DNA of 64,000 nucleotides from Oopsacas minuta. Lineage: Eukaryota > Animalia > Porifera. The stretch lies in contig JAKMXF010000312.1 in NCBI GenBank assembly GCA_024704765.1, forward strand, positions 124,001 through 188,000. Direction: 5' to 3'. Below, piece by piece: positions 1 through 64,000 of the stretch (position 1 is the first letter of the stretch; each line of letters starts with the position of its first letter). The notes under the pieces are model-generated. The model had not been told where the DNA came from. It was given only the letters and a program-made list of their open reading frames with translations, and did no database searches. The position numbers and the translations under genes were made by a program.

Positions 1-2292
1 CATTTTCCATTTTCTGTAATTATATCACATCCTTCTTTCAGCACTATTTGGAATAAACAACAGTCAATTGCTCGTATACGGATATGCGGCTAATACGGAA
101 TCTTTTATCGATCCTATTCCTATTTTATGCGCCTAATTCAGATTATTCATGATTTTAAACATATCTATTGTAAAATTATTAGTACCTATTTCCAAGAAAC
201 TAATTGAAATGCAGACAATAAGACTAATAACATTTTGAGATTGAATTTGCAGCCTTTTAGACAGTAATAATCTTTCTATAACATCATTAACATTTTGAGG
301 CCGGGTGTAATCAGGATTAGTGTATTGAATCTCCTCTAATGCACATTGTACGAACGTAATTCATGAATCGCACTCCATTGGTTCTGTAACATTTTCGAAA
401 AATTTACAAATTACAAATAGAAATAATTTGTGTAACCCATTCTATTACAGATTTAGTAAACTTAATACCTTGATATGTCCTGGGAAATAGTCCTACAGTA
501 TATATCTGCTCGCTTCCATCATTCAGTGTTACTATACAGCTGTAGGAGCCTGGATTGGTTATACTGGCCCTCAATACACTAACTCCTGTGCTGGAACCTG
601 TATCAGAATCTAGGTATGTGCTGATGCTATCTAGATTTGTGTATTTCCAAACAGTCTGTTGTGTGTGTATAGTATTCGTTACACAGTAGAGAGTTGTACT
701 GACAGTAAATACTGTATTCTCTGCCAAAGGCTGGAACAGATATGATCCTATCGCTTGTCCAAATGGATCAACTAAAGAGTAATATATTAAGAATTTATGT
801 CAGCTATTCATATTCATTTCATTAGTCTACAAAACAGTGGCACTCTCTATAACAGCAGCCTTTAGCGCTATACTGTTATTACCATGTTCTATTGCATTTC
901 TAATTTCCTTGCAACACAATTACATACAAATATTTACATTTTGATAATTATTGCAATATGTACCTGGATATATCGCTGGTTCCAATAAAGCTACAGTATA
1001 AATTCTTTCTATACCACCTTCTTGAGTGACGCTACACATGTAGAAGCCAGGGGCTGTTATGTCTAGTGTTTCAGTATCAACTCCTCGAGTATCGGCTGTG
1101 AATTCGCCTATGTCAGTAATTTCACCTCCGAGGTCAACATAACTCCAGGTGATAGATGGTAGGCCCGATAATAACTCTGATACACAGTATAGTTGGGCAT
1201 TTTCAGTGAATATAGAATCGTCTGGCAGTGCTTCACTTTCACCAGTAGCATACATTACACCGAATGGAGACACTAGAAATATAGTACGGGTAATGAATTA
1301 TTTGTAACATATATTCAATTTATCATAATGATTACCTGGTGAGCTACAGAAATGACAACCTATTGTATCACCACACGGTACATCAAACCACTTAGAATTC
1401 CCAGTTATTTGTGCGCAGTCTTCATTTCCTGATTCCTCTCTTGGTTGACCAAAACCCCAGTTGGTATAGTTTACTGGACTGCCGTCTTCCCAGAAAAATA
1501 CATTTTCAGTGAATTGGTCACTTAACCCGATCCAACAGTTGGTAACTGATTCCTCGATCATCTTGTCGTAAATCAAATCATTTTCTCTACTTGAAGTTAC
1601 TGAAGCAATAGTCTCCTCATCCGTCGCACATGCTGCTTTAGCCTGATTCCAGTCTCCACCCGTATATCTGTAGTTGAAACATTTCTCTCCATTATAGATA
1701 CGACTACATCCTTGGGTCGGGACTAGAGGAATGAATTGTTATATCTTTACTGAAAATTTCTTTATTATTTATTTATTTATATAATATTCGATTAATTGGA
1801 CCTGTCCTGCTATATTTAATCCCCCAATGTAGGCCCGAGCGGACCATCCATGGCGCCATATATGATCCCTGTAGTTAATATACCCCTGGATAATCCAAAT
1901 AGTGAAGAAGATAGCTTCCTCGCTTGTGTTGTTCGGATATGATTATTAAAATTCAATTTTATCTGTATACTATTAACAGTTGGATATTATTAAACGAGGA
2001 TTGTATGATGTGTAAGTTACAGGATCCCAACTTGGACATCAGTAACAATATAAAAGGCTAATGATGTATACCGTAGAATTCAATACATAGACACCCGTTA
2101 CCCAAATGTGATGCAAAAAAGAGTGGGGCTCCCCACTTTGCACACACCCCGCTTCCCCTTGTTAGCGTTACGTGACGTTTGAACGGCCCCTAATGATATA
2201 TTTCTAACTACGTTATACTTACCTTGTAAATGTACAGGTGCTACCTGAAGAAGCAGAATTAACAAGAATCCAAATATAATATTTGTTTTCAT
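1..2292 (-). CDS. Secreted/surface mosaic protein: signal peptide, C-type lectin domain(s) and two Ig-like domains; multi-exon, runs off the left edge
   Basis: Signal exon 2223-2292 (MKTNIIFGFLLILLLQVAPVHLQG|GTAAGT). C-type lectin exon ~1337-1730 (CFNYRYTGGDWNQAKAAC...CWIGLSDQFTENVFFWEDGS...EDCAQI...WFDVPC). Ig-like exons ~960-1273 (LYC...ITWSY...GFYMCSV) and ~475-770 (LYC...VWKY...GSYSCIV). Positions ~1-40 read LKEGCDIITENGKC, like the start of another lectin domain. Internal exon boundaries are approximate. Confidence 0.7.
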
Positions 2293-2857
2293 ATCACAAT
2301 GACAAAAATATCAGAAAATATTGATGTATGGTAACTGTGATAAGAAATGTTGGAATTCTAATAATTGGACTACTTTTATACTTTTGCTGTGTCTCGCGAT
2401 GAAACTACATCACAAGTCAAGACCGAGCCAATACATTTATTCATATTCACAATGTGTTGAGATTTGATGTATTAAATAGCTTGTGTAGGATTAATATTTG
2501 GATATTGTCCTCGTTGAACAAAATAGATATCCTCAGCGACATGATGTATCTACATATTCAGATTCGTACTTGGTTGCTAAAAGGCTTTCAGAATCTCTAA
2601 TTGAAATTTGCGGATACCAATTATAAGTTCGTAGTCTTGTGAATCTTAGGAATAAGAATAGGCCATGCTGGAGGAGTAAACAGATGCTGTAGAACTCAGT
2701 TGGTATGTACTTTCGGTTTGTAGTTTAATCAAAAAGGATTTCCTCTACTATTAATTGCATAGGAAAAGTGTTCGGATAAGACGTACTTCCACTCATACGT
2801 TTAATTATTGATTCCTCAGGGAGTATGTCTTATCCGAGTTCTACCGTATGGATACAC

Positions 2858-2936
2858 AAATGTCAGGTGCACATCTAGATGTTACTACGAGTGCAAATAC
2901 CAAATTTGGTGTCTTAATCTCTAAAGGTGCGAACAG
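2858..2936. repeat. Dispersed repeat (second copy at 36500-36578), followed here by a (CATA)n tract; possible non-autonomous element fragment
   Basis: 79-bp AAATGTCAGGTGCACA...CCAAATTTGGTGT...GAACAG shared with 36500-36578 with scattered mismatches. Confidence 0.6.
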
Positions 2937-4354
2937 GAGAGGGAACACCATACATACATACTTACATACATATATCTGAGTATTAAGTCTATCATTTTAT
3001 CTAAGTTGTTTAATACTTCTTTTAATGAGACGTATTTCGTATTTATAATACGCATATACGCTCAATCTACAATTTTTGGTGACGTAACTTCTATTAGGCT
3101 AATTCTGCAGTAAATATTTTGCATTAAAACAGAAGTCCTCGAATTGTTAATAAGAAATATCAGCTTAGATAACCAAATTATATAATACTTGATTATTATG
3201 TGATTTATACAACTCTAAAATGTCAAAATCTGATATTTCGAGATATACGATAGAATAGATCACGTATAACATATTATATAGCTTAGAATTATAACTGAGC
3301 TACTATGATGTGTAATAGTATTATAATCAGCTGTACAGTATAAATTACCTATTTAACCTATCAGATTACGTCATTAAGAAGGACCAATCAAATAACAGTT
3401 AAATGAACTACAGATGTATCCAACAACAAAAAAGCTTTTTCAATTTGTCCTCCTATTTATACCAAAAGTATACAAGCCTACTAGTGTTTACAAACACAAG
3501 GATCTGATTGGGCAAGACGAGTGCTTTTGAGGCTTACATTATTTGATGGAGTTCTGTCATTTCCCAGTTCATTAATTTGAGTAAATATTATTATTTGTCT
3601 TACTTTTAACTTCTGAGATTTTCCAGACGTGACAGTAGCATATATCTTCCATCTGCAGCGCACTTGGAGAATTGTGGTTACACTTATACGCGAATTATTT
3701 AGAAATCCGATAGTAGTGTGTATTACTAAATGCGCAACTGTATCACACAAAAATGATATATCTACATATTTGGTATATTCATACATATTCTCAAATCTTC
3801 TAAGAATATTGATAAGAAAGGTTTTTGCATCATAAAGTAAGGTTAGATATTTTGGCGAAGGGAATACAACAACAACATTCCAATAGTATAAGAATAATTA
3901 ACAGTGAGAGAGCGTAAATAGGAACAATGAGTAGAAAGGGGAAAGTTACTACAAATCAAAATCAATAAGAGTATTAATTAAGAAAAGTTAGGGAAAATTA
4001 TGTAAACTGAATACTCACTCTTGCTACTTGTCAAACATCGCTCTTCTGCAGATTTCTGAAAATACCTATGGTCAAAATATCAGCACAATCAAAATACGGT
4101 TTTATTTGTGAGGCTTCCTCCTGCTGAAACTATTTTATTCTACTCTGAGACAATAATTACTAAATACATGAATTCTTATAGAATATCGTATGTGCCATCA
4201 AATGACCCATCATGCTATGCCATGTAATACATAAATACAATCACAATATATTATCTCATTATTCCATCACCTTTGCTAATCATACTCGTGTAAAAAGGTG
4301 TAAAGATTGCTTATATAAATACACACATTTATGATGTAAAATATTCGCTGAAAA

Positions 4355-4906
4355 ATGGATGTCATTCAATCACTAATTGTTGGGGTTATAAATATTATTA
4401 ATCAAGTCTTAGGTGTTATTTTGGTCATTTATAGTGCCATAGTTGGAACATTTTTTGGCGGGATATCAATCGCTGTTGACTCAGAAGATAATGCCTCATC
4501 CGGTTATCTAACATTCCTGTGCGTTGCCATGGTGCTAACTGTGGTATTATACATGTTATTAATCACATTTGGTGTGCTTGGTTCCGCTTTCGTCATAACT
4601 GGCAATGACTGCATACAGAAGGCTGCCATTGTGCTATTAATAGTATCAGAGGTGTTGATCGTGTTTGTTGTTGGTATAAATGTTGCAGCGATAATATTCT
4701 CACGATTGTATATCGAAACATTAGTAGCCGGACCATATTATTTCTCTTATTTCTATATTCTAAATATTGTTATTGTTATTTACTTGAGCTTCAAATTCTT
4801 GTTTCAACTTGTTTATATTATTGGTGTGTTTCCAAATATCCAAGATGGCCCCCCAGGCCCAAAGGACAAGGAAGAAAAGAGACATGCAACCAGCTGTATG
4901 ATATAA
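4355..4906 (+). CDS. Intronless ~4-TM membrane protein of unknown family
   Basis: 183-aa ATG-initiated ORF with four long hydrophobic segments and a short charged C-tail. Confidence 0.6.
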   Translation: MDVIQSLIVGVINIINQVLGVILVIYSAIVGTFFGGISIAVDSEDNASSGYLTFLCVAMVLTVVLYMLLITFGVLGSAFVITGNDCIQKAAIVLLIVSEVLIVFVVGINVAAIIFSRLYIETLVAGPYYFSYFYILNIVIVIYLSFKFLFQLVYIIGVFPNIQDGPPGPKDKEEKRHATSCMI

Positions 4907-5129
4907 ATTGTTGTTGTTTATGTATATTTATGCTATATTATATTCATTTCATTCATCTATATATCTTGATACTACTAATTAAATTATCATCTTGTGATTC
5001 AAAACAAGTTATTTCTCATTGCTGTTAGCCTGGATGTATTCGTTTGTAGAGCATATACGCATTTCATAACCTAATCATACACAAGAAAGATGGGAAAGCT
5101 AATCCACCTGCCATACACAATTTATAATA

Positions 5130-5314
5130 CAGTCGACTCCGGTTAATCGGACCACTGGTTAATCGGACAATTCGGTTAATCGGACCATTTTCTCCTGGAC
5201 GGAATCTAATCTAATCCAGGATTAATATTTAACATCTTTCGGTTAATCGGACACTCCGGATAATCGGACCACTTTACTCTGGACAAAAGTGGTCCGATTA
5301 ACCGGAGTTGACTG
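5130..5314. mobile_element. TA-targeting MITE (Tc1/mariner-pogo type), 185 bp
   Basis: 27-bp TIRs CAGTC(G/A)ACTCCGGTTAATCGGACCACT with one mismatch, TA on both sides, and internal GGTTAATCGGAC repeats. Confidence 0.9.
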
Positions 5315-5524
5315 TATATATATTACAGTAAACACCGTGGATCACAGTATAGCTAAAAATAGAATCTTACCTAAGGGTAAATTCCTAAATACACATATGA
5401 TCTCATAATCTAATTAGAGCATATACTACTATCTAATAGAATCTAACCAAGTATATACCTATTAGGATAATATAAATAAATCAGGACTGCTGTAATTCAT
5501 TATATTTGTCCAACATCTCAAATT

Positions 5525-6115
5525 ATGTCCTATAAGCCTCTCCACGTAGAAACCGGCCTTGATAAGGTTCAGCTAGTAACCAAGGAGCCGCAGAGCCATA
5601 TCCACACCACTACCTATGGACCACAAGTTCCCAGACACTCAATCGCGATCTCCTTAACCCTCGCTGTCATCTCGTATTGTTGCTGCTCGGCCCTAGGTAT
5701 CATCCCAATAATAATGGTCGTGTTTGCATACGTGAAACGTGAACATGGCAAGGCCCAAGAAGCCACACGCATGAGCAATTACTCACGAGTTGTGTCTGGG
5801 ATTGTAATTGCCATAGCTGTAATTCTTAGCCTCATGATAATCCTCTTCTTCATCGGATCCGCTGTTATGAGGTACTACCGTTATCACTACAATGATTATT
5901 ATGGCTACGACTACGACTACCCAATTGATTACGTCATAGACCCCCCTTACGATTACTACGATAATTATGACAACACTGATCAGATTATCGATGAAATTAT
6001 TTACGACACCGAGATGATATATGATGAGATTGCTCCAACTGATGACTATGTCCCAGTGGATCCTTCCTCCTACTATGATTACGAGGACCCTTCCTACTAT
6101 GATTACGAGGACTAA
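5525..6115 (+). CDS. CD225/dispanin (IFITM/PRRT-like) membrane protein with a Tyr/Asp-rich C-terminal tail
   Basis: LAVISYCCCSALGIIPIIMVVFA...HGKAQEATRMSNYSRVVSGIVIAIAV matches the dispanin pattern (CC...GxxA...A...S...TM); tail ends in duplicated PSYYDYED. Confidence 0.75.
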   Translation: MSYKPLHVETGLDKVQLVTKEPQSHIHTTTYGPQVPRHSIAISLTLAVISYCCCSALGIIPIIMVVFAYVKREHGKAQEATRMSNYSRVVSGIVIAIAVILSLMIILFFIGSAVMRYYRYHYNDYYGYDYDYPIDYVIDPPYDYYDNYDNTDQIIDEIIYDTEMIYDEIAPTDDYVPVDPSSYYDYEDPSYYDYED

Positions 6116-6339
6116 TTCTATTGGCTGACAAGTCGAGAGACAGCTGTTTTTCTTTTTAGTGTGTTTAGGCCTATATATCTAACCTATAAATACCTCTTTT
6201 GAGTTTATTTTCATTTTTCCCACTATTCATAAGATGTGTTTGTATCTCTTATTCACATTACAGTAACTGGAAAACATGTAAAGGGGTAAAATCTTCCCAT
6301 AATATTTCGTCTTGCTTGTCGCTCGATAAATTACTTACA

Positions 6340-6480
6340 ATCACCCCCCGCTATCCCAAACACGAACATAGAATACCCGCTTATATCGAAGTGTGAGATT
6401 ATACAAATATGGCCCCAAACCGTCAGAGTAAAATATTTTTCATCGGTTATAACGAAGGAATTATCACGGTCCCTTGAGCT
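6340..6480. mobile_element. Degenerate copy of the window's pogo-like MITE family
   Basis: Shares ATACCCGCTTATATCGAAGTGTGA...TACAAATATGG...CCCAAACCGTC...TTATCACGGTCCCTTGAGCT with copies near 23.1, 26.7, 28.5, 53.0 and 62.9 kb. Confidence 0.7.
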
Positions 6481-6753
6481 TTGGTAAACAGGACCGTATT
6501 TAGATTGGTCCTGATTTATTGGAATATTTTACTTGCATATTAAACTATTGACTTCATCCCAAGAAACGGAAAAGACATGCTAGTTTGAGGGAACGCCGAA
6601 TTAACATTTGTAGAACTGTTTTTGTTTTGTCAGATTTCACCTCTGGCTCCCTTCGCTTATTCGATACCCTAGATTGTATTCTGATTACTAATTATTCATT
6701 CTATCGTACGTTCGACTAGCTAAACGATCCGCACGATAACAGATCTACGTACG

Positions 6754-7792
6754 ATGGCACAAAATGACTTCGAAGCAGCCCCGATCATAACTGAACCGGA
6801 GAATTTCGAAAATTCTACAGTCTCCCGAGGCGATCGACCAAGGCCTTCCGGGCCTGGCGGCGTGATACCAACTAAGCTCTACGTCAAACGGATTCCGGAG
6901 GCAGTAACCTCGAAAGAGCTCAACGACCTTTTCGCGACATACGGGACCGTCACTGAGTGTGCTATTATTCGCTCCTACGCTTTCGTTGTACGTTCTTGAT
7001 AATTATACGTTTAGGAAATCTATTTAGAACTCTACAATCGAATCTGATTGGGCAGGAATTGAATCATGGCTTATTTTGTTTGTTTGTTTGTTTGTTTGTT
7101 TGTTTGTTTGTTTTTGTTTTTTTTATGATATTTTATTGTTGTTTCAGCACTTCTCAAATGGTGAAGAGGCTGCTGCTGCTCTTGCAGCACTCAATGGGTA
7201 CAGGTTCATGGGTGTAAATCTAGAGATTGAGGTATGTGTACTTATTGATTTGTTTATTGTGTTTTTATCATTTTTTGTCAGCAATCAAAGTCACACTCCA
7301 GGAGTCGTCGAATGAATAACAGAAGAGATGTGTATCGCAATGATGATTACGGGGGTAGAAGAGATAGAGACAGGTCTCCTGTTTATTCTGGTATGTGAAT
7401 ATTAAATATTTGTTTATTGTTTATTAGCTATTTACCACCTTTAGGCTATGGAGGAGAGTACTCAGATTACGGGTCTGGTTATGGGTATTCAGACTCGTAT
7501 GGAGGCAGGTACATGGGAGGACATTACAGGTCTCCTAATCCAAGGAGAGGGTATCCACCTGCACCTAGGTACATGGCACCACAATATAAGTAAGTTATAT
7601 ATAGCGACTGGACCACCAAGGTTCCATAGACCTCAGGTTGAGAACCACTTGTCTAGATATTTGTCACTTCACATAATTTATTTATTTAGCATTTCTAGCA
7701 CCTACCCTCCAGCACAGAATTACCAACCTTACGGACCCCCAAGACCCAGAGGACCCCCACCTCCTCTCACTTCATACTATCCAACAACCTGA
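6754..7792 (+). CDS. Single-RRM RNA-binding protein (RBM4/lark-like RRM) with R/D- and G/Y/P-rich tail; multi-exon
   Basis: KLYVKRIPE...LFATYGTVTECAIIRSYAFV|HFSNGEEAAAALAALNGYRFMGVNLEIE across the intron 6988-7147; further GT-AG introns downstream. Confidence 0.8.
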
Positions 7793-8061
7793 ATGAGAGC
7801 TTTTATACTTTCTCAGTAGTTAGGGATATAGGCCTACTGAACGCTCATACCTGATTGGCTTATGATACCCAATCAATTGTTTAGTTTAGTTATAGCTGAT
7901 ATTCTGTTCAGTTTCGGAATTACGCTTTATTACACGTAATTAATACTTGGACAATTTATGATATATAGTTCCTTATTGAACTAATTAATTATTTGGTGGC
8001 AGTTCTAAGGGGAAGGGGTAAAGTCCTCTGGGTTATATAACTATAAATCTATATTTAGACT

Positions 8062-10209
8062 ATGAAAACAAAAATTAGAATATTTGCTGTTCCAATAATC
8101 TTCACATTCCTGACTGTAGTATGGCTGCTATGGTATATTTTCACACCTCTACGGGTAGTATATGTACATAACACCTATGAGGGTGTGGTGAAGAAGCCAG
8201 ACAGAATTGGAACTATACTAGATCATAGTTCCAGTTTGGAAATAAATGAAATTACAGCTAAACAAACTTATTTGAAATTATTATTACCAAATCAAGTACA
8301 TATCCATGGTAACGATGATAACTCACAGGAATGCAATATGAATACGTGTTTCAATATGAGTAGATGTCTTAATGGGTTTAGCGTATATGTATATAAACCT
8401 GTTTTTAGCGCCAAAATATCACCACTATATGCAAAGATTTTGAAGGTAATTTGTTTTGTAAAATTTGTGTACAAATTGTTTATTGTTGTTTACTACCTAG
8501 GTGGTATCAGAGTCACAATACTTGACAACAGACCCGACAACAGCTTGTGTATTCCTGCCACCTTACGACACACTAGACAGAGATCCTCTGTCTACAGACT
8601 ACAGCCATGGTTTCAGATACACACTAACATCACTACCGTTTTGGAATAATGGAATGAATCATTTGGTATTCAATTTTTTCTCGGGAACTTTTCCAACTTA
8701 TTCACATAGTTTGTCAAGTCTAAATTTAGAATTTGGGCGGGCTATTTTAATCAAAGCCTCCGTTTCGGATAATTTCAATCGTAGAGGTTTTGATATTTCT
8801 TCTCCTCTCTTGCCGAAAGATTTCAAACTGACAGACAGACACCCAGGGGCCTTAAGGGTCCTAAATAACTTGTACCCTGTCCAGAGGAAATACCTGTTGT
8901 CATTTAAGGGCAAGAGGTATGTGTGGGGTGTTGGTTCGGTTGCTAGAAATGCGCTTAGTAACATCCACAATAATCGTGACATAGTGTTACTCACTACCTG
9001 TATCCATGGTGCGAATTGGTATAAATACGAAGACAGGTTATGTGAAAATGATAATAATGTTTACACGGAGTACGAATTTGTTGATTTAATGATTAACAGT
9101 TCCTTTTGTCTTGTCCCCAGAGGGAGGAGATTGGGGTCATTCCGGTTTTTGGAGTCTCTACAGTTTGGTTGCATTCCTGTGTCGCTATCTAATAGCTATG
9201 TTATGCCATTTAGTGATGTAATTGATTGGAAATTGACTGCAATAAATATTGATGAAAGAAATCTATTCCAGGTTTGTTTGTTTGTTTGTTTGTTTGTTTG
9301 TTTGTTTATTTGTTTTTCGAATTTACTTAGGTTCCAGCTGAAATTCATTCAGTTTCAGCCAATCAACTTCTAGCTATGCGTCTACAAGCCCAATTTATTT
9401 GGGAAACATATTTCTCTTCAACAAGAAAATACATTTCTACAATTTTAGAGATTTTGAAAGATAGAATATATTCACACTTTTCTCGTAGCTACCATCAATG
9501 GAATTTTCCTCCTGGCGCTATTTTCAACCAAATGGAATATGTCTATAAAAACAATAACAATCTGTTTACAGCTGTAGTAAATATTTACGAAACTGTGACA
9601 GGAGCAAAACTCTCAGAAAAGGTGTTAACTCTTCAAAAATGTGAAAATTTATATCAAATTATATTAGTGACAAATCAAAAATTTCGATTTGAAGATTCTA
9701 TAAAAATCCAAATTTTGTCAAAATACGATTTGAAATATTTTCATTTCAAAACCGACGCAATTCTAAATTTAGATTTTTACGGAATTCCAGACTACAAAGA
9801 TTTGAATTTTGGATTCTACATATGGCGCCAATTTCCTGATCGATTGGTTGGATTTACTGCCGCTTCACACTTCTGGGACACCACCAAGGACCAATGGGTT
9901 TATGACAACACCGGGAATAATCGATTCTCCATGGTTTCGATTTCCCCTGCTTTTTATCATAAAAGTTATGACAGTCACTTTACAAAATATATCCCAATTT
10001 CTAATTTAGAATGTGAATTTATTTCTTTGAATTTTCACATATCACACCTTATAAAACATCCGCCAATCCTAATCAGTACCACTTCAAGCCACACGGACAC
10101 ATTTAACACTTCGCTTGTGCAATCATGTATGAACCAATATGTGTCGTATCACGGTTATAACCCACTTGTATATTCACAGGTCAAACTTGTTGTTAATACA
10201 TTTGAATAA
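8062..10209 (+). CDS. EXT1: Exostosin-1 (heparan sulfate polymerase subunit), 3 exons
   Basis: Type II TM anchor; GT47 motifs FKGKRY...RNAL...VLLTTC...FCLVPRGRRLGSFRFLESL are EXT1-like; C-terminal GT64-like domain (WRQFPDRLVGF). Introns ~8445-8500 and ~9272-9330. Confidence 0.9.
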
Positions 10210-10594
10210 TTTCACACCTAGCAAGCATTATTTATTGAAATATTTGTTGATGTTTATTTGATGATATGACTTTTGAAAAGACCACTTTCAAAAGTGGCAC
10301 ACCAGAATGACACCTAGCAGAATCGTCCACAACTTAATCGTAACCAGAACTATAGATTATGTATATACTTGTTTACTGTCTAGACACCTTTTTGACAATA
10401 ATCATTATTTGTATTTATATATGCTTAAAATCTGATTTTTAATCAAAAATAGCAAATTCTATAAATTCAATATTTCACTGACAATGTTTGTAATTTTATA
10501 ATAATAGCTGTCAGCCACCTAATGAGATAACCTGTGCCATTTGACGACACATTTTATCTTCTTCACATTTACGAGGGTATTCGCATAACAACGA

Positions 10595-13500
10595 ATGTCT
10601 GATGATAGAATTTTGAGTAAGAGGAGTCAGTCGATTCCTACGTCTTACGATAAAATGAAGTCAATAGCTGGATGCTATGATCTGGAAGATACTATAGGTG
10701 ATTATTGTTATTATTGTTTACGGATAGTCAACTCCTGTTATAGCGAAGTCTGAATTGTACAATATGGTTCCTTGAGCTTCTGTATAACAGGAGTTGACCC
10801 CAGCGTTTCCCACAGTATTTTTGGGATTGAGTGGGCCTCTCTCGCTTATACACGTCTACCCTATGCATAGTGCCTTAACGCAGGTAGATATTCTAACCGC
10901 GTCATTCAGCGGCACGTTAATTGACGTGTAAATTGATATACCATCCAAAAGGGGGACAATTTCGCCACATTCCAACGGGCCATGATGCCCGAATCGCAGC
11001 CAAGTGACAAACATATATGCAACCAGTGTTTCCCCAAAGCTAGTCGCATAACCACCTCTAAATAACTTGTACATTCATTGACCAATAGAATATCAGCCTG
11101 TAATACTCTGATAGTTCCAATTAATTCCCTATATCCATAGTCCAATAATACATAATCAGTAATGCATTCTTAACCTCTAGGAGAAGGACATTTTGGTGTA
11201 GTTAAACGCGCCAGACACGTGTTCACAGGTCAGAGAGTAGCAGTTAAGGTTATTGACAAGACTAAGCTGTATAACAGATCTGATGCTAAGGAGGCTAAGG
11301 AACAGCTGGTACAGGAAGTACAGTGTATGAAGCTTGTTAAGCATACTAATGTTGTAACATTATATCAGGTGATTAGCAATATATATATTATGACACTTCC
11401 AAATCTTTCTATAGTAACATTTCATTTTTGGTATCCATAGTCCATAAATTTCCTAAAATTACAAATGCACCTATTCCAATCCTTTTATACTCCCCAGTAA
11501 TCCTATCAACTAATCGAATTAGGTTATAGACACCAACAACAGACTATACCTCATCCTAGAGCTTGGTACAGGCGGTGATCTCTACGATTTTATCCAAAAG
11601 AAGTATCCGCAGGGAATGAAAGAAAAGAAAGACTTAGAGTTCGCTAAGAAGATTTTCCTACAGATTGTGAATGCAATTAAGTATTGCCATGACTTACATA
11701 TTGTACATAGAGATTTGAAGCCAGAAAATATTGTATTTTTCGCTCACGATTTGGTTAAACTCACTGATTTCGGTCTTTCAGCTAACTGTAGGCCTGGACA
11801 GAAGTTGTTGACGTTATGTGGGTCTCTGGAGTATTCGGCTCCTGAGATATTCTTTGGAGAGTCTTACGATGGTCCTGCAGTTGGTAAGTTGTTGTTGTTG
11901 TTGTTGTTGTTTTAGAAACATTTTAATTCAAATTTGGATTGCTGGATCAGAAAATTATGTTACTATTGTCCAACGGTTCCCAACCTGTTCTCCATGGACC
12001 CTTTAGAGGTTCACGGACGACAACAGGGGGACGACTTATTGCCACCTCTTATATCCGACACAATTATCACGCTCTATATTCTATTACTTGTATTTAGATG
12101 TATGGAGTATGGGAGTACTGCTATACATGATGCTAGTAGGAAGATCACCATTTGCTGCTGGTAATGATAATGAAACTCTAATTAATATCATGGATGAGAA
12201 GTACTATACACCTGATTACATACCAGCTGCCTGTAAAAGGTATTTCCAGAGTTATCAAATACAGTAAATGCCGATATAAGAATCATAACTCGATTTACCG
12301 AATCTTTTGTATCTTACTCCATTGAATTTTTACCGGTTATAAGAACATTATGTCCAGTTCCCGAAGATGTTCTTATAACCGCTATATTCCTATAAATGGT
12401 GTGCTTCTAAGTGATACCAATTGGGTTTGACATGTATTTCACACTTCAAATTGGACTTATGAATCACTTGCCAATTGTCCACTTCACACATTTGTGGATT
12501 GACATGTATCCTCTGAATAGTAGGTGTTAAGTATTTACATTCGTGTTTTTGTTTATTTTTCAGATTGTTAAAAAGAATGATAGTCAGGGATGTACACAAT
12601 AGATGCACTGTCTCAGATATTCTAACATCTGATTGGTTAAAAGACGTGCCACTTTCTAAACAGATGCCATTAATAGCTAAAGTCAGAGACTTGTCGAAAG
12701 AGGACAAACTCGTAATTATACAACAGATGGAAGAAGGAAATTTTGGGAGCAAAGACAGCATTCTTAAGTGAGTTATCGTTGCTAGGATAAGACTCCGAAT
12801 AGCATCCATGGTCCAAAATATTTTCCCTGCTCTAATTGCAACTGAAACCAATTAATGCCTTATAGTGAGTGTTGTCACTTGCCTAGTTGTTCATATTGTC
12901 CATTTTCTATAACCAGGATGTTCTTTAACAGCCACTTTTCCCTGTCACAATTATTGACACCTTGATATAATTCTATATTTAGACATTTAGTTGAACATCC
13001 ATACAGCCACTTATCTGCCACATACTACATACTGGCCGAAAAATTCCTGAGAAGAAAGCAGGCATTTAATTCTTCAATTAGAAAGAAGAAAGTTACATAC
13101 CAAGAGTCCGTAACTTCTTCTGGATCTGAAGATGATGTAGAAAGAGTATTGCAAAGGTAAATAAGCGTTGCTAGGATGGAAACTGTAATAAAATTCCCTA
13201 AATATTCACTTAGCTATTATTTGTCGTAATTATTTACTTGTTTCTTTAGAAAAATGGATTTCCCCTCTCCAGCAGGTCAATCAACTCTTCCTACAGTATT
13301 TGAGACTAAGCACGGAGCAGCTGAGACAGGAGTACTAAGAAAGAGGAACCTCGAACTAATACCCACTGTACCACCTACTAGACAGAAGAACACTCCAGAT
13401 GATACATACAGAGACATGTGGGCTAAGCCTGTTAAAGAGGTGTCAATTGTGGAGAGTAACAGCTTTAGATCTCCAACTAAAAGTAGGTTTCAGAGGGACA

Positions 13501-14617
13501 TAGGGAACCGTTAGCCCTGTCATATACCGTTAAAATACAACATTCCATCACAATATTATCATTACTATAATTGGCATTTAGCTTCACTTCGACAAAACTG
13601 GAATTGACGTATGTATATACAAGTGTTGAAATGTGTCGCCATTTAGATGCCTCACCAGTCCGTGACAATGTCAAAGTGGCAGGGAGATTAAGTCTACCCC
13701 CAGAGGGCACAAACTTCTGCATTCCTGAGATTGGAGAGTCAGATTTAGACACCCTATCTGGAGGTGACGATAGCGTGTGTAGAGGACACAGCACCAATTC
13801 TAATTTGAGTACCAACCGATATCACGCCAAGAGCATTCCATCACTCAATTTACCGCAAGTTTCCATGGATGAGTTGTCTGGTTAGTTGCATATTTTCACA
13901 CCTTTTTGAGGCTATTTCTGCATATTTACATACAGTAGACACCGCTCAATAGGGTCACATAGTTCAAGAACTAATATTTAGGTGTTACTTATGTAATTAA
14001 TCATATGATTAATAGCTAGCTCTGATAACGAGGACTTAACCAACTTAACAGAGATCGCATTTGGACCAGGATTAATACCGTCTAGAGATGATCTCAATCT
14101 CCCGATAAGAAGACTGCCGAGTGAGAACCCGATCCGCAGGATGAGTTCAGGTGACATGGACGATGAACTTCACCTCACCAGGGCCAGCGCTAAGCGAAAA
14201 CGTCCGTTTTACAAAATTTCGAATCACAATACACTCCCAAAATGCAAATCATCAAATGATAAGAACAAGAAACACCCAGATATTAGGAAAGAACTCCATC
14301 TACAGGGGGCGATTGGTACAGATCCAGCCAGGAGACCGCCACGGCCACTTAGCACATGCAACCCAGGGTTCCAACGAATGGAGTCCCCAATTGTGATAAA
14401 GGTACAATCACAATTGGGCCAATTTGACACGTTGGTTTGTCCCGGGACACCCAAATCTAAATCCTATCCCAGCGCTCTTTCTGAATATAACAGTCCAAGT
14501 AATTCACCAGTGAAGAAAAATGGTAACAAGAGGGAAGCTGAAATAAAAATGACAACTTCTGTTACCTTGTTAAGTCAAGGCCGCAAAAAACATAGAATAA
14601 GGTGTAGTCTGCTGTAA
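10595..14617 (+). CDS. SNRK: SNF-related serine/threonine kinase (multi-exon, kinase + UBA-like + long tail)
   Basis: [14 protein letters not shown]|[28 protein letters not shown]...[12 protein letters not shown]...VKLTDFG...[10 protein letters not shown] closely follows SNRK; tail exons splice in phase to the stop at 14617. Confidence 0.9.
10727..10798. mobile_element. 72-bp internally deleted MITE in SNRK intron 1
   Basis: Perfect 16-bp inverted repeat GTCAACTCCTGTTATA / TATAACAGGAGTTGAC; same family as 53003-53154. Confidence 0.75.
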
Positions 14618-15000
14618 TTGAATTATTGGATACTGTATTTATATTAAATGCAAATATGTAGTTTTATATTGTGCCTATTCGTCTCATGGAGGAAAGGTGT
14701 CATGTGACACTTGGATTCTCTGAGCCATCATATTTTAAATCACCATGGTAACAAGAAAAATGTAAAATATCTACTTCGATCACAAATCAAAAATTTATAT
14801 TTTCCTGGACCAGATGTTCCCTCCTGGACACTCCTGGGGGCTTATAGCTCCCCTAGACCCCTTTTCAGGAACGTGTCCCTTCCCCCAAAGTGTTCTTAAC
14901 CACCTGCCATAATGGATACCAGATGGTTACATTGGAATTTCGGTTTTAAGAGATATTGTAATTGTTGATTGTTTGTATATAGTATTTCTAATTAGAATTA

Positions 15001-15788
15001 ATGGGGAGGAGACCAGCAAGGTGTTATCGGTATTGTAAGAACAAACCCTACCCTAAGTCCCGTTACTGCAGAGGGGTACCCGATGCAAAGATCCGTATAT
15101 ACGATATGGGTGCTAAAAAGACCCCTGTAGCCTTATTCCCGTTATGTATCCATCTATTGAGTGATGAATATGAGCAAATAAGTTCTGAAGCTTTAGAAGC
15201 TGCGAGAATTTGTGCTAATAAATACATGGTTAAGCACTGCGGAAAAGATCAGTTCCATTTGAGGATTAGACTACACCCATTCCATGTGTTGAGGATTAAT
15301 AAGATGTTATCATGTGCTGGAGCTGACAGGTAAGTGTTTGTTTGTTTGTTGTTCGCGTACTTTTGATGTATATAGGTGTTAAGATTAATCATATGCCTAA
15401 TCTAGACTGCAGACCGGGATGAGAGGAGCATTTGGTAAACCAATAGGTACAGTAGCCCGCGTGAATATAAGACAGGTCATGATGTCTATAAGAACTAAAC
15501 CAGCATTTGAGAGCAGCGCTATTGAGGCGTTCAGGCGGGCAAAGTTCAAATTTCCTGGTAAGCATTATTGATGGGACCATTTTCATCAAAATATTTTGTT
15601 TGTCACTTTCAGGGCGCCAAAAGATAGTGGTCTCCAACAAGCATGGGTTCACAAAATACACTCCAGAGGAGTACGAAGAAGGAATAAGGACTAGGACCCT
15701 GACCAAGGATGGTGTCAATGTCCAATACCATGGAGAAAAGGGGCCGTTCAAGAACTGGTTGAAACGTATGCACATTCCAGAGAGCTAG
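15001..15788 (+). CDS. RPL10: 60S ribosomal protein L10 (uL16), 3 exons
   Basis: [21 protein letters not shown]...MLSCAGADR|[12 protein letters not shown]; introns ~15330-15402 and ~15559-15611. Confidence 0.98.
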
Positions 15789-15933
15789 ACTGGTTGTTAG
15801 GGATGAATATTAGGAATTAGAGATTATTAGTATTGTGTTAATTAGTTGATTATACTAAAATAGTTACCCAATCAGATTTAAGGGTTTGACTTTAATTTTG
15901 TGTAATATAATTCAAGATATTTATAGAATATTT

Positions 15934-23747
<7,814 letters not shown>

Positions 23748-23965
23748 TATCAAAAGCGAGCTACCTCACTCAAGACGATCAGCTGTTGATAATATTTAGA
23801 ATTTTTCAAGTTCATAAAATTGAGAATTTGTTATAGCAAATAATTCTTATATTATTATTAAATATATGAGAATTTGCTTTAACGAATTTGAAGGTGGCTA
23901 GAAGGGTGGCAAAAAGTGTCGCAATTACGATAGCGCGCCCGCCAAATTCGTTACAACTAAAAAAT

Positions 23966-24790
23966 CTACACATGTTTATTAGCTGATAGAGAATCGTTAA
24001 TACACAAACTTGCTCCGTCTTCCAACAGCTGTACCACGATTGAACATATATTCCTGGTGTCATCAATCCCAGAATGTGGTTCTCCGATAAATTTCTGTCC
24101 CAAACATTCCAACATATAACTAATACCTCCACGCAACCCGTAGTATCTAGAAAAATGTTTCCTCACGTTAACCCATTTTGTGGCGTACCACGGATATTCA
24201 AGGTGTGAAAATTCACACTGTGGCCTCAAGAATTTGAAGAAATCCCAAGGACCGTCTGTCGCGAAGGCGAACGGCACTTTTCTAGCCACCACATTCTCGT
24301 AAACCCATTTATCTACAAGTGGCAGGAGTTCCACAAAAGTTGGAGCTGTATCCACTTTGTCCTGTGATATTCCTGTATAATCCACGCAAAACTTAGTCAA
24401 TTTTGGGTTCAAAATTGGCCTACAAAATGAATGAAACTCCTTTTCTACTTTTAAGGTTTGTGTGTTCAATAATAAAATCGGAAATTCTATAACTTCATGC
24501 TGCCATCCAAGTGGTTTGGGACTTTCACAAGTACATTCAAAATCTAATACAAGTAGATATGGTAATTGTGACTTGGGTGGCGCGGTGATGTGTCTTGGGA
24601 TGATACTCTTGGCGCGTTTTTTTAAGATTTCAATGCAACCGTTTGGTGATTTGGAATGCGATTCGAGGAATATTTTTAGCTCTTCTAATTCCAAATTGTT
24701 TATGTCTGAACAGATGTGATGATAGTTCTTTTGGAAATCTATAACTTGTTTTTGTTTATTGGGTTTGTTTGTATCATAACGTGAAGCCAT
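23966..24790 (-). CDS. ERI1: ERI1-like 3'-5' exoribonuclease (SAP-like + DEDDh), likely start MASRY at 24790
   Basis: LLVLDFECTCE...HEVIEFP...FATDGPWDF...HSGIDDTRNI, preceded by a SAP-like segment (INNLELEELK...ILKKR). Confidence 0.85.
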   Translation of the reverse strand: MASRYDTNKPNKQKQVIDFQKNYHHICSDINNLELEELKIFLESHSKSPNGCIEILKKRAKSIIPRHITAPPKSQLPYLLVLDFECTCESPKPLGWQHEVIEFPILLLNTQTLKVEKEFHSFCRPILNPKLTKFCVDYTGISQDKVDTAPTFVELLPLVDKWVYENVVARKVPFAFATDGPWDFFKFLRPQCEFSHLEYPWYATKWVNVRKHFSRYYGLRGGISYMLECLGQKFIGEPHSGIDDTRNICSIVVQLLEDGASLCINDSLSANKHV

Positions 24791-25015
24791 ATAGCTAATG
24801 AACAAATAAATAAACAAGAAAATGTGTTCACACTTTTCACCTCTGGCTACTGTAATACAAATTTGGTGTTTGTGGAGGACTGCTGTCGTCCGTGGACACC
24901 CATGGCTGCCCTAGGGTAGAGACAATGGTGATTCGGGGACCCTAGAGTATAGCGTTTGTTTATGCTTCATTTTTAAGATATTAACACTTCAACAACAAAA
25001 TACACATAACAATAA

Positions 25016-25828
25016 TCAACAATTGCTTTCATGTTTCATACGTTTAGGACTGCCAATGGTATTAGTTAAATTCTTAATTCTCTTCTTAGAGATATCTTTG
25101 GATGTTTGGAATGTGACAGGTCGTAGCTTTTCTATTTCTTGAAAATTGAGTTTGTTTTTGAGTGAATATATTGTGTAGGTGTTTGTTTGTATTTTCATTT
25201 TATTCTGTTTCGATTTTGAAATTAGTTCTTCCATTTCTGAACCATTTTTATCAGACAACACCTGTTTTATTTCATCTACAGTGACACTAATGTTGTCGCT
25301 AATTGTGTCGCCAACTACTGCCACATTCAAAAGTGGCTTCGTGTCAATATTAATCACATTTTCATGGTAACATTTAAGTTTCACGTCCACTTTAGAAAGT
25401 GGTCGATTTAAACGCCACTTATAATAATATTGAATTATTCTAGGAAGTGGCATATGTGATAAATAATCTGATTGGATGGAATCAAAATTTTTACCAAATT
25501 CTTGTAAGCCCAATTCAAAATTGTTCTCATCAGCTGTTGACCAATTTTTCCCGCTCTTTTCTAATTCCATCGTTAATTCGCGTTTCACACTTTCGATATT
25601 ATAATTATTTCTAAAAACAGATTCTAAGATAATTTGCCTTGAAAATCCGAGTTTGAAATATTCCTGCGTTACCATCGTAATGTCTGGAATGTTGTCTGTA
25701 GGTGGCGCCCATAATAGTGTTGATTTTGATTTTCTTGAATAATCTATCTGGTAACTAGGGAGAGAGGCTTGGTATGTAGGTCCTATTCGTATTTCTCTCG
25801 AATTGGATTGGTTTGGCGATAGTGACAT
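25016..25828 (-). CDS. ELM2-SANT corepressor-type protein (RCOR/MIER-like)
   Basis: EIRIGPTYQASLP...LLWAP (ELM2); WSTADENNFELGLQEFGKNFDSIQ...IIQYYYKW (SANT). Confidence 0.85.
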   Translation of the reverse strand: MSLSPNQSNSREIRIGPTYQASLPSYQIDYSRKSKSTLLWAPPTDNIPDITMVTQEYFKLGFSRQIILESVFRNNYNIESVKRELTMELEKSGKNWSTADENNFELGLQEFGKNFDSIQSDYLSHMPLPRIIQYYYKWRLNRPLSKVDVKLKCYHENVINIDTKPLLNVAVVGDTISDNISVTVDEIKQVLSDKNGSEMEELISKSKQNKMKIQTNTYTIYSLKNKLNFQEIEKLRPVTFQTSKDISKKRIKNLTNTIGSPKRMKHESNC

Positions 25829-26034
25829 TCAATCTTAAAAAGGCGTTAAAATATAATACAATAGAATATTTAAGCTAAAGAGAGATGGCCCTTAATTAAG
25901 TACTTCCCAACCTTTTCACCCGTGAACCCTCGAGGGGTCCATGTATCCTAATGGAAACCTAATTAGTAACCATAGCAACGTAAAATATTTGAAATATTAT
26001 AATTCATTGTTAATAAACAAAATAAATCATTCAC

Positions 26035-26682
26035 TCAATCTGCTCTCTCCTCACTCGATATCGAATCGGATCGCTCACTGCTCCGAGATGATTCTGTTTG
26101 CTCCTCAATCATCTCCTCGGGTGTGGTGTTAAATTGTGTCCCTGGAAGTGGCACATAAGGTGGCATATGTTGATGGAACTCTGGATGACCTGGCATAGTT
26201 CCAGATCCCATCGGATTCGCCATCTGTAAAAATTTATTATATTCTTCTTGCTCATTTTGAATATGTTCCATCCTTGCTTTCTCAAACATCTCCATTTGTT
26301 CCCTCTGGAGTTCCTCTTGGGTCTTGCCACTTGTGTCCACCTTCGGTTGAGACTTTTTCTTCTTATAAGTGTCCTTGAATTCTGCGTATGCTTGTGTCAC
26401 ATCCTGCACGTACTCATTGAATCCTAGATTCTTCAAAGATTGTATTACATGATCGGGGGTAATAAGTGTATGTGCCTTCTTAGACTTTTCAGCAAGTTCA
26501 TTTGCTTCAGTAGACACTACGTGAATGAATTCAGAGCAACAGTTTATTATCAGATCTTTGGATTCCTTTGCTACTTTAGTGTCGGGAAGAATCTCTTTAA
26601 TCATGTTATTAACCGTTAGACGTGGTAACCCTGGTTCATCTTCTATTCCTCTCTCAACCATATCGAAATCGTAAGATGCCAT
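26035..26682 (-). CDS. DR1: Negative cofactor 2 beta (Dr1), histone-fold protein
   Basis: LPRLTVNNMIKEILP...VAKESKDLIINCCSEFIHVVSTEANE...ITPDHVIQSLKNLGF...EELQREQMEMFEKAR. Confidence 0.92.
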   Translation of the reverse strand: MASYDFDMVERGIEDEPGLPRLTVNNMIKEILPDTKVAKESKDLIINCCSEFIHVVSTEANELAEKSKKAHTLITPDHVIQSLKNLGFNEYVQDVTQAYAEFKDTYKKKKSQPKVDTSGKTQEELQREQMEMFEKARMEHIQNEQEEYNKFLQMANPMGSGTMPGHPEFHQHMPPYVPLPGTQFNTTPEEMIEEQTESSRSSERSDSISSEERAD

Positions 26683-27146
26683 ACTAATTATGTTACTAAA
26701 TTTAGACATGCAACCAACTTCCGTTATATCAAAATACCCGCGTATTTAATAACAGATATTCAAAGCATATATCCAAATAATTATCACGGCCCCTTGAGCT
26801 TCGATACAACGGAGTATTGACTGTAATATGGACACTGGAATTTCGCCGAAGGAACAGAAGATTTTCCTGAATTTAGTTATATCGCAAAACTAACATCTTA
26901 ACTTAATTTACATGTGACAATCTCTGCATTAGGAGGATCAAAGATAGGCCAATCGCCCCCATGGGTTTGGCGCCAAGTTTTATAAATGAGAATTCCTAAA
27001 CTAACCTAACAAATAAAGGGTTACGCGGTATTGGAATTAATTTGAATAGGAAAGAATTGGTAAAATTGAATGGAATAACTAACTCAATAGACAAATAGGT
27101 AGATTACAATTATAAATAGAGCAAGAATCGTATAGCATTGCTAATT

Positions 27147-28145
27147 ATGGCAGAACCACTTCAAAACACACAGATTGAAGAGGGAAAATTACGGATTGCT
27201 CCACCTAATAAATTAATCCCAACCACGCAAGAAGAATTGTGCCAACTGGAGTCTGAAATACGACAAGCAATCGACCAAACCATTGAATTCCAGAAAAACA
27301 TCAAAAATGTTCCAAAGGTCCCAATTCCTACAATACCCGCTCGGCTGATAAAAGTCACAGACCTCACAGAAAACCCGTTTATACCAAAATTGAGCTCTGC
27401 TATCAAACCGCCATATAGTTATGTAGCATTGATAACAATGGCAATAGAAAGCAAGGAAGATAAGCAAATTACATTGAATGGTATCTACGAGTATATTATG
27501 GAAAACTTCGAGTATTACAATCTCAGGGAAAACCAAGGATGGAAAAATTCCATACGGCATAATCTGTCGCTACACGAATGTTTTATTAAACTACAAGTTA
27601 AAGGAGGGAAATCGGGGAAATCGCATTTTTGGACGCTGGACATGAAAAATGAGGTTATATTCGAAGAGGGTAACTATAAGAGACGGCGTAGACGGCCGGT
27701 TAAGCGGCCACAGAGCAACCCGGGTGAAAACGGTGAGATTGACGAAATGGGGATGTATATCGGCGAACCTTCAAGCAGATTTTCTGAATACTACCAGAAT
27801 CTATTCGCCGGACAAGCAGGAGAGATCTCCCCCACCAATAACACCCCCCAAATAGAAGATATAGCTTCACCTTATCATATGGATAGTGCATTGTATTCAA
27901 ACTCACTGCAATTCTATCATCAAAACTATCCGAATCCCTATTACCCATATTTCCCATATGACACCTCATCATATGCACATTTACTACATAACTCTAAACC
28001 AAAAGACCCGCGTTTAATGTTCCCACACCCCAAAAACAACAGTTATACTTCAGAAGAGGGAAGTTCACCAGAAGTGAAGAACGATATTCTATCACCGACA
28101 GTATTCACTTGGCCTGAAACAGCTTATGCACACGAATTACAGTAA
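27147..28145 (+). CDS. FOXL2: Forkhead transcription factor, FoxL2-like, intronless
   Basis: [14 protein letters not shown]...[17 protein letters not shown]...[13 protein letters not shown]; the MFEKGNYRRRRR-like end points to FoxL2. The forkhead domain is certain, the subfamily is probable. Confidence 0.75.
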
Positions 28146-28273
28146 CCTGGACACTTGAAGAGAGCATATTTATTATCCCTAGTTTTATACTGAATACATT
28201 CATGTCAGCCATAATTATTGATTATACGGATATTCATATTTGTGTATTGAGAATTCTAAGTTAAATATTCTGA

Positions 28274-28650
<377 letters not shown>

Positions 28651-29687
28651 TTCATATACTCGAAGTCCATATGTACCCATAGAATTCCCATGACACCTGA
28701 TTTGAGGATTTGCTAAAGAAATCGAGGCTGGAATTCTAATCTAAATTGTTTGTATTTGACACTTGTAAACAATTAACAAATAATAAATCTGTTTACAATT
28801 GTCACTTTTCTCAAATAAAGGTTTTTATTAAATAACAAAAGAGTTAAGAAATGCTATTTTAATCTAGAAGCCCTGGAATGCAAGAACAATTAAACTTATC
28901 AATCAACACCTAATTATGCTATAAATATTCATTGATTAGCGCCCATTACTTGCCACCGTCCCGCCAAAACTTGCCAATTATTATGAAATGTCCCACATTT
29001 TTTGAAGGCAAGACTAACACTAATAAGTTATATCCCGCCGAATTACACAATTGCCCGCGTTTTTCTTCACTATCGCGCCCAGTAAGATCACATTCCAACA
29101 ACACAAAAGTATATCTCATGAAACCATTATAATTCAAATTTCGGTACCTGCCCAGTAAAATATTTGTGAATTGACTGATTGAAGTTTGTAGATAAAATTA
29201 TATTTTATCTACAAACTTATCTGACTTAATTATGAGTTCACACGTTTGTACTTGGCTCTGCCGCGGCCTATAGGTTTCTGTTCTGTTACCTAAACAAGTA
29301 AATAAATAAATAAATACAAACAAACAACTTATTTAGACTTCAAAGCAAATGACAATCTGAAGAATTCGATGTTTATTCACGATAATTGGGACACCGGACA
29401 ATTTGTACCTTGTCATCAGAAATCCGATCTATCAAGACTTATGCTACGTGTTCATTTATCAACTTTAAAAGGCAACCATTATATTTATACAAATTTCATA
29501 GTTATACACTCTTAAGGTTAAAATATGAATTATTTTGTTATTATTTGTCTTTTTGAAGCATAGTTAATTCTGTAATTATAACTTCACACCTTTTCTAGGA
29601 TATTGCGCCACAAGATTAATCAATTTGACATTCCTAACTCAGAAATCGGTTGCTACAAATAGCTTCATCCCAGTTTCCCTGAAAAGA

Positions 29688-30198
29688 ATGGCTTCAATTG
29701 GCGCTAAACGAATCCTTGAACCCTTGGTGAGTTCAACTAATAAACAAACAAACAAATTTTATTATTATTCCTTAGGGATCATTAGACATCAATGGAAAGT
29801 ACAGGAACGAACTAGGCTCAATTATGAAAATCGATTCCAAAGAAAATGGGTTCCTTAAGGGGGTCTACAAATCAGGTGTAGGGACAGTTTACACATACCC
29901 CTTAACTGGTTCCTATGACAGAGACGGACAGGCTTTAGGCTGGGTTGTCTCTTACCAAAAGGCAAACAGCACGTGTGCATGGTCCGGTCAAATATTTGAA
30001 AATTCAAACGGTAAAGTCTGCATACACACAACCTGGCTATTGACTTCTCAAACAGCTGTGGGGGACATTTGGGGTTCTACCAATGTTGGAGTGGATGTTT
30101 TCACACGAATATCGAGTGAGGATGATCCGGTCGAAGCCTGTACAGCCCCCAAACATTGCAATATACCCGCTCATGTTTTGAAAAGTGAGAAACAGTAG
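29688..30198 (+). CDS. Avidin/streptavidin-family protein, 2 exons (29688-29726, 29776-30198), no signal peptide
   Basis: INGKYRNELGSIM...LKGVYKSGVG...LGWVVSY...STCAWSGQ...TTWLLTS...IWGSTNVGVDVFTR follows the avidin 8-strand barrel pattern. Confidence 0.9.
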
Positions 30199-30253
30199 GA
30201 ATTGACACTAAGTAGTTAACACGAATGTTATATTTGTTATATTTGTATTTTAC

Positions 30254-30899
30254 TTATATTCCCCTATACCAATTTTGTATACAATAATGGAAGTAAATAA
30301 CAACACTTACATTAGGTTCTTTAAGTGCTGTTGCTTTTATGGCACGTTCTTTGAGTAGCTTGGCTCTCCCCACCCCCTCACCACATATATCAACATCAAC
30401 ACCTGCCATATGGCTGGAATGTGGCATGGATTGTGTCACTGACTCTGAGAAAACAAGATTAGGACATGACGAGTGTCTAATTTGTTTGTTATTAGTTGGA
30501 GTATATTCTCTTATTAAACTAGTGCACGATGAAGTCCCTGAATACATGTCCTTTATACTGTGTTCATCTATATCCTAGAGTATAGCAAACAAAGTAACAA
30601 ACAAGCAAACAAACAAACAAACATAATACCTGAGGTTTCAATTGCAACTCTCCATCCCTGGTGTATGTATACTTTTTACCGGAACTAACATCTGAAACCA
30701 AAATGACGTCATTCTTAATTCTATTTTTAGATTCTAATTCCACTATTTTAAGCAGGGCACTAGGGATATAGTAATGCATGCAATTAGATTGGTCAATTCT
30801 CTTTGGTTCCAAATAGGACTGTTTTGACACTATAGATTGTCCGTTGGGTACCAAGTTGTCCTTGAATTCTATGTCCCACTCCCTCCATCGAGATGCCAT
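30254..30899 (-). CDS. Uncharacterised spliced protein (~200 aa)
   Basis: ORFs 30564-30899 and 30254-30547 join in frame through the GT-AG intron 30575-30629 (LKPQ|DIDEH); no family recognised, and the 3' end may splice again. Confidence 0.55.
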
Positions 30900-31126
30900 G
30901 TCTAGCTCAAGGTGTGAAAAATATCATATGAAGTATGATAGCCAAACACTAATTGAATTATCTATTGAAGTGTTCCCACGAGTCCAACATTTGTCCCATG
31001 TAATACTATGAATTGTACAGAAAATCTGATAAATATAATCATAACACCTAATAACTAGATACAGAACTAATAAATACGCGATAAAATACTACATTCCAAT
31101 AAACAAATCCTATCACCATAGAAACG

Positions 31127-32164
31127 CTACTCAGCCTTGGCAACTGATTCCAAGTTATCTGCTTTAGGAATTCTCAAGATTTTCTCTTTATTTTCCGAAG
31201 ATACAATTTTCTTGTCTGGTCGCCGTTTTACGCGGGTAAACGGTCCCATATGGTCCTCAAATATCCAGGCATAAACCACCTCCCACCAGGAATAATGATG
31301 TGGCAGGGGGTCATAAAATTCAGGCGCCATTTCACGTACAAGTGGCAGTCTAGAACCTGGTATATAAGGGAAATCATGGTGCTCAATATGGTAACCGACA
31401 TTAAACGCCAGATAATTCCAGTACCCGTAATACGAGTAGGTTTCGTAGCCTTTAGCAAACATATAATGTTCTGCTATAAAATGGGCAGTCATAGGGTGCA
31501 ATCCCATACAGATCATGGTACCAATAAACAAATAGAAAAGAGACTTAAATCCGAAAAAGTATACAATACCCAAATCGAATGTAATCTGGACGAAGAAGTT
31601 TAGGATTTCAAAGCTATTTGGACCTTTAGGCCGGACCCAGAAGGGACGAACGATGTAGAAAAATGGTTGTAGGAACATCCAAACGACCTTCCCGACAGTT
31701 GACCCGAATAGTTTAGCCTCTACAGCCAGAGGGAGGTCCGAATCATAGTAATCAGTCCCTTGAAATCGATGATGTTCTGCATGGTACTTCTTGAAGGACA
31801 CAGACATTGGTACAGATACCGGGAGATTAGCCCAGATGCCAAACAGACGGTTCGCCCAGGGGTATAAATTACCGAACACGATGTTATGAGAGATGTCATG
31901 AATAGCTAGAGTGAGACTGTGATTAATAATACCACCAAAACAGTAGGCCATTACAACCACCCAGAAATAAGACAGATGAGAAGCTAAATAGGCCGCGAAT
32001 ATTTGAGTTATAACCAAGATAGAGACCGAATACCTTATGCTTGGACAGAGACCCATAAGGCTTTTGATCTCCGGGTGCTTAGCTAGGATTTGCTTTGTGC
32101 GATATGTATGTGGATGGTTTGTTTGGGTCCATTCGAAGTCCAATCGGGTTTGACTTTGCCCCAT
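31127..32164 (-). CDS. DEGS1: Sphingolipid delta-4 desaturase, intronless
   Basis: MGQ...DFEWTQTNHPH..RTKQILAKHPEIK; His boxes HDISH, HAEHH, HIEHH. Confidence 0.95.
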   Translation of the reverse strand: MGQSQTRLDFEWTQTNHPHTYRTKQILAKHPEIKSLMGLCPSIRYSVSILVITQIFAAYLASHLSYFWVVVMAYCFGGIINHSLTLAIHDISHNIVFGNLYPWANRLFGIWANLPVSVPMSVSFKKYHAEHHRFQGTDYYDSDLPLAVEAKLFGSTVGKVVWMFLQPFFYIVRPFWVRPKGPNSFEILNFFVQITFDLGIVYFFGFKSLFYLFIGTMICMGLHPMTAHFIAEHYMFAKGYETYSYYGYWNYLAFNVGYHIEHHDFPYIPGSRLPLVREMAPEFYDPLPHHYSWWEVVYAWIFEDHMGPFTRVKRRPDKKIVSSENKEKILRIPKADNLESVAKAE

Positions 32165-32642
32165 TTTTGAAGTGCTAAATAAACTCTAAATGTGTGAATT
32201 ATTGGTAAGAGGTGTATCATGACATTCATGCCACAATTGCGACACCTTTCATACTTCCCAACCCATTCTAACTATTTCCCGGGGTTTTAATCTCGTCTGT
32301 AGATAAATTCAAATATTCAATATTTTCCCGAGATTTACAAGAAATCAAAGTAAATAAATGCAAAATGTGTCCCCTAATAATACCCTCAAATCGTTGGGAT
32401 CGAGCAAAATCCTTTATATACAATGAAATGGGAACTAAAACCAATCAAGGTTCCGCCTATATTATATAAAACTTGGAAATTTAAGGAATTTTATCACACC
32501 TCTAATCCCAGGAATTATAACACGAGTTGGTAAGTAAGATAAACTACAAAAATATTAATATTAGTAAAGGAATAGAAATAAATAGAAATAAATAGAAAGT
32601 ATACATAAATAGAAAGACCTAAGATAAGTTTCGAAACGATAA

Positions 32643-33359
32643 TTAAAAGCTAGTAAGTAGCAAAACGAGTAGAATTAAGACCGTCATTACGAGATTACTC
32701 TCAAGGCCAATAGCAGAACTCATGCATTGGCTGCATGCTGCATGTTCCTCCGTACACTGATCAGATATTTTAAACAATTCAACATCTGGTTCGCCGTCAA
32801 TATAGTAAGTTAAATCGAATTCACGTAGTACATAAATTTCATCCTCTTCCAATGTAATTCTATAAATGAGAGGGCGTCGGAGGCAAACTTCTAAGTAAAA
32901 AGTAAAGTTATACACTGAAGATGGGTAGAAAAGCTCGTAAGTTCCTGGCGAAGTTTCATTTGCAAATTCGAGCCACCACCATGGATCTAATATTAATTTT
33001 AATGAGTCGTCATCAAGATTACTGGATTGGGTTGTACAGGTATCGTTATGAAGGTGAAAAATTGTTCTATCATCTTGGTGGCTGTAGATCCTGCGGATGA
33101 CAGTTTTCACCCCATCCTGTACTTCCTCACCCCCTCTTACAACTATTGCCCTGCCATTGGTATTTGAGTAATGCCAGTACGCATTATTAGTAACATATGA
33201 GGTGGTGATATCGTAGGTTGTATTGGAGGTGGTATTGAAGTAGGGAGTGATAATTGTTGTGGTGAGTGTCCCTTCATACGAATGGCTTGGAGATAATGTT
33301 AGAATTGCAGCACTCAACCCCGATAATGTCACAAGAAAAAGAAAGGAAACCGTCAACAT
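32643..33359 (-). CDS. Secreted, probably GPI/TM-anchored ependymin-related (EPDR-like) glycoprotein
   Basis: Signal peptide, several N-glycosylation sequons, IFHL...TCTTQ and PDVELFKISDQC resemble ependymin motifs (PDPxxFxxPxxC); hydrophobic C-terminus. Confidence 0.55.
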   Translation of the reverse strand: MLTVSFLFLVTLSGLSAAILTLSPSHSYEGTLTTTIITPYFNTTSNTTYDITTSYVTNNAYWHYSNTNGRAIVVRGGEEVQDGVKTVIRRIYSHQDDRTIFHLHNDTCTTQSSNLDDDSLKLILDPWWWLEFANETSPGTYELFYPSSVYNFTFYLEVCLRRPLIYRITLEEDEIYVLREFDLTYYIDGEPDVELFKISDQCTEEHAACSQCMSSAIGLESNLVMTVLILLVLLLTSF

Positions 33360-34251
33360 GGTAAAGGAAGTATTTTCACAACAACATGTATCTCAATAAA
33401 TATGTAAACACAAGTATGCCTATTCGTTAACTTACTAACCATAACTGGAGTGAAACAATTCAAAAACAGAAACTACTTGTGTGGTGACAGAACGGAAGTC
33501 GTATCTTACTTTTGGAATGCATTCACCAGCATACTTACACCTCACAGAAAGTAATGGCGTGTTAATCATAAGGTGAAAAGTTCCATAATGCATGCTTGCC
33601 GAGTGTTTTCCATTTTTGAAATATTTTTGGATAAGAGTTACATCAAAAGTTACTAAAGGGAATTTACTGTGAGGTAGAGACACTAATTACGGGTTAAATA
33701 TAGGGGGGGAAACGTGGAATCCCGGGAATGATTGATAACGCTACCAAGGCGGAGCCGGAGGGAGTATGCAAAGTGTGACTGCCCCATTCATTTTGCATCA
33801 CAACCGGTCAAAAAGAGAGTGGCACACGTACAGAGAGATGAATTGCGTGCGTTACGCACATTTGAATGACCTCAATAAGTAAATCATTTCTAGATATTTT
33901 TAGACTATCTATTTCATAATCATGATAACATCATTAAGCTATTCATGAGGGAGTGTCAAGACAAATCATTTACCTCATTGCTTCATAGTTCATAGGAGTT
34001 TAATTACCATATTTGACGCATGATCTTAGATCAGACAAAGTTAAAATAATGAATTACTCCCAACTTAAAAGCAAATTTTAGATTACTACGCGTCACCTTT
34101 GGAAGATCTATTCGTGAGATCTGTAACTGATTTGTTGTATGGAATAGGTATGGGTGTTGAAATTATACTCCCACTGGTTCTAAGTCATTTTCAGGTACTC
34201 CTCACTTTTAGAGCGGGGATTGATCCTGGATTAGTAGCTATACCCCTAGGA

Positions 34252-34852
34252 CAAGGGTGCTCAAACCGTGGCACGCCAGACCATTCGCTGTGGCCCGCAG
34301 ATAATTCGCTTGTTTTCATTATTCACATAATTATACGGTAATTTGAGGTGCTTCAATCCTCAGATAATAATTGTGTACTCTAAACACCAAATAGAAGAAT
34401 TACAAATATTCTACAAATGCTTTAATATTCCTAGAATGAATAAAGTATTTGGTAACTCTAGTTTGCATTAGGAATTCTATCAATCGTTAGAGCTTCACTA
34501 GTATAACTTAGGAGGCAAAACCTACATTGAAATGACGAGATATTCTGCAATGTTATTCTAGTATGAACAGTAGACAGCATACCCCAAATCTAGGTTTAGT
34601 ACTATTGTCCACTTGCTAGAAAAGAAGCTGATTTCAAAATAGACATCAAATGATTCGAATCCGTTTAAAAGATGATCATTTTAGTCAATAACCTGAATTT
34701 ACAAGTAGAATACATTGTCAATGCAATATGAGGTCTAATAGCATAGCTTCAAATTGATCAACTAAAGCTAGATGCGATCTATGATTTGTGGACCGTAAGG
34801 CGGAGCCAAAATTTTAAAGTGTCCCGTAGATTTAAAAGTTTGAGCACCCCTG
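34252..34852. mobile_element. Complete non-autonomous hAT-type element, 601 bp, 8-bp TSD
   Basis: TIRs CAAGGGTGCTCAAAC / GTTTGAGCACCCCTG (1 mismatch) flanked by a perfect CCCTAGGA duplication (34244-34251, 34853-34860). Confidence 0.9.
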
Positions 34853-35400
34853 CCCTAGGATATTGCTCTGGGCCATTTTGATGCGCTCCTCACTTGGAGG
34901 GGGAGATTTCTAGACAACCTTAAAAGCCATATTCGACAATTGAATGATTTTTTGTCCAAAAATAATTAAACGAATATAGTATTATCTAGCCAACTGAACT
35001 CAATTATAGCTGGGTTATAGCTGAGAAGGCGCAACGCCTGAGGGCGGATATGTGGATGTAGTGAAGTACCTGACATGTCTGAGTATATGAATCCACAGTC
35101 TACAAAGGGAAATGTTGAAATGATACCAATATATAGGACGTATAGTTTTAACCGTTTGCCGAAATAATTCAATTTTAGTTCAGTAGCCAAATATTTGAAT
35201 TCGTTTGTCAAGTTAATGCCGCATCCATAATTTATAAGCATAACTACGTTCTAATCTGCAATGCATTCATAGTCACTGAGCGATGCGGGGTACTATCTGT
35301 GTAGTAATGAATATCCATTGATACAAAAGGTATAAATAACTATTCGAATGCTTCTAGTAGTCACTAACTATTTCTTTATTGTTATATCCAACATCGAATA

Positions 35401-36088
35401 ATGGCAGAAGTCCAAGAACAACCAAAATGTAAGTTAAGACTTGATATTAGCGGGTATTCGAGGTATCCCTGTTCGATATAATGGGAGTTGATTGTGATCT
35501 GTTTATTCCATAGGTACTCCTACTGCAGATGACTTTCTCAAGGACGAGAAATGGAGGGCAAAAGCTAGTAACATGTTCGATGCACTAGACAAGGACAAAA
35601 AAGGGTATGTACCATTCGTGTTTTTCGAAAATTTGATAAAAAGCCATGAAACAGCCCTTAAGCCTGAACCTGAAGTTGCCCTCAATGTTCGCAAGGTACT
35701 ATACGAATACGCAGCGGCACTAGGGTTTTATCCATCAACTTATCAACACAAGGAAGAATTCGTGAAGAACTTTGCAAGCTTCATGGAAAAGGAAGTAGCG
35801 AGAGTAGGAAGGGGCGAGCAATCTCTCCTAGTCAAACGAAACGAGGTCATGTTTGAGTTGGTTTCTAAGAAGGAAAACGAATCGATTTACAAAGAGGAAT
35901 CGCTCCTTCTAGGCCGTGCAAATGGAAATCCAGATTGTCATACTCACAGTCTTTACGAGCAGTTAGATAAAGAGAATACCGGAAAATTGGACAAGAAAAT
36001 GCTGAGCAAACTGACTTATGATCTATGGTCCAACCTTGAACACACCGAAGAGCATAATAATCTCCACGGGATCCTAAAACAAAAGTAA
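35401..36088 (+). CDS. EF-hand protein of the photoprotein / coelenterazine-binding / SCP family, 2 exons (35401-35428, 35514-36088)
   Basis: DEKWRAKASNMFDALDKDKKGYV, LGFYPSTYQHKEEF, LYEQLDKENTGKLD, YDLWSNLEHTEEHNNLHGIL parallel the aequorin/Renilla luciferin-binding protein layout. Confidence 0.7.
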
Positions 36089-36683
36089 CCTGAACCATGG
36101 ATGTATTAATTAGTGAGTATATAGCCCCCCCAGTATCTGCATAGTAATGTCTAGAAATGTAGATTTAGTAAGAGTTGTGTGTGAGTAAATTCTTGTAATA
36201 TTACACTACTATTGCCTTGCCTTTACAATATTTACGTTATTTGGGTCGCCACTTGGGTCTATGGACGATAGCAGGGGGTCCACATGACCTATTGGAGTAT
36301 AGGGGAGGATTAATGGAATGTATTGACCAATTAAATTGCAGTCTACGATCAATACAAATACATTACAGTGCTAATTAAATTATGAACATCCATCAGAACT
36401 AATTTTAAGCATTTATGACTAATTGTAAGACCCTACAATCTGATTGAGCTAAAATACAAAGGTGTGAAAAGTGTGCAAATATACACATTAGAAATTTCCA
36501 AATGTCAGGTGCACAACTAGATGTCACTACGAGTACACATGCCAAATTTGGTGTATTAATCTCTTGAGGTGTGAACAGTAAAGCAAAAACATGAATATAT
36601 CAACCATTTTAGAACTGAGCCACTATGCCATGTAACAGTATTAGCCGCACAGTAAATAAGACATATGGTCACCCTGTATACTA

Positions 36684-37316
36684 AGCGTAGGACAGTACAA
36701 ATATCGCTCATAGAAGCGTAGGACAGCACAAATACCGCTCATAGAAGCGTAGGACAGTACAAATACCGCTCATAGAAGCGTAGGACAGCACAAATACCGC
36801 TCATAGAAGCGTAGGACAGTACAAATACCGCTCATAGAAGCGTAGGACAGCACAAATACCGCTCATAGAAGCGTAGGACAGTACAAATACCGTTCATAGA
36901 AGCGTAGGACAGTACAAATACCGCTCATAGAAGCGTAGGACAGTACAAATACCGCTCATAGAAGCGTAGGACAGCACAAATACCGCTCATAGAAGCGTAG
37001 GACAGTACAAATACCGCTCATAGAAGCGTAGGACAGCACAAATACCGCTCATAGAAGCGTAGGACAGCACAAATACCGTTCATAGAAGCGTAGGACAGTA
37101 CAAATACCGCTCATAGAAGCGTAGGACAGCACAAATACCATTCATAGAAGCGTAGGACAGCACAAATACCGCTCATAGAAGCGTAGGACAGCACAAATAC
37201 CGCTCATAGAAGCGTAGGACAGCACAAATACCGCTCATAGAAGCGTAGGACAGTACAAATACCGTTCATAGAAGCGTAGGACAGCACAAATACCGCTCAT
37301 AGAAGCGTAGGACAGT
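36684..37316. repeat. 31-bp minisatellite, ~20.4 head-to-tail copies
   Basis: Unit AGCGTAGGACAG(T/C)ACAAATACCG(C/T)TCATAGA, no spacers. Confidence 0.97.
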
Positions 37317-37535
37317 GAGCCACTATTTTATCCGTAGATAGTGCTAATTACATTTTGTATATGAAATATTCTCAGCTAATTAGATTAGCTCTTACAGAAT
37401 TAATCAGAGAAATTCGATATATAAATTTGATTGCCGTTCATGATTACTTTGTGAATATGTATAACAGTTATACATATAGCTAAAATTATAACACCTAGTC
37501 GTATAAATTAATTGGCATTCACAAAATATCACAAA

Positions 37536-38735
37536 ATGGAACAAAATTTGGATGCAAAACTGCAATTGATCGAAGAGACATTCGCAATCTGTCGACAAGA
37601 CATTGACACAAAATGTGACGAATTACACAATGCAATCGAGGTGTTAAGGCAGAACTTAATTATGAAACTGAAACTGGAACTAAAACACGCCCGCGTTAAA
37701 TTGGTAAAACGGCGGAAAAGAGCGGATACCATTAACGAAATTGAGCGCGTTTCTAGCCCGCGGGATTCGTTTCGTATGGAAGTCGAAAGTTTGCTTTTAA
37801 GAGGAAAATCTGATATTCTCGTCGACAAACCGTGTATATTGCAAATAAAATGGAACAAAATTGAATGGCCAAAGTTTAACACCTTAGCAACAATAACAAC
37901 AGAACACGCGCCATATTATAGACTGAAAAATAGGCCAATCAATTCATTCGCTCCTTTCAGTTCAACATTCCTTAACGTTGTACCGGAAAAAATAGCGATT
38001 GACTCTGAAACCAAATACCTCGCAATCACAGATAGCGAGCAAGCTGGTGTACATATTTTCACACCTGATGGACAACAAACACATATCATAAATCACACCT
38101 CAATGAAGGGACCATACGGTGTATTCATTGCAAGAGGGAAGGTTTATGTTACGGACATAAAAACCGATTTTGTGTACATTTTCGAATTTAGTGGGAGACT
38201 ATTGAAAAGGTTCGGGGGTAAGGGATCCACCCCGCACAAATTGGACAATCCTACAGCCATATGTGTCCAATGGGAAGGCGGATTTGAGCATATTTACGTG
38301 TGTGACACCAACAATGATGGTGTTTCGATATTCAACTCAAATGGCGCGTGTTTTCGGCGTTTGGCTTATAAATTATTGAACAAGCCTGTCGACATAAAAA
38401 TCGATAAATCTAATATTTACGTTTTGCATTATGCTGAAAAGTGTGTTTGTGTTTTCGACAAGAAAGGGACTATGATAGATAAAGTTTGTACAAATTATGG
38501 ACCAAGTCCTGTAGGGGATCTTGTAACACCTAAGTGTTTCGATTTAGATGAAGAGGGTAATTTCTATATTTTGGATCAGGCAAGCGATTCAGTCAAGGTG
38601 TTTGATCGTAAAGGAAATTGGGTACATTCTCTTGACAACGCGGGGGAGTTTATGGAATGTGTGAGTGTTACTGTGGCAGCTGGTGATTTGTATATATTGT
38701 CACGTCAAGGTGTGAATGCAGTACATAAATATTAA
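37536..38735 (+). CDS. Coiled-coil + NHL-repeat beta-propeller protein (TRIM-NHL-like, no RING/B-box), intronless
   Basis: N-terminal heptads, then NHL repeats (KGPYGVFIARGKVYVTD, LDNPTAICV...IYVCDTNNDGVSIF, LNKPVDIKID, PKCFDLDEEGNFYILD). Confidence 0.85.
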   Translation: MEQNLDAKLQLIEETFAICRQDIDTKCDELHNAIEVLRQNLIMKLKLELKHARVKLVKRRKRADTINEIERVSSPRDSFRMEVESLLLRGKSDILVDKPCILQIKWNKIEWPKFNTLATITTEHAPYYRLKNRPINSFAPFSSTFLNVVPEKIAIDSETKYLAITDSEQAGVHIFTPDGQQTHIINHTSMKGPYGVFIARGKVYVTDIKTDFVYIFEFSGRLLKRFGGKGSTPHKLDNPTAICVQWEGGFEHIYVCDTNNDGVSIFNSNGACFRRLAYKLLNKPVDIKIDKSNIYVLHYAEKCVCVFDKKGTMIDKVCTNYGPSPVGDLVTPKCFDLDEEGNFYILDQASDSVKVFDRKGNWVHSLDNAGEFMECVSVTVAAGDLYILSRQGVNAVHKY

Positions 38736-38851
38736 TATAATGTAAATATTCGTTGGAGCAATTATGTGTTGTTGTATGTGATTATATCTTATAATATGTT
38801 GTAACATATCAATAGTCTGACTGGTCGACTGGGCTAGGTAAAAGCCAAATT

Positions 38852-39073
38852 CTAGTTTGTTTACTAGTTTGTTTGCTATTTTGTTTACTAGTTTGTTTAC
38901 TAGTTTGTTTGCTATTTTGTTTACTAGTTTGTTTACTAGTTTGTTTGCTATTTTGTTTACTAGTTTGTTTACTAGTTTGTTTGCTATTTTGTTTACTAGT
39001 TTGTTTGCTATTTTGTTTGCTATTTTGTTTGCTATTTTGTTTGCTATTTTGTTTGCTATTTTGTTTACTAGTT
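38852..39073. repeat. Compound 12-bp-unit tandem repeat (GTTTGTTTACTA / GTTTGTTTGCTA / TTTTGTTTGCTA)
   Basis: Seen directly. Confidence 0.9.
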
Positions 39074-39111
39074 ATTAATGATAGTAAACAAACAATTTCA
39101 AAATTGTTAAT

Positions 39112-40738
39112 AAATTGTATAGAAAGAATAATTATTAAAAATAACCCATAACATTGCTGTAATATTCAGAATTATATTGTTTGAGTTAAGATTCTTATTT
39201 GCTTTATATAACTTCTACAAAACTTTCATAAAACTAAACTACAGGTAAGTTGAGCTTTATGCTCTGGGAGTCTTCCGGCACCCTTATCCTATAAAAATGA
39301 GTTACTAGTTCTGATTTTAGTTCTGTTATGGTGGTAGTGATTAGGTTACTGATAGCTGGCATCATGTTTCAGCTACAACATACACTCTGCATCTTATTTC
39401 GTCATCGCATGAATATTCTCATTATTTCAACTACGTGGTATAAACTGGCTGGAGTACATTATATCCATTCAGAGAAGATATGTTAATATTAGTACATTCT
39501 AGAGATAATTATTGTAGTAACCATGGATAGCGTATTTTTGTCAAGCTTTACAGATAACTAACCATTATTAAAAGATATGGTAAATACATTTTGATGTCAT
39601 CTCAAACTATTGTGAGGCAATCACAATTATGGGTGCTTGTAAGTGCTCAAGGCCATTTAATAAGAGGTAATCGAGTACAGTAAACATTGGAATTAACGAC
39701 TCATTTTGCTTGCCCAGAATCTCCCAACATTATTTGGCACAAACTATACCTCGGGTATAACGACACATTGAATTTAGCGACATATTTTCTGTCTGCCCCA
39801 TGCAAATCCCATCGGATATCATTACTTTTGGGCTGTCTGTACTGTGGACTTCAGAAAAGTGTACGAATTAATGTATTATTAAGGTATAATATTGGTTTAA
39901 TTATAAACCAATAAAACCTCCCCTGTTTTGAATCAACACCTAACTTCTTGCAAAAATGCATATTTAAAGCTATTGTACGAACAATGGAATGTTAAAATTT
40001 TATCTTCATGGATTCGAGCGGAGTTGGCAAAAGGAAGCGTTTTTCTTTTGCTAAAAATACGAGATTTTCAAGGAGCTTGATACAGATAATACAACATAGT
40101 ATAACATGAATAAATTTGGATGTCATCAGGTGTATTATGCATATTTAAAGCTTCCTCGCATTTAGTGATAGATCGGATATAACGACCTTTTTAGCCTGCC
40201 CAAACGAGTGTCGTTAAATCGATTCGTCCCCATCAGAGCGAAACCCATTAAGCCAATTATTTGACGGTTTAATAAATAAATGATTTAAATCCAATGTTTA
40301 CTGTATAAGGAAATACTTCCAAGCTATAAGAAGTAAGGGGCTGCCAGATAACGTGTCCACAAAGTTCTTGCCATTACAGTGAAGTATCACAAAACGGAAA
40401 ATATTAACAATCATATAACTCTGTAAAAACGGATAGAAAACAATAACCCCCCACCCATGGTATCAGGAGACCACAGTTAAGTGTACTGGGTAAAGACAAA
40501 ATGCAACCTAATCCATAACGTAGCAACTACAGAAAAAAACATAAGAAACTCATTTTTATAGGATAAGGGTGCCGGAAGACTCCCAGAGCATAAAGCTCAA
40601 CTTACCTGTAGTTTAGTTTTATGAAAGTTCTGTAGAAGTTATATAAAGCAAATAAGAATCTTAACTCAAACAATATAATTCTGAATATTACAGCAATGTT
40701 ATGGGTTATTTTTAATAATTATTCTTTCTATACAATTT
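39112..40738. repeat. 192-bp near-perfect inverted repeat pair (39112-39303 and 40547-40738) enclosing 1243 bp
   Basis: Arms match at 191/192 by manual comparison; no TSD found at the outer edges. Confidence 0.92.
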
Positions 40739-40848
40739 CTATTGAGAAGCTCATTGGAGCATTCAATGCATTTTATCCGTTGTAATTAGCTTCATTATTA
40801 TTGAAGATATATATAATACTTCTCTTGGAATAATTAGTTCCATATGTA

Positions 40849-43221
40849 ATGGTAGAAACTGACACCTCAAAACATGGACAAGTTAGGGAGCTAATACTAG
40901 CCTCTGTCTTAGACGCGGTGAAACAATGTCAGAGACATTTCGGAGCTGGCCAGGGGGTCGCGACAGAAACGGACCATAGGGTAACGAATCTTTTAAATAG
41001 TTTTGATAGTTGTCTGTCTCATGGGGTCAGACGTAAGGCGGGGAAACTCAAACAAGCGTTCGGACGCCGTGAAGAATCTGGTTCTTTCTGGCCCGTAGTC
41101 AAAGAAGTGTTGAGCGAATTCCAATTCCAAAGATTGAAAAGTGTCGTTCAAGCTGAACGAAGTATTGACTTCTCTAAAGAAAATATGGGCATGGTGTGGC
41201 TTAAGGTGGCACTGAATGAGCGTAACCTTCAAACTATTCTAACAACTTTACTCTCTGATAGACCACTTGTACTTAGATACTACGATGAACATGCTTTCAT
41301 TCGAGACGAAGAGAAAGCGTCTGTTATACCCACGAGTGCTGCCGGGCTTGGATCTGTCATTTTTGCGCTCAATGTGTTTCCAGATACCAGAGTAGGGACC
41401 CCACCTCGTAGTGACGAGAGGAGACAGTCTCCCACCCTACAGTACTCAATGGTACATACCATGAACGGAAAATCTAGCCCACTACTAACAAATAGTGTCG
41501 TTGTGGCTGATAGACAGCTGACTTACAAAACTGACCCACTTATACAGAGTGAGAAAATCTCTACTTACTCTACCCCTAGCTCTTCTGTTTCACAACCTTC
41601 AAATTTCTTACAGGGGGACTTCACACCTGAACCGGTCATAAATGTACCGGTACAGGAAATAGTTCGGAGAGACAGCAAACGTAGAAAGGCTAAAATTAGA
41701 TTTGGAGACACAAGCGAGATTGTACAGCGTCATAAACATAAGATAGATGAATGGAGTGGTTCAATAACTGCCGACACAGATTTGACACCTACTAGTCAAA
41801 CTATTCAGGATACTTTTCAAGGTGTGAATAATGTGTCGCATTCAAATTCAGACAGATATGGGAATGGACTCTTGGAAACGTTTCCAGAAGAATCTAATCC
41901 TACTCCTGATCTATCCGACAGATCTTCAGACTCAGAGGATCAAACAGGATCGATTCCAAAGTTTGTTGGAGAACTCAGCTCTTCTCCTTACAAAATATCT
42001 CACCTCAGTTCTATTTATACTAACCACAAACTGGAAGGCCTACTATCAACCTCACCAGGCAATCAATTGCACGCTTCTACACAGGAAGCTCTCGATGCGA
42101 CAGCTGTTGCTCTAGGGGCCTCTACGGTTGGAAAACGACCGAATTTTCAGGACACAACAAGATTGGCGCCGAGCCAGTCCCTTTCTGAAATGTCACGGGG
42201 AGACCTTGAGGCGCTAATGGTGACTGTTAGTAAACAAAATGAAAAGATAGGTGACAAGAATAAACAACAACAAATCGAACTAGATCGTGAGCAGAGGATA
42301 AATGGAATGCTACGAGATGAAATAGAATTAGAAAAATCTGAAATGAAGCGAAGAGAAGAGGAGTTATCCATGAAGGTATCATCAATCTCCCGTGAGAACG
42401 ATCTCCTTAAGGGTCAACTTAAGAAGTACGTGGGTATAGTACAATCTATGGAGATCAAAGAGGCCATGGGTGTCTCCCGCGGGGTCTCTCTTAACACCCC
42501 ACAGGGTGTCAAAGAATATGCCAACCAGGACAACGAGAAGATACTACAGCTCTCTGATATGTATGGCGAATTAATGGAATTGAACGAAAGGTTGCACAAA
42601 GATTTGATTCTCAAAAACAGAGTAATATTATGTATGCAAGACACAATGTTATCGTTAGGCCTACAATTGCCTACTTTTAATTGCCCGCGCGCGGTAGAAC
42701 AAGACAGCAACGAGTTTATGGCAGAAGGAATTCTAAAACGCGAAATTGTGAAGATATGGATACCATCTGCTTTTCTAAGAGAAGAATCTTTTCATGTTTA
42801 TCAAATATATATCCGTATCCATAACGACGAGTGGAATGTCTATCGTCGCTACACTGAATTCCACGAATTCCACCACCAATTACGCAAAAAGGTCCCAACT
42901 ATTGATAAATTCAATTTTCCTCCTAAGAAGAATATCGGAAGGAAGGACGCGAAACTGGTGGAGGAAAGGCGACAGCGGCTGCAGAGCTATTTGCGTTACA
43001 TGGTGCATCTATTGAGTAACTCTACCTCATTATCAAAACCAGCTATATTCACCGAGAATCTTACAAAACAGAAGTTTCTAGAATTATTACCGTTTTTCTC
43101 AGATTTCAGTGACGCTACTGGGTCCAGAAGTTCATCCCCTGCTGTCGGTCTAGGTGCTGGAGGTAGAAGAAACTCCGCTCAGTTACCACCGCCCAAGTCA
43201 CCGACGTATAAAGGTCTTTGA
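40849..43221 (+). CDS. SNX29: Sorting nexin-29 (RUN, coiled coil, PX), intronless
   Basis: RUN (CLSHG...FWPVVKE...WLKVALNER...YYDEHAFIRDEE), coiled coil, PX (IWIPSAF...HVYQIYIRI...WNVYRRYTEF...FPPKK...ERRQRLQSYL). Confidence 0.9.
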   Translation: MVETDTSKHGQVRELILASVLDAVKQCQRHFGAGQGVATETDHRVTNLLNSFDSCLSHGVRRKAGKLKQAFGRREESGSFWPVVKEVLSEFQFQRLKSVVQAERSIDFSKENMGMVWLKVALNERNLQTILTTLLSDRPLVLRYYDEHAFIRDEEKASVIPTSAAGLGSVIFALNVFPDTRVGTPPRSDERRQSPTLQYSMVHTMNGKSSPLLTNSVVVADRQLTYKTDPLIQSEKISTYSTPSSSVSQPSNFLQGDFTPEPVINVPVQEIVRRDSKRRKAKIRFGDTSEIVQRHKHKIDEWSGSITADTDLTPTSQTIQDTFQGVNNVSHSNSDRYGNGLLETFPEESNPTPDLSDRSSDSEDQTGSIPKFVGELSSSPYKISHLSSIYTNHKLEGLLSTSPGNQLHASTQEALDATAVALGASTVGKRPNFQDTTRLAPSQSLSEMSRGDLEALMVTVSKQNEKIGDKNKQQQIELDREQRINGMLRDEIELEKSEMKRREEELSMKVSSISRENDLLKGQLKKYVGIVQSMEIKEAMGVSRGVSLNTPQGVKEYANQDNEKILQLSDMYGELMELNERLHKDLILKNRVILCMQDTMLSLGLQLPTFNCPRAVEQDSNEFMAEGILKREIVKIWIPSAFLREESFHVYQIYIRIHNDEWNVYRRYTEFHEFHHQLRKKVPTIDKFNFPPKKNIGRKDAKLVEERRQRLQSYLRYMVHLLSNSTSLSKPAIFTENLTKQKFLELLPFFSDFSDATGSRSSSPAVGLGAGGRRNSAQLPPPKSPTYKGL

Positions 43222-43565
43222 TGACGTTTGTAAATGCATTTAGGTGTTAAGATTGATTATGTATATTTGTGTTTTGTTTAATGCTATCTCACATTGTTTT
43301 ATATACATATTATCACCTCTAATTAAGTTATAAATATAACCATAAGAGTCGTGATGTTGGTCCAATTATTGTATGGGGCAACTTGACCAATTCGAATTTG
43401 GTTGCCTGTCCCTGATTAATGCCCAATATATTCCCATATTAATATAAAGTGGAACCTGCTACAACAGCCACTTGTCACCTCAACAAATGGCCACTTTCGC
43501 CCATTCCCTTGTGACAGTTATTGGCAAGTTCCACCGTGTTAATGTGACACCTTTCAAAGCATTGA

Positions 43566-45422
43566 TTACATAAAATTATCCAAGCAAAGTAGTTTCGCTA
43601 ATTTGTTAAGTTTCATTTCTATTTTTTGAATATTTCCAGCTAAGTTTGAGATTATTTTCGAAGAATCTTCCTTGGGATATTGTATTGTATCTAAATATGC
43701 TTCTATATCTGTGTGTATTTGAGGACATATTATTGATGTCTTTGTTGTTGTTTGTTGATATTCAAAAGGTGTTATGTTGTTAGTCCCGATTTCACACTTC
43801 AAACTGTAACTGAAACTTGCTAATTGGTTCAGTTCTCCTTTTGCAGTTTCACCTTTCGCTGTTTCTAATTCAGATCGCAATTTATGCTTGAGATTTTCGT
43901 TTTTTCGCAATATTTGCATAAATTCCTGTCTCTTGATTACGTAACCATGTTCCGATTTGGAAATCTGTTCTTGTTTCAGTTCCAATTGGGTCACTATCCA
44001 TTCAACCTCTTTAGATACTCTGGACAACATTTTCTCAATTGTCTCAATATCGTTTGTCTGCATTCTATTGGTGTCTAACTGTTGTTTAGATAAATATTTA
44101 CTCGCTTCATAGCAACCAGAAAGTATGCTAAAATTATTCACCTTTTCTAAAATTAGTAACAAATCATTTCCCTCAAAGTTTGCTTCGAGTTTTACGAGAA
44201 TTTTCATTAAATTCTCGTAATTTATTCTATATTTAGAATAAGCGCTAATATTCCCGCTCAATTCTCTTATTGCATAATCCAACTCGATACTTGATTGGTT
44301 CAATCTATGCATCTCATATTCTGCATTTTTCTGTGTTTCCATGGTAACGTCCTTTGTTGCAGTTTGTATTTTCATAATACTCTCTTTTATGATACTTTTC
44401 ACACCTTTTCCATATGGATATTTATTTTGCATCTCTTCAATAACATTCCATAAATTTTCTGTAACTACCCTGGATTGTTCTGATACTAAATTTAGTAACA
44501 AAGATACTTTCCTAATTTCTAATTTTGTCATTTTAAAGTCTGCACACAATTGTTGAATATTTTCATTCACTTTTTGGAAAGCTGAATTCTGCTTGGTATA
44601 CTTCATTAAAGTTGTTTCAAAGGAAATACTTTTTGAGAAGGAATCTTGCGGTTCTTCTTGCTTGAAAATGAAACAGAATGGCGGGAAACCGATTTGTAGA
44701 TTCCTCTTAACACCATACGGTGTCTCGTTGCCCGCCAAAAGTGTCACACTAGCCTTCACTGTATCATGAAATGTGTCTAGTTCCTCTTTACTGAATGATT
44801 TTTCGAAATAATCCGAGCTATAATCATAGCCAGAATATTCACTCATAAAAATAACCTTTTCAGAAATCAGATTCTTGGAAAGACAAACTAAAGTCGCCCA
44901 AAGTTTCCTCACAAGCACGCTATCTTCTTTTCTTCTGGTTAATTTCATTTCTTTTGAGGTGTCGGAAGGTGGCACAATTGTTCGTGACACTAAAAAAGGC
45001 CCAACAACGACACTAATACCATTCATCTTCAGTTCTGCCAACCAATCAGCTAATCGCTTTACCATCATATGAGCCGTATTAGCGAAAAATATTGAAAATC
45101 GAATTTTTGCAAATTTATATTTGGCGCCTATTTGATATAAGGTGTCATTAATTTGATCTTGCAATAGCGCATTTGGAAAATTGTTGATCCAAATTCTGTA
45201 TTCAATAATACAGTTTGTTGTTGTTTGTATATATTTGTTGATATTTTGTATTTGATCAATAATTCGCATGAAACGATCGTCAATGGATGAATCATGCGTA
45301 AAATGATCAGTAGCTATTTCCTTCTCATAATCTTTAGTTATTAGTATAATATGACACCAAACAAACGTGTTAGTTCCATTTATATCCCAGAATCCAATCC
45401 TCTCTTCTTCTGAATATTCCAT
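43566..45422 (-). CDS. Catalytically dead AID/APOBEC-like deaminase-fold domain fused to ~390-aa helical/coiled-coil tail
   Basis: The N-terminal ~200 aa align with the neighbouring deaminases: EYSEEERIGFW~DYSNEELHQFW; RIWINNFP~GIWITNSPC; IRFSIFFAN~VRLILFFSS; LADWLAELKMNGISVVVGPFLVS~LKDWILRLVQMKICIIIGPIIVS. HAE and both Cys are absent. Confidence 0.8.
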   Translation of the reverse strand: MEYSEEERIGFWDINGTNTFVWCHIILITKDYEKEIATDHFTHDSSIDDRFMRIIDQIQNINKYIQTTTNCIIEYRIWINNFPNALLQDQINDTLYQIGAKYKFAKIRFSIFFANTAHMMVKRLADWLAELKMNGISVVVGPFLVSRTIVPPSDTSKEMKLTRRKEDSVLVRKLWATLVCLSKNLISEKVIFMSEYSGYDYSSDYFEKSFSKEELDTFHDTVKASVTLLAGNETPYGVKRNLQIGFPPFCFIFKQEEPQDSFSKSISFETTLMKYTKQNSAFQKVNENIQQLCADFKMTKLEIRKVSLLLNLVSEQSRVVTENLWNVIEEMQNKYPYGKGVKSIIKESIMKIQTATKDVTMETQKNAEYEMHRLNQSSIELDYAIRELSGNISAYSKYRINYENLMKILVKLEANFEGNDLLLILEKVNNFSILSGCYEASKYLSKQQLDTNRMQTNDIETIEKMLSRVSKEVEWIVTQLELKQEQISKSEHGYVIKRQEFMQILRKNENLKHKLRSELETAKGETAKGELNQLASFSYSLKCEIGTNNITPFEYQQTTTKTSIICPQIHTDIEAYLDTIQYPKEDSSKIISNLAGNIQKIEMKLNKLAKLLCLDNFM

Positions 45423-45610
45423 TGTTGTGTGAGTATACACATACTCTTTGAGATAGATATGGAACTTTAGTATTTATTTCTATGGAGAGGGCTTTATGGT
45501 TACTGACTTTGTATGGCAGAAGCTGTATGTATATTAGCTCGTGTTGTATATATTGGATATATGCAGTTGTTCCTAGAAAAGTTATTCTTACATTTTACGG
45601 GATATTCCAT

Positions 45611-46522
45611 ATGCATTTTATCCGCAATTTCACACCTTTAGAAATTGACCGATTTCGGATAAATGATCCAACACAAACTGTTTGTGGTATTACTGCTTAT
45701 ACTGGAGTAAAGCGTAGTATGGTTACATTTGCGAACTGCCACTTGGTTGGTGGAGCAAAACATGCCGAAGTTGTGGCTTTTGAGACGATCAAATCCGCTA
45801 TTTTTCGGAGGTTACTAAGAGAATGGAAATCCAGGAAATATATCTTCCTCGAATTTTGTATTTGTCTTAACTACAGCCCTTGTTCCGCTTGCAGAGACGA
45901 GATCTTTAAATATATTGAAATGTTCCAGGAATGCGTCCCTCGCATTTCAATCCGTATTACGCTATTTTTCTCCTTTTTTAATCGTGAACTTGGTTCACGT
46001 GTAAACCTGAAAAATTGGATTATTAAATTACTAAATATTAAAGTTACTGTTCTAACGGGCCCAATCATTTTGAGTAAAGTACACCGGAAACTATCAGCAT
46101 ATGAGAAGAATCGAGATGGACAAGTAGAAGTTAAGTTCATAAGATTCATAAATTTGCTTGACGCAGGAATTTCTGTGTCAAACCTCACTGGAAACGGGCG
46201 GGAAATCAAATTGAAAGTTCTTTCTAGAGACTCTCTAATTATTTCTATTTATCAAAAAGATCATCCTTACTATTCTCAATTAATTCCGAGATATTCTTCT
46301 TTAATAGAACGCGAACATAACAATCCAAGAATTGCTATCAAAACCCCGAAAATTCTTGATTATATTAAGGAAGGTTCTAAACCTGACACCCCTAAAATAA
46401 AGACAAAACTGAGAATTAGAATCAGAAGAAACCAAATGTCCTCAAAGCGATTTAGGAAGTTTAAGCAGCGAAACGCAAGAAATATGAGATTTACAATCAA
46501 GTCATTCTTTCCCTACAAATAA
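45611..46522 (+). CDS. AID/APOBEC-like zinc-dependent deaminase, copy 1 (likely start MHFIR), long basic C-tail
   Basis: QTVC...KHAEVVAFE...LNYSPCSAC...ITLFFSFF...NWIIKL...GPIILS. Confidence 0.85.
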   Translation: MHFIRNFTPLEIDRFRINDPTQTVCGITAYTGVKRSMVTFANCHLVGGAKHAEVVAFETIKSAIFRRLLREWKSRKYIFLEFCICLNYSPCSACRDEIFKYIEMFQECVPRISIRITLFFSFFNRELGSRVNLKNWIIKLLNIKVTVLTGPIILSKVHRKLSAYEKNRDGQVEVKFIRFINLLDAGISVSNLTGNGREIKLKVLSRDSLIISIYQKDHPYYSQLIPRYSSLIEREHNNPRIAIKTPKILDYIKEGSKPDTPKIKTKLRIRIRRNQMSSKRFRKFKQRNARNMRFTIKSFFPYK

Positions 46523-46714
46523 ACTTCCAAAGTATTTCCCTAATTTGTTGTTGTTTACTTTGAAAGTTATATTTATATTTGCTCTTATTTATTCACACGT
46601 ATTTCTGTCGATTCATATTATTTACGATGATTTACTTATCTGATATCTTTGATATTTATGTTATTCACACTTTGCATTAATCTCATAAATAGCTATATTT
46701 TTCAACCTTAATAG

Positions 46715-47467
46715 ATGCTACCAAATAAAATCACTAAATTCGAAAATATTGAAAAGGAACAGTTTTGGCTATGCAACAAACCAAACACTTTATGTAGAAT
46801 AGTGGTTTGTGTAAGAAGCAGTGCTAATAAGGACGGCTCTGTTGTATTTGAACGGTATTCAAAACCTTTTGACCAACTGCATGCTGAATTAAGTACACTT
46901 AGATTTGTAGCAGATAATCTATATACATATTTAGAAGATGTCTCGATCGACAATTCTACAGTTTTAGATGTTATTATTCGGATTAATAATTCCCCCTGCT
47001 CGGAGTGTCAAGATCCACTCATAGGCCTTTTGCTTGAAATCAAGAGCATGTTAGCTGAAGCTCATTTCCGATTTATTTTGTTTTTCTCGAATTTCTATGA
47101 GAAGTGTGAATTAGGCGTTAGGAATTTTTGCAATTGGATGCAAATATTAGTTGCTAATGATATTATTGTTATTGTCTGTCCGCTTTTTGTCGATACAATG
47201 GTTCCAAAACCATTCAAAGCTGATGAAATGATTCTTCCGAATTATTTAGGTCAGAGTTGTATTGACGATTTTAGGCAAATTCTGTTCTGTATTGACTCTC
47301 AAAAGTATCCATTTCCCGTTTTCACTAGTCATGAATTCTTTCGAAAAAGCTACCCAGTTGACAGGTCACTATTTGGTTGGGAAAATCCTCATTTTATCTC
47401 TTTATGCCCCAACGGTGCACCTCATCACCTTTCTAAACTACAGATTGAGTCGGAATTCTTTGAGTAA
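46715..47467 (+). CDS. AID/APOBEC-like deaminase, copy 2
   Basis: QFW...NTLC...LHAELSTL...INNSPCSEC...FILFFSNFY...CPLFVDTMVPKP. Confidence 0.88.
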   Translation: MLPNKITKFENIEKEQFWLCNKPNTLCRIVVCVRSSANKDGSVVFERYSKPFDQLHAELSTLRFVADNLYTYLEDVSIDNSTVLDVIIRINNSPCSECQDPLIGLLLEIKSMLAEAHFRFILFFSNFYEKCELGVRNFCNWMQILVANDIIVIVCPLFVDTMVPKPFKADEMILPNYLGQSCIDDFRQILFCIDSQKYPFPVFTSHEFFRKSYPVDRSLFGWENPHFISLCPNGAPHHLSKLQIESEFFE

Positions 47468-47860
47468 TTTGATACTTTAAACATTTCTAACTCTAAGTTT
47501 CACTTGTTAATTACTTTCTAAACTTTTCTAATTTGTAACTCTTTTCATCTTCATATTATTTACCTATTATAATTGATCTCAAAATGATATAGATTATATT
47601 ATTCCTCTTTTGTTTGGAAGTAAATACATTTTGTGTAGAGTGGTACTCGCATAAATCGAAGCTCAAGGTCTTCTTGGTTATGCAGGTGTCGGTTATGCAA
47701 TATTGCTCCACTAAAATATGCCTATACAGATATTCATAGGTGTTTGGAAATCCATTTTCTGAATGCTATTAATGAGTTAATGAAGCATAACGAATGGGCG
47801 AAGCTATATTAGTTTGCATATGAATATGGATGTAGCCATTATATTGTATTCAGATAATAT

Positions 47861-48667
47861 ATGTTTGCAAATATTTCTACTTTTTCCAGTTTTCAGAGAA
47901 ATCAGTTTTGGCATTCTTATACTGCGAAACAACAACCCACAACAATATGTAGAATATCTACTATTTTAAAGATAAGAAATCACAACAAAATGTTAGTTAC
48001 ATGCTCAACAACAGCAAGTGTCAAACGTCATGCTGAAGTAGGAGGTACAAATGTTGTTAGTAGACTATTGCTCTCTGACAAATCGTTACATAAGTATTTA
48101 GATAGTGTCATAGACATTAACATACTTCTCAACAACAGCCCGTGCCGTGAATGTCAACTTCATCTTTTGAAAAAAATAATAGCAGTAAAGGAAAACTTAT
48201 CGAATATTCAGTTCCGATTAATTCTATATTTCACTAATTTATACTGTGGGAAAGGTGCCAGAATTGATGAAGCTTTAGATCGGCTAAGTAGATGGATTAT
48301 GAAACTAGTGAATGAAAGTTTTGTTGTTATTATTTGTCCAATTATTGTTTCTACAATGGTTCCAAAACCAAAAAGATTACCCAACAAACTAGGAACAGGG
48401 ATTGAGAAATATGATAAAAGTTGTATCAGAGACTTCAGGAAACTTTTGAAGAAAATTGAATTGATAAATTCAACTCTCAAAGTTTTTACAAGCAACAGAC
48501 TATTTCGTAAACAAATACCAATTAAAATGAGTTTGTTTACTTGGCGTAAACCACAGTTTATTTCTTTTTACCCTGATGATAAAGAAAATCTTTCCTATTT
48601 CGTGCTAAAAACTGCAACTCCAATTGTACGCAAAAAACCACGCAAAAGATTAACCCTCAATTCATAG
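47861..48667 (+). CDS. AID/APOBEC-like deaminase, copy 3 (C-terminal KKPRKR)
   Basis: QFW...TTIC...RHAEVGG...LNNSPCREC...LILYFTNLY...CPIIVSTMVPKP. Confidence 0.88.
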   Translation: MFANISTFSSFQRNQFWHSYTAKQQPTTICRISTILKIRNHNKMLVTCSTTASVKRHAEVGGTNVVSRLLLSDKSLHKYLDSVIDINILLNNSPCRECQLHLLKKIIAVKENLSNIQFRLILYFTNLYCGKGARIDEALDRLSRWIMKLVNESFVVIICPIIVSTMVPKPKRLPNKLGTGIEKYDKSCIRDFRKLLKKIELINSTLKVFTSNRLFRKQIPIKMSLFTWRKPQFISFYPDDKENLSYFVLKTATPIVRKKPRKRLTLNS

Positions 48668-49132
48668 GTACTATAAGCGATCCTCTCTTAAATGTGTTAG
48701 ATCGCACTGCTATATTTCTCATAATTGTTGCTCTTATAATTTCTATAATATTTCCTAAAAATTATTCATGCTCTAACCTAGTGATAATAACTGATAATTG
48801 GAATGCAAAGTTGGCATTTTTGGGACATTTTCACCTTTTTGTATATTTGATTATATTATTTCTATTACATTATTCATATTCTAACGCAGCGGTTCCATGA
48901 ACCCCTTGAGAGTCCACAGGATCAATTGCAGCCTATAGGAGGGGTGTCAGAATGAGAAAGGTCTACTCAAACGTAGTGATAATAACTGTGTACTGTAATA
49001 TACGAATTCACAAAGTACAAATATGTTTATGTACTTGTAGACCCCCTCCCGTAGGCTCCAATAGATCCTGTGTACCCTGCTGTCGTCCTTGACCCCGGTC
49101 TTGTTAAAGGAACCGCTAGATTTTAGCAATAA

Positions 49133-49942
49133 ATGGGATCTTTTCGGAAAAAGAAGGAAATTGTCAAATTTACTCAACGAGAGAAGGGATTTTTTTGGTT
49201 AGCATATAAGCCACCATTGACCGTGTGTAGAGCAGTTATATGCTTGAAGACCAGTTCTGGGGGACAATATCCCAAACCAGCAAGTTCTATATCTGGTAAC
49301 TCTCATGCAGAGGTTCGTGCACTTGAAAAACTTGGACCCAGATTGCCAAAATATCTCAAGAAAAATTATGATCCTTCCGATGATTCTACTGTAATTGAAC
49401 TTGTACTTAGACTTAATAACAGTCCATGTCATGACCATTGTCAAGCTTGTATTACATATTGGATTAAAGATATTCAAGAGTTATTACCTGGGGTACCATT
49501 CCGTTTCATTTTGTTGTTCTCAAATTTCTATCTTGAGTCCCAATCTCAATGTCCCATCAATACAGTCTTAGACTACCAAGCTAGATGGATCAAAGAATTA
49601 GTAGAAATGGGAGTTATTGTTACCCTATGCCCAATTGTTGTCTCTCAAATGGTTCCCCGACCTTTTAATACAACCGTCGATTCTAGATATTTTAGAAAAA
49701 ATGATCCAATCCTGTTGCAAAATTTCAATCTGCTTTTGAAGAAATTTTCTCCAAAAAAGAAAATCAAAACCTTTAGGAGCAAACATTTCAAACAAAGTGT
49801 AAACAATATCAATCCGCACGATTTCACTAATATACCAGCATTTTTCTCCGTTTATCCCGCATCTGAAATGAATTCTACACTCTGCCAATTACCCTCAGAA
49901 TATTCTATCCCGAAAATAGCCAAAAAGTCTGCTCGGTTCTGA
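49133..49942 (+). CDS. AID/APOBEC-like deaminase, copy 4 (PCHDHCQAC variant)
   Basis: FFW...LTVC...SHAEVRALE...LNNSPCHDHCQAC...FILLFSNFY...CPIVVSQMVPRP. Confidence 0.88.
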   Translation: MGSFRKKKEIVKFTQREKGFFWLAYKPPLTVCRAVICLKTSSGGQYPKPASSISGNSHAEVRALEKLGPRLPKYLKKNYDPSDDSTVIELVLRLNNSPCHDHCQACITYWIKDIQELLPGVPFRFILLFSNFYLESQSQCPINTVLDYQARWIKELVEMGVIVTLCPIVVSQMVPRPFNTTVDSRYFRKNDPILLQNFNLLLKKFSPKKKIKTFRSKHFKQSVNNINPHDFTNIPAFFSVYPASEMNSTLCQLPSEYSIPKIAKKSARF

Positions 49943-50313
49943 ACAGCTCTTAATGCCATCTAACAATTTGAATTTTATTCTATCAAACGTATTTTAGAAT
50001 TTTTTCCTTATTTATTCACTTGTTGTGTCTATCTGTATTTCATGCTCTAGCCTAGTGATAACAACTGATAATTGTAATGCAAAGCCGCAAATACAAGTAA
50101 ATTCGCTGTAAGCACTTTTTGTGCCATCTACCATCTACCACGAATTATCCACAATTAATAGTATGCGCTAATACGCTTATAAATGCTAAGATTATTTCTA
50201 ACACATTTATTGCTCTAAAATCTTTTTGGATTGATTTATCAGGAATATTTTCTAATCAGGTTTGCGAGTATTTGTTTATTTGTTTGTTTATGATTGATTT
50301 ACATATTGTACAG

Positions 50314-51288
50314 ATGTATCCTACACAACAACATACAAACAAACAAACAAATATACAACAAACACCAGATACTGTTTGGAAGTTCTCAAATAAAGATTAC
50401 AGTAACGAAGAGCTCCACCAATTTTGGGGAACTTCGAAATCAAGACTAACAACTCACTGTTGGGTATCAGTTAGTTATAGAAGTGAAAAGGGAGTTGTTA
50501 TATCAGAAAGTGGCACAAGTATTGTCCCACTTAAGTGTACAAAAACTAAAAGAATAATACACGCGGAGTCCATGGCTTTGAGAGATATTGCGTCTGAGAA
50601 TATTCCTAGAAACTTGCAGGAAAATTCAGTATTAGATTTAGGAATTTGGATAACAAATAGTCCTTGTAATGACTGTCGTGAATTAATTTCTGAGAGATTG
50701 AAATCTTTTCAGATTTCATTTCCAACCGTGAGATTAATCTTATTCTTCTCCAGCTTATATTGTGGCCGCGACACATCAACTAACGACACTTTGTGCCACT
50801 TAAAAGACTGGATTTTGCGTTTGGTCCAAATGAAAATATGTATAATCATTGGTCCTATAATCGTATCTAAGCATGTACGTGTTCCCCAGAAAATCTGTGA
50901 GAGCAAAAAATATAAACTTAAGGTTAGAAAGGAAAGAGACCTTCGTTCGCTCAAGCATTTCCGAAAACTTAAACGGCTACTGCTATCCTCGCGGTCTCAG
51001 ATATACAATTTGAAATCGAATCATAGAACATTTTCTAACTGTCCCCTGGATGAAAATGTGCTATGTGAAATCGCCCAAAATGATTTATTATATTTTTCTG
51101 TTTTCCCTCCAGACAAGTCTCATCTCGCAGAGCTGACTCCCAATAATATTGGTTTGTTCCTATACATGACTTATTTGCTTGTTTGTAGGTTTACTGCTTG
51201 CCTTGGAGCGGATTCTCAGAAAGACAAAAAGAGAAACAAACAAACAACAACGGTCAGGAAAAATATATATGAGAATGTTAATATCTAG
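50314..51288 (+). CDS. AID/APOBEC-like deaminase, copy 5
   Basis: QFW...TTHC...IHAESMALR...ITNSPCNDC...LILFFSSLY...GPIIVS. Probable intron 50260-50313 just before the ATG, and a possible 37-nt intron 51152-51188 that would move the stop to 51292. Confidence 0.85.
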   Translation: MYPTQQHTNKQTNIQQTPDTVWKFSNKDYSNEELHQFWGTSKSRLTTHCWVSVSYRSEKGVVISESGTSIVPLKCTKTKRIIHAESMALRDIASENIPRNLQENSVLDLGIWITNSPCNDCRELISERLKSFQISFPTVRLILFFSSLYCGRDTSTNDTLCHLKDWILRLVQMKICIIIGPIIVSKHVRVPQKICESKKYKLKVRKERDLRSLKHFRKLKRLLLSSRSQIYNLKSNHRTFSNCPLDENVLCEIAQNDLLYFSVFPPDKSHLAELTPNNIGLFLYMTYLLVCRFTACLGADSQKDKKRNKQTTTVRKNIYENVNI

Positions 51289-51914
51289 CTGAGCTATAGT
51301 TGTTCTCGGTCTTGTGTATTATTTTATAATACTGGCATCATAAAGGACACTTTATCAAATACAAACAAATATAAACAAATACAAACAGATAAACAAAGTT
51401 CTTTCCGTCAGTATTGTAAATAATAATACTTCAAAACCGAGACACACGGCTTAGCTGATATACCATTATTATCATTATTATTATTGTATACCTTGTGTAT
51501 ATATTGTATAAATCTGATCAAATGCAAACAAATGCAAACATTGAAACTCCAAACCTTCAGGGGAACAGGGTCCCATTCAACTCACCCTCCTCCTGCTATT
51601 TATACTCTAGCCATCAGCAAGCTAGAGGTAGCAACCAATCAAATGGTTGCTATTTAGATCAGTTCCACTGAGTCATGCTAGACAGCTGTCTTTCAGTATG
51701 AACTCAGGTTAGGGAGTAGTTAGGCCTAATTGGGGACTGATTGCTGACACTATTCTTGTTAGAAATCTACATCAATGCGAGCCTTTGGCTCAACGCTTTG
51801 TACTGAACTTGGCGCATTGACCGCCACTTTGAGTATTATGATATACATTGTAAGATCAATCCCTTTGAAGCAGTTTTCAAAATTGCATGCCGTAAACCCT
51901 TTCCTTGACCACGG

Positions 51915-51990
51915 ACAAACAAACAAACAAACAAACAAACAAACAAACAAACAAACAAACAAACAAACAAACAAACAAACAGACAAACAA
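51915..51990. repeat. (AAAC)n microsatellite
   Basis: Seen directly; the same repeat class fills many introns in the window. Confidence 0.95.
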
Positions 51991-52296
51991 CAATAGGGAT
52001 TAAATAATATAGATTTTTTGTATTTTGCAGTGTTTATACATGTTTATTGTAGGGGAACAGATTAACTTTCCAGTTATTCGTAACCACAACTTCTCCAATT
52101 AGGTAGGGAGACTAACCCCTGTATTGAGATGCATAAGGCCTCTTCCTGTGTTTATATATGTATAACACAGATGTATTTTGCATTCCATTAACACCTTTTG
52201 TTTCTATGTATTTGTTTGTTATTATTGTTTTCTACAAATAATTTCTATATACACATATCTTGTAGACAAACAGAACAGCCTTTTGTATATTTTATA

Positions 52297-52330
<34 letters not shown>

Positions 52331-53002
52331 TTTTGTACAGGGTGTGACTGATCTAGGTGCTATCCGTGGGGTCTAACAATCTGGTTCGGATAGATCGCTG
52401 GGTATATACCCAGTGTAAACCCTCCAGGGATCAGTTAGAATTATTTCAGACATGATATGAAATATTAATTAGATTATCGTCACTTAATTCTAGAATAATA
52501 TTACAATTACCTTACAAGTATGAATTGGATACTCTGCAGTAGGCAGTCATATCGGGGTATATAGATTATGACTTAATAATGTCGGAGGTTATTAGTTATC
52601 AAGGTGTGTTAACTTGTCTAACCGAACGATAGGGTACTGGCTTTCATACAGGATTTTTGCTGAAGGGGGGGAATGATTGATCACACCCTATAAAGAACAC
52701 CGGCTGTGTGGGGTAAATTCCAGAGCGCCCCTCCCCCTGTATGAAGCCCTGGGGTCGTCTTGCGATACATGTTTTCTAACGCCTGCAACACTAATTAAGG
52801 GCAATAGAATAACGGATATTCATCGTGGGGGTGATTATTGAATAATAACAAGACAACAAAGCAAGTGCTCTCACTTATTAGGGATAATCTCGCTCAAGAA
52901 TGCGCTCAGAGCAAGTAGGGATATTTATACGTTGCCTCTCTTAGCCACCAGCGTTACATTCCCTTGAAAATTAGATACGAATTCTGGACATTTATAGTAA
53001 TA

Positions 53003-53154
53003 CAATCAACTCCTGTTATATCAAAATACCCGCTTATGTAGAAGTGTGAATTGTACAAATATGGTCCCAAACCGTCAGAGTAATAAATATTTCATTGGTC
53101 ATATCGAAGTAATTATCGCGGCCCCTTAAGCTTCGATATAACAGGAGTTGGCTC
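53003..53154. mobile_element. pogo-like MITE, best-preserved family copy
   Basis: Perfect 16-bp IR CAACTCCTGTTATATC / GATATAACAGGAGTTG, TA on both sides. Confidence 0.85.
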
Positions 53155-53231
53155 TAATACGAACCGTGCTCGTAACAATTTCTACAAATCGTATGTAATA
53201 GAATTTGTATTAATATTTTGTGTATCAGATT

Positions 53232-54837
53232 ATGGCAGGTTCAGGAGACCACTACACATTCATTGTCCTAGGCGCCAGTGGTGACCTAGCCAAGAAGAAA
53301 ATCTACCCGACACTATGGTCCATATACCAGCAAGACAAATTCCCGCCTAACACTGCCATAGTAGGGTTTGCCCGATCAAAAATGAACCAAAAACAACTGA
53401 TCGAAAAAGTAGAACCGTTCCTTAAGGTGACTGAAGAGCAGAAGGCAACCGCGATGAAATTCTACGGAATAAACTCGTATGTTGCTGGAGAGGGCTACGG
53501 AGACCTCTCCTCATATAAACTACTGGATGATGAGATTTTGAAGCATGAGAAGGGGGCGAATGGACATAGAGTGTTCTATCTAGCTCTGCCCCCTTCTGTA
53601 TTCAAGGTATAACAAAAATAAATAAATCAATCTGTCAATAACTAGTAAACAAACAAACAATAAACATATATTAAACAAACGAACAGACAAACAAACAAAC
53701 AAATAAATAACAAATCTCACCTTTTAGGAAGTAACTCTCGCTATCAAGGCCTCTTGCTGGTCACGTACCGGATACAATCGTGTTATCGTAGAGAAACCGT
53801 TCGGACATGATCTGGAGTCTTCAGACGCGCTATCCAAGCACTTAGGGTCCCTCTTCACAGAGCAGGAGATCTATAGGATCGATCACTACCTCGGGAAGGA
53901 GATGGTACAGAACCTCATGATCCTAAGGTTTGCTAACCAAATATTCACACCTATTTGGAACCGTAACAACATCGCTTCCGTCATGATAACATTCAAGGAA
54001 CCTTTCGGTACCATGGGACGTGGGGGCTATTTTGATGATTTCGGGATAATCCGTGACATCATGCAGAATCATTTATTGCAAATATTTTGTCTTGTTGCTA
54101 TGGAGAAACCACCCACTAAACATGCTAATCACATCCGTGATGAAAAGGTTAAGGTGTTAGAATGTACAAAGACTCTTGGTATTGAGGATGTTGTAATCGG
54201 TCAATATCTAGCTAACCCTGATGGAAAAACCGAGGATTCAAAGACAGGCTACTTAGAAGATGCCACTATCAAGAATAAGAATTCTAACACCCCCACGTAT
54301 GCATGTGCTGCCCTGCGGATCAATAACGAGAGGTGGGACGGCGTTCCTTTCTTCCTGAAATGCGGGAAAGCTCTGAACGAACGCAAAATGGAAGTCCGCG
54401 TCCAGTTTCGCGATGTTCCTGGAGACATATTCGAGGGTAAACTTAAGAGGAATGAGTTGGTGATTCGTGTCCAACCGAATGAGGCTGTCTACTGTAAAAT
54501 GATGAGTAAGGAGCCAGGGATCTCATTTGAACCTCATGAGACCGAATTGGACCTTACCTACCATGTGAAGTATAAAGATGTCAAACTACCTGATGCTTAT
54601 GAACGGTTGATTCTAGATGTTTTCGAAGGTAACCAGCTCAATTTTGTACGTGCAGATGAGCTCCGAGAGGCCTGGCGAGTGTTCACACCTCTGCTGCACG
54701 CGATTGAAGCAAAAGGTGTGAAACCGTTTACGTATACCTACGGGGATCGTGGGCTCAAGGAGGCGGACGATTTTGTGGCAAGTTTCGGTCATATGTACAC
54801 CGGAACCTACAGCTGGGCCAAACCGGCTCACCACTAG
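53232..54837 (+). CDS. G6PD: Glucose-6-phosphate dehydrogenase, 2 exons (53232-53606, 53728-54837)
   Basis: [31 protein letters not shown]. Confidence 0.98.
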
Positions 54838-55014
54838 ATGTATATATATATTTTAGAGAATTAGTAGACTCTATCCAGATTGGTAGTTAGTTACTATGTT
54901 AGTCGAGGTGTTGAGATTTGTTTGTTTGTTTATTTTATGAGATTATGATATTTTCAGTCACGAAAAAATGTTTGTTTGTTTGTTTTGTTGTTTTGCTTAT
55001 AATTAGTTGCATAA

Positions 55015-55943
55015 ATGGCAGAAACCACTTCACACTTAGAGTCAGACGAGACAATAATGGAGTTTGCTGTACGTATGCAGTCTCCTGCAGATGAGTTGTT
55101 GGTTAGAAACGCACTAGATCAGATGGAATGTGTAAGAAATGTAATTATAGACATCAAAGAGGAGAGTGTAATGATAACTTCTACTCTATCTTCTTTCAAA
55201 GTACAGCAAATATTGGAAGCTACTGGTATGTATTGTTTGTTTGTGTTTGTGTTTGTTTGCTTGTATTTTATTTGTTTGTTTGTATATATGATTATTTTAT
55301 AACTTAATTAACACCCTCTAGGACTGCTAGTAGTTCTCCGTGGGTACAATTATGCTACAAATAAGCTCCCAGTAGAATCAAGTGTTGTTGCTATGCTATG
55401 TAACTCTAAGGTATGTGGTCTAACTAGGCTGATACAAGGTGATAGTACCTGTTTAATTGAGGGGTCATTAACAGAGCTTAAAGAGGGTACACATAAAGTA
55501 GAGGTACATATTAGCGGAGACATCTCAAATGGCTCAGATAGCTGCGGTCCAGTTTATGGTATGTGTAGCCATGGTAACCGATAAAATATTCACATCGGGA
55601 CCAGGCCATTTTGACCCGATTAACCGGGGAATCTATTAAGCACCCTTCCTTCAATCTTATAGGAACAGATTCCAATGACCCCAAGGGGTATCTGGGGACG
55701 TTTGAAGTTGGAACGGATGGAGTAGCTAATTTTAGATTAACAACCAATCAATTCAGAGTTTGTGACGTAATTGGTCGCTCAGTGGTCACTAGCCCCATTG
55801 GATCAGGAGAATGTACCTATGGTATAATAGCTAGATCCTCTGGTGTACTCGGGAATCGTAAGAAAGTGTGCCAATGCTCTGGCGACACAATTTGGGAAGA
55901 AGCGACACAAGTTAAACAGGAAAATATTAGATCTTGTTTATGA
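55015..55943 (+). CDS. CCS: Copper chaperone for superoxide dismutase, 3 exons
   Basis: HMA-like domain (MEFAVRM...), SOD-like domain (GDISNGSDSCG...GYLG...VIGRSVV), and C-terminal GIIARSSGVLGNRKKVCQCSGDTIWEE. Confidence 0.88.
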
Positions 55944-56113
55944 ATGTATAATTTGTTATCAGTGACTTTGAGGGGTACAAACCAGTTCCTTATATGGACT
56001 GTTGGTCACTTTTCCAATCTGTTGACACGTTCCAATATCCTACTTGTGTAACTAGGTATAGCACTTGACATTACACCTCTGTACTATTATGTATAACAAC
56101 TAGCTGATTATAA

Positions 56114-57846
<1,733 letters not shown>

Positions 57847-58003
57847 TTGGAACTGAAACTATAATATTAGTGATCACCCTTTCACTTAATCGTATTCATT
57901 CCGTTTTATTTTTTCTAGCTCTTCTCACTTTAATAAATTCTTCTCCGTTGCTAGGATACACTAAACTATTTCTAAACTGTAATTTCATTGGTTAGTAGCT
58001 AAA

Positions 58004-58654
58004 ATGTCTAAAATATCAAAAGATGTATTGAATCAGTCAATCACTGATTTACTCGATTTTTCTAAAAAGCGCAAACGGCATTTTCTAGAGTCAGTCGAGT
58101 TACAAATAACTTTGAAGAATTACGACCCCCAAAAGGACAAGAGGTTCGCCGGTACCGTCCGTCTCAAGCATATCCCCAGGCCCAAGATGAAAATTTGTGT
58201 CCTGGGAGATCAGAAGCATTGTGATGAGGCCCAAGAATTGGGACTGGACTTCAGGACAGTCGACATGCTGAAGAAAATGAATCAGGACAAAAAGCTAGTG
58301 AAGAGAATGGGAAAGAAATACAACGCATTTCTAGCCTCCGATTCGGTCCTCAAGCAAATCCCTAAACTCTTGGGACCCAGTTTACAGCGAGCGGGCAAAT
58401 TTCCCATCCTTGTAACACACGCTGAACCAATGACTAACAAAATCACGGATGTCAAAAGTACGATAAAATTCCAAATGAAGAAAACTACTTGTCTAGCTGT
58501 AGCCATTGGACATGTGGATATGACACAGGCAGAGCTAAATGCTAACATTATCTTATCCATAAACTACTTAGTGAGCTTACTGAAGAAAAACTGGCAAAAT
58601 GTGCGTACACTACACATCAAGTCTACTATGGGGCCCTCCTTTAGGATATATTAG
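58004..58654 (+). CDS. RPL10A: 60S ribosomal protein L10a (uL1), intronless
   Basis: [26 protein letters not shown]...[10 protein letters not shown]...[18 protein letters not shown]. Confidence 0.98.
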
Positions 58655-58815
58655 TGAACAATAGTAACTCCATTGTATTTCAATAGGAAATTATTAGTAT
58701 TTGTAGTTGTAACTGTAGTGAAAATGTAGTGAGATATTAGGTGCTTTTCTTACTGATAAATTCCTTAAATTATAAGAGACATTTCCAAACTATTTTAGAA
58801 TATAATAGCCAAAAA

Positions 58816-60654
58816 ATGTCAGGCTTACGATACGGGCGTACAATGTTTGACAATGAATCAGGACACCCAGAAGAACTGACTTTCCAGAAATCTGATATTC
58901 TTACAATCCTAAAAACTGAAATCGACGGAGCCCCGGGCTGGTGGCTCTGTCAGAAGGGCAACAAGGTAGGTATCGCTCCTGGAAACTTTATCGAGAAACT
59001 CCCGTCAAATTTTGTTCCCCATTTTAAAATAAAAGATAACAGACTTGATATGATAGACCAACGATCCTCTCGTGCACCCTCTGGGGACTATTCGCACCCT
59101 AGGAACCCTAAAATGCACCTCAGAGAAGGTGTAAGTCAACTAAACGTCCAACACAGACAAGTTGAGCAAGCATTTGATCGAGTTCATTCACACTATACAC
59201 GCGAGGTCTTAAAATGTGATCAAATGGACGTGATGAAATGGGGGGCAGTTGTTCGACACTTTTGGACCCTATGCGACAACTATTCGTCCTCTATTCTACT
59301 CTTCACGAAGTTTATCCGAATTTCTGTTCTAGAAACGATCGACGAAAACGTAGACTTCGTTGTGGTTGGAAAACTTTCGAATAGGCTTAACACGCTAGAT
59401 TTGGACTTTCAAGGTTACTCGAATCTTTTGAAAATTACAAAACTACAATTCAATGAAAATACCCCTAAAAATATTCACGCGCTAATAGAACGCGGAGAAA
59501 AATTACCAACTCAAATTCAAGAAGTTTACGCAACTCTTAAAGCGAATAAAAGTATGTTTTTCACAGAAGAGGAGCCAAAGTGGGCGGAAAAACGCGGGGT
59601 TAGGCGCGCGAGTTATGAAGACGTAGATTGTATGGATTTTCTAACACAAGCTATTGAAGTACGCAACAGAAACGAGCTAAAAATAGATATACCTATTATA
59701 GTAGAGCCTCCAGCCCGTAAATCTGCTCCTAGTTCTCCTAATCGTATCAGGGATATGGGAGGGATGAAGGGACGGTCTAGGAGCAAGACAGAGTTAAATG
59801 AAACTAATCTGTTTGTTCCGAACTTAAAAACTAAACTGTCTACTGAGAAATTTGACTCTGTAAGAGAGAGAAAATTCTCAAATTCTATATCACAGCAATT
59901 ATCGAAACTGAAACTGAAAAGCAACCAAAAGAGTTTTCTCAAAAGTTCAAAAGTTAACTCAGCTCATAAGATTGTAATTTCCTCTCCTTCCAATCCACAA
60001 ATGCTACAATCAGTCAGTTCAGATTTCGCCGTCTCAAAGGCGCGTGCAGTTACAATGACCACCCCGGTTATTTCAAAACGTAGAGCTGCTACTGAGAGTA
60101 ATATTATTGAAGGTGGTAGCGTCAATGGCCAATTCCTACCTGTCTCTCCTGGACGGTATGAATCAATGGCAGGTGTTTCTAATTTCTCGTCGCTACCTGC
60201 TGAAAACGTTTCACATTTTAATTATACAAAAAGCACACCAATTGAAGTGACTATTTTAACTGAACTTTACTTGCAATTAGAACAGGTTCTCACTTCTATA
60301 AAAGAGTCCACGAGACGTTTGAAGTTCTCAATGGGTGCGAGTACCCCTGACCCATTGGTCTACTCCCCTCTGGTCCAAAATATGACCGCACATATTTACA
60401 AATGTATTTTCCTACTGCAAATTTCACAAAACAGCTTAGCAGATGACGACAAAAATCTAGCAAAATATATTGAAAATCTTTCAAATTCTGCCAAAAATAT
60501 TATTTCAAAATGTAAAGAATTTCTAAAAGCAAAAAGTTCTAAAATTAGCACAGAATTGACTGTCCTGACTCTTGAATCGACCAATCAGATTTCGGATATA
60601 ATAGTTAGTGTAATGGCTATAAGACATGACACTATGTCTGCCAGTGAAGTGTAA
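58816..60654 (+). CDS. Cas-family (p130Cas/BCAR1/NEDD9-like) SH3 adaptor, intronless
   Basis: N-terminal SH3 (MFDNESGHPEELTFQKSDIL...GWWLC...GIAPGN) is Cas-type, followed by a helical bundle, an S/K-rich linker and a C-terminal FAT-like helical domain. Confidence 0.7.
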   Translation: MSGLRYGRTMFDNESGHPEELTFQKSDILTILKTEIDGAPGWWLCQKGNKVGIAPGNFIEKLPSNFVPHFKIKDNRLDMIDQRSSRAPSGDYSHPRNPKMHLREGVSQLNVQHRQVEQAFDRVHSHYTREVLKCDQMDVMKWGAVVRHFWTLCDNYSSSILLFTKFIRISVLETIDENVDFVVVGKLSNRLNTLDLDFQGYSNLLKITKLQFNENTPKNIHALIERGEKLPTQIQEVYATLKANKSMFFTEEEPKWAEKRGVRRASYEDVDCMDFLTQAIEVRNRNELKIDIPIIVEPPARKSAPSSPNRIRDMGGMKGRSRSKTELNETNLFVPNLKTKLSTEKFDSVRERKFSNSISQQLSKLKLKSNQKSFLKSSKVNSAHKIVISSPSNPQMLQSVSSDFAVSKARAVTMTTPVISKRRAATESNIIEGGSVNGQFLPVSPGRYESMAGVSNFSSLPAENVSHFNYTKSTPIEVTILTELYLQLEQVLTSIKESTRRLKFSMGASTPDPLVYSPLVQNMTAHIYKCIFLLQISQNSLADDDKNLAKYIENLSNSAKNIISKCKEFLKAKSSKISTELTVLTLESTNQISDIIVSVMAIRHDTMSASEV

Positions 60655-60835
60655 ATATTTGAATTGTTTGTTTATTTTATTTATTTGCATATTTTTAACT
60701 GATAATTTGCATGTTTTTATATATTTTGAATAAAACACCCTTTCTAATCTATTTCCTTGAATTTTTCAAACTTTTTCCTGGATTCTAATTATATACACAA
60801 TCTTCATTCCCTAGCAACCGTTTCGACACATAGCA

Positions 60836-61459
60836 ATGTTCAAGAACACATTTCAATCCGGTTTCCTATCCATCCTATACTCCATTGGAAGCAGACCCCT
60901 CCACATATGGGACAAGAAAGTCCAAAACGGGCACATTAAGAGGATAACTGACAATGACATCCAGTCACTTATCCTCGAGGTTGTAGGCACAAATGTGTCG
61001 ACAACGTTCATCACTTGCCCAGCTGATCACTGTGAGACTCTGGGGATCAAGCTCCCCTTCTTAGTGATGATAATCAAGAACCTCAAGAAATACTTCACTT
61101 TTGAGGTCATGGTATTGGATGATAAGGACGTAAGAAGGAGGTTCCGTGCTTCTAACTACCAATCAACTACTCGGGTTAAACCCTTCATCTGCACTATGCC
61201 AATGCGTCTGGACGATGGCTGGAATCAAATCCAGTTTAACCTCAGTGATTTTACGCGCAGAGCTTATGGTACCAACTACATAGAGACACTAAGAGTACAG
61301 ATACACGCTAACTGTCGTATACGTAGGGTCTATTTCTCTGACAGGCTGTACTCTGAGGATGAACTCCCAGCTGAGTTCAAGTTGTACCTCCCTGTGCAGG
61401 GAAAGAAAGGACCCGGAGCTGCTAAAGAGACTACTCAGCTAACTCAACAGCCTTTATAA
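60836..61459 (+). CDS. CFAP20: Cilia- and flagella-associated protein 20, intronless
   Basis: [36 protein letters not shown]... closely follows the conserved family sequence. Confidence 0.98.
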
Positions 61460-61721
61460 GAACTGATTCTAATTCCTGTGTAACCTAATCTCTTATATAA
61501 ACACTTATATGTTATCACACTATATTTATGCGTAATAGATGTTTGCTTTAATGTTTGTTTTTGGTGTGATAGGGAGAGGGATAATCTCAAGGGACTATTC
61601 AATGTAAGGTGCTAATTAGCGGGACAGTTTGTAGGTATGCTATTTCAATAATTATAAGAGCTATATATTATTCAAAAGTGTCAACAACAACAATATGTAT
61701 ATACACACAATAAACAAATAT

Positions 61722-63356
61722 TTATTGACTACTTGTGAATAAAGGAATATAATTATTCAATTTAAAGCCTACTAATCTCTTATTAATTGTGTCACAAATC
61801 ATGACTTGACCTTTCCTTCCGACAGCTATCCCGCCTAAATTCTCATCACATCCCGCACTTTTTGTGGTATTCAGCTCTACAATTATGTCTCTGGGAAATG
61901 GTATTAATGACACACGGCCATTCACAGTTGTCCCTACTTCAACACCTTTTAAAGTGGTCTCAATCCAGCTTAGCCCTCTAAATTCTCCGTTAACTAGCAT
62001 AGACCCGTATTGGCTCAGAAGCTCACCGTCTTCTGTATACACGTTAATACACGGGTAGGATTTGTGTAGAACTATCACCTTTCCATGGTTCGTAATTGCA
62101 ATCGATTTTGGGCGCCGTAATCCGCCACCCCTGCCATCTCTGTCACCAATAAATATGTGGTGTTGTCCCTGATCAAACACTTGTATTCTATCATTATCAA
62201 ATTCACAGACATATAGCCTGAAACTTTTTGGGTGTATTTCAATCCCTTCCGGACTCATTAGCTCACCATAACCGGAACCACGCGTGCCTATAGTTCCAGT
62301 TTGATATCCGTTATGTAGATATTTCTGTATTAGACAATGGCTAGGGATTGAGATGTAGATATGCTCAGATCCAATTGCAATTCCACCAACACTTACTCGT
62401 TGAATTTGTGCATCTATTGGTACTATTAGAGGGAATGATTTGATTGTCTGAAACGCTTCATCTAATATTAGAATATTCCTGCTGGTTAACACGTAATAGT
62501 GGTTTGTAAGTGGATTGAATTTGGCGCAAAGTGGCTTGTTTGAAATCTTTATATCCTAGTTTGGAATAGTTTATGGTTAATAATACCCAAAATTTCCATC
62601 AACTACCGTAATATTGAAGCTCAAGGGATACCGCTATGATTACTTCGATATACCTGATGGTTAGTGCATACCAACTATCCATGCATTTGACCTATGATTC
62701 AGTGGAAAATGGCGAAGTCCAAAGAATATATTGGATTTTCTGATTTTTCTCATAAAAGTTGGAAAAATTCATAGTTTTTGTATAAAATTTATAAATTCAA
62801 GGAATTCGGGAAGTGTATTCAGGAGAATAGTTCCAATTTTCTGGATACATTTCTCGGCACAGGCCACACCCTAGCTACCCCTCTAGGTAGTAAGTATGTG
62901 AATATATGTTACTTTGACGGTTTGGGACCATATTTGTAATATTTCAGACTTCAAGCGGGTATTTCTATTTTAACCGGAGGTGACTGTGTATGATTAAATT
63001 ATCGTTGGCCCTCAACCGTTCAATTTACAGTCTCAGATTTGTGACTGACTTTAACAACTTTTCCAGTGAACCATGTGACCATAAATTGTGCCACTCATCA
63101 GGTGACAAGTCCACATTACCTGATAATAATCCAAAGCTTGTTTAAGTCGTAGCCTCCCTATTGATCGTATGTATATATTAATGCTAGGCTTATCTATATG
63201 GAAATGTAGTTCCCTTGAGTGATAGTAAGCTTCCTCCTGTTTAATGCTATCGATCTTTGCTTTAACTTCTTGTATTTGCTTCTCCTTGAGGTCGTGGAAT
63301 GGTTTCTCAAAGTTTCGATGTTCAGCTTCTGTGTACATTTTACTGCCATCTGCCAT
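61722..63356 (-). CDS. Coiled-coil + NHL-repeat protein, 2 exons (63120-63356, 61722-62555)
   Basis: Phase-0 junction DYYQ|DIKISNKP; NHL repeats (ELMSPEGIEIHP...LYVCEFDNDRIQVF, LRRPKSIAIT, LGGIAVGRKGQVMICD). Confidence 0.75.
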
Positions 63357-64000
63357 TACTTTATCTAGAAATAATATTGAGAATATGTATAGCGTAGCTA
63401 TTGTGGAATAATTATGAATTCATTGTCCCGAGACACTATTTTCGGGAAGAGGACACTCTGGCTTACATCTTTGCAATTTTGAGGATATATAAGGCCAATG
63501 TTAGTTGGGAATATGTTTCAGTTCAACCGCCTGCATCTGTTTTGGCTACCGCACTAATATTGTCATTATTTCACACTTCACAACAATAGAGATCATTTCC
63601 CTTTTATAGTAGCATATTATATTCTTAGCAAATTTGAATTCTGTCATTTTGGGTTTTATGAATCGACCAATTTTCCGCTGAAACGTCACAAAATAATGAG
63701 ATAATTATAATGACCGCCTGCCCGCATGCAGGCTCAGGTGGATCTTATGAGGAGCTGAAACAAGTTTCTCACTAACAGTGGCCTAACGGATTTATAGTTA
63801 TTGAGGTATGGCCATTCAAATGGTCGAGCCAAGTGTATTCGTAGCATAAATAACTAAGAGACTATTTGTTATGTATACTACTGGGGAAAACTCCCACATA
63901 TTCCTGTATGTGTAATATTATTCCGGTTATAAGAACCTGTTTGTTACTCTCACAGGTTTTTATAACCGGCATCCACTATACTAACCGTGATATCGCTTCC

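Follow-up and report, generated by a model that had tools for sequence, protein, structure and literature searches.

A tandem array of five fast-evolving AID/APOBEC-type deaminase genes with a conserved, catalytically dead relative in the sponge Oopsacas minuta

Lineage-specific tandem arrays of AID/APOBEC-like deaminase genes, with pseudogenes, inactive copies and copy numbers that differ between individuals, were described across invertebrates, including sponges, in 2018 (PMC5889660), and enzymatic and immune evidence for such invertebrate deaminases has come from sea urchin and Lingula (PMC5956068). The initial annotation of the present locus, which presented it as an independently evolved APOBEC3-like locus in an early-branching animal, thus overstated its novelty; what is new is the gene family itself, which is undescribed and has no annotated relatives. 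Sequence comparison confirms that the cluster is real and consists of five intact, rapidly evolving genes of the AID/APOBEC cytosine deaminase type together with a conserved, catalytically dead relative, all lying in the 64-kb stretch of DNA that was analysed (the window). The features of the locus are as follows.

43566..45422, minus strand: g1, 618 aa, ATG at 45422; the N-terminal ~215 aa are a dead deaminase homologue, the C-terminal ~340 aa an orphan region
45423..45610, no strand assigned: short, divergent g1-g2 intergenic region, putative bidirectional promoter
45611..46522, plus strand: g2, AID/APOBEC-like deaminase, HAE, NYSPCSAC, very basic C-terminal tail
46715..47467, plus strand: g3, AID/APOBEC-like deaminase, HAE, NNSPCSEC
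47861..48667, plus strand: g4, AID/APOBEC-like deaminase, HAE, NNSPCREC, basic tail
48048..49936, no strand assigned: segment absent from the second DNA allele, which loses g4 from codon 63 onward and g5 entirely
48765..48810, plus strand: 46-nt element ~100 nt 3' of the g4 stop
49133..49942, plus strand: g5, AID/APOBEC-like deaminase, HAE, NNSPCHDHC
50314..51288, plus strand: g6, AID/APOBEC-like deaminase, HAE, TNSPCNDC, hydrophobic C-terminal segment; transcript extends to ~52100

Gene content and superfamily placement

Genes g2 to g6 are intronless and lie on the plus strand between 45611 and 51288, and they are the sole HxE...PCx2-4C reading frames of the 64 kb: when all six frames of the window were scanned for [HC][AVSP]E-x15-60-PC-x2-4-C, exactly five matches came up, all on the plus strand and all five within the ORFs in which deaminase motifs had initially been noticed. 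Each gene retains the catalytic Glu and the zinc ligands, His and Cys-x2-3-Cys, and 29-36 residues separate E from PC. The six proteins, g1 included, align across ~250 residues at pairwise identities of 16-26%, with common blocks at FW, T-x-C, HAE, NSPCxxC, (R)LILFFS, W and CPIIVS. Among the 30 sequences of the family alignment, His and the two Cys never vary and Glu occurs in 29, the remaining relative having HIV instead of HAE, and a conserved extension of ~50 residues follows helix 6. There is one extra residue between the two Cys of g5, and four residues separate them in its orthologues L001_4874 and L002_4530. The start of g2 is probably the ATG at 45611 and that of g6 the ATG at 50290 or 50314, while a bacterial-code TTG at 50119 and an ATG at 45482 are probably unused; the latter would prepend to g2 a hydrophobic stretch of 43 aa, an extension that the g2 orthologue lacks. 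A second copy of the 46-nt element lies at 50039-50084, ~100 nt 3' of the g5 stop, and is 93% identical to the first (0.01 chance matches expected); it was looked for at the relatives' loci and not found there.

By a hydropathy heuristic, none of the 30 family members has an N-terminal hydrophobic segment after the conserved Met (best 19-residue mean in the first 40 aa at most 1.3 in the five window genes, at most 1.54 in all 30), so the absence of signal peptides that had been noted at the outset holds, with an exception only if the unconfirmed 43-aa extension of g2 is used. The C-termini differ among members: K or R occupies 16 of the last 40 residues of g2, and a 19-mer with a mean hydropathy of 2.0-2.7 closes four of the g6 orthologues P0001-P0008. 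In the window's own g6 an Arg lies within the hydrophobic segment and 30 hydrophilic residues follow it, which makes membrane anchoring uncertain.

Judged by sequence and by predicted structure, the array genes belong to the AID/APOBEC superfamily of zinc deaminases, as originally proposed; AID/APOBEC, and not TadA, CDA or dCMP deaminase, came first in the Pfam, PDB profile and Foldseek searches. Only g6 exceeds Pfam cut-offs unaided, and it does so for four models (SNAD4 39.5 bits, NAD1 36.6, APOBEC_N 34.4, APOBEC2 32.7). The matches of g2 (SNAD4, APOBEC3, APOBEC4, NAD1), g3 (APOBEC_N, 21.4 bits) and g4 (NAD1, 24.8 bits) are all sub-threshold, and g5 by itself has no Pfam match and is recognised only via the family alignment. 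APOBEC2 (E=0.003) followed by APOBEC3H heads the PDB profile search. Support for the AID/APOBEC fold comes from the AlphaFold model of one member, g6, which has good confidence (pLDDT 82.5) and shows the elements in the expected order, namely helix 1, the beta1-beta2 hairpin, and five strands in a sheet with helices 2-6; its best 50 Foldseek matches in the PDB are all AID, A3A/B/C/F/G/H or APOBEC2 (E down to 6e-8), and the AlphaFold DB clusters give the same picture. The family profile retrieves 102 proteins from 1.84 billion. The ten best Atlas matches all fall in the APOBEC clan, and 52 of the 56 distant profile matches scanned fit the APOBEC_N, NAD1 and SNAD4 models. As far as sequence can tell, the family fits no named AID/APOBEC clade. 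The initial reading of NNSPC as an APOBEC4 pattern is not borne out, the APOBEC4 model (PF18775, cut-off 27.2 bits) staying under its cut-off in all six proteins (24.0 bits for g6, 16.3 for g4, 15.5 for g2, no match to g1, g3 or g5). The equation of T-x-C with the AID motif needs correcting, as the AID/APOBEC motif is T-x-x-C; of the three positions, only the T matches in the HMM alignment to APOBEC2.

The conserved neighbour without catalytic residues

The gene g1, which had been taken for a dead sixth member, has indeed lost the catalytic residues, with His, Glu and both Cys of the motif absent from it and from all seven of its orthologues, but "dead" overstates the case for a well-conserved sequence that forms part of a 618-aa minus-strand protein. 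A family profile built without g1 matches its residues 2-214 at E=2e-11, and in the predicted model, which is poor (pLDDT 43, unreliable), the order of secondary structure agrees with a deaminase core. Sequence conservation argues that g1 is neither a pseudogene nor a decayed copy, because its seven orthologues are 615-627 aa long and 53-66% identical, equally so in both halves. The C-terminal ~340 aa are predicted to form a long-helix region and have no match in Pfam or Atlas. The gene stands head-to-head with the array, at a spacing of ~210 bp that recurs in the relatives L001 and L002, and the DNA in between may function as a bidirectional promoter. Divergently transcribed and conserved over its full length, g1 most likely has a non-catalytic role exerted via its long helical tail, whether by binding nucleic acid or a partner, by scaffolding or regulation, or as a decoy.

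Evolution, alleles and transcription

Syntenic arrays of 7-11 copies with the same neighbours (G6PD, TDO, RPL10A, SH3, CFA20) are present in at least three related assemblies (L001-L003, the three arrays fetched). The tree contains orthologue clades for g1, g3, g5 and g6 as well as lineage-specific duplicates; several species separated only after the paralogue lineages had formed, and duplication, breakage and deletion continue. The most divergent member is g2, with the longest branch and a weak pairing with L001_2218. In its orthologue clade, g3 is joined by L002_6690 together with three copies from L003 (support 100/99), and g4 is sister to this clade (96/92), with no strict g4 orthologue in the three arrays fetched. 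Broken copies and one copy with HAE>HIV occur in the relatives' arrays. The best-conserved deaminase is g6, whose orthologues P0001-P0008 are 38-52% identical; every related assembly has an orthologue, along with dispersed copies. Genes for TRAF/MATH and C-type lectin proteins adjoin dispersed g6-like copies in the relatives.

The proteins change fast, whether species, recent paralogues or alleles are compared. Pairwise, gene-wide dN/dS (Nei-Gojobori) is 0.13-0.75 across comparisons of array genes versus 0.01-0.12 in the flanking genes: 0.59-0.75 for recent paralogues, 0.39 for a g3-type pair between two relatives, 0.19-0.30 for orthologues of g6, the slowest-evolving active member, and 0.13-0.16 for g3 and g5 against their nearest homologues in a related assembly, where dS is saturated. 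Even for g6, dN is four times that of G6PD in the same species pair. No gene-wide value above 1 was found in the pairwise comparisons, and relaxed constraint is therefore as good an account of the rates as an arms race. Among the allelic changes listed, 37 are non-synonymous and 12 synonymous in the array (16 and 3 in g3), versus none and two in G6PD. Tree, rates and alleles thus agree with the fast-evolving tandem array first proposed. Copy number varies as well, through an allele without g4-g5 whose joint (48047>49937, plus a single extra T) is carried by contigs of DNA runs X3 and X4; in both runs the retained allele has the lower depth.

The array is transcribed, strongly at g6 and weakly at g1-g5, in a single RNA run (X2) that carries no strand information and is identified as RNA by GT..AG joints that are not in DNA run X3 and by a depth spanning 69 to 148,000. 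The k-mer depth is 15,000-50,000 over 50300-52100, of the same order as in the neighbouring G6PD, and 69-380 beside it. Depth at g1-g5 is 85-270, with gaps in coverage over intergenic DNA; a piece of intergenic DNA nearby has 69, and the five genes reach only 1-4 times that level. Across 12 kb, the RNA showed no C>T excess at the 10% level.

Functional interpretation and known systems

On the best explanation, which we hold to be more likely than not, intracellular, intronless zinc deaminases of the AID/APOBEC superfamily form a tandem array with birth-and-death evolution within a compact sponge genome and act as a diversified innate set. Each active member would work hydrolytically on single-stranded DNA or RNA, converting cytosine to uracil. 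By analogy with APOBEC3, g2-g5 would form a set of restriction or mutator enzymes against viruses and transposons, the basic tails of several of them resembling nuclear-localisation or nucleic-acid-binding signals, while g6, conserved, abundant and hydrophobic near its C-terminus, is perhaps constitutive and membrane-tethered. As put forward in the initial annotation, defence by restriction or editing and usefulness for base editing were overstated, and both are conjectural. Weighing against the best explanation are the lack of any gene-wide dN/dS above 1, the low RNA depth at g1-g5, the missing C>T excess, the passing of Pfam cut-offs by g6 alone and the unreliable g1 model.

The main competitor, which we consider unlikely though worth keeping in view, assigns these deaminases, and g6 above all, endogenous roles in programmed RNA editing, DNA demethylation or the nucleotide pool. 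APOBEC1, APOBEC2 and APOBEC4 are precedents for family members with non-defence or unknown roles, and the slow evolution of g6, its presence in all related assemblies and its G6PD-like RNA depth would suit such a role; turnover of g2-g5, tolerance of a null allele and allelic changes that are mostly non-synonymous would be unusual for housekeeping editors, even g6 outpaces G6PD, and the immediate neighbours of its dispersed copies in relatives speak against it as well. That g2-g5 are redundant duplicates drifting under relaxed selection to pseudogenes, with only g6 and perhaps g1 of any consequence, is distinctly less probable. The high ratios between recent paralogues, an allelic non-synonymous to synonymous ratio near neutral, low RNA depth, the greater depth of the g4-g5 null allele and the broken copies in relatives are all in keeping with drift, but five intact ORFs have kept four catalytic residues each in lineages that predate a species divergence deep enough to have saturated synonymous sites, and the lower ratios for g3, g5 and the g3-type pair point the same way.

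Two further readings concern the identity of the enzymes. It is very improbable that they form part of the secreted sponge clade SNAD4, acting extracellularly like toxin-derived deaminases, even though that model ranks first in Pfam for g6, g2 and the majority of the distant relatives and the clade is described as sponge-restricted and expanded within individual species (PMC5889660): NAD1, APOBEC_N and APOBEC2 score nearly as high among clade models that cross-match heavily, none of the 30 proteins is hydrophobic at its N-terminus, and g6-type proteins are hydrophobic at the C-terminus instead, with basic tails in others. That free-nucleotide or tRNA deaminases (CDA, dCMP deaminase, TadA/ADAT) have been misread as APOBEC-like is improbable in the extreme. 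The HxE/PCxxC motif is common to both groups, g6 alone matches dCMP_cyt_deam_1 (PF00383) at 24.5 bits, fifth-ranked and just under the cut-off of 25, and TAD3 (E=0.11) and T4 dCMP deaminase (E=0.87) appear in the PDB profile search behind the APOBECs; AID/APOBEC leads by orders of magnitude in every sequence, profile and fold search, and such housekeeping enzymes show neither tandem expansion nor rapid divergence.

Among known systems, the array is close to the lineage-specific tandem expansions of classical AID/APOBEC-like deaminases in Nematostella, Lingula and the sea urchin (SpAIDL) (PMC5889660; PMC5956068), which likewise consist mostly of single-exon tandem genes without signal peptides, keep the HxE/PCxxC core amid extreme divergence, and include pseudogenes, inactive copies and paralogue numbers that vary by individual. 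It differs from them in that its family is barely seen by Pfam clade models and has no annotated member, in the post-helix 6 extension and the one lineage with a C-terminal hydrophobic segment, and in a dead copy that is fused to a long helical region and stands head-to-head with the array across species; the present array is known from sequence and one RNA run. With SNAD4 (Secreted Novel AID/APOBEC-like Deaminase 4, PF18750), a poriferan clade reported only in sponges, expanded within individual sponge species and variable in the length of loops 1 and 7, it shares the best-scoring Pfam model, but the defining signal peptide is missing and the margin over NAD1, APOBEC_N and APOBEC2 is a few bits. 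APOBEC4, as here, has N-S-P-C as its version of the SWSPC motif and is greatly extended at the C-terminus; it is, however, slowly evolving and single-copy, and its Pfam model gives 15-24 bits in the matching members.

The mammalian APOBEC3 locus offers a functional analogy: it too is a tandem array whose proteins evolve fast, whose copy number is polymorphic and in which some domains are catalytically inactive; the human A3B deletion may be compared with the g4-g5 deletion allele, and the predicted fold matches at TM 0.5-0.64 (target-length normalised). The sponge array is nevertheless an independent expansion at ~12-20% identity, its gene-wide dN/dS does not exceed 1, and any antiviral action is suggested by analogy. 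Its inactive unit stands as a gene of its own that has lost the zinc ligands; in A3 proteins an inactive domain retains the ligands and is joined to an active one.

Gene content and family assignment

Six homologous genes lie together in the window, g2 to g6 having been located from the ORF listing and a six-frame motif scan:

43566-45422, minus strand: g1, a 618-aa ORF, homologous to the others in its N-terminal third
45611-46522, plus strand: g2, AID/APOBEC-like deaminase gene
46715-47467, plus strand: g3, AID/APOBEC-like deaminase gene
47861-48667, plus strand: g4, AID/APOBEC-like deaminase gene
49133-49942, plus strand: g5, AID/APOBEC-like deaminase gene
50314-51288, plus strand: g6, AID/APOBEC-like deaminase gene

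In the six-frame scan of the 64-kb window, HxE followed 15-60 residues on by PCx2-4C occurs only in g2-g6. Genes g1-g6 can be aligned along about 250 residues of their products (16-26% identity), with FW, T-x-C, HAE, NSPCxxC, LILFFS, W and CPIIVS as common blocks. The motif scan and this alignment bear out the initial annotation, which had described five consecutive, diverged plus-strand deaminase genes; it erred in taking T-x-C for the AID motif, which is T-x-x-C instead. Genes g1 and g2 stand head to head, with their starts 189 bp apart. The bacterial-code starts, TTG at 50119 for g6 and GTG at 45440 for g1, are improbable in a eukaryote, and an upstream ATG at 45482 would give g2 an extra hydrophobic 43 aa that the nearest g2 orthologue lacks.

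Two copies of a 46-nt element (48765-48810 and 50039-50084, 93% identical) each lie about 100 nt past the stop codon of g4 and g5, respectively; the coding regions of these two genes, by contrast, share only about 25-30% identity. No further copy was found in the window, where 0.01 chance matches are expected, or in nine related loci. The element may belong to a 3' UTR or a promoter, or be left over from a duplication. Microsatellites of the (ACAA)n type occur in the 5' coding end and 3' UTR of g6 (50323-50364, 51349-51410 and 51903-52004); its N-terminus, translated from such repeats, is rich in Q, T, N and K, and the orthologues have poly-Q at that place.

Membership of the family in the AID/APOBEC superfamily is well supported, since searches by Pfam, by profile against PDB sequences, by fold, by language model and against 1.84 billion representative proteins all agree. 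The g6 protein scores above the curated Pfam cut-offs for SNAD4 (39.5 bits), NAD1 (36.6), APOBEC_N (34.4) and APOBEC2 (32.7), with the generic dCMP/cytidine deaminase model ranking fifth (24.5 bits vs. a cut-off of 25); g2-g4 match AID/APOBEC models below cut-off, and the Pfam search with g5 gave no match at all. A profile of 30 family members placed APOBEC2 first among PDB sequences (E=0.003), then APOBEC3H and AID, with TAD3 and dCMP deaminase behind at E of 0.11 or worse. The AlphaFold model of g6, built on the same 30-member alignment (mean pLDDT 82.5), runs in the order helix, beta hairpin, HAE helix, strand, PCxxC helix, strand, helix, strand and long helix, and its best 50 Foldseek matches in the PDB are all AID, APOBEC3A/B/C/F/G/H or APOBEC2 (E down to 6e-8, TM by target 0.5-0.64). 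AlphaFold DB clusters agree with this fold, at identities never above 19%, and the language-model search returned clusters of the APOBEC clan in 10 of 10 cases. Only 102 of the 1.84 billion representative proteins were found by the family profile, about 55 of them close family; among the distant matches, 52 of the 56 scanned fit APOBEC_N, NAD1 and SNAD4. None of ten sampled family members and near relatives has a name or accession, all coming from unannotated ENA/Logan assemblies.

A tRNA or free-nucleotide deaminase, the alternative against which the initial annotation had set its APOBEC reading, is rejected, AID/APOBEC proteins ranking ahead in both the profile (HMM) and the fold searches. 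The family fits no named AID/APOBEC clade: SNAD4, compared through its Pfam model only, is only slightly ahead of the other clade models for g6, by a few bits, and the signal peptide that defines SNAD4 is lacking, so that assignment is not possible. The lack of a signal peptide, already remarked on initially, holds for the family; the proposed link to APOBEC4 through NNSPC does not, the Pfam APOBEC4 model being below cut-off in every member.

The dead member g1 and the protein tails

The window's g1 shares 53-66% identity with seven orthologues (615-627 aa), and the active paralogues in these assemblies are less conserved than that. The pseudo-deaminase part of g1 and its helical tail are conserved to the same degree. 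All eight proteins lack the His, the Glu and both Cys, the orthologues having NxFPNA(L/I) or NKFPHAI in place of NNSPCxxC; these residues were thus lost long ago, and the protein was retained. What had been called a dead sixth member is thus dead in its catalytic residues but, given the orthologues' conservation, not decayed. A family profile built without g1 recognises it at E=2e-11. No relatives of its tail were found, Pfam giving chance-level matches only and the Atlas search nothing above 0.63, and the structure predicted with the seven orthologues (pLDDT 43) is informative for the order of secondary-structure elements only.

The active proteins have in common an extension of about 50 residues after the long helix 6, which is confidently modelled. 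Those of g6 type also have a hydrophobic C-terminal stretch, with which four relatives end (19-mer mean hydropathy 2.0-2.7); in the window's g6 the stretch is weaker, with an Arg inside it and 30 more residues beyond. K/R-rich tails end many other members, g2 and g4 included. Judged from these two kinds of tail, the paralogues may differ in localisation.

Transcription, synteny and variation

Run X2, one of the sequencing runs filed under a single sample code, is an RNA library, as indicated by its TruSeq adapter ends, by a depth range from 69 (an intergenic piece) to about 148,000 (G6PD) and by GT..AG joints (55557>55662 and 52099>52263) that are missing from the DNA run X3. Its depth over g2-g5 is 85-270, and a 2,292-nt contig ending at 45633, with a depth of 86, would cover the whole of g1 if collinear. 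The gaps in coverage at 45634-45735 and 48955-49108 speak against a DNA background of even depth. The high-depth block at 50300-52100 takes in g6 and about 0.8 kb of its 3' region; contigs are strandless, and g6 is the only long ORF beneath it. Transcription, on which the initial annotation had made its reading depend, holds in this single RNA run, at a depth of 15,000-50,000 for g6 and only 1-4 times the intergenic level for g1-g5. No splice joints were found inside the array in X2, which agrees with intronless genes.

Directly past the g6 block, the joint at 52099-52263 (163 nt, depth 22) suggests either a small transcript of its own or read-through that is occasionally spliced. For G6PD (53300-54900) the same single run gives k-mer depths of up to 100,000-148,000, about three times that of g6; a depth so high is unusual for this enzyme.

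Three contigs of related assemblies (L001-L003) carry syntenic arrays, each with 7-11 plus-strand family ORFs, followed by G6PD, tryptophan dioxygenase, RPL10A, the SH3 protein and CFA20 in the same order as in the window; at the edge of L001 and L002 a minus-strand gene of about 620 aa precedes the array. The g6 orthologues are 38-52% identical. In the maximum-likelihood tree g1, g6 and g3 form well-supported clades, the last with g4 as its sister; g5 clusters with L001_4874 and L002_4530 (support 90/91), and for g2 the tree gives a weak pairing with a single copy from L001. Some duplications are clearly confined to one species, L003 for example having three copies of g3 type, and the relatives have two frame-broken copies and one in which HAE has become HIV. 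Dispersed g6-like copies also occur outside the relatives' arrays, some adjoining TRAF/MATH and C-type lectin genes. Those in L007 (10001-10912) and L008/L009 (10001-11002) lie beside C-type lectin, zf-TRAF/MATH, tetraspanin and MULE transposase genes, which gives their surroundings an immune-related look.

By Nei-Gojobori estimates, dN/dS is 0.59-0.75 for recent paralogue pairs, 0.19-0.30 for g6 orthologues and 0.01-0.12 for the flanking G6PD, RPL10A and SH3 genes of the same species pair, in which dN is 4 times that of G6PD for g6 and 10 times for the g3 type; where the window is compared with its relatives, saturation at synonymous sites makes the ratios lower bounds that carry little weight.

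DNA contigs of two same-sample runs contain a deletion allele (joint 48047>49937 plus one inserted T) that reduces g4 to 62 codons and lacks g5; the undeleted form is present in both runs at lower depth. Together with the syntenic arrays, duplicates and broken copies, this allele upholds the tandem-array dynamics that had been claimed. The allelic single-base differences listed include 37 non-synonymous and 12 synonymous in g2, g3, g4 and g6, vs. 0 and 2 in the G6PD exon, and 9 of the 16 g3 replacements among them fall in codons 61-75, directly after the catalytic HAE; the counts are indicative only, coming from listed differences and from more than two haplotypes, as some variants are private to one run. 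Within g3 (46746-47058) some variants are private to the RNA run X2 and others to the DNA runs X3 and X4, with X1 matching the window; there are therefore at least three g3 haplotypes under one sample code, meaning that the material came from at least two individuals or from a chimeric one.

Host genome, possible function and precedents

The 790-aa RUN + PX protein (SNX29-like, 40849-43221) is encoded by a single uninterrupted ORF, as are RPL10A (58004-58654), the 637-aa SH3 protein (58741-60654) and CFA20 (60836-61459), so the genome is intron-poor; RPL10A, on a long branch, reaches only 63-68% identity to named animals. Glass-sponge genomes are compact, single-exon and microsyntenic in style (PMC10282587, PMC10280926), and the window's dense, largely single-exon, microsyntenic gene arrangement fits. 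The main text of those two papers mentions neither APOBEC nor deaminase.

The initial interpretation is partly supported: it stands as regards the AID/APOBEC family, the dynamics of the array and its transcription, and fails as regards the APOBEC4 link, a defence role being putative. A more ambitious reading, which we regard as rather unlikely, is of a three-part intracellular deaminase module in glass sponges, older than the species splits: an abundant, membrane-tethered AID/APOBEC-like enzyme of g6 type would act beside rapidly diversifying soluble or nuclear paralogues of g2-g5 types, with the co-regulated g1, a dead deaminase fused to a coiled coil, perhaps scaffolding, regulating or shielding the others. 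If true, nucleic-acid immunity based on non-secreted AID/APOBEC proteins, complete with a pseudo-enzyme partner of its own, would stand at the base of the animal tree; were the enzymes active polynucleotide mutators, non-secreted AID/APOBEC-type defence would reach sponges. The compact, intronless, syntenic array is a convenient natural series of specificity loops, targeting tails and inactive partners, of which the dead g1 and the putative membrane anchor of g6 are likeliest to teach something new. Use of the putative deaminases as base-editor scaffolds is possible but speculative.

The novelty initially claimed for an APOBEC3-like invertebrate array was overstated, such arrays having been known since 2018 (PMC5889660, PMC5956068). 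Krishnan et al. described AID/APOBEC-like deaminases in many invertebrates, sponges included, with lineage-specific expansions in tandem arrays (one pseudogene lying within an array), paralogues that some individuals have and others lack, rapidly diverging substrate loops, and inactive copies that arose repeatedly and were proposed to be decoys or binders (PMC5889660). Liu et al. reported mutator activity and immune-related expression of sea-urchin and Lingula members (PMC5956068). The locus is thus a previously unannotated family in an already described type of array. For sponges, the 2018 survey listed only the secreted clade SNAD4 (PMC5889660); new here are a non-secreted AID/APOBEC-like family in a probable sponge, its clean synteny across several assemblies, a g6 lineage that may be both highly expressed and tail-anchored, and a dead partner with a long helical tail, kept head to head across species.

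Follow-up and report, generated by a model that had tools for sequence, protein, structure and literature searches.

In the window (the whole stretch of 64,000 nucleotides that was analysed) we found a deaminase-derived gene which lacks the catalytic centre of its active relatives and lies start-to-start with an array of them. The gene is conserved and single-copy, has lost the catalytic centre and has gained an unrelated helical tail; its product is probably without enzymatic activity, a partner or an offshoot of the defence-type deaminase family. Taken jointly, we are close to certain of the following: the gene is real, single-copy, apparently intronless and confined to a single group of related genomes, compact and animal-like; it arose from the local AID/APOBEC-like deaminase (AAD) array, at whose edge it stands as an inverted copy; the catalytic Glu and all zinc ligands were lost before the divergence of the seven sampled species; the protein kept the fold and gained an orphan extension of ~430 aa, in which a conserved linker precedes a tail that is mostly helical and in part heptad-periodic; and a burst of change was followed by purifying selection on this gene, next to active paralogues that turn over in sequence and copy number. 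The features of the gene are the following:

43566..45422, minus strand: complete single-exon coding sequence of the pseudo-deaminase/helical-tail protein, 618 aa (open reading frame listing, orthologues, dN/dS)
44868..45422, minus strand: catalytically dead domain of predicted AID/APOBEC fold, residues 1-185 (hhalign, AF2, Foldseek, VIA)
45273..45281, minus strand: equivalent of H-A-E, here D-D-R (alignment, hhalign, translation)
45162..45176, minus strand: equivalent of P-C-x-x-C, here P-N-A-L-L (alignment, translation)
44583..44867, minus strand: linker with the invariant FPPFC.IFK ... D.FSK ... LMKY, residues 186-280 (alignment, AF2, heptad analysis)
43569..44582, minus strand: orphan alpha-helical tail, predicted, residues 281-618 (DSSP of a low-confidence AF2 model, heptad and period analysis)

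The reading frame of 618 aa described by the first-pass annotation is indeed intact: on the minus strand it runs from an ATG at 45422 to a stop at 43566-43568. Including the window copy, there are seven intact collinear orthologues of 615-627 codons; the other six are full-length, share 53-66% identity with it over 100% coverage, and carry the same dead motifs. The expected purifying selection was also recovered, with a dN/dS of 0.11-0.17 for the whole gene (pairwise, at dS of 0.5-1.0 or more) and of 0.13-0.21 for the dead domain alone (at dS ~0.5). For comparison, the active orthologue pairs gave 0.22-0.69 and the housekeeping neighbours 0.05-0.07. The Rfam search of the window returned zero matches, and the promoter/terminator scan showed no enrichment, a result without relevance here because the scan relies on bacterial models and the host is a eukaryote.

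The loss of the zinc and catalytic residues, noticed from the sequence of this copy, extends to the whole orthologous group. In the window protein HAE is replaced by DDR and PCxxC by PNALL, and thus the catalytic Glu and all three zinc ligand positions are substituted. Among the orthologues the Glu is missing in 7/7 and the His in 6/7, and both Cys are missing in 7/7 (PNALL in the window, PHAII or PNAxx in the others). Conversely, H-A-E and both Cys are invariant in 38/38 active array open reading frames from the seven related genomes. With the zinc site gone, the canonical substrate pocket of the dead domain has probably collapsed.

Despite these substitutions, the N-terminus is a recognisable paralogue of the adjoining deaminases, as had been suggested. 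The profile built on the dead domains alone aligned to the one built on active domains alone with 98.7% probability (E 2.5e-16, 180 columns, hhalign), and BLASTP aligned the dead protein to array copy 2 at 25% identity (E 4e-11). A search with the dead-gene profile matched six deaminases of ~300 aa; in the alignment, the identity between the dead domain and the array deaminases is 15-22%. Ordinary Pfam annotation misses the domain entirely: the AAD families (Inv-AAD PF18785, SNAD4, NAD1, APOBEC_N) match array genes and none of the seven dead domains, in which the Pfam deaminase models gave no match even at E<=10.

The deaminase fold is also predicted by modelling. The AF2 model of residues 1-200 reached a pLDDT of 84.9 and a pTM of 0.81; active paralogues made up most of the alignment behind it, and this could bias the model towards their fold. 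The model from the dead-only alignment, of low confidence, has the secondary-structure elements in the same order. The best 50 Foldseek matches of the dead-domain model were all APOBEC3/AID, the best matches against PDB and AFDB were all AID/APOBEC with probability 1.00, and the comparison with AID/APOBEC3 structures gave Z of 12-12.8 over ~157 aa (VIA). On these predictions, the dead domain would retain the five-stranded sheet, the interleaved helices and the C-terminal helix of the AID/APOBEC fold. Two outcomes that the first-pass annotation listed as refuting its reading, a missing deaminase fold and neutral evolution, are both contradicted by these results.

The remainder of the protein had been described as ~390 aa of heptad-rich helix. 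This holds in part: ~340 aa (residues 281-618) are mostly helix by DSSP of the full-length AF2 model, with three heptad segments, and the 95 preceding residues (186-280) form a conserved linker that is neither helical nor heptad-periodic. The full-length model was built on an alignment of 7 sequences and has a pLDDT of 43; it was used for secondary structure only. In the tail, the hydrophobic period is 3.50 in residues ~281-334 and 459-485 and ~3.4 in ~587-611; the segment 341-397 departs from the heptad pattern, with a period of 3.65. Overall, 40% of the residues have a heptad score >=0.6, compared to 9 +/- 9% in shuffled sequences (maximum 35%, n=100 shuffles).

No homologue of the tail was found in 1.84e9 representative proteins (exhaustive HMM search), in the PDB profile search, in Pfam, or in the ESM Atlas by features or structure. 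The Pfam matches on the tail (FliJ, SPAM, Myosin_tail) are all sub-threshold, and neither the internal-repeat check nor an alignment of the tail to the RUN-PX neighbour's coiled coil gave anything above noise. A sub-threshold match to AGO_N (E 0.003) was rejected, being present in just 1/7 orthologues. Immune-, signalling- or NLR-type domains (NB-ARC/NACHT, LRR) had no Pfam match in the dead protein or in the array genes, and with no NLR-type domain the earlier comparison with sensor/executor pairs of NLRs reduces to a likeness of position.

The array lies on the opposite strand, upstream of the dead gene:

45423..45610, no strand: intergenic region between the dead gene and copy 1, 188 bp, head-to-head (start codons of both genes)
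45611..46522, plus strand: deaminase copy 1, head-to-head partner, HAE and PCSAC present
46715..47467, plus strand: deaminase copy 2
47861..48667, plus strand: deaminase copy 3
49133..49942, plus strand: deaminase copy 4, without Pfam match, aligns with the array
50290..51288, plus strand: deaminase copy 5, start codon uncertain, hydrophobic C-terminal tail (Pfam SNAD4/NAD1/APOBEC_N above cut-off)

Apart from copy 5, the distal and conserved array member, the window copies have Pfam deaminase scores below the cut-off or no match; Inv-AAD matches are on record for orthologous array members elsewhere. The start codons of the two head-to-head genes had been placed ~190 bp apart, and we measured 188 bp, assuming the ATG of copy 1 at 45611, which matches the N-termini of the orthologous partners (the start of the longer reading frame, at 45482, would give 59 bp). 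The order RUN-PX / dead gene / array / G6PD is syntenic, and a head-to-head deaminase at 188-216 bp is present in 6/7 genomes (192-216 bp in L001, L003, L005, L006 and L007), with the partner frameshifted in L006. With divergent starts under 1 kb apart in several species, the two genes fit the definition of a bidirectional pair, and the common promoter proposed by the first-pass annotation is putative. The remaining genome, L002, lacks the partner and most of the array; NHL-like genes stand in their place, with one at 422 bp from the dead gene. There the dead-gene branch has a dN/dS of ~0.13, equal to that of the sister species (by hand calculation from the pairwise values), which argues that the dead gene is independent of its immediate neighbours. 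One copy-5-type deaminase is still there, as in every genome in which the array end is visible.

In the sister species, a shared upstream element also hints that the dead gene and array deaminases are regulated together. In six loci the 10-mer AAACCACATT lies 49-62 bp upstream of the dead-gene ATG. It recurs upstream of at least six further array deaminases, at 111-198 bp, and its orientation relative to the gene is constant. Promoter-proximal regions of the dead gene and the array deaminases make up 7% of the sequence and contain 15/31 matches of AAACCACATT; the window's own intergenic region (45423-45610) has no copy of it.

The dead-gene tree indicates a single origin, with a stem of 2.4 substitutions per site and short tips, and the copy-5-type clade is the nearest to the dead domain (tree bipartition 97/91). 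The exhaustive search of 1.84e9 representatives with the dead-gene profile gave no match outside the clade's own assemblies, which points to an inactivation independent of the Ciona and sea-urchin cases.

Mutators of the AID/APOBEC type have a central place in vertebrate immunity; their invertebrate counterparts, to our knowledge, have barely been characterised. Earlier sightings of inactive copies are recurrent, usually of sporadic, possibly decaying paralogues. In the present case, a wholly dead deaminase fold has long persisted as a constrained single-copy gene, with an acquired helical tail, start-to-start with a rapidly evolving array. This makes the gene a clean natural case for the function of a deaminase pseudoenzyme, be it regulator, scaffold or binder, and together with the conserved copy-5 deaminase it forms a tractable pair for mutator and interaction assays.

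Among known systems, the N-terminal pseudo-catalytic domains of APOBEC3G/3F/3B are similar in predicted structure (Z ~12): they are a non-editing deaminase fold that works alongside an active domain. They retain the zinc site (HxE and PCxxC) and share a polypeptide with the active domain, in cis, whereas the dead domain has no zinc site, is encoded by a separate gene and is fused to a helical tail. In ADAT2/ADAT3, an active deaminase is joined by a diverged non-catalytic paralogue for binding and targeting, and here too there are two slowly evolving paralogues, the dead gene and the copy-5 type. ADAT3, which belongs to a different deaminase clade, keeps its zinc ligands (HxV and PCxxC). The analogy with the APOBEC3G N-terminal domain and ADAT3, drawn by the first-pass annotation, is inexact, the zinc ligands being kept in those proteins and all lost in the dead domain.

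The closest precedents are the inactive AID/APOBEC-like deaminases that recur in invertebrates and tunicates, in the account of Krishnan et al. 2018 (PNAS, PMC5889660), which also describes tandem AAD arrays that turn over rapidly and suggests that inactive members may serve as decoys or binders. As in those cases, we found an AAD fold with the catalytic residues lost, in a lineage with AAD expansions. Unlike the inactive AADs presented there, the dead gene is single-copy, orthologous in seven genomes and slow, lacks all four active-site residues and carries a 430-aa orphan tail. A term search of that paper's main text met no wording on fusions or coiled coils apart from one cited title among its references, and in the literature we found no earlier report of a conserved dead-deaminase/helical-tail fusion.

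Our main reading, to which we give a probability of roughly 0.4, is that the dead protein is a non-enzymatic, probably oligomerising adaptor that acts with the AAD system as a regulator or scaffold and not as an editor. Through its dead deaminase fold it would bind an active paralogue, in the way deaminase domains pair together, or else nucleic acid; by its helical tail the complex would be multimerised or tethered. The best candidate for a constant partner would be the copy-5-type deaminase, which is just as conserved, rather than one of the fast-evolving neighbours. In favour of this reading are the homology and predicted fold, the active site lost in all orthologues, the constraint, the single origin, the synteny, the heptad periodicity of the tail, the shared 10-mer and the retention of copy-5-type deaminases. 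Against it stand the loss of the partner in L002 at unchanged constraint, its frameshift in L006, the missing 10-mer in the window and the low confidence of the tail model. Such an arrangement may correspond to the multi-component deaminase system imagined by the first-pass annotation.

A neofunctionalised offshoot is possible, although somewhat doubtful: the dead domain and tail would have a cellular role unrelated to deaminases (e.g., structural or trafficking), and the adjacency to the array would be a relic of local duplication. This would fit the unchanged constraint on the gene in L002, where NHL-like genes replaced the adjacent array, an evolutionary tempo quite unlike that of the array, and an orphan tail without any immune-type domain. 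It fits poorly with the head-to-head spacing of ~200 bp kept in 6/7 genomes, with the promoter-proximal motif common to the dead gene and other array members, and with the copy-5-type deaminase that L002 still has.

We consider it unlikely that the protein is a stand-alone, non-editing nucleic-acid binder, in which the dead fold binds invading or endogenous RNA or ssDNA and the tail multimerises, for a restriction independent of deamination. The predicted fold is intact, and simple binding of invasive nucleic acids has been proposed for inactive AADs (PMC5889660). Against it, the stretch from beta4 to alpha4 has 13 residues in all dead orthologues versus an active median of 19, and the segment preceding the HAE helix is also shorter than in the active copies. 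The beta4-alpha4 stretch is the one which we take to hold the substrate-selecting loop 7 of APOBEC structures. Moreover, the loss of the zinc site has probably collapsed the canonical pocket, and net charge and pI did not discriminate between dead and active domains, with no excess positive charge on the dead domain (+0 to +5).

Returning to the adaptor reading, a more elaborate form of it seems quite unlikely to us. By analogy with ADAT2/ADAT3, a two-component mutator would form when the dead protein, as obligate non-catalytic subunit, heterodimerises with the copy-5-type deaminase, which is as conserved and may be tail-anchored; assembly or targeting of the complex would fall to the coiled-coil tail, the fast-evolving mid-array copies would be interchangeable specificity variants, and a common RUNX-like promoter element would drive all of them in immune-type cells.

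Very unlikely, in our view, is a decoy role, in which the protein would catch deaminase inhibitors encoded by pathogens (Vif-like) or guard the active enzymes as a sensor of the integrated-decoy type. For inactive AADs, decoys have been put forward as a general suggestion (PMC5889660), and the dead gene adjoins a fast-evolving array, variable in copy number, of the kind typical of arms-race loci. A decoy, however, should resemble and track its fast-evolving models: the dead domain, at 15-22% identity to them and on its long stem, evolves slowly, and signalling and NLR-type domains are absent.

Finally, we reject the reading as a decaying pseudogene or a chance extension of an open reading frame, which has practically no chance of being correct: the loss of all catalytic residues and the absence of a Pfam match would suit it, but the seven intact collinear orthologues and their dN/dS do not, and the alternative haplotypes of the gene contain zero stop codons in the DNA sequencing runs. 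These four runs, from one sample, behave as DNA, since depth stays flat where their contigs run across intergenic sequence, and haplotype SNPs are present in the contigs.

The pseudo-deaminase gene lies between a RUN-PX gene and an array of tandem AID/APOBEC-like deaminase (AAD) ORFs. The window has a GC content of ~37%, is compact, intron-poor and animal-like eukaryotic, and its gene types include Forkhead, G6PD, RUN-PX, NHL and TIR-type. The local order, starting from the RUN-PX gene (ORF listing and Pfam), is the following, with the motif equivalents taken from the alignment to active deaminases:

40849-43221, plus strand: RUN-PX gene
43566-45422, minus strand: pseudo-deaminase gene
45162-45176, minus strand: P83-N-A-L-L87, equivalent to PCxxC
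45273-45281, minus strand: D48-D49-R50, equivalent to HAE
45611-51288, plus strand: five tandem deaminase ORFs (copies 1-5), followed by G6PD

All five tandem ORFs carry the H-A-E and P-C-x(2-4)-C motifs. AID/APOBEC-like Pfam matches (SNAD4, NAD1, APOBEC_N, APOBEC3) were obtained for four of them, with copy 5 above the curated cut-offs and copies 1-3 below; the Pfam search gave no match for copy 4. Simple tandem repeats at 38873-39151 and 51759-51996, translating as LLVC/CLFV or TNKQ runs, give rise to spurious ORFs on both strands.

The product of the pseudo-deaminase gene (618 aa, ATG at 45422) can be aligned with the adjacent deaminases from residue 1 to ~185. By BLASTP, this domain matches copy 2 (E 4e-11, 25% identity) and copy 5 (E 2e-5, an orthologous pair giving E 3e-10). 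The first-pass annotation had described a deaminase paralogue stripped of its catalytic and zinc residues, and this is borne out: HAE is replaced by DDR and PCxxC by PNALL, and a profile of the seven dead domains only matches one of the 38 active array ORFs only (E 2.5e-16, probability 98.7%, 180 columns). The catalytic Glu and both Cys are missing in the window protein and in all six other full-length orthologues, while none of the 38 active ORFs of the seven genomes departs from H, A, E or either Cys. None of the seven orthologous N-termini matches deaminase Pfam models, even at E<=10, and for this reason the domain is missed by standard annotation.

The predicted structure agrees with this homology. 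The AlphaFold2 model of residues 1-200 (pTM 0.81, pLDDT 84.9) rests on 51 aligned sequences (38 array ORFs, the 7 dead domains and 6 sequences from databases), among which active paralogues dominate and may bias the model; in a low-confidence model from dead domains only, strands and helices follow one another in the same succession. The top 50 Foldseek matches in PDB were all APOBEC3A/B/C/F/G/H, AID or APOBEC2 (probability 1.00, E about 2e-6), AID/APOBEC proteins were likewise on top in AFDB, and VIA-align gave Z 12-12.8 across ~157 residues (model residues 1-180). Thus, the N-terminus is predicted to adopt the APOBEC fold.

The ~390 aa of heptad-rich helix previously proposed for the rest of the protein held only in part. 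Residues 186-280 are conserved, with FPPFC.IFK invariant, and are predicted to be non-helical, with no heptads. Long helices are predicted at 281-334, 341-397, 459-485, 492-522, 527-545, 570-581 and 587-611 (low-confidence model). The ortholog-averaged hydropathy period is exactly 3.50 in 281-334 (where 81% of a/d positions are hydrophobic) and in 459-485, ~3.4 in 587-611 and 3.65 in 341-397. Considering this periodicity and a heptad enrichment above 100 shuffles, the tail is predicted to be helical with three coiled-coil-like segments, and the heptads are not continuous. No relatives of the tail turned up when 1.84 billion representative proteins were searched exhaustively with a profile, which returned only the protein's own cluster, one orthologue fragment and six deaminases matching the N-terminus; comparison of the tail to PDB, Pfam and ESM Atlas gave noise only.

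The family members all come from ENA assemblies. The six full-length orthologues (615-627 aa, 100% coverage, identity 53-66%) are collinear over the entire length. Nei-Gojobori dN/dS values, from unsaturated distances (dS about 0.5-1.0), were:

Whole pseudo-deaminase gene: 0.11-0.17
N-terminal dead domain only: 0.13-0.21
Linker and tail: 0.09-0.25
Orthologous pairs of active array members (same species): 0.22-0.69, in most cases 0.4-0.6
Adjacent RUN-PX and desaturase genes: 0.05-0.07

The gene is therefore not evolving neutrally. Among the haplotype differences listed from same-sample DNA runs, it has at least 8 non-synonymous and at least 5 synonymous changes and no stop codon, and the non-synonymous to synonymous counts are 7:2 for copy 1 (45611-46522) and 9:2 for copy 2 (46715-47467); resting on the listed subset, these ratios are indicative only. 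The strong amino-acid skew in copies 1 and 2 would fit either diversifying or relaxed selection acting on the array.

The order RUN-PX, pseudo-deaminase gene, array is common to all full-length loci. The ~190 bp start-to-start gap claimed for the window recurs in its relatives: in six of the seven genomes, a deaminase ORF on the opposite strand, with HAE and C..C present, has its start 188-216 bp away from the ATG of the pseudo-deaminase gene. At locus L006 this partner (8878-9791) is frameshifted into two overlapping ORFs, with the break within the conserved ...VVIISPIIV... region, which points to either a pseudogene or a mistake in the assembly. At L002, two tandem 420-aa NHL/beta-propeller-like genes (5377-6639 and 8316-9578), directly upstream of the pseudo-deaminase gene, take the place of the array; a copy-5 type deaminase is the only one left, and tblastn found no remnants of other array deaminases. 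The branch-specific dN/dS of the L002 gene (~0.13, calculated by hand from pairwise values) equals that of the sister species, which indicates that the gene is independent of its immediate neighbours.

On the far side of RUN-PX, all species have an NHL-like gene related to the L002 pair (37512-38735 in the window). In L001, L002 and L005, a MatE transporter gene separates this NHL-like gene from RUN-PX; no MatE ORF was seen in window 38736-40848, L006 or L007. In L003, RUN-PX is interrupted by an inverted duplication (about 7800-12000 and 14640-18840), which flanks PX gene fragments and contains the pseudo-deaminase gene twice (1838/1848 nt identical), along with two copies of the first array members. 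This is either a real recent palindrome disrupting RUN-PX or the result of haplotypes mis-joined in assembly.

A maximum-likelihood tree built from 51 domains places the seven dead domains in a single clade (support 100/100), whose stem is very long (2.44 substitutions per site) and whose tips are short (0.07-0.21); active tips are 0.06-1.6, mostly longer. A bipartition unites them with the copy-5 clade (support 97/91, with the caveat of long-branch effects), and the two share an N-terminal (N/E)Y(S/T)xEE...W motif. The copy-5 type (window 50290-51288, plus strand; L001 467-1360; L002 3388-4224; L007 1478-2374) is conserved (dN/dS 0.17) and occupies the distal end of the array in every genome where that end is visible; the window copy has 44-51% identity to members from other species groups. 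Its C-terminus bears a short hydrophobic stretch, GLF...CLLVYLFV, which looks like a membrane anchor.

An intergenic alignment revealed AAACCACATT, conserved 49-62 bp upstream of the pseudo-deaminase ATG in six loci including L002. Within L001-L007 it lies near this gene (around 9939-9961) and also upstream of several array ORFs; with <=1 mismatch, it precedes at least six other array deaminases of sister species by 111-198 bp, antisense to the deaminase gene in every case. Fifteen of its 31 matches lie no more than 300 bp upstream of these genes, in stretches that make up ~7% of the sequence; the matches are not fully independent, since some positions are orthologous to one another and L003 carries a duplication. 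The reverse complement, AATGTGGTTT, contains TGTGGT, which we take to be a RUNX core site, as a lead only. The intergenic region of the window itself lacks AAACCACATT. Indirectly, the relatives' sequences suggest that the gene and the array may share regulation.

The gene is a conserved pseudo-deaminase that arose from the array, has stayed next to it and carries an orphan helical tail. We infer that its protein is non-enzymatic and most likely would be an adaptor that oligomerises, or a regulator, linked to the AAD system and possibly to the conserved copy-5 type (probability roughly 0.4). A neofunctionalised role unrelated to deaminases is a somewhat weaker candidate. A stand-alone nucleic-acid binder is unlikely: the zinc pocket is lost, and the beta4-to-alpha4 segment, which we assume to hold loop 7, is shorter (13 residues versus a median of 19). 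A decoy is more doubtful still, as the gene evolves slowly and its domain is very distant from the supposed models, and a pseudogene can be practically dismissed. For the adaptor or regulator, the proposed analogies with APOBEC3G-NTD and ADAT3 can stand as possible working modes and not as family membership: both retain the zinc ligands, whereas the dead domain has lost them.

Inactive AADs have emerged repeatedly (some APOBEC3 domains, Ciona, a sea urchin), decoy or binder roles have been suggested for them, and AAD tandem arrays with rapid turnover are described (Krishnan et al. 2018, PMC5889660). A term search of the main text of that article gave no mention of an inactive AAD fused to a helical or coiled-coil tail, and such a fusion did not come up in wider literature searches either. 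Judging from these sources, the conserved fusion with a helical tail is apparently a new variation on the already known inactive AADs.
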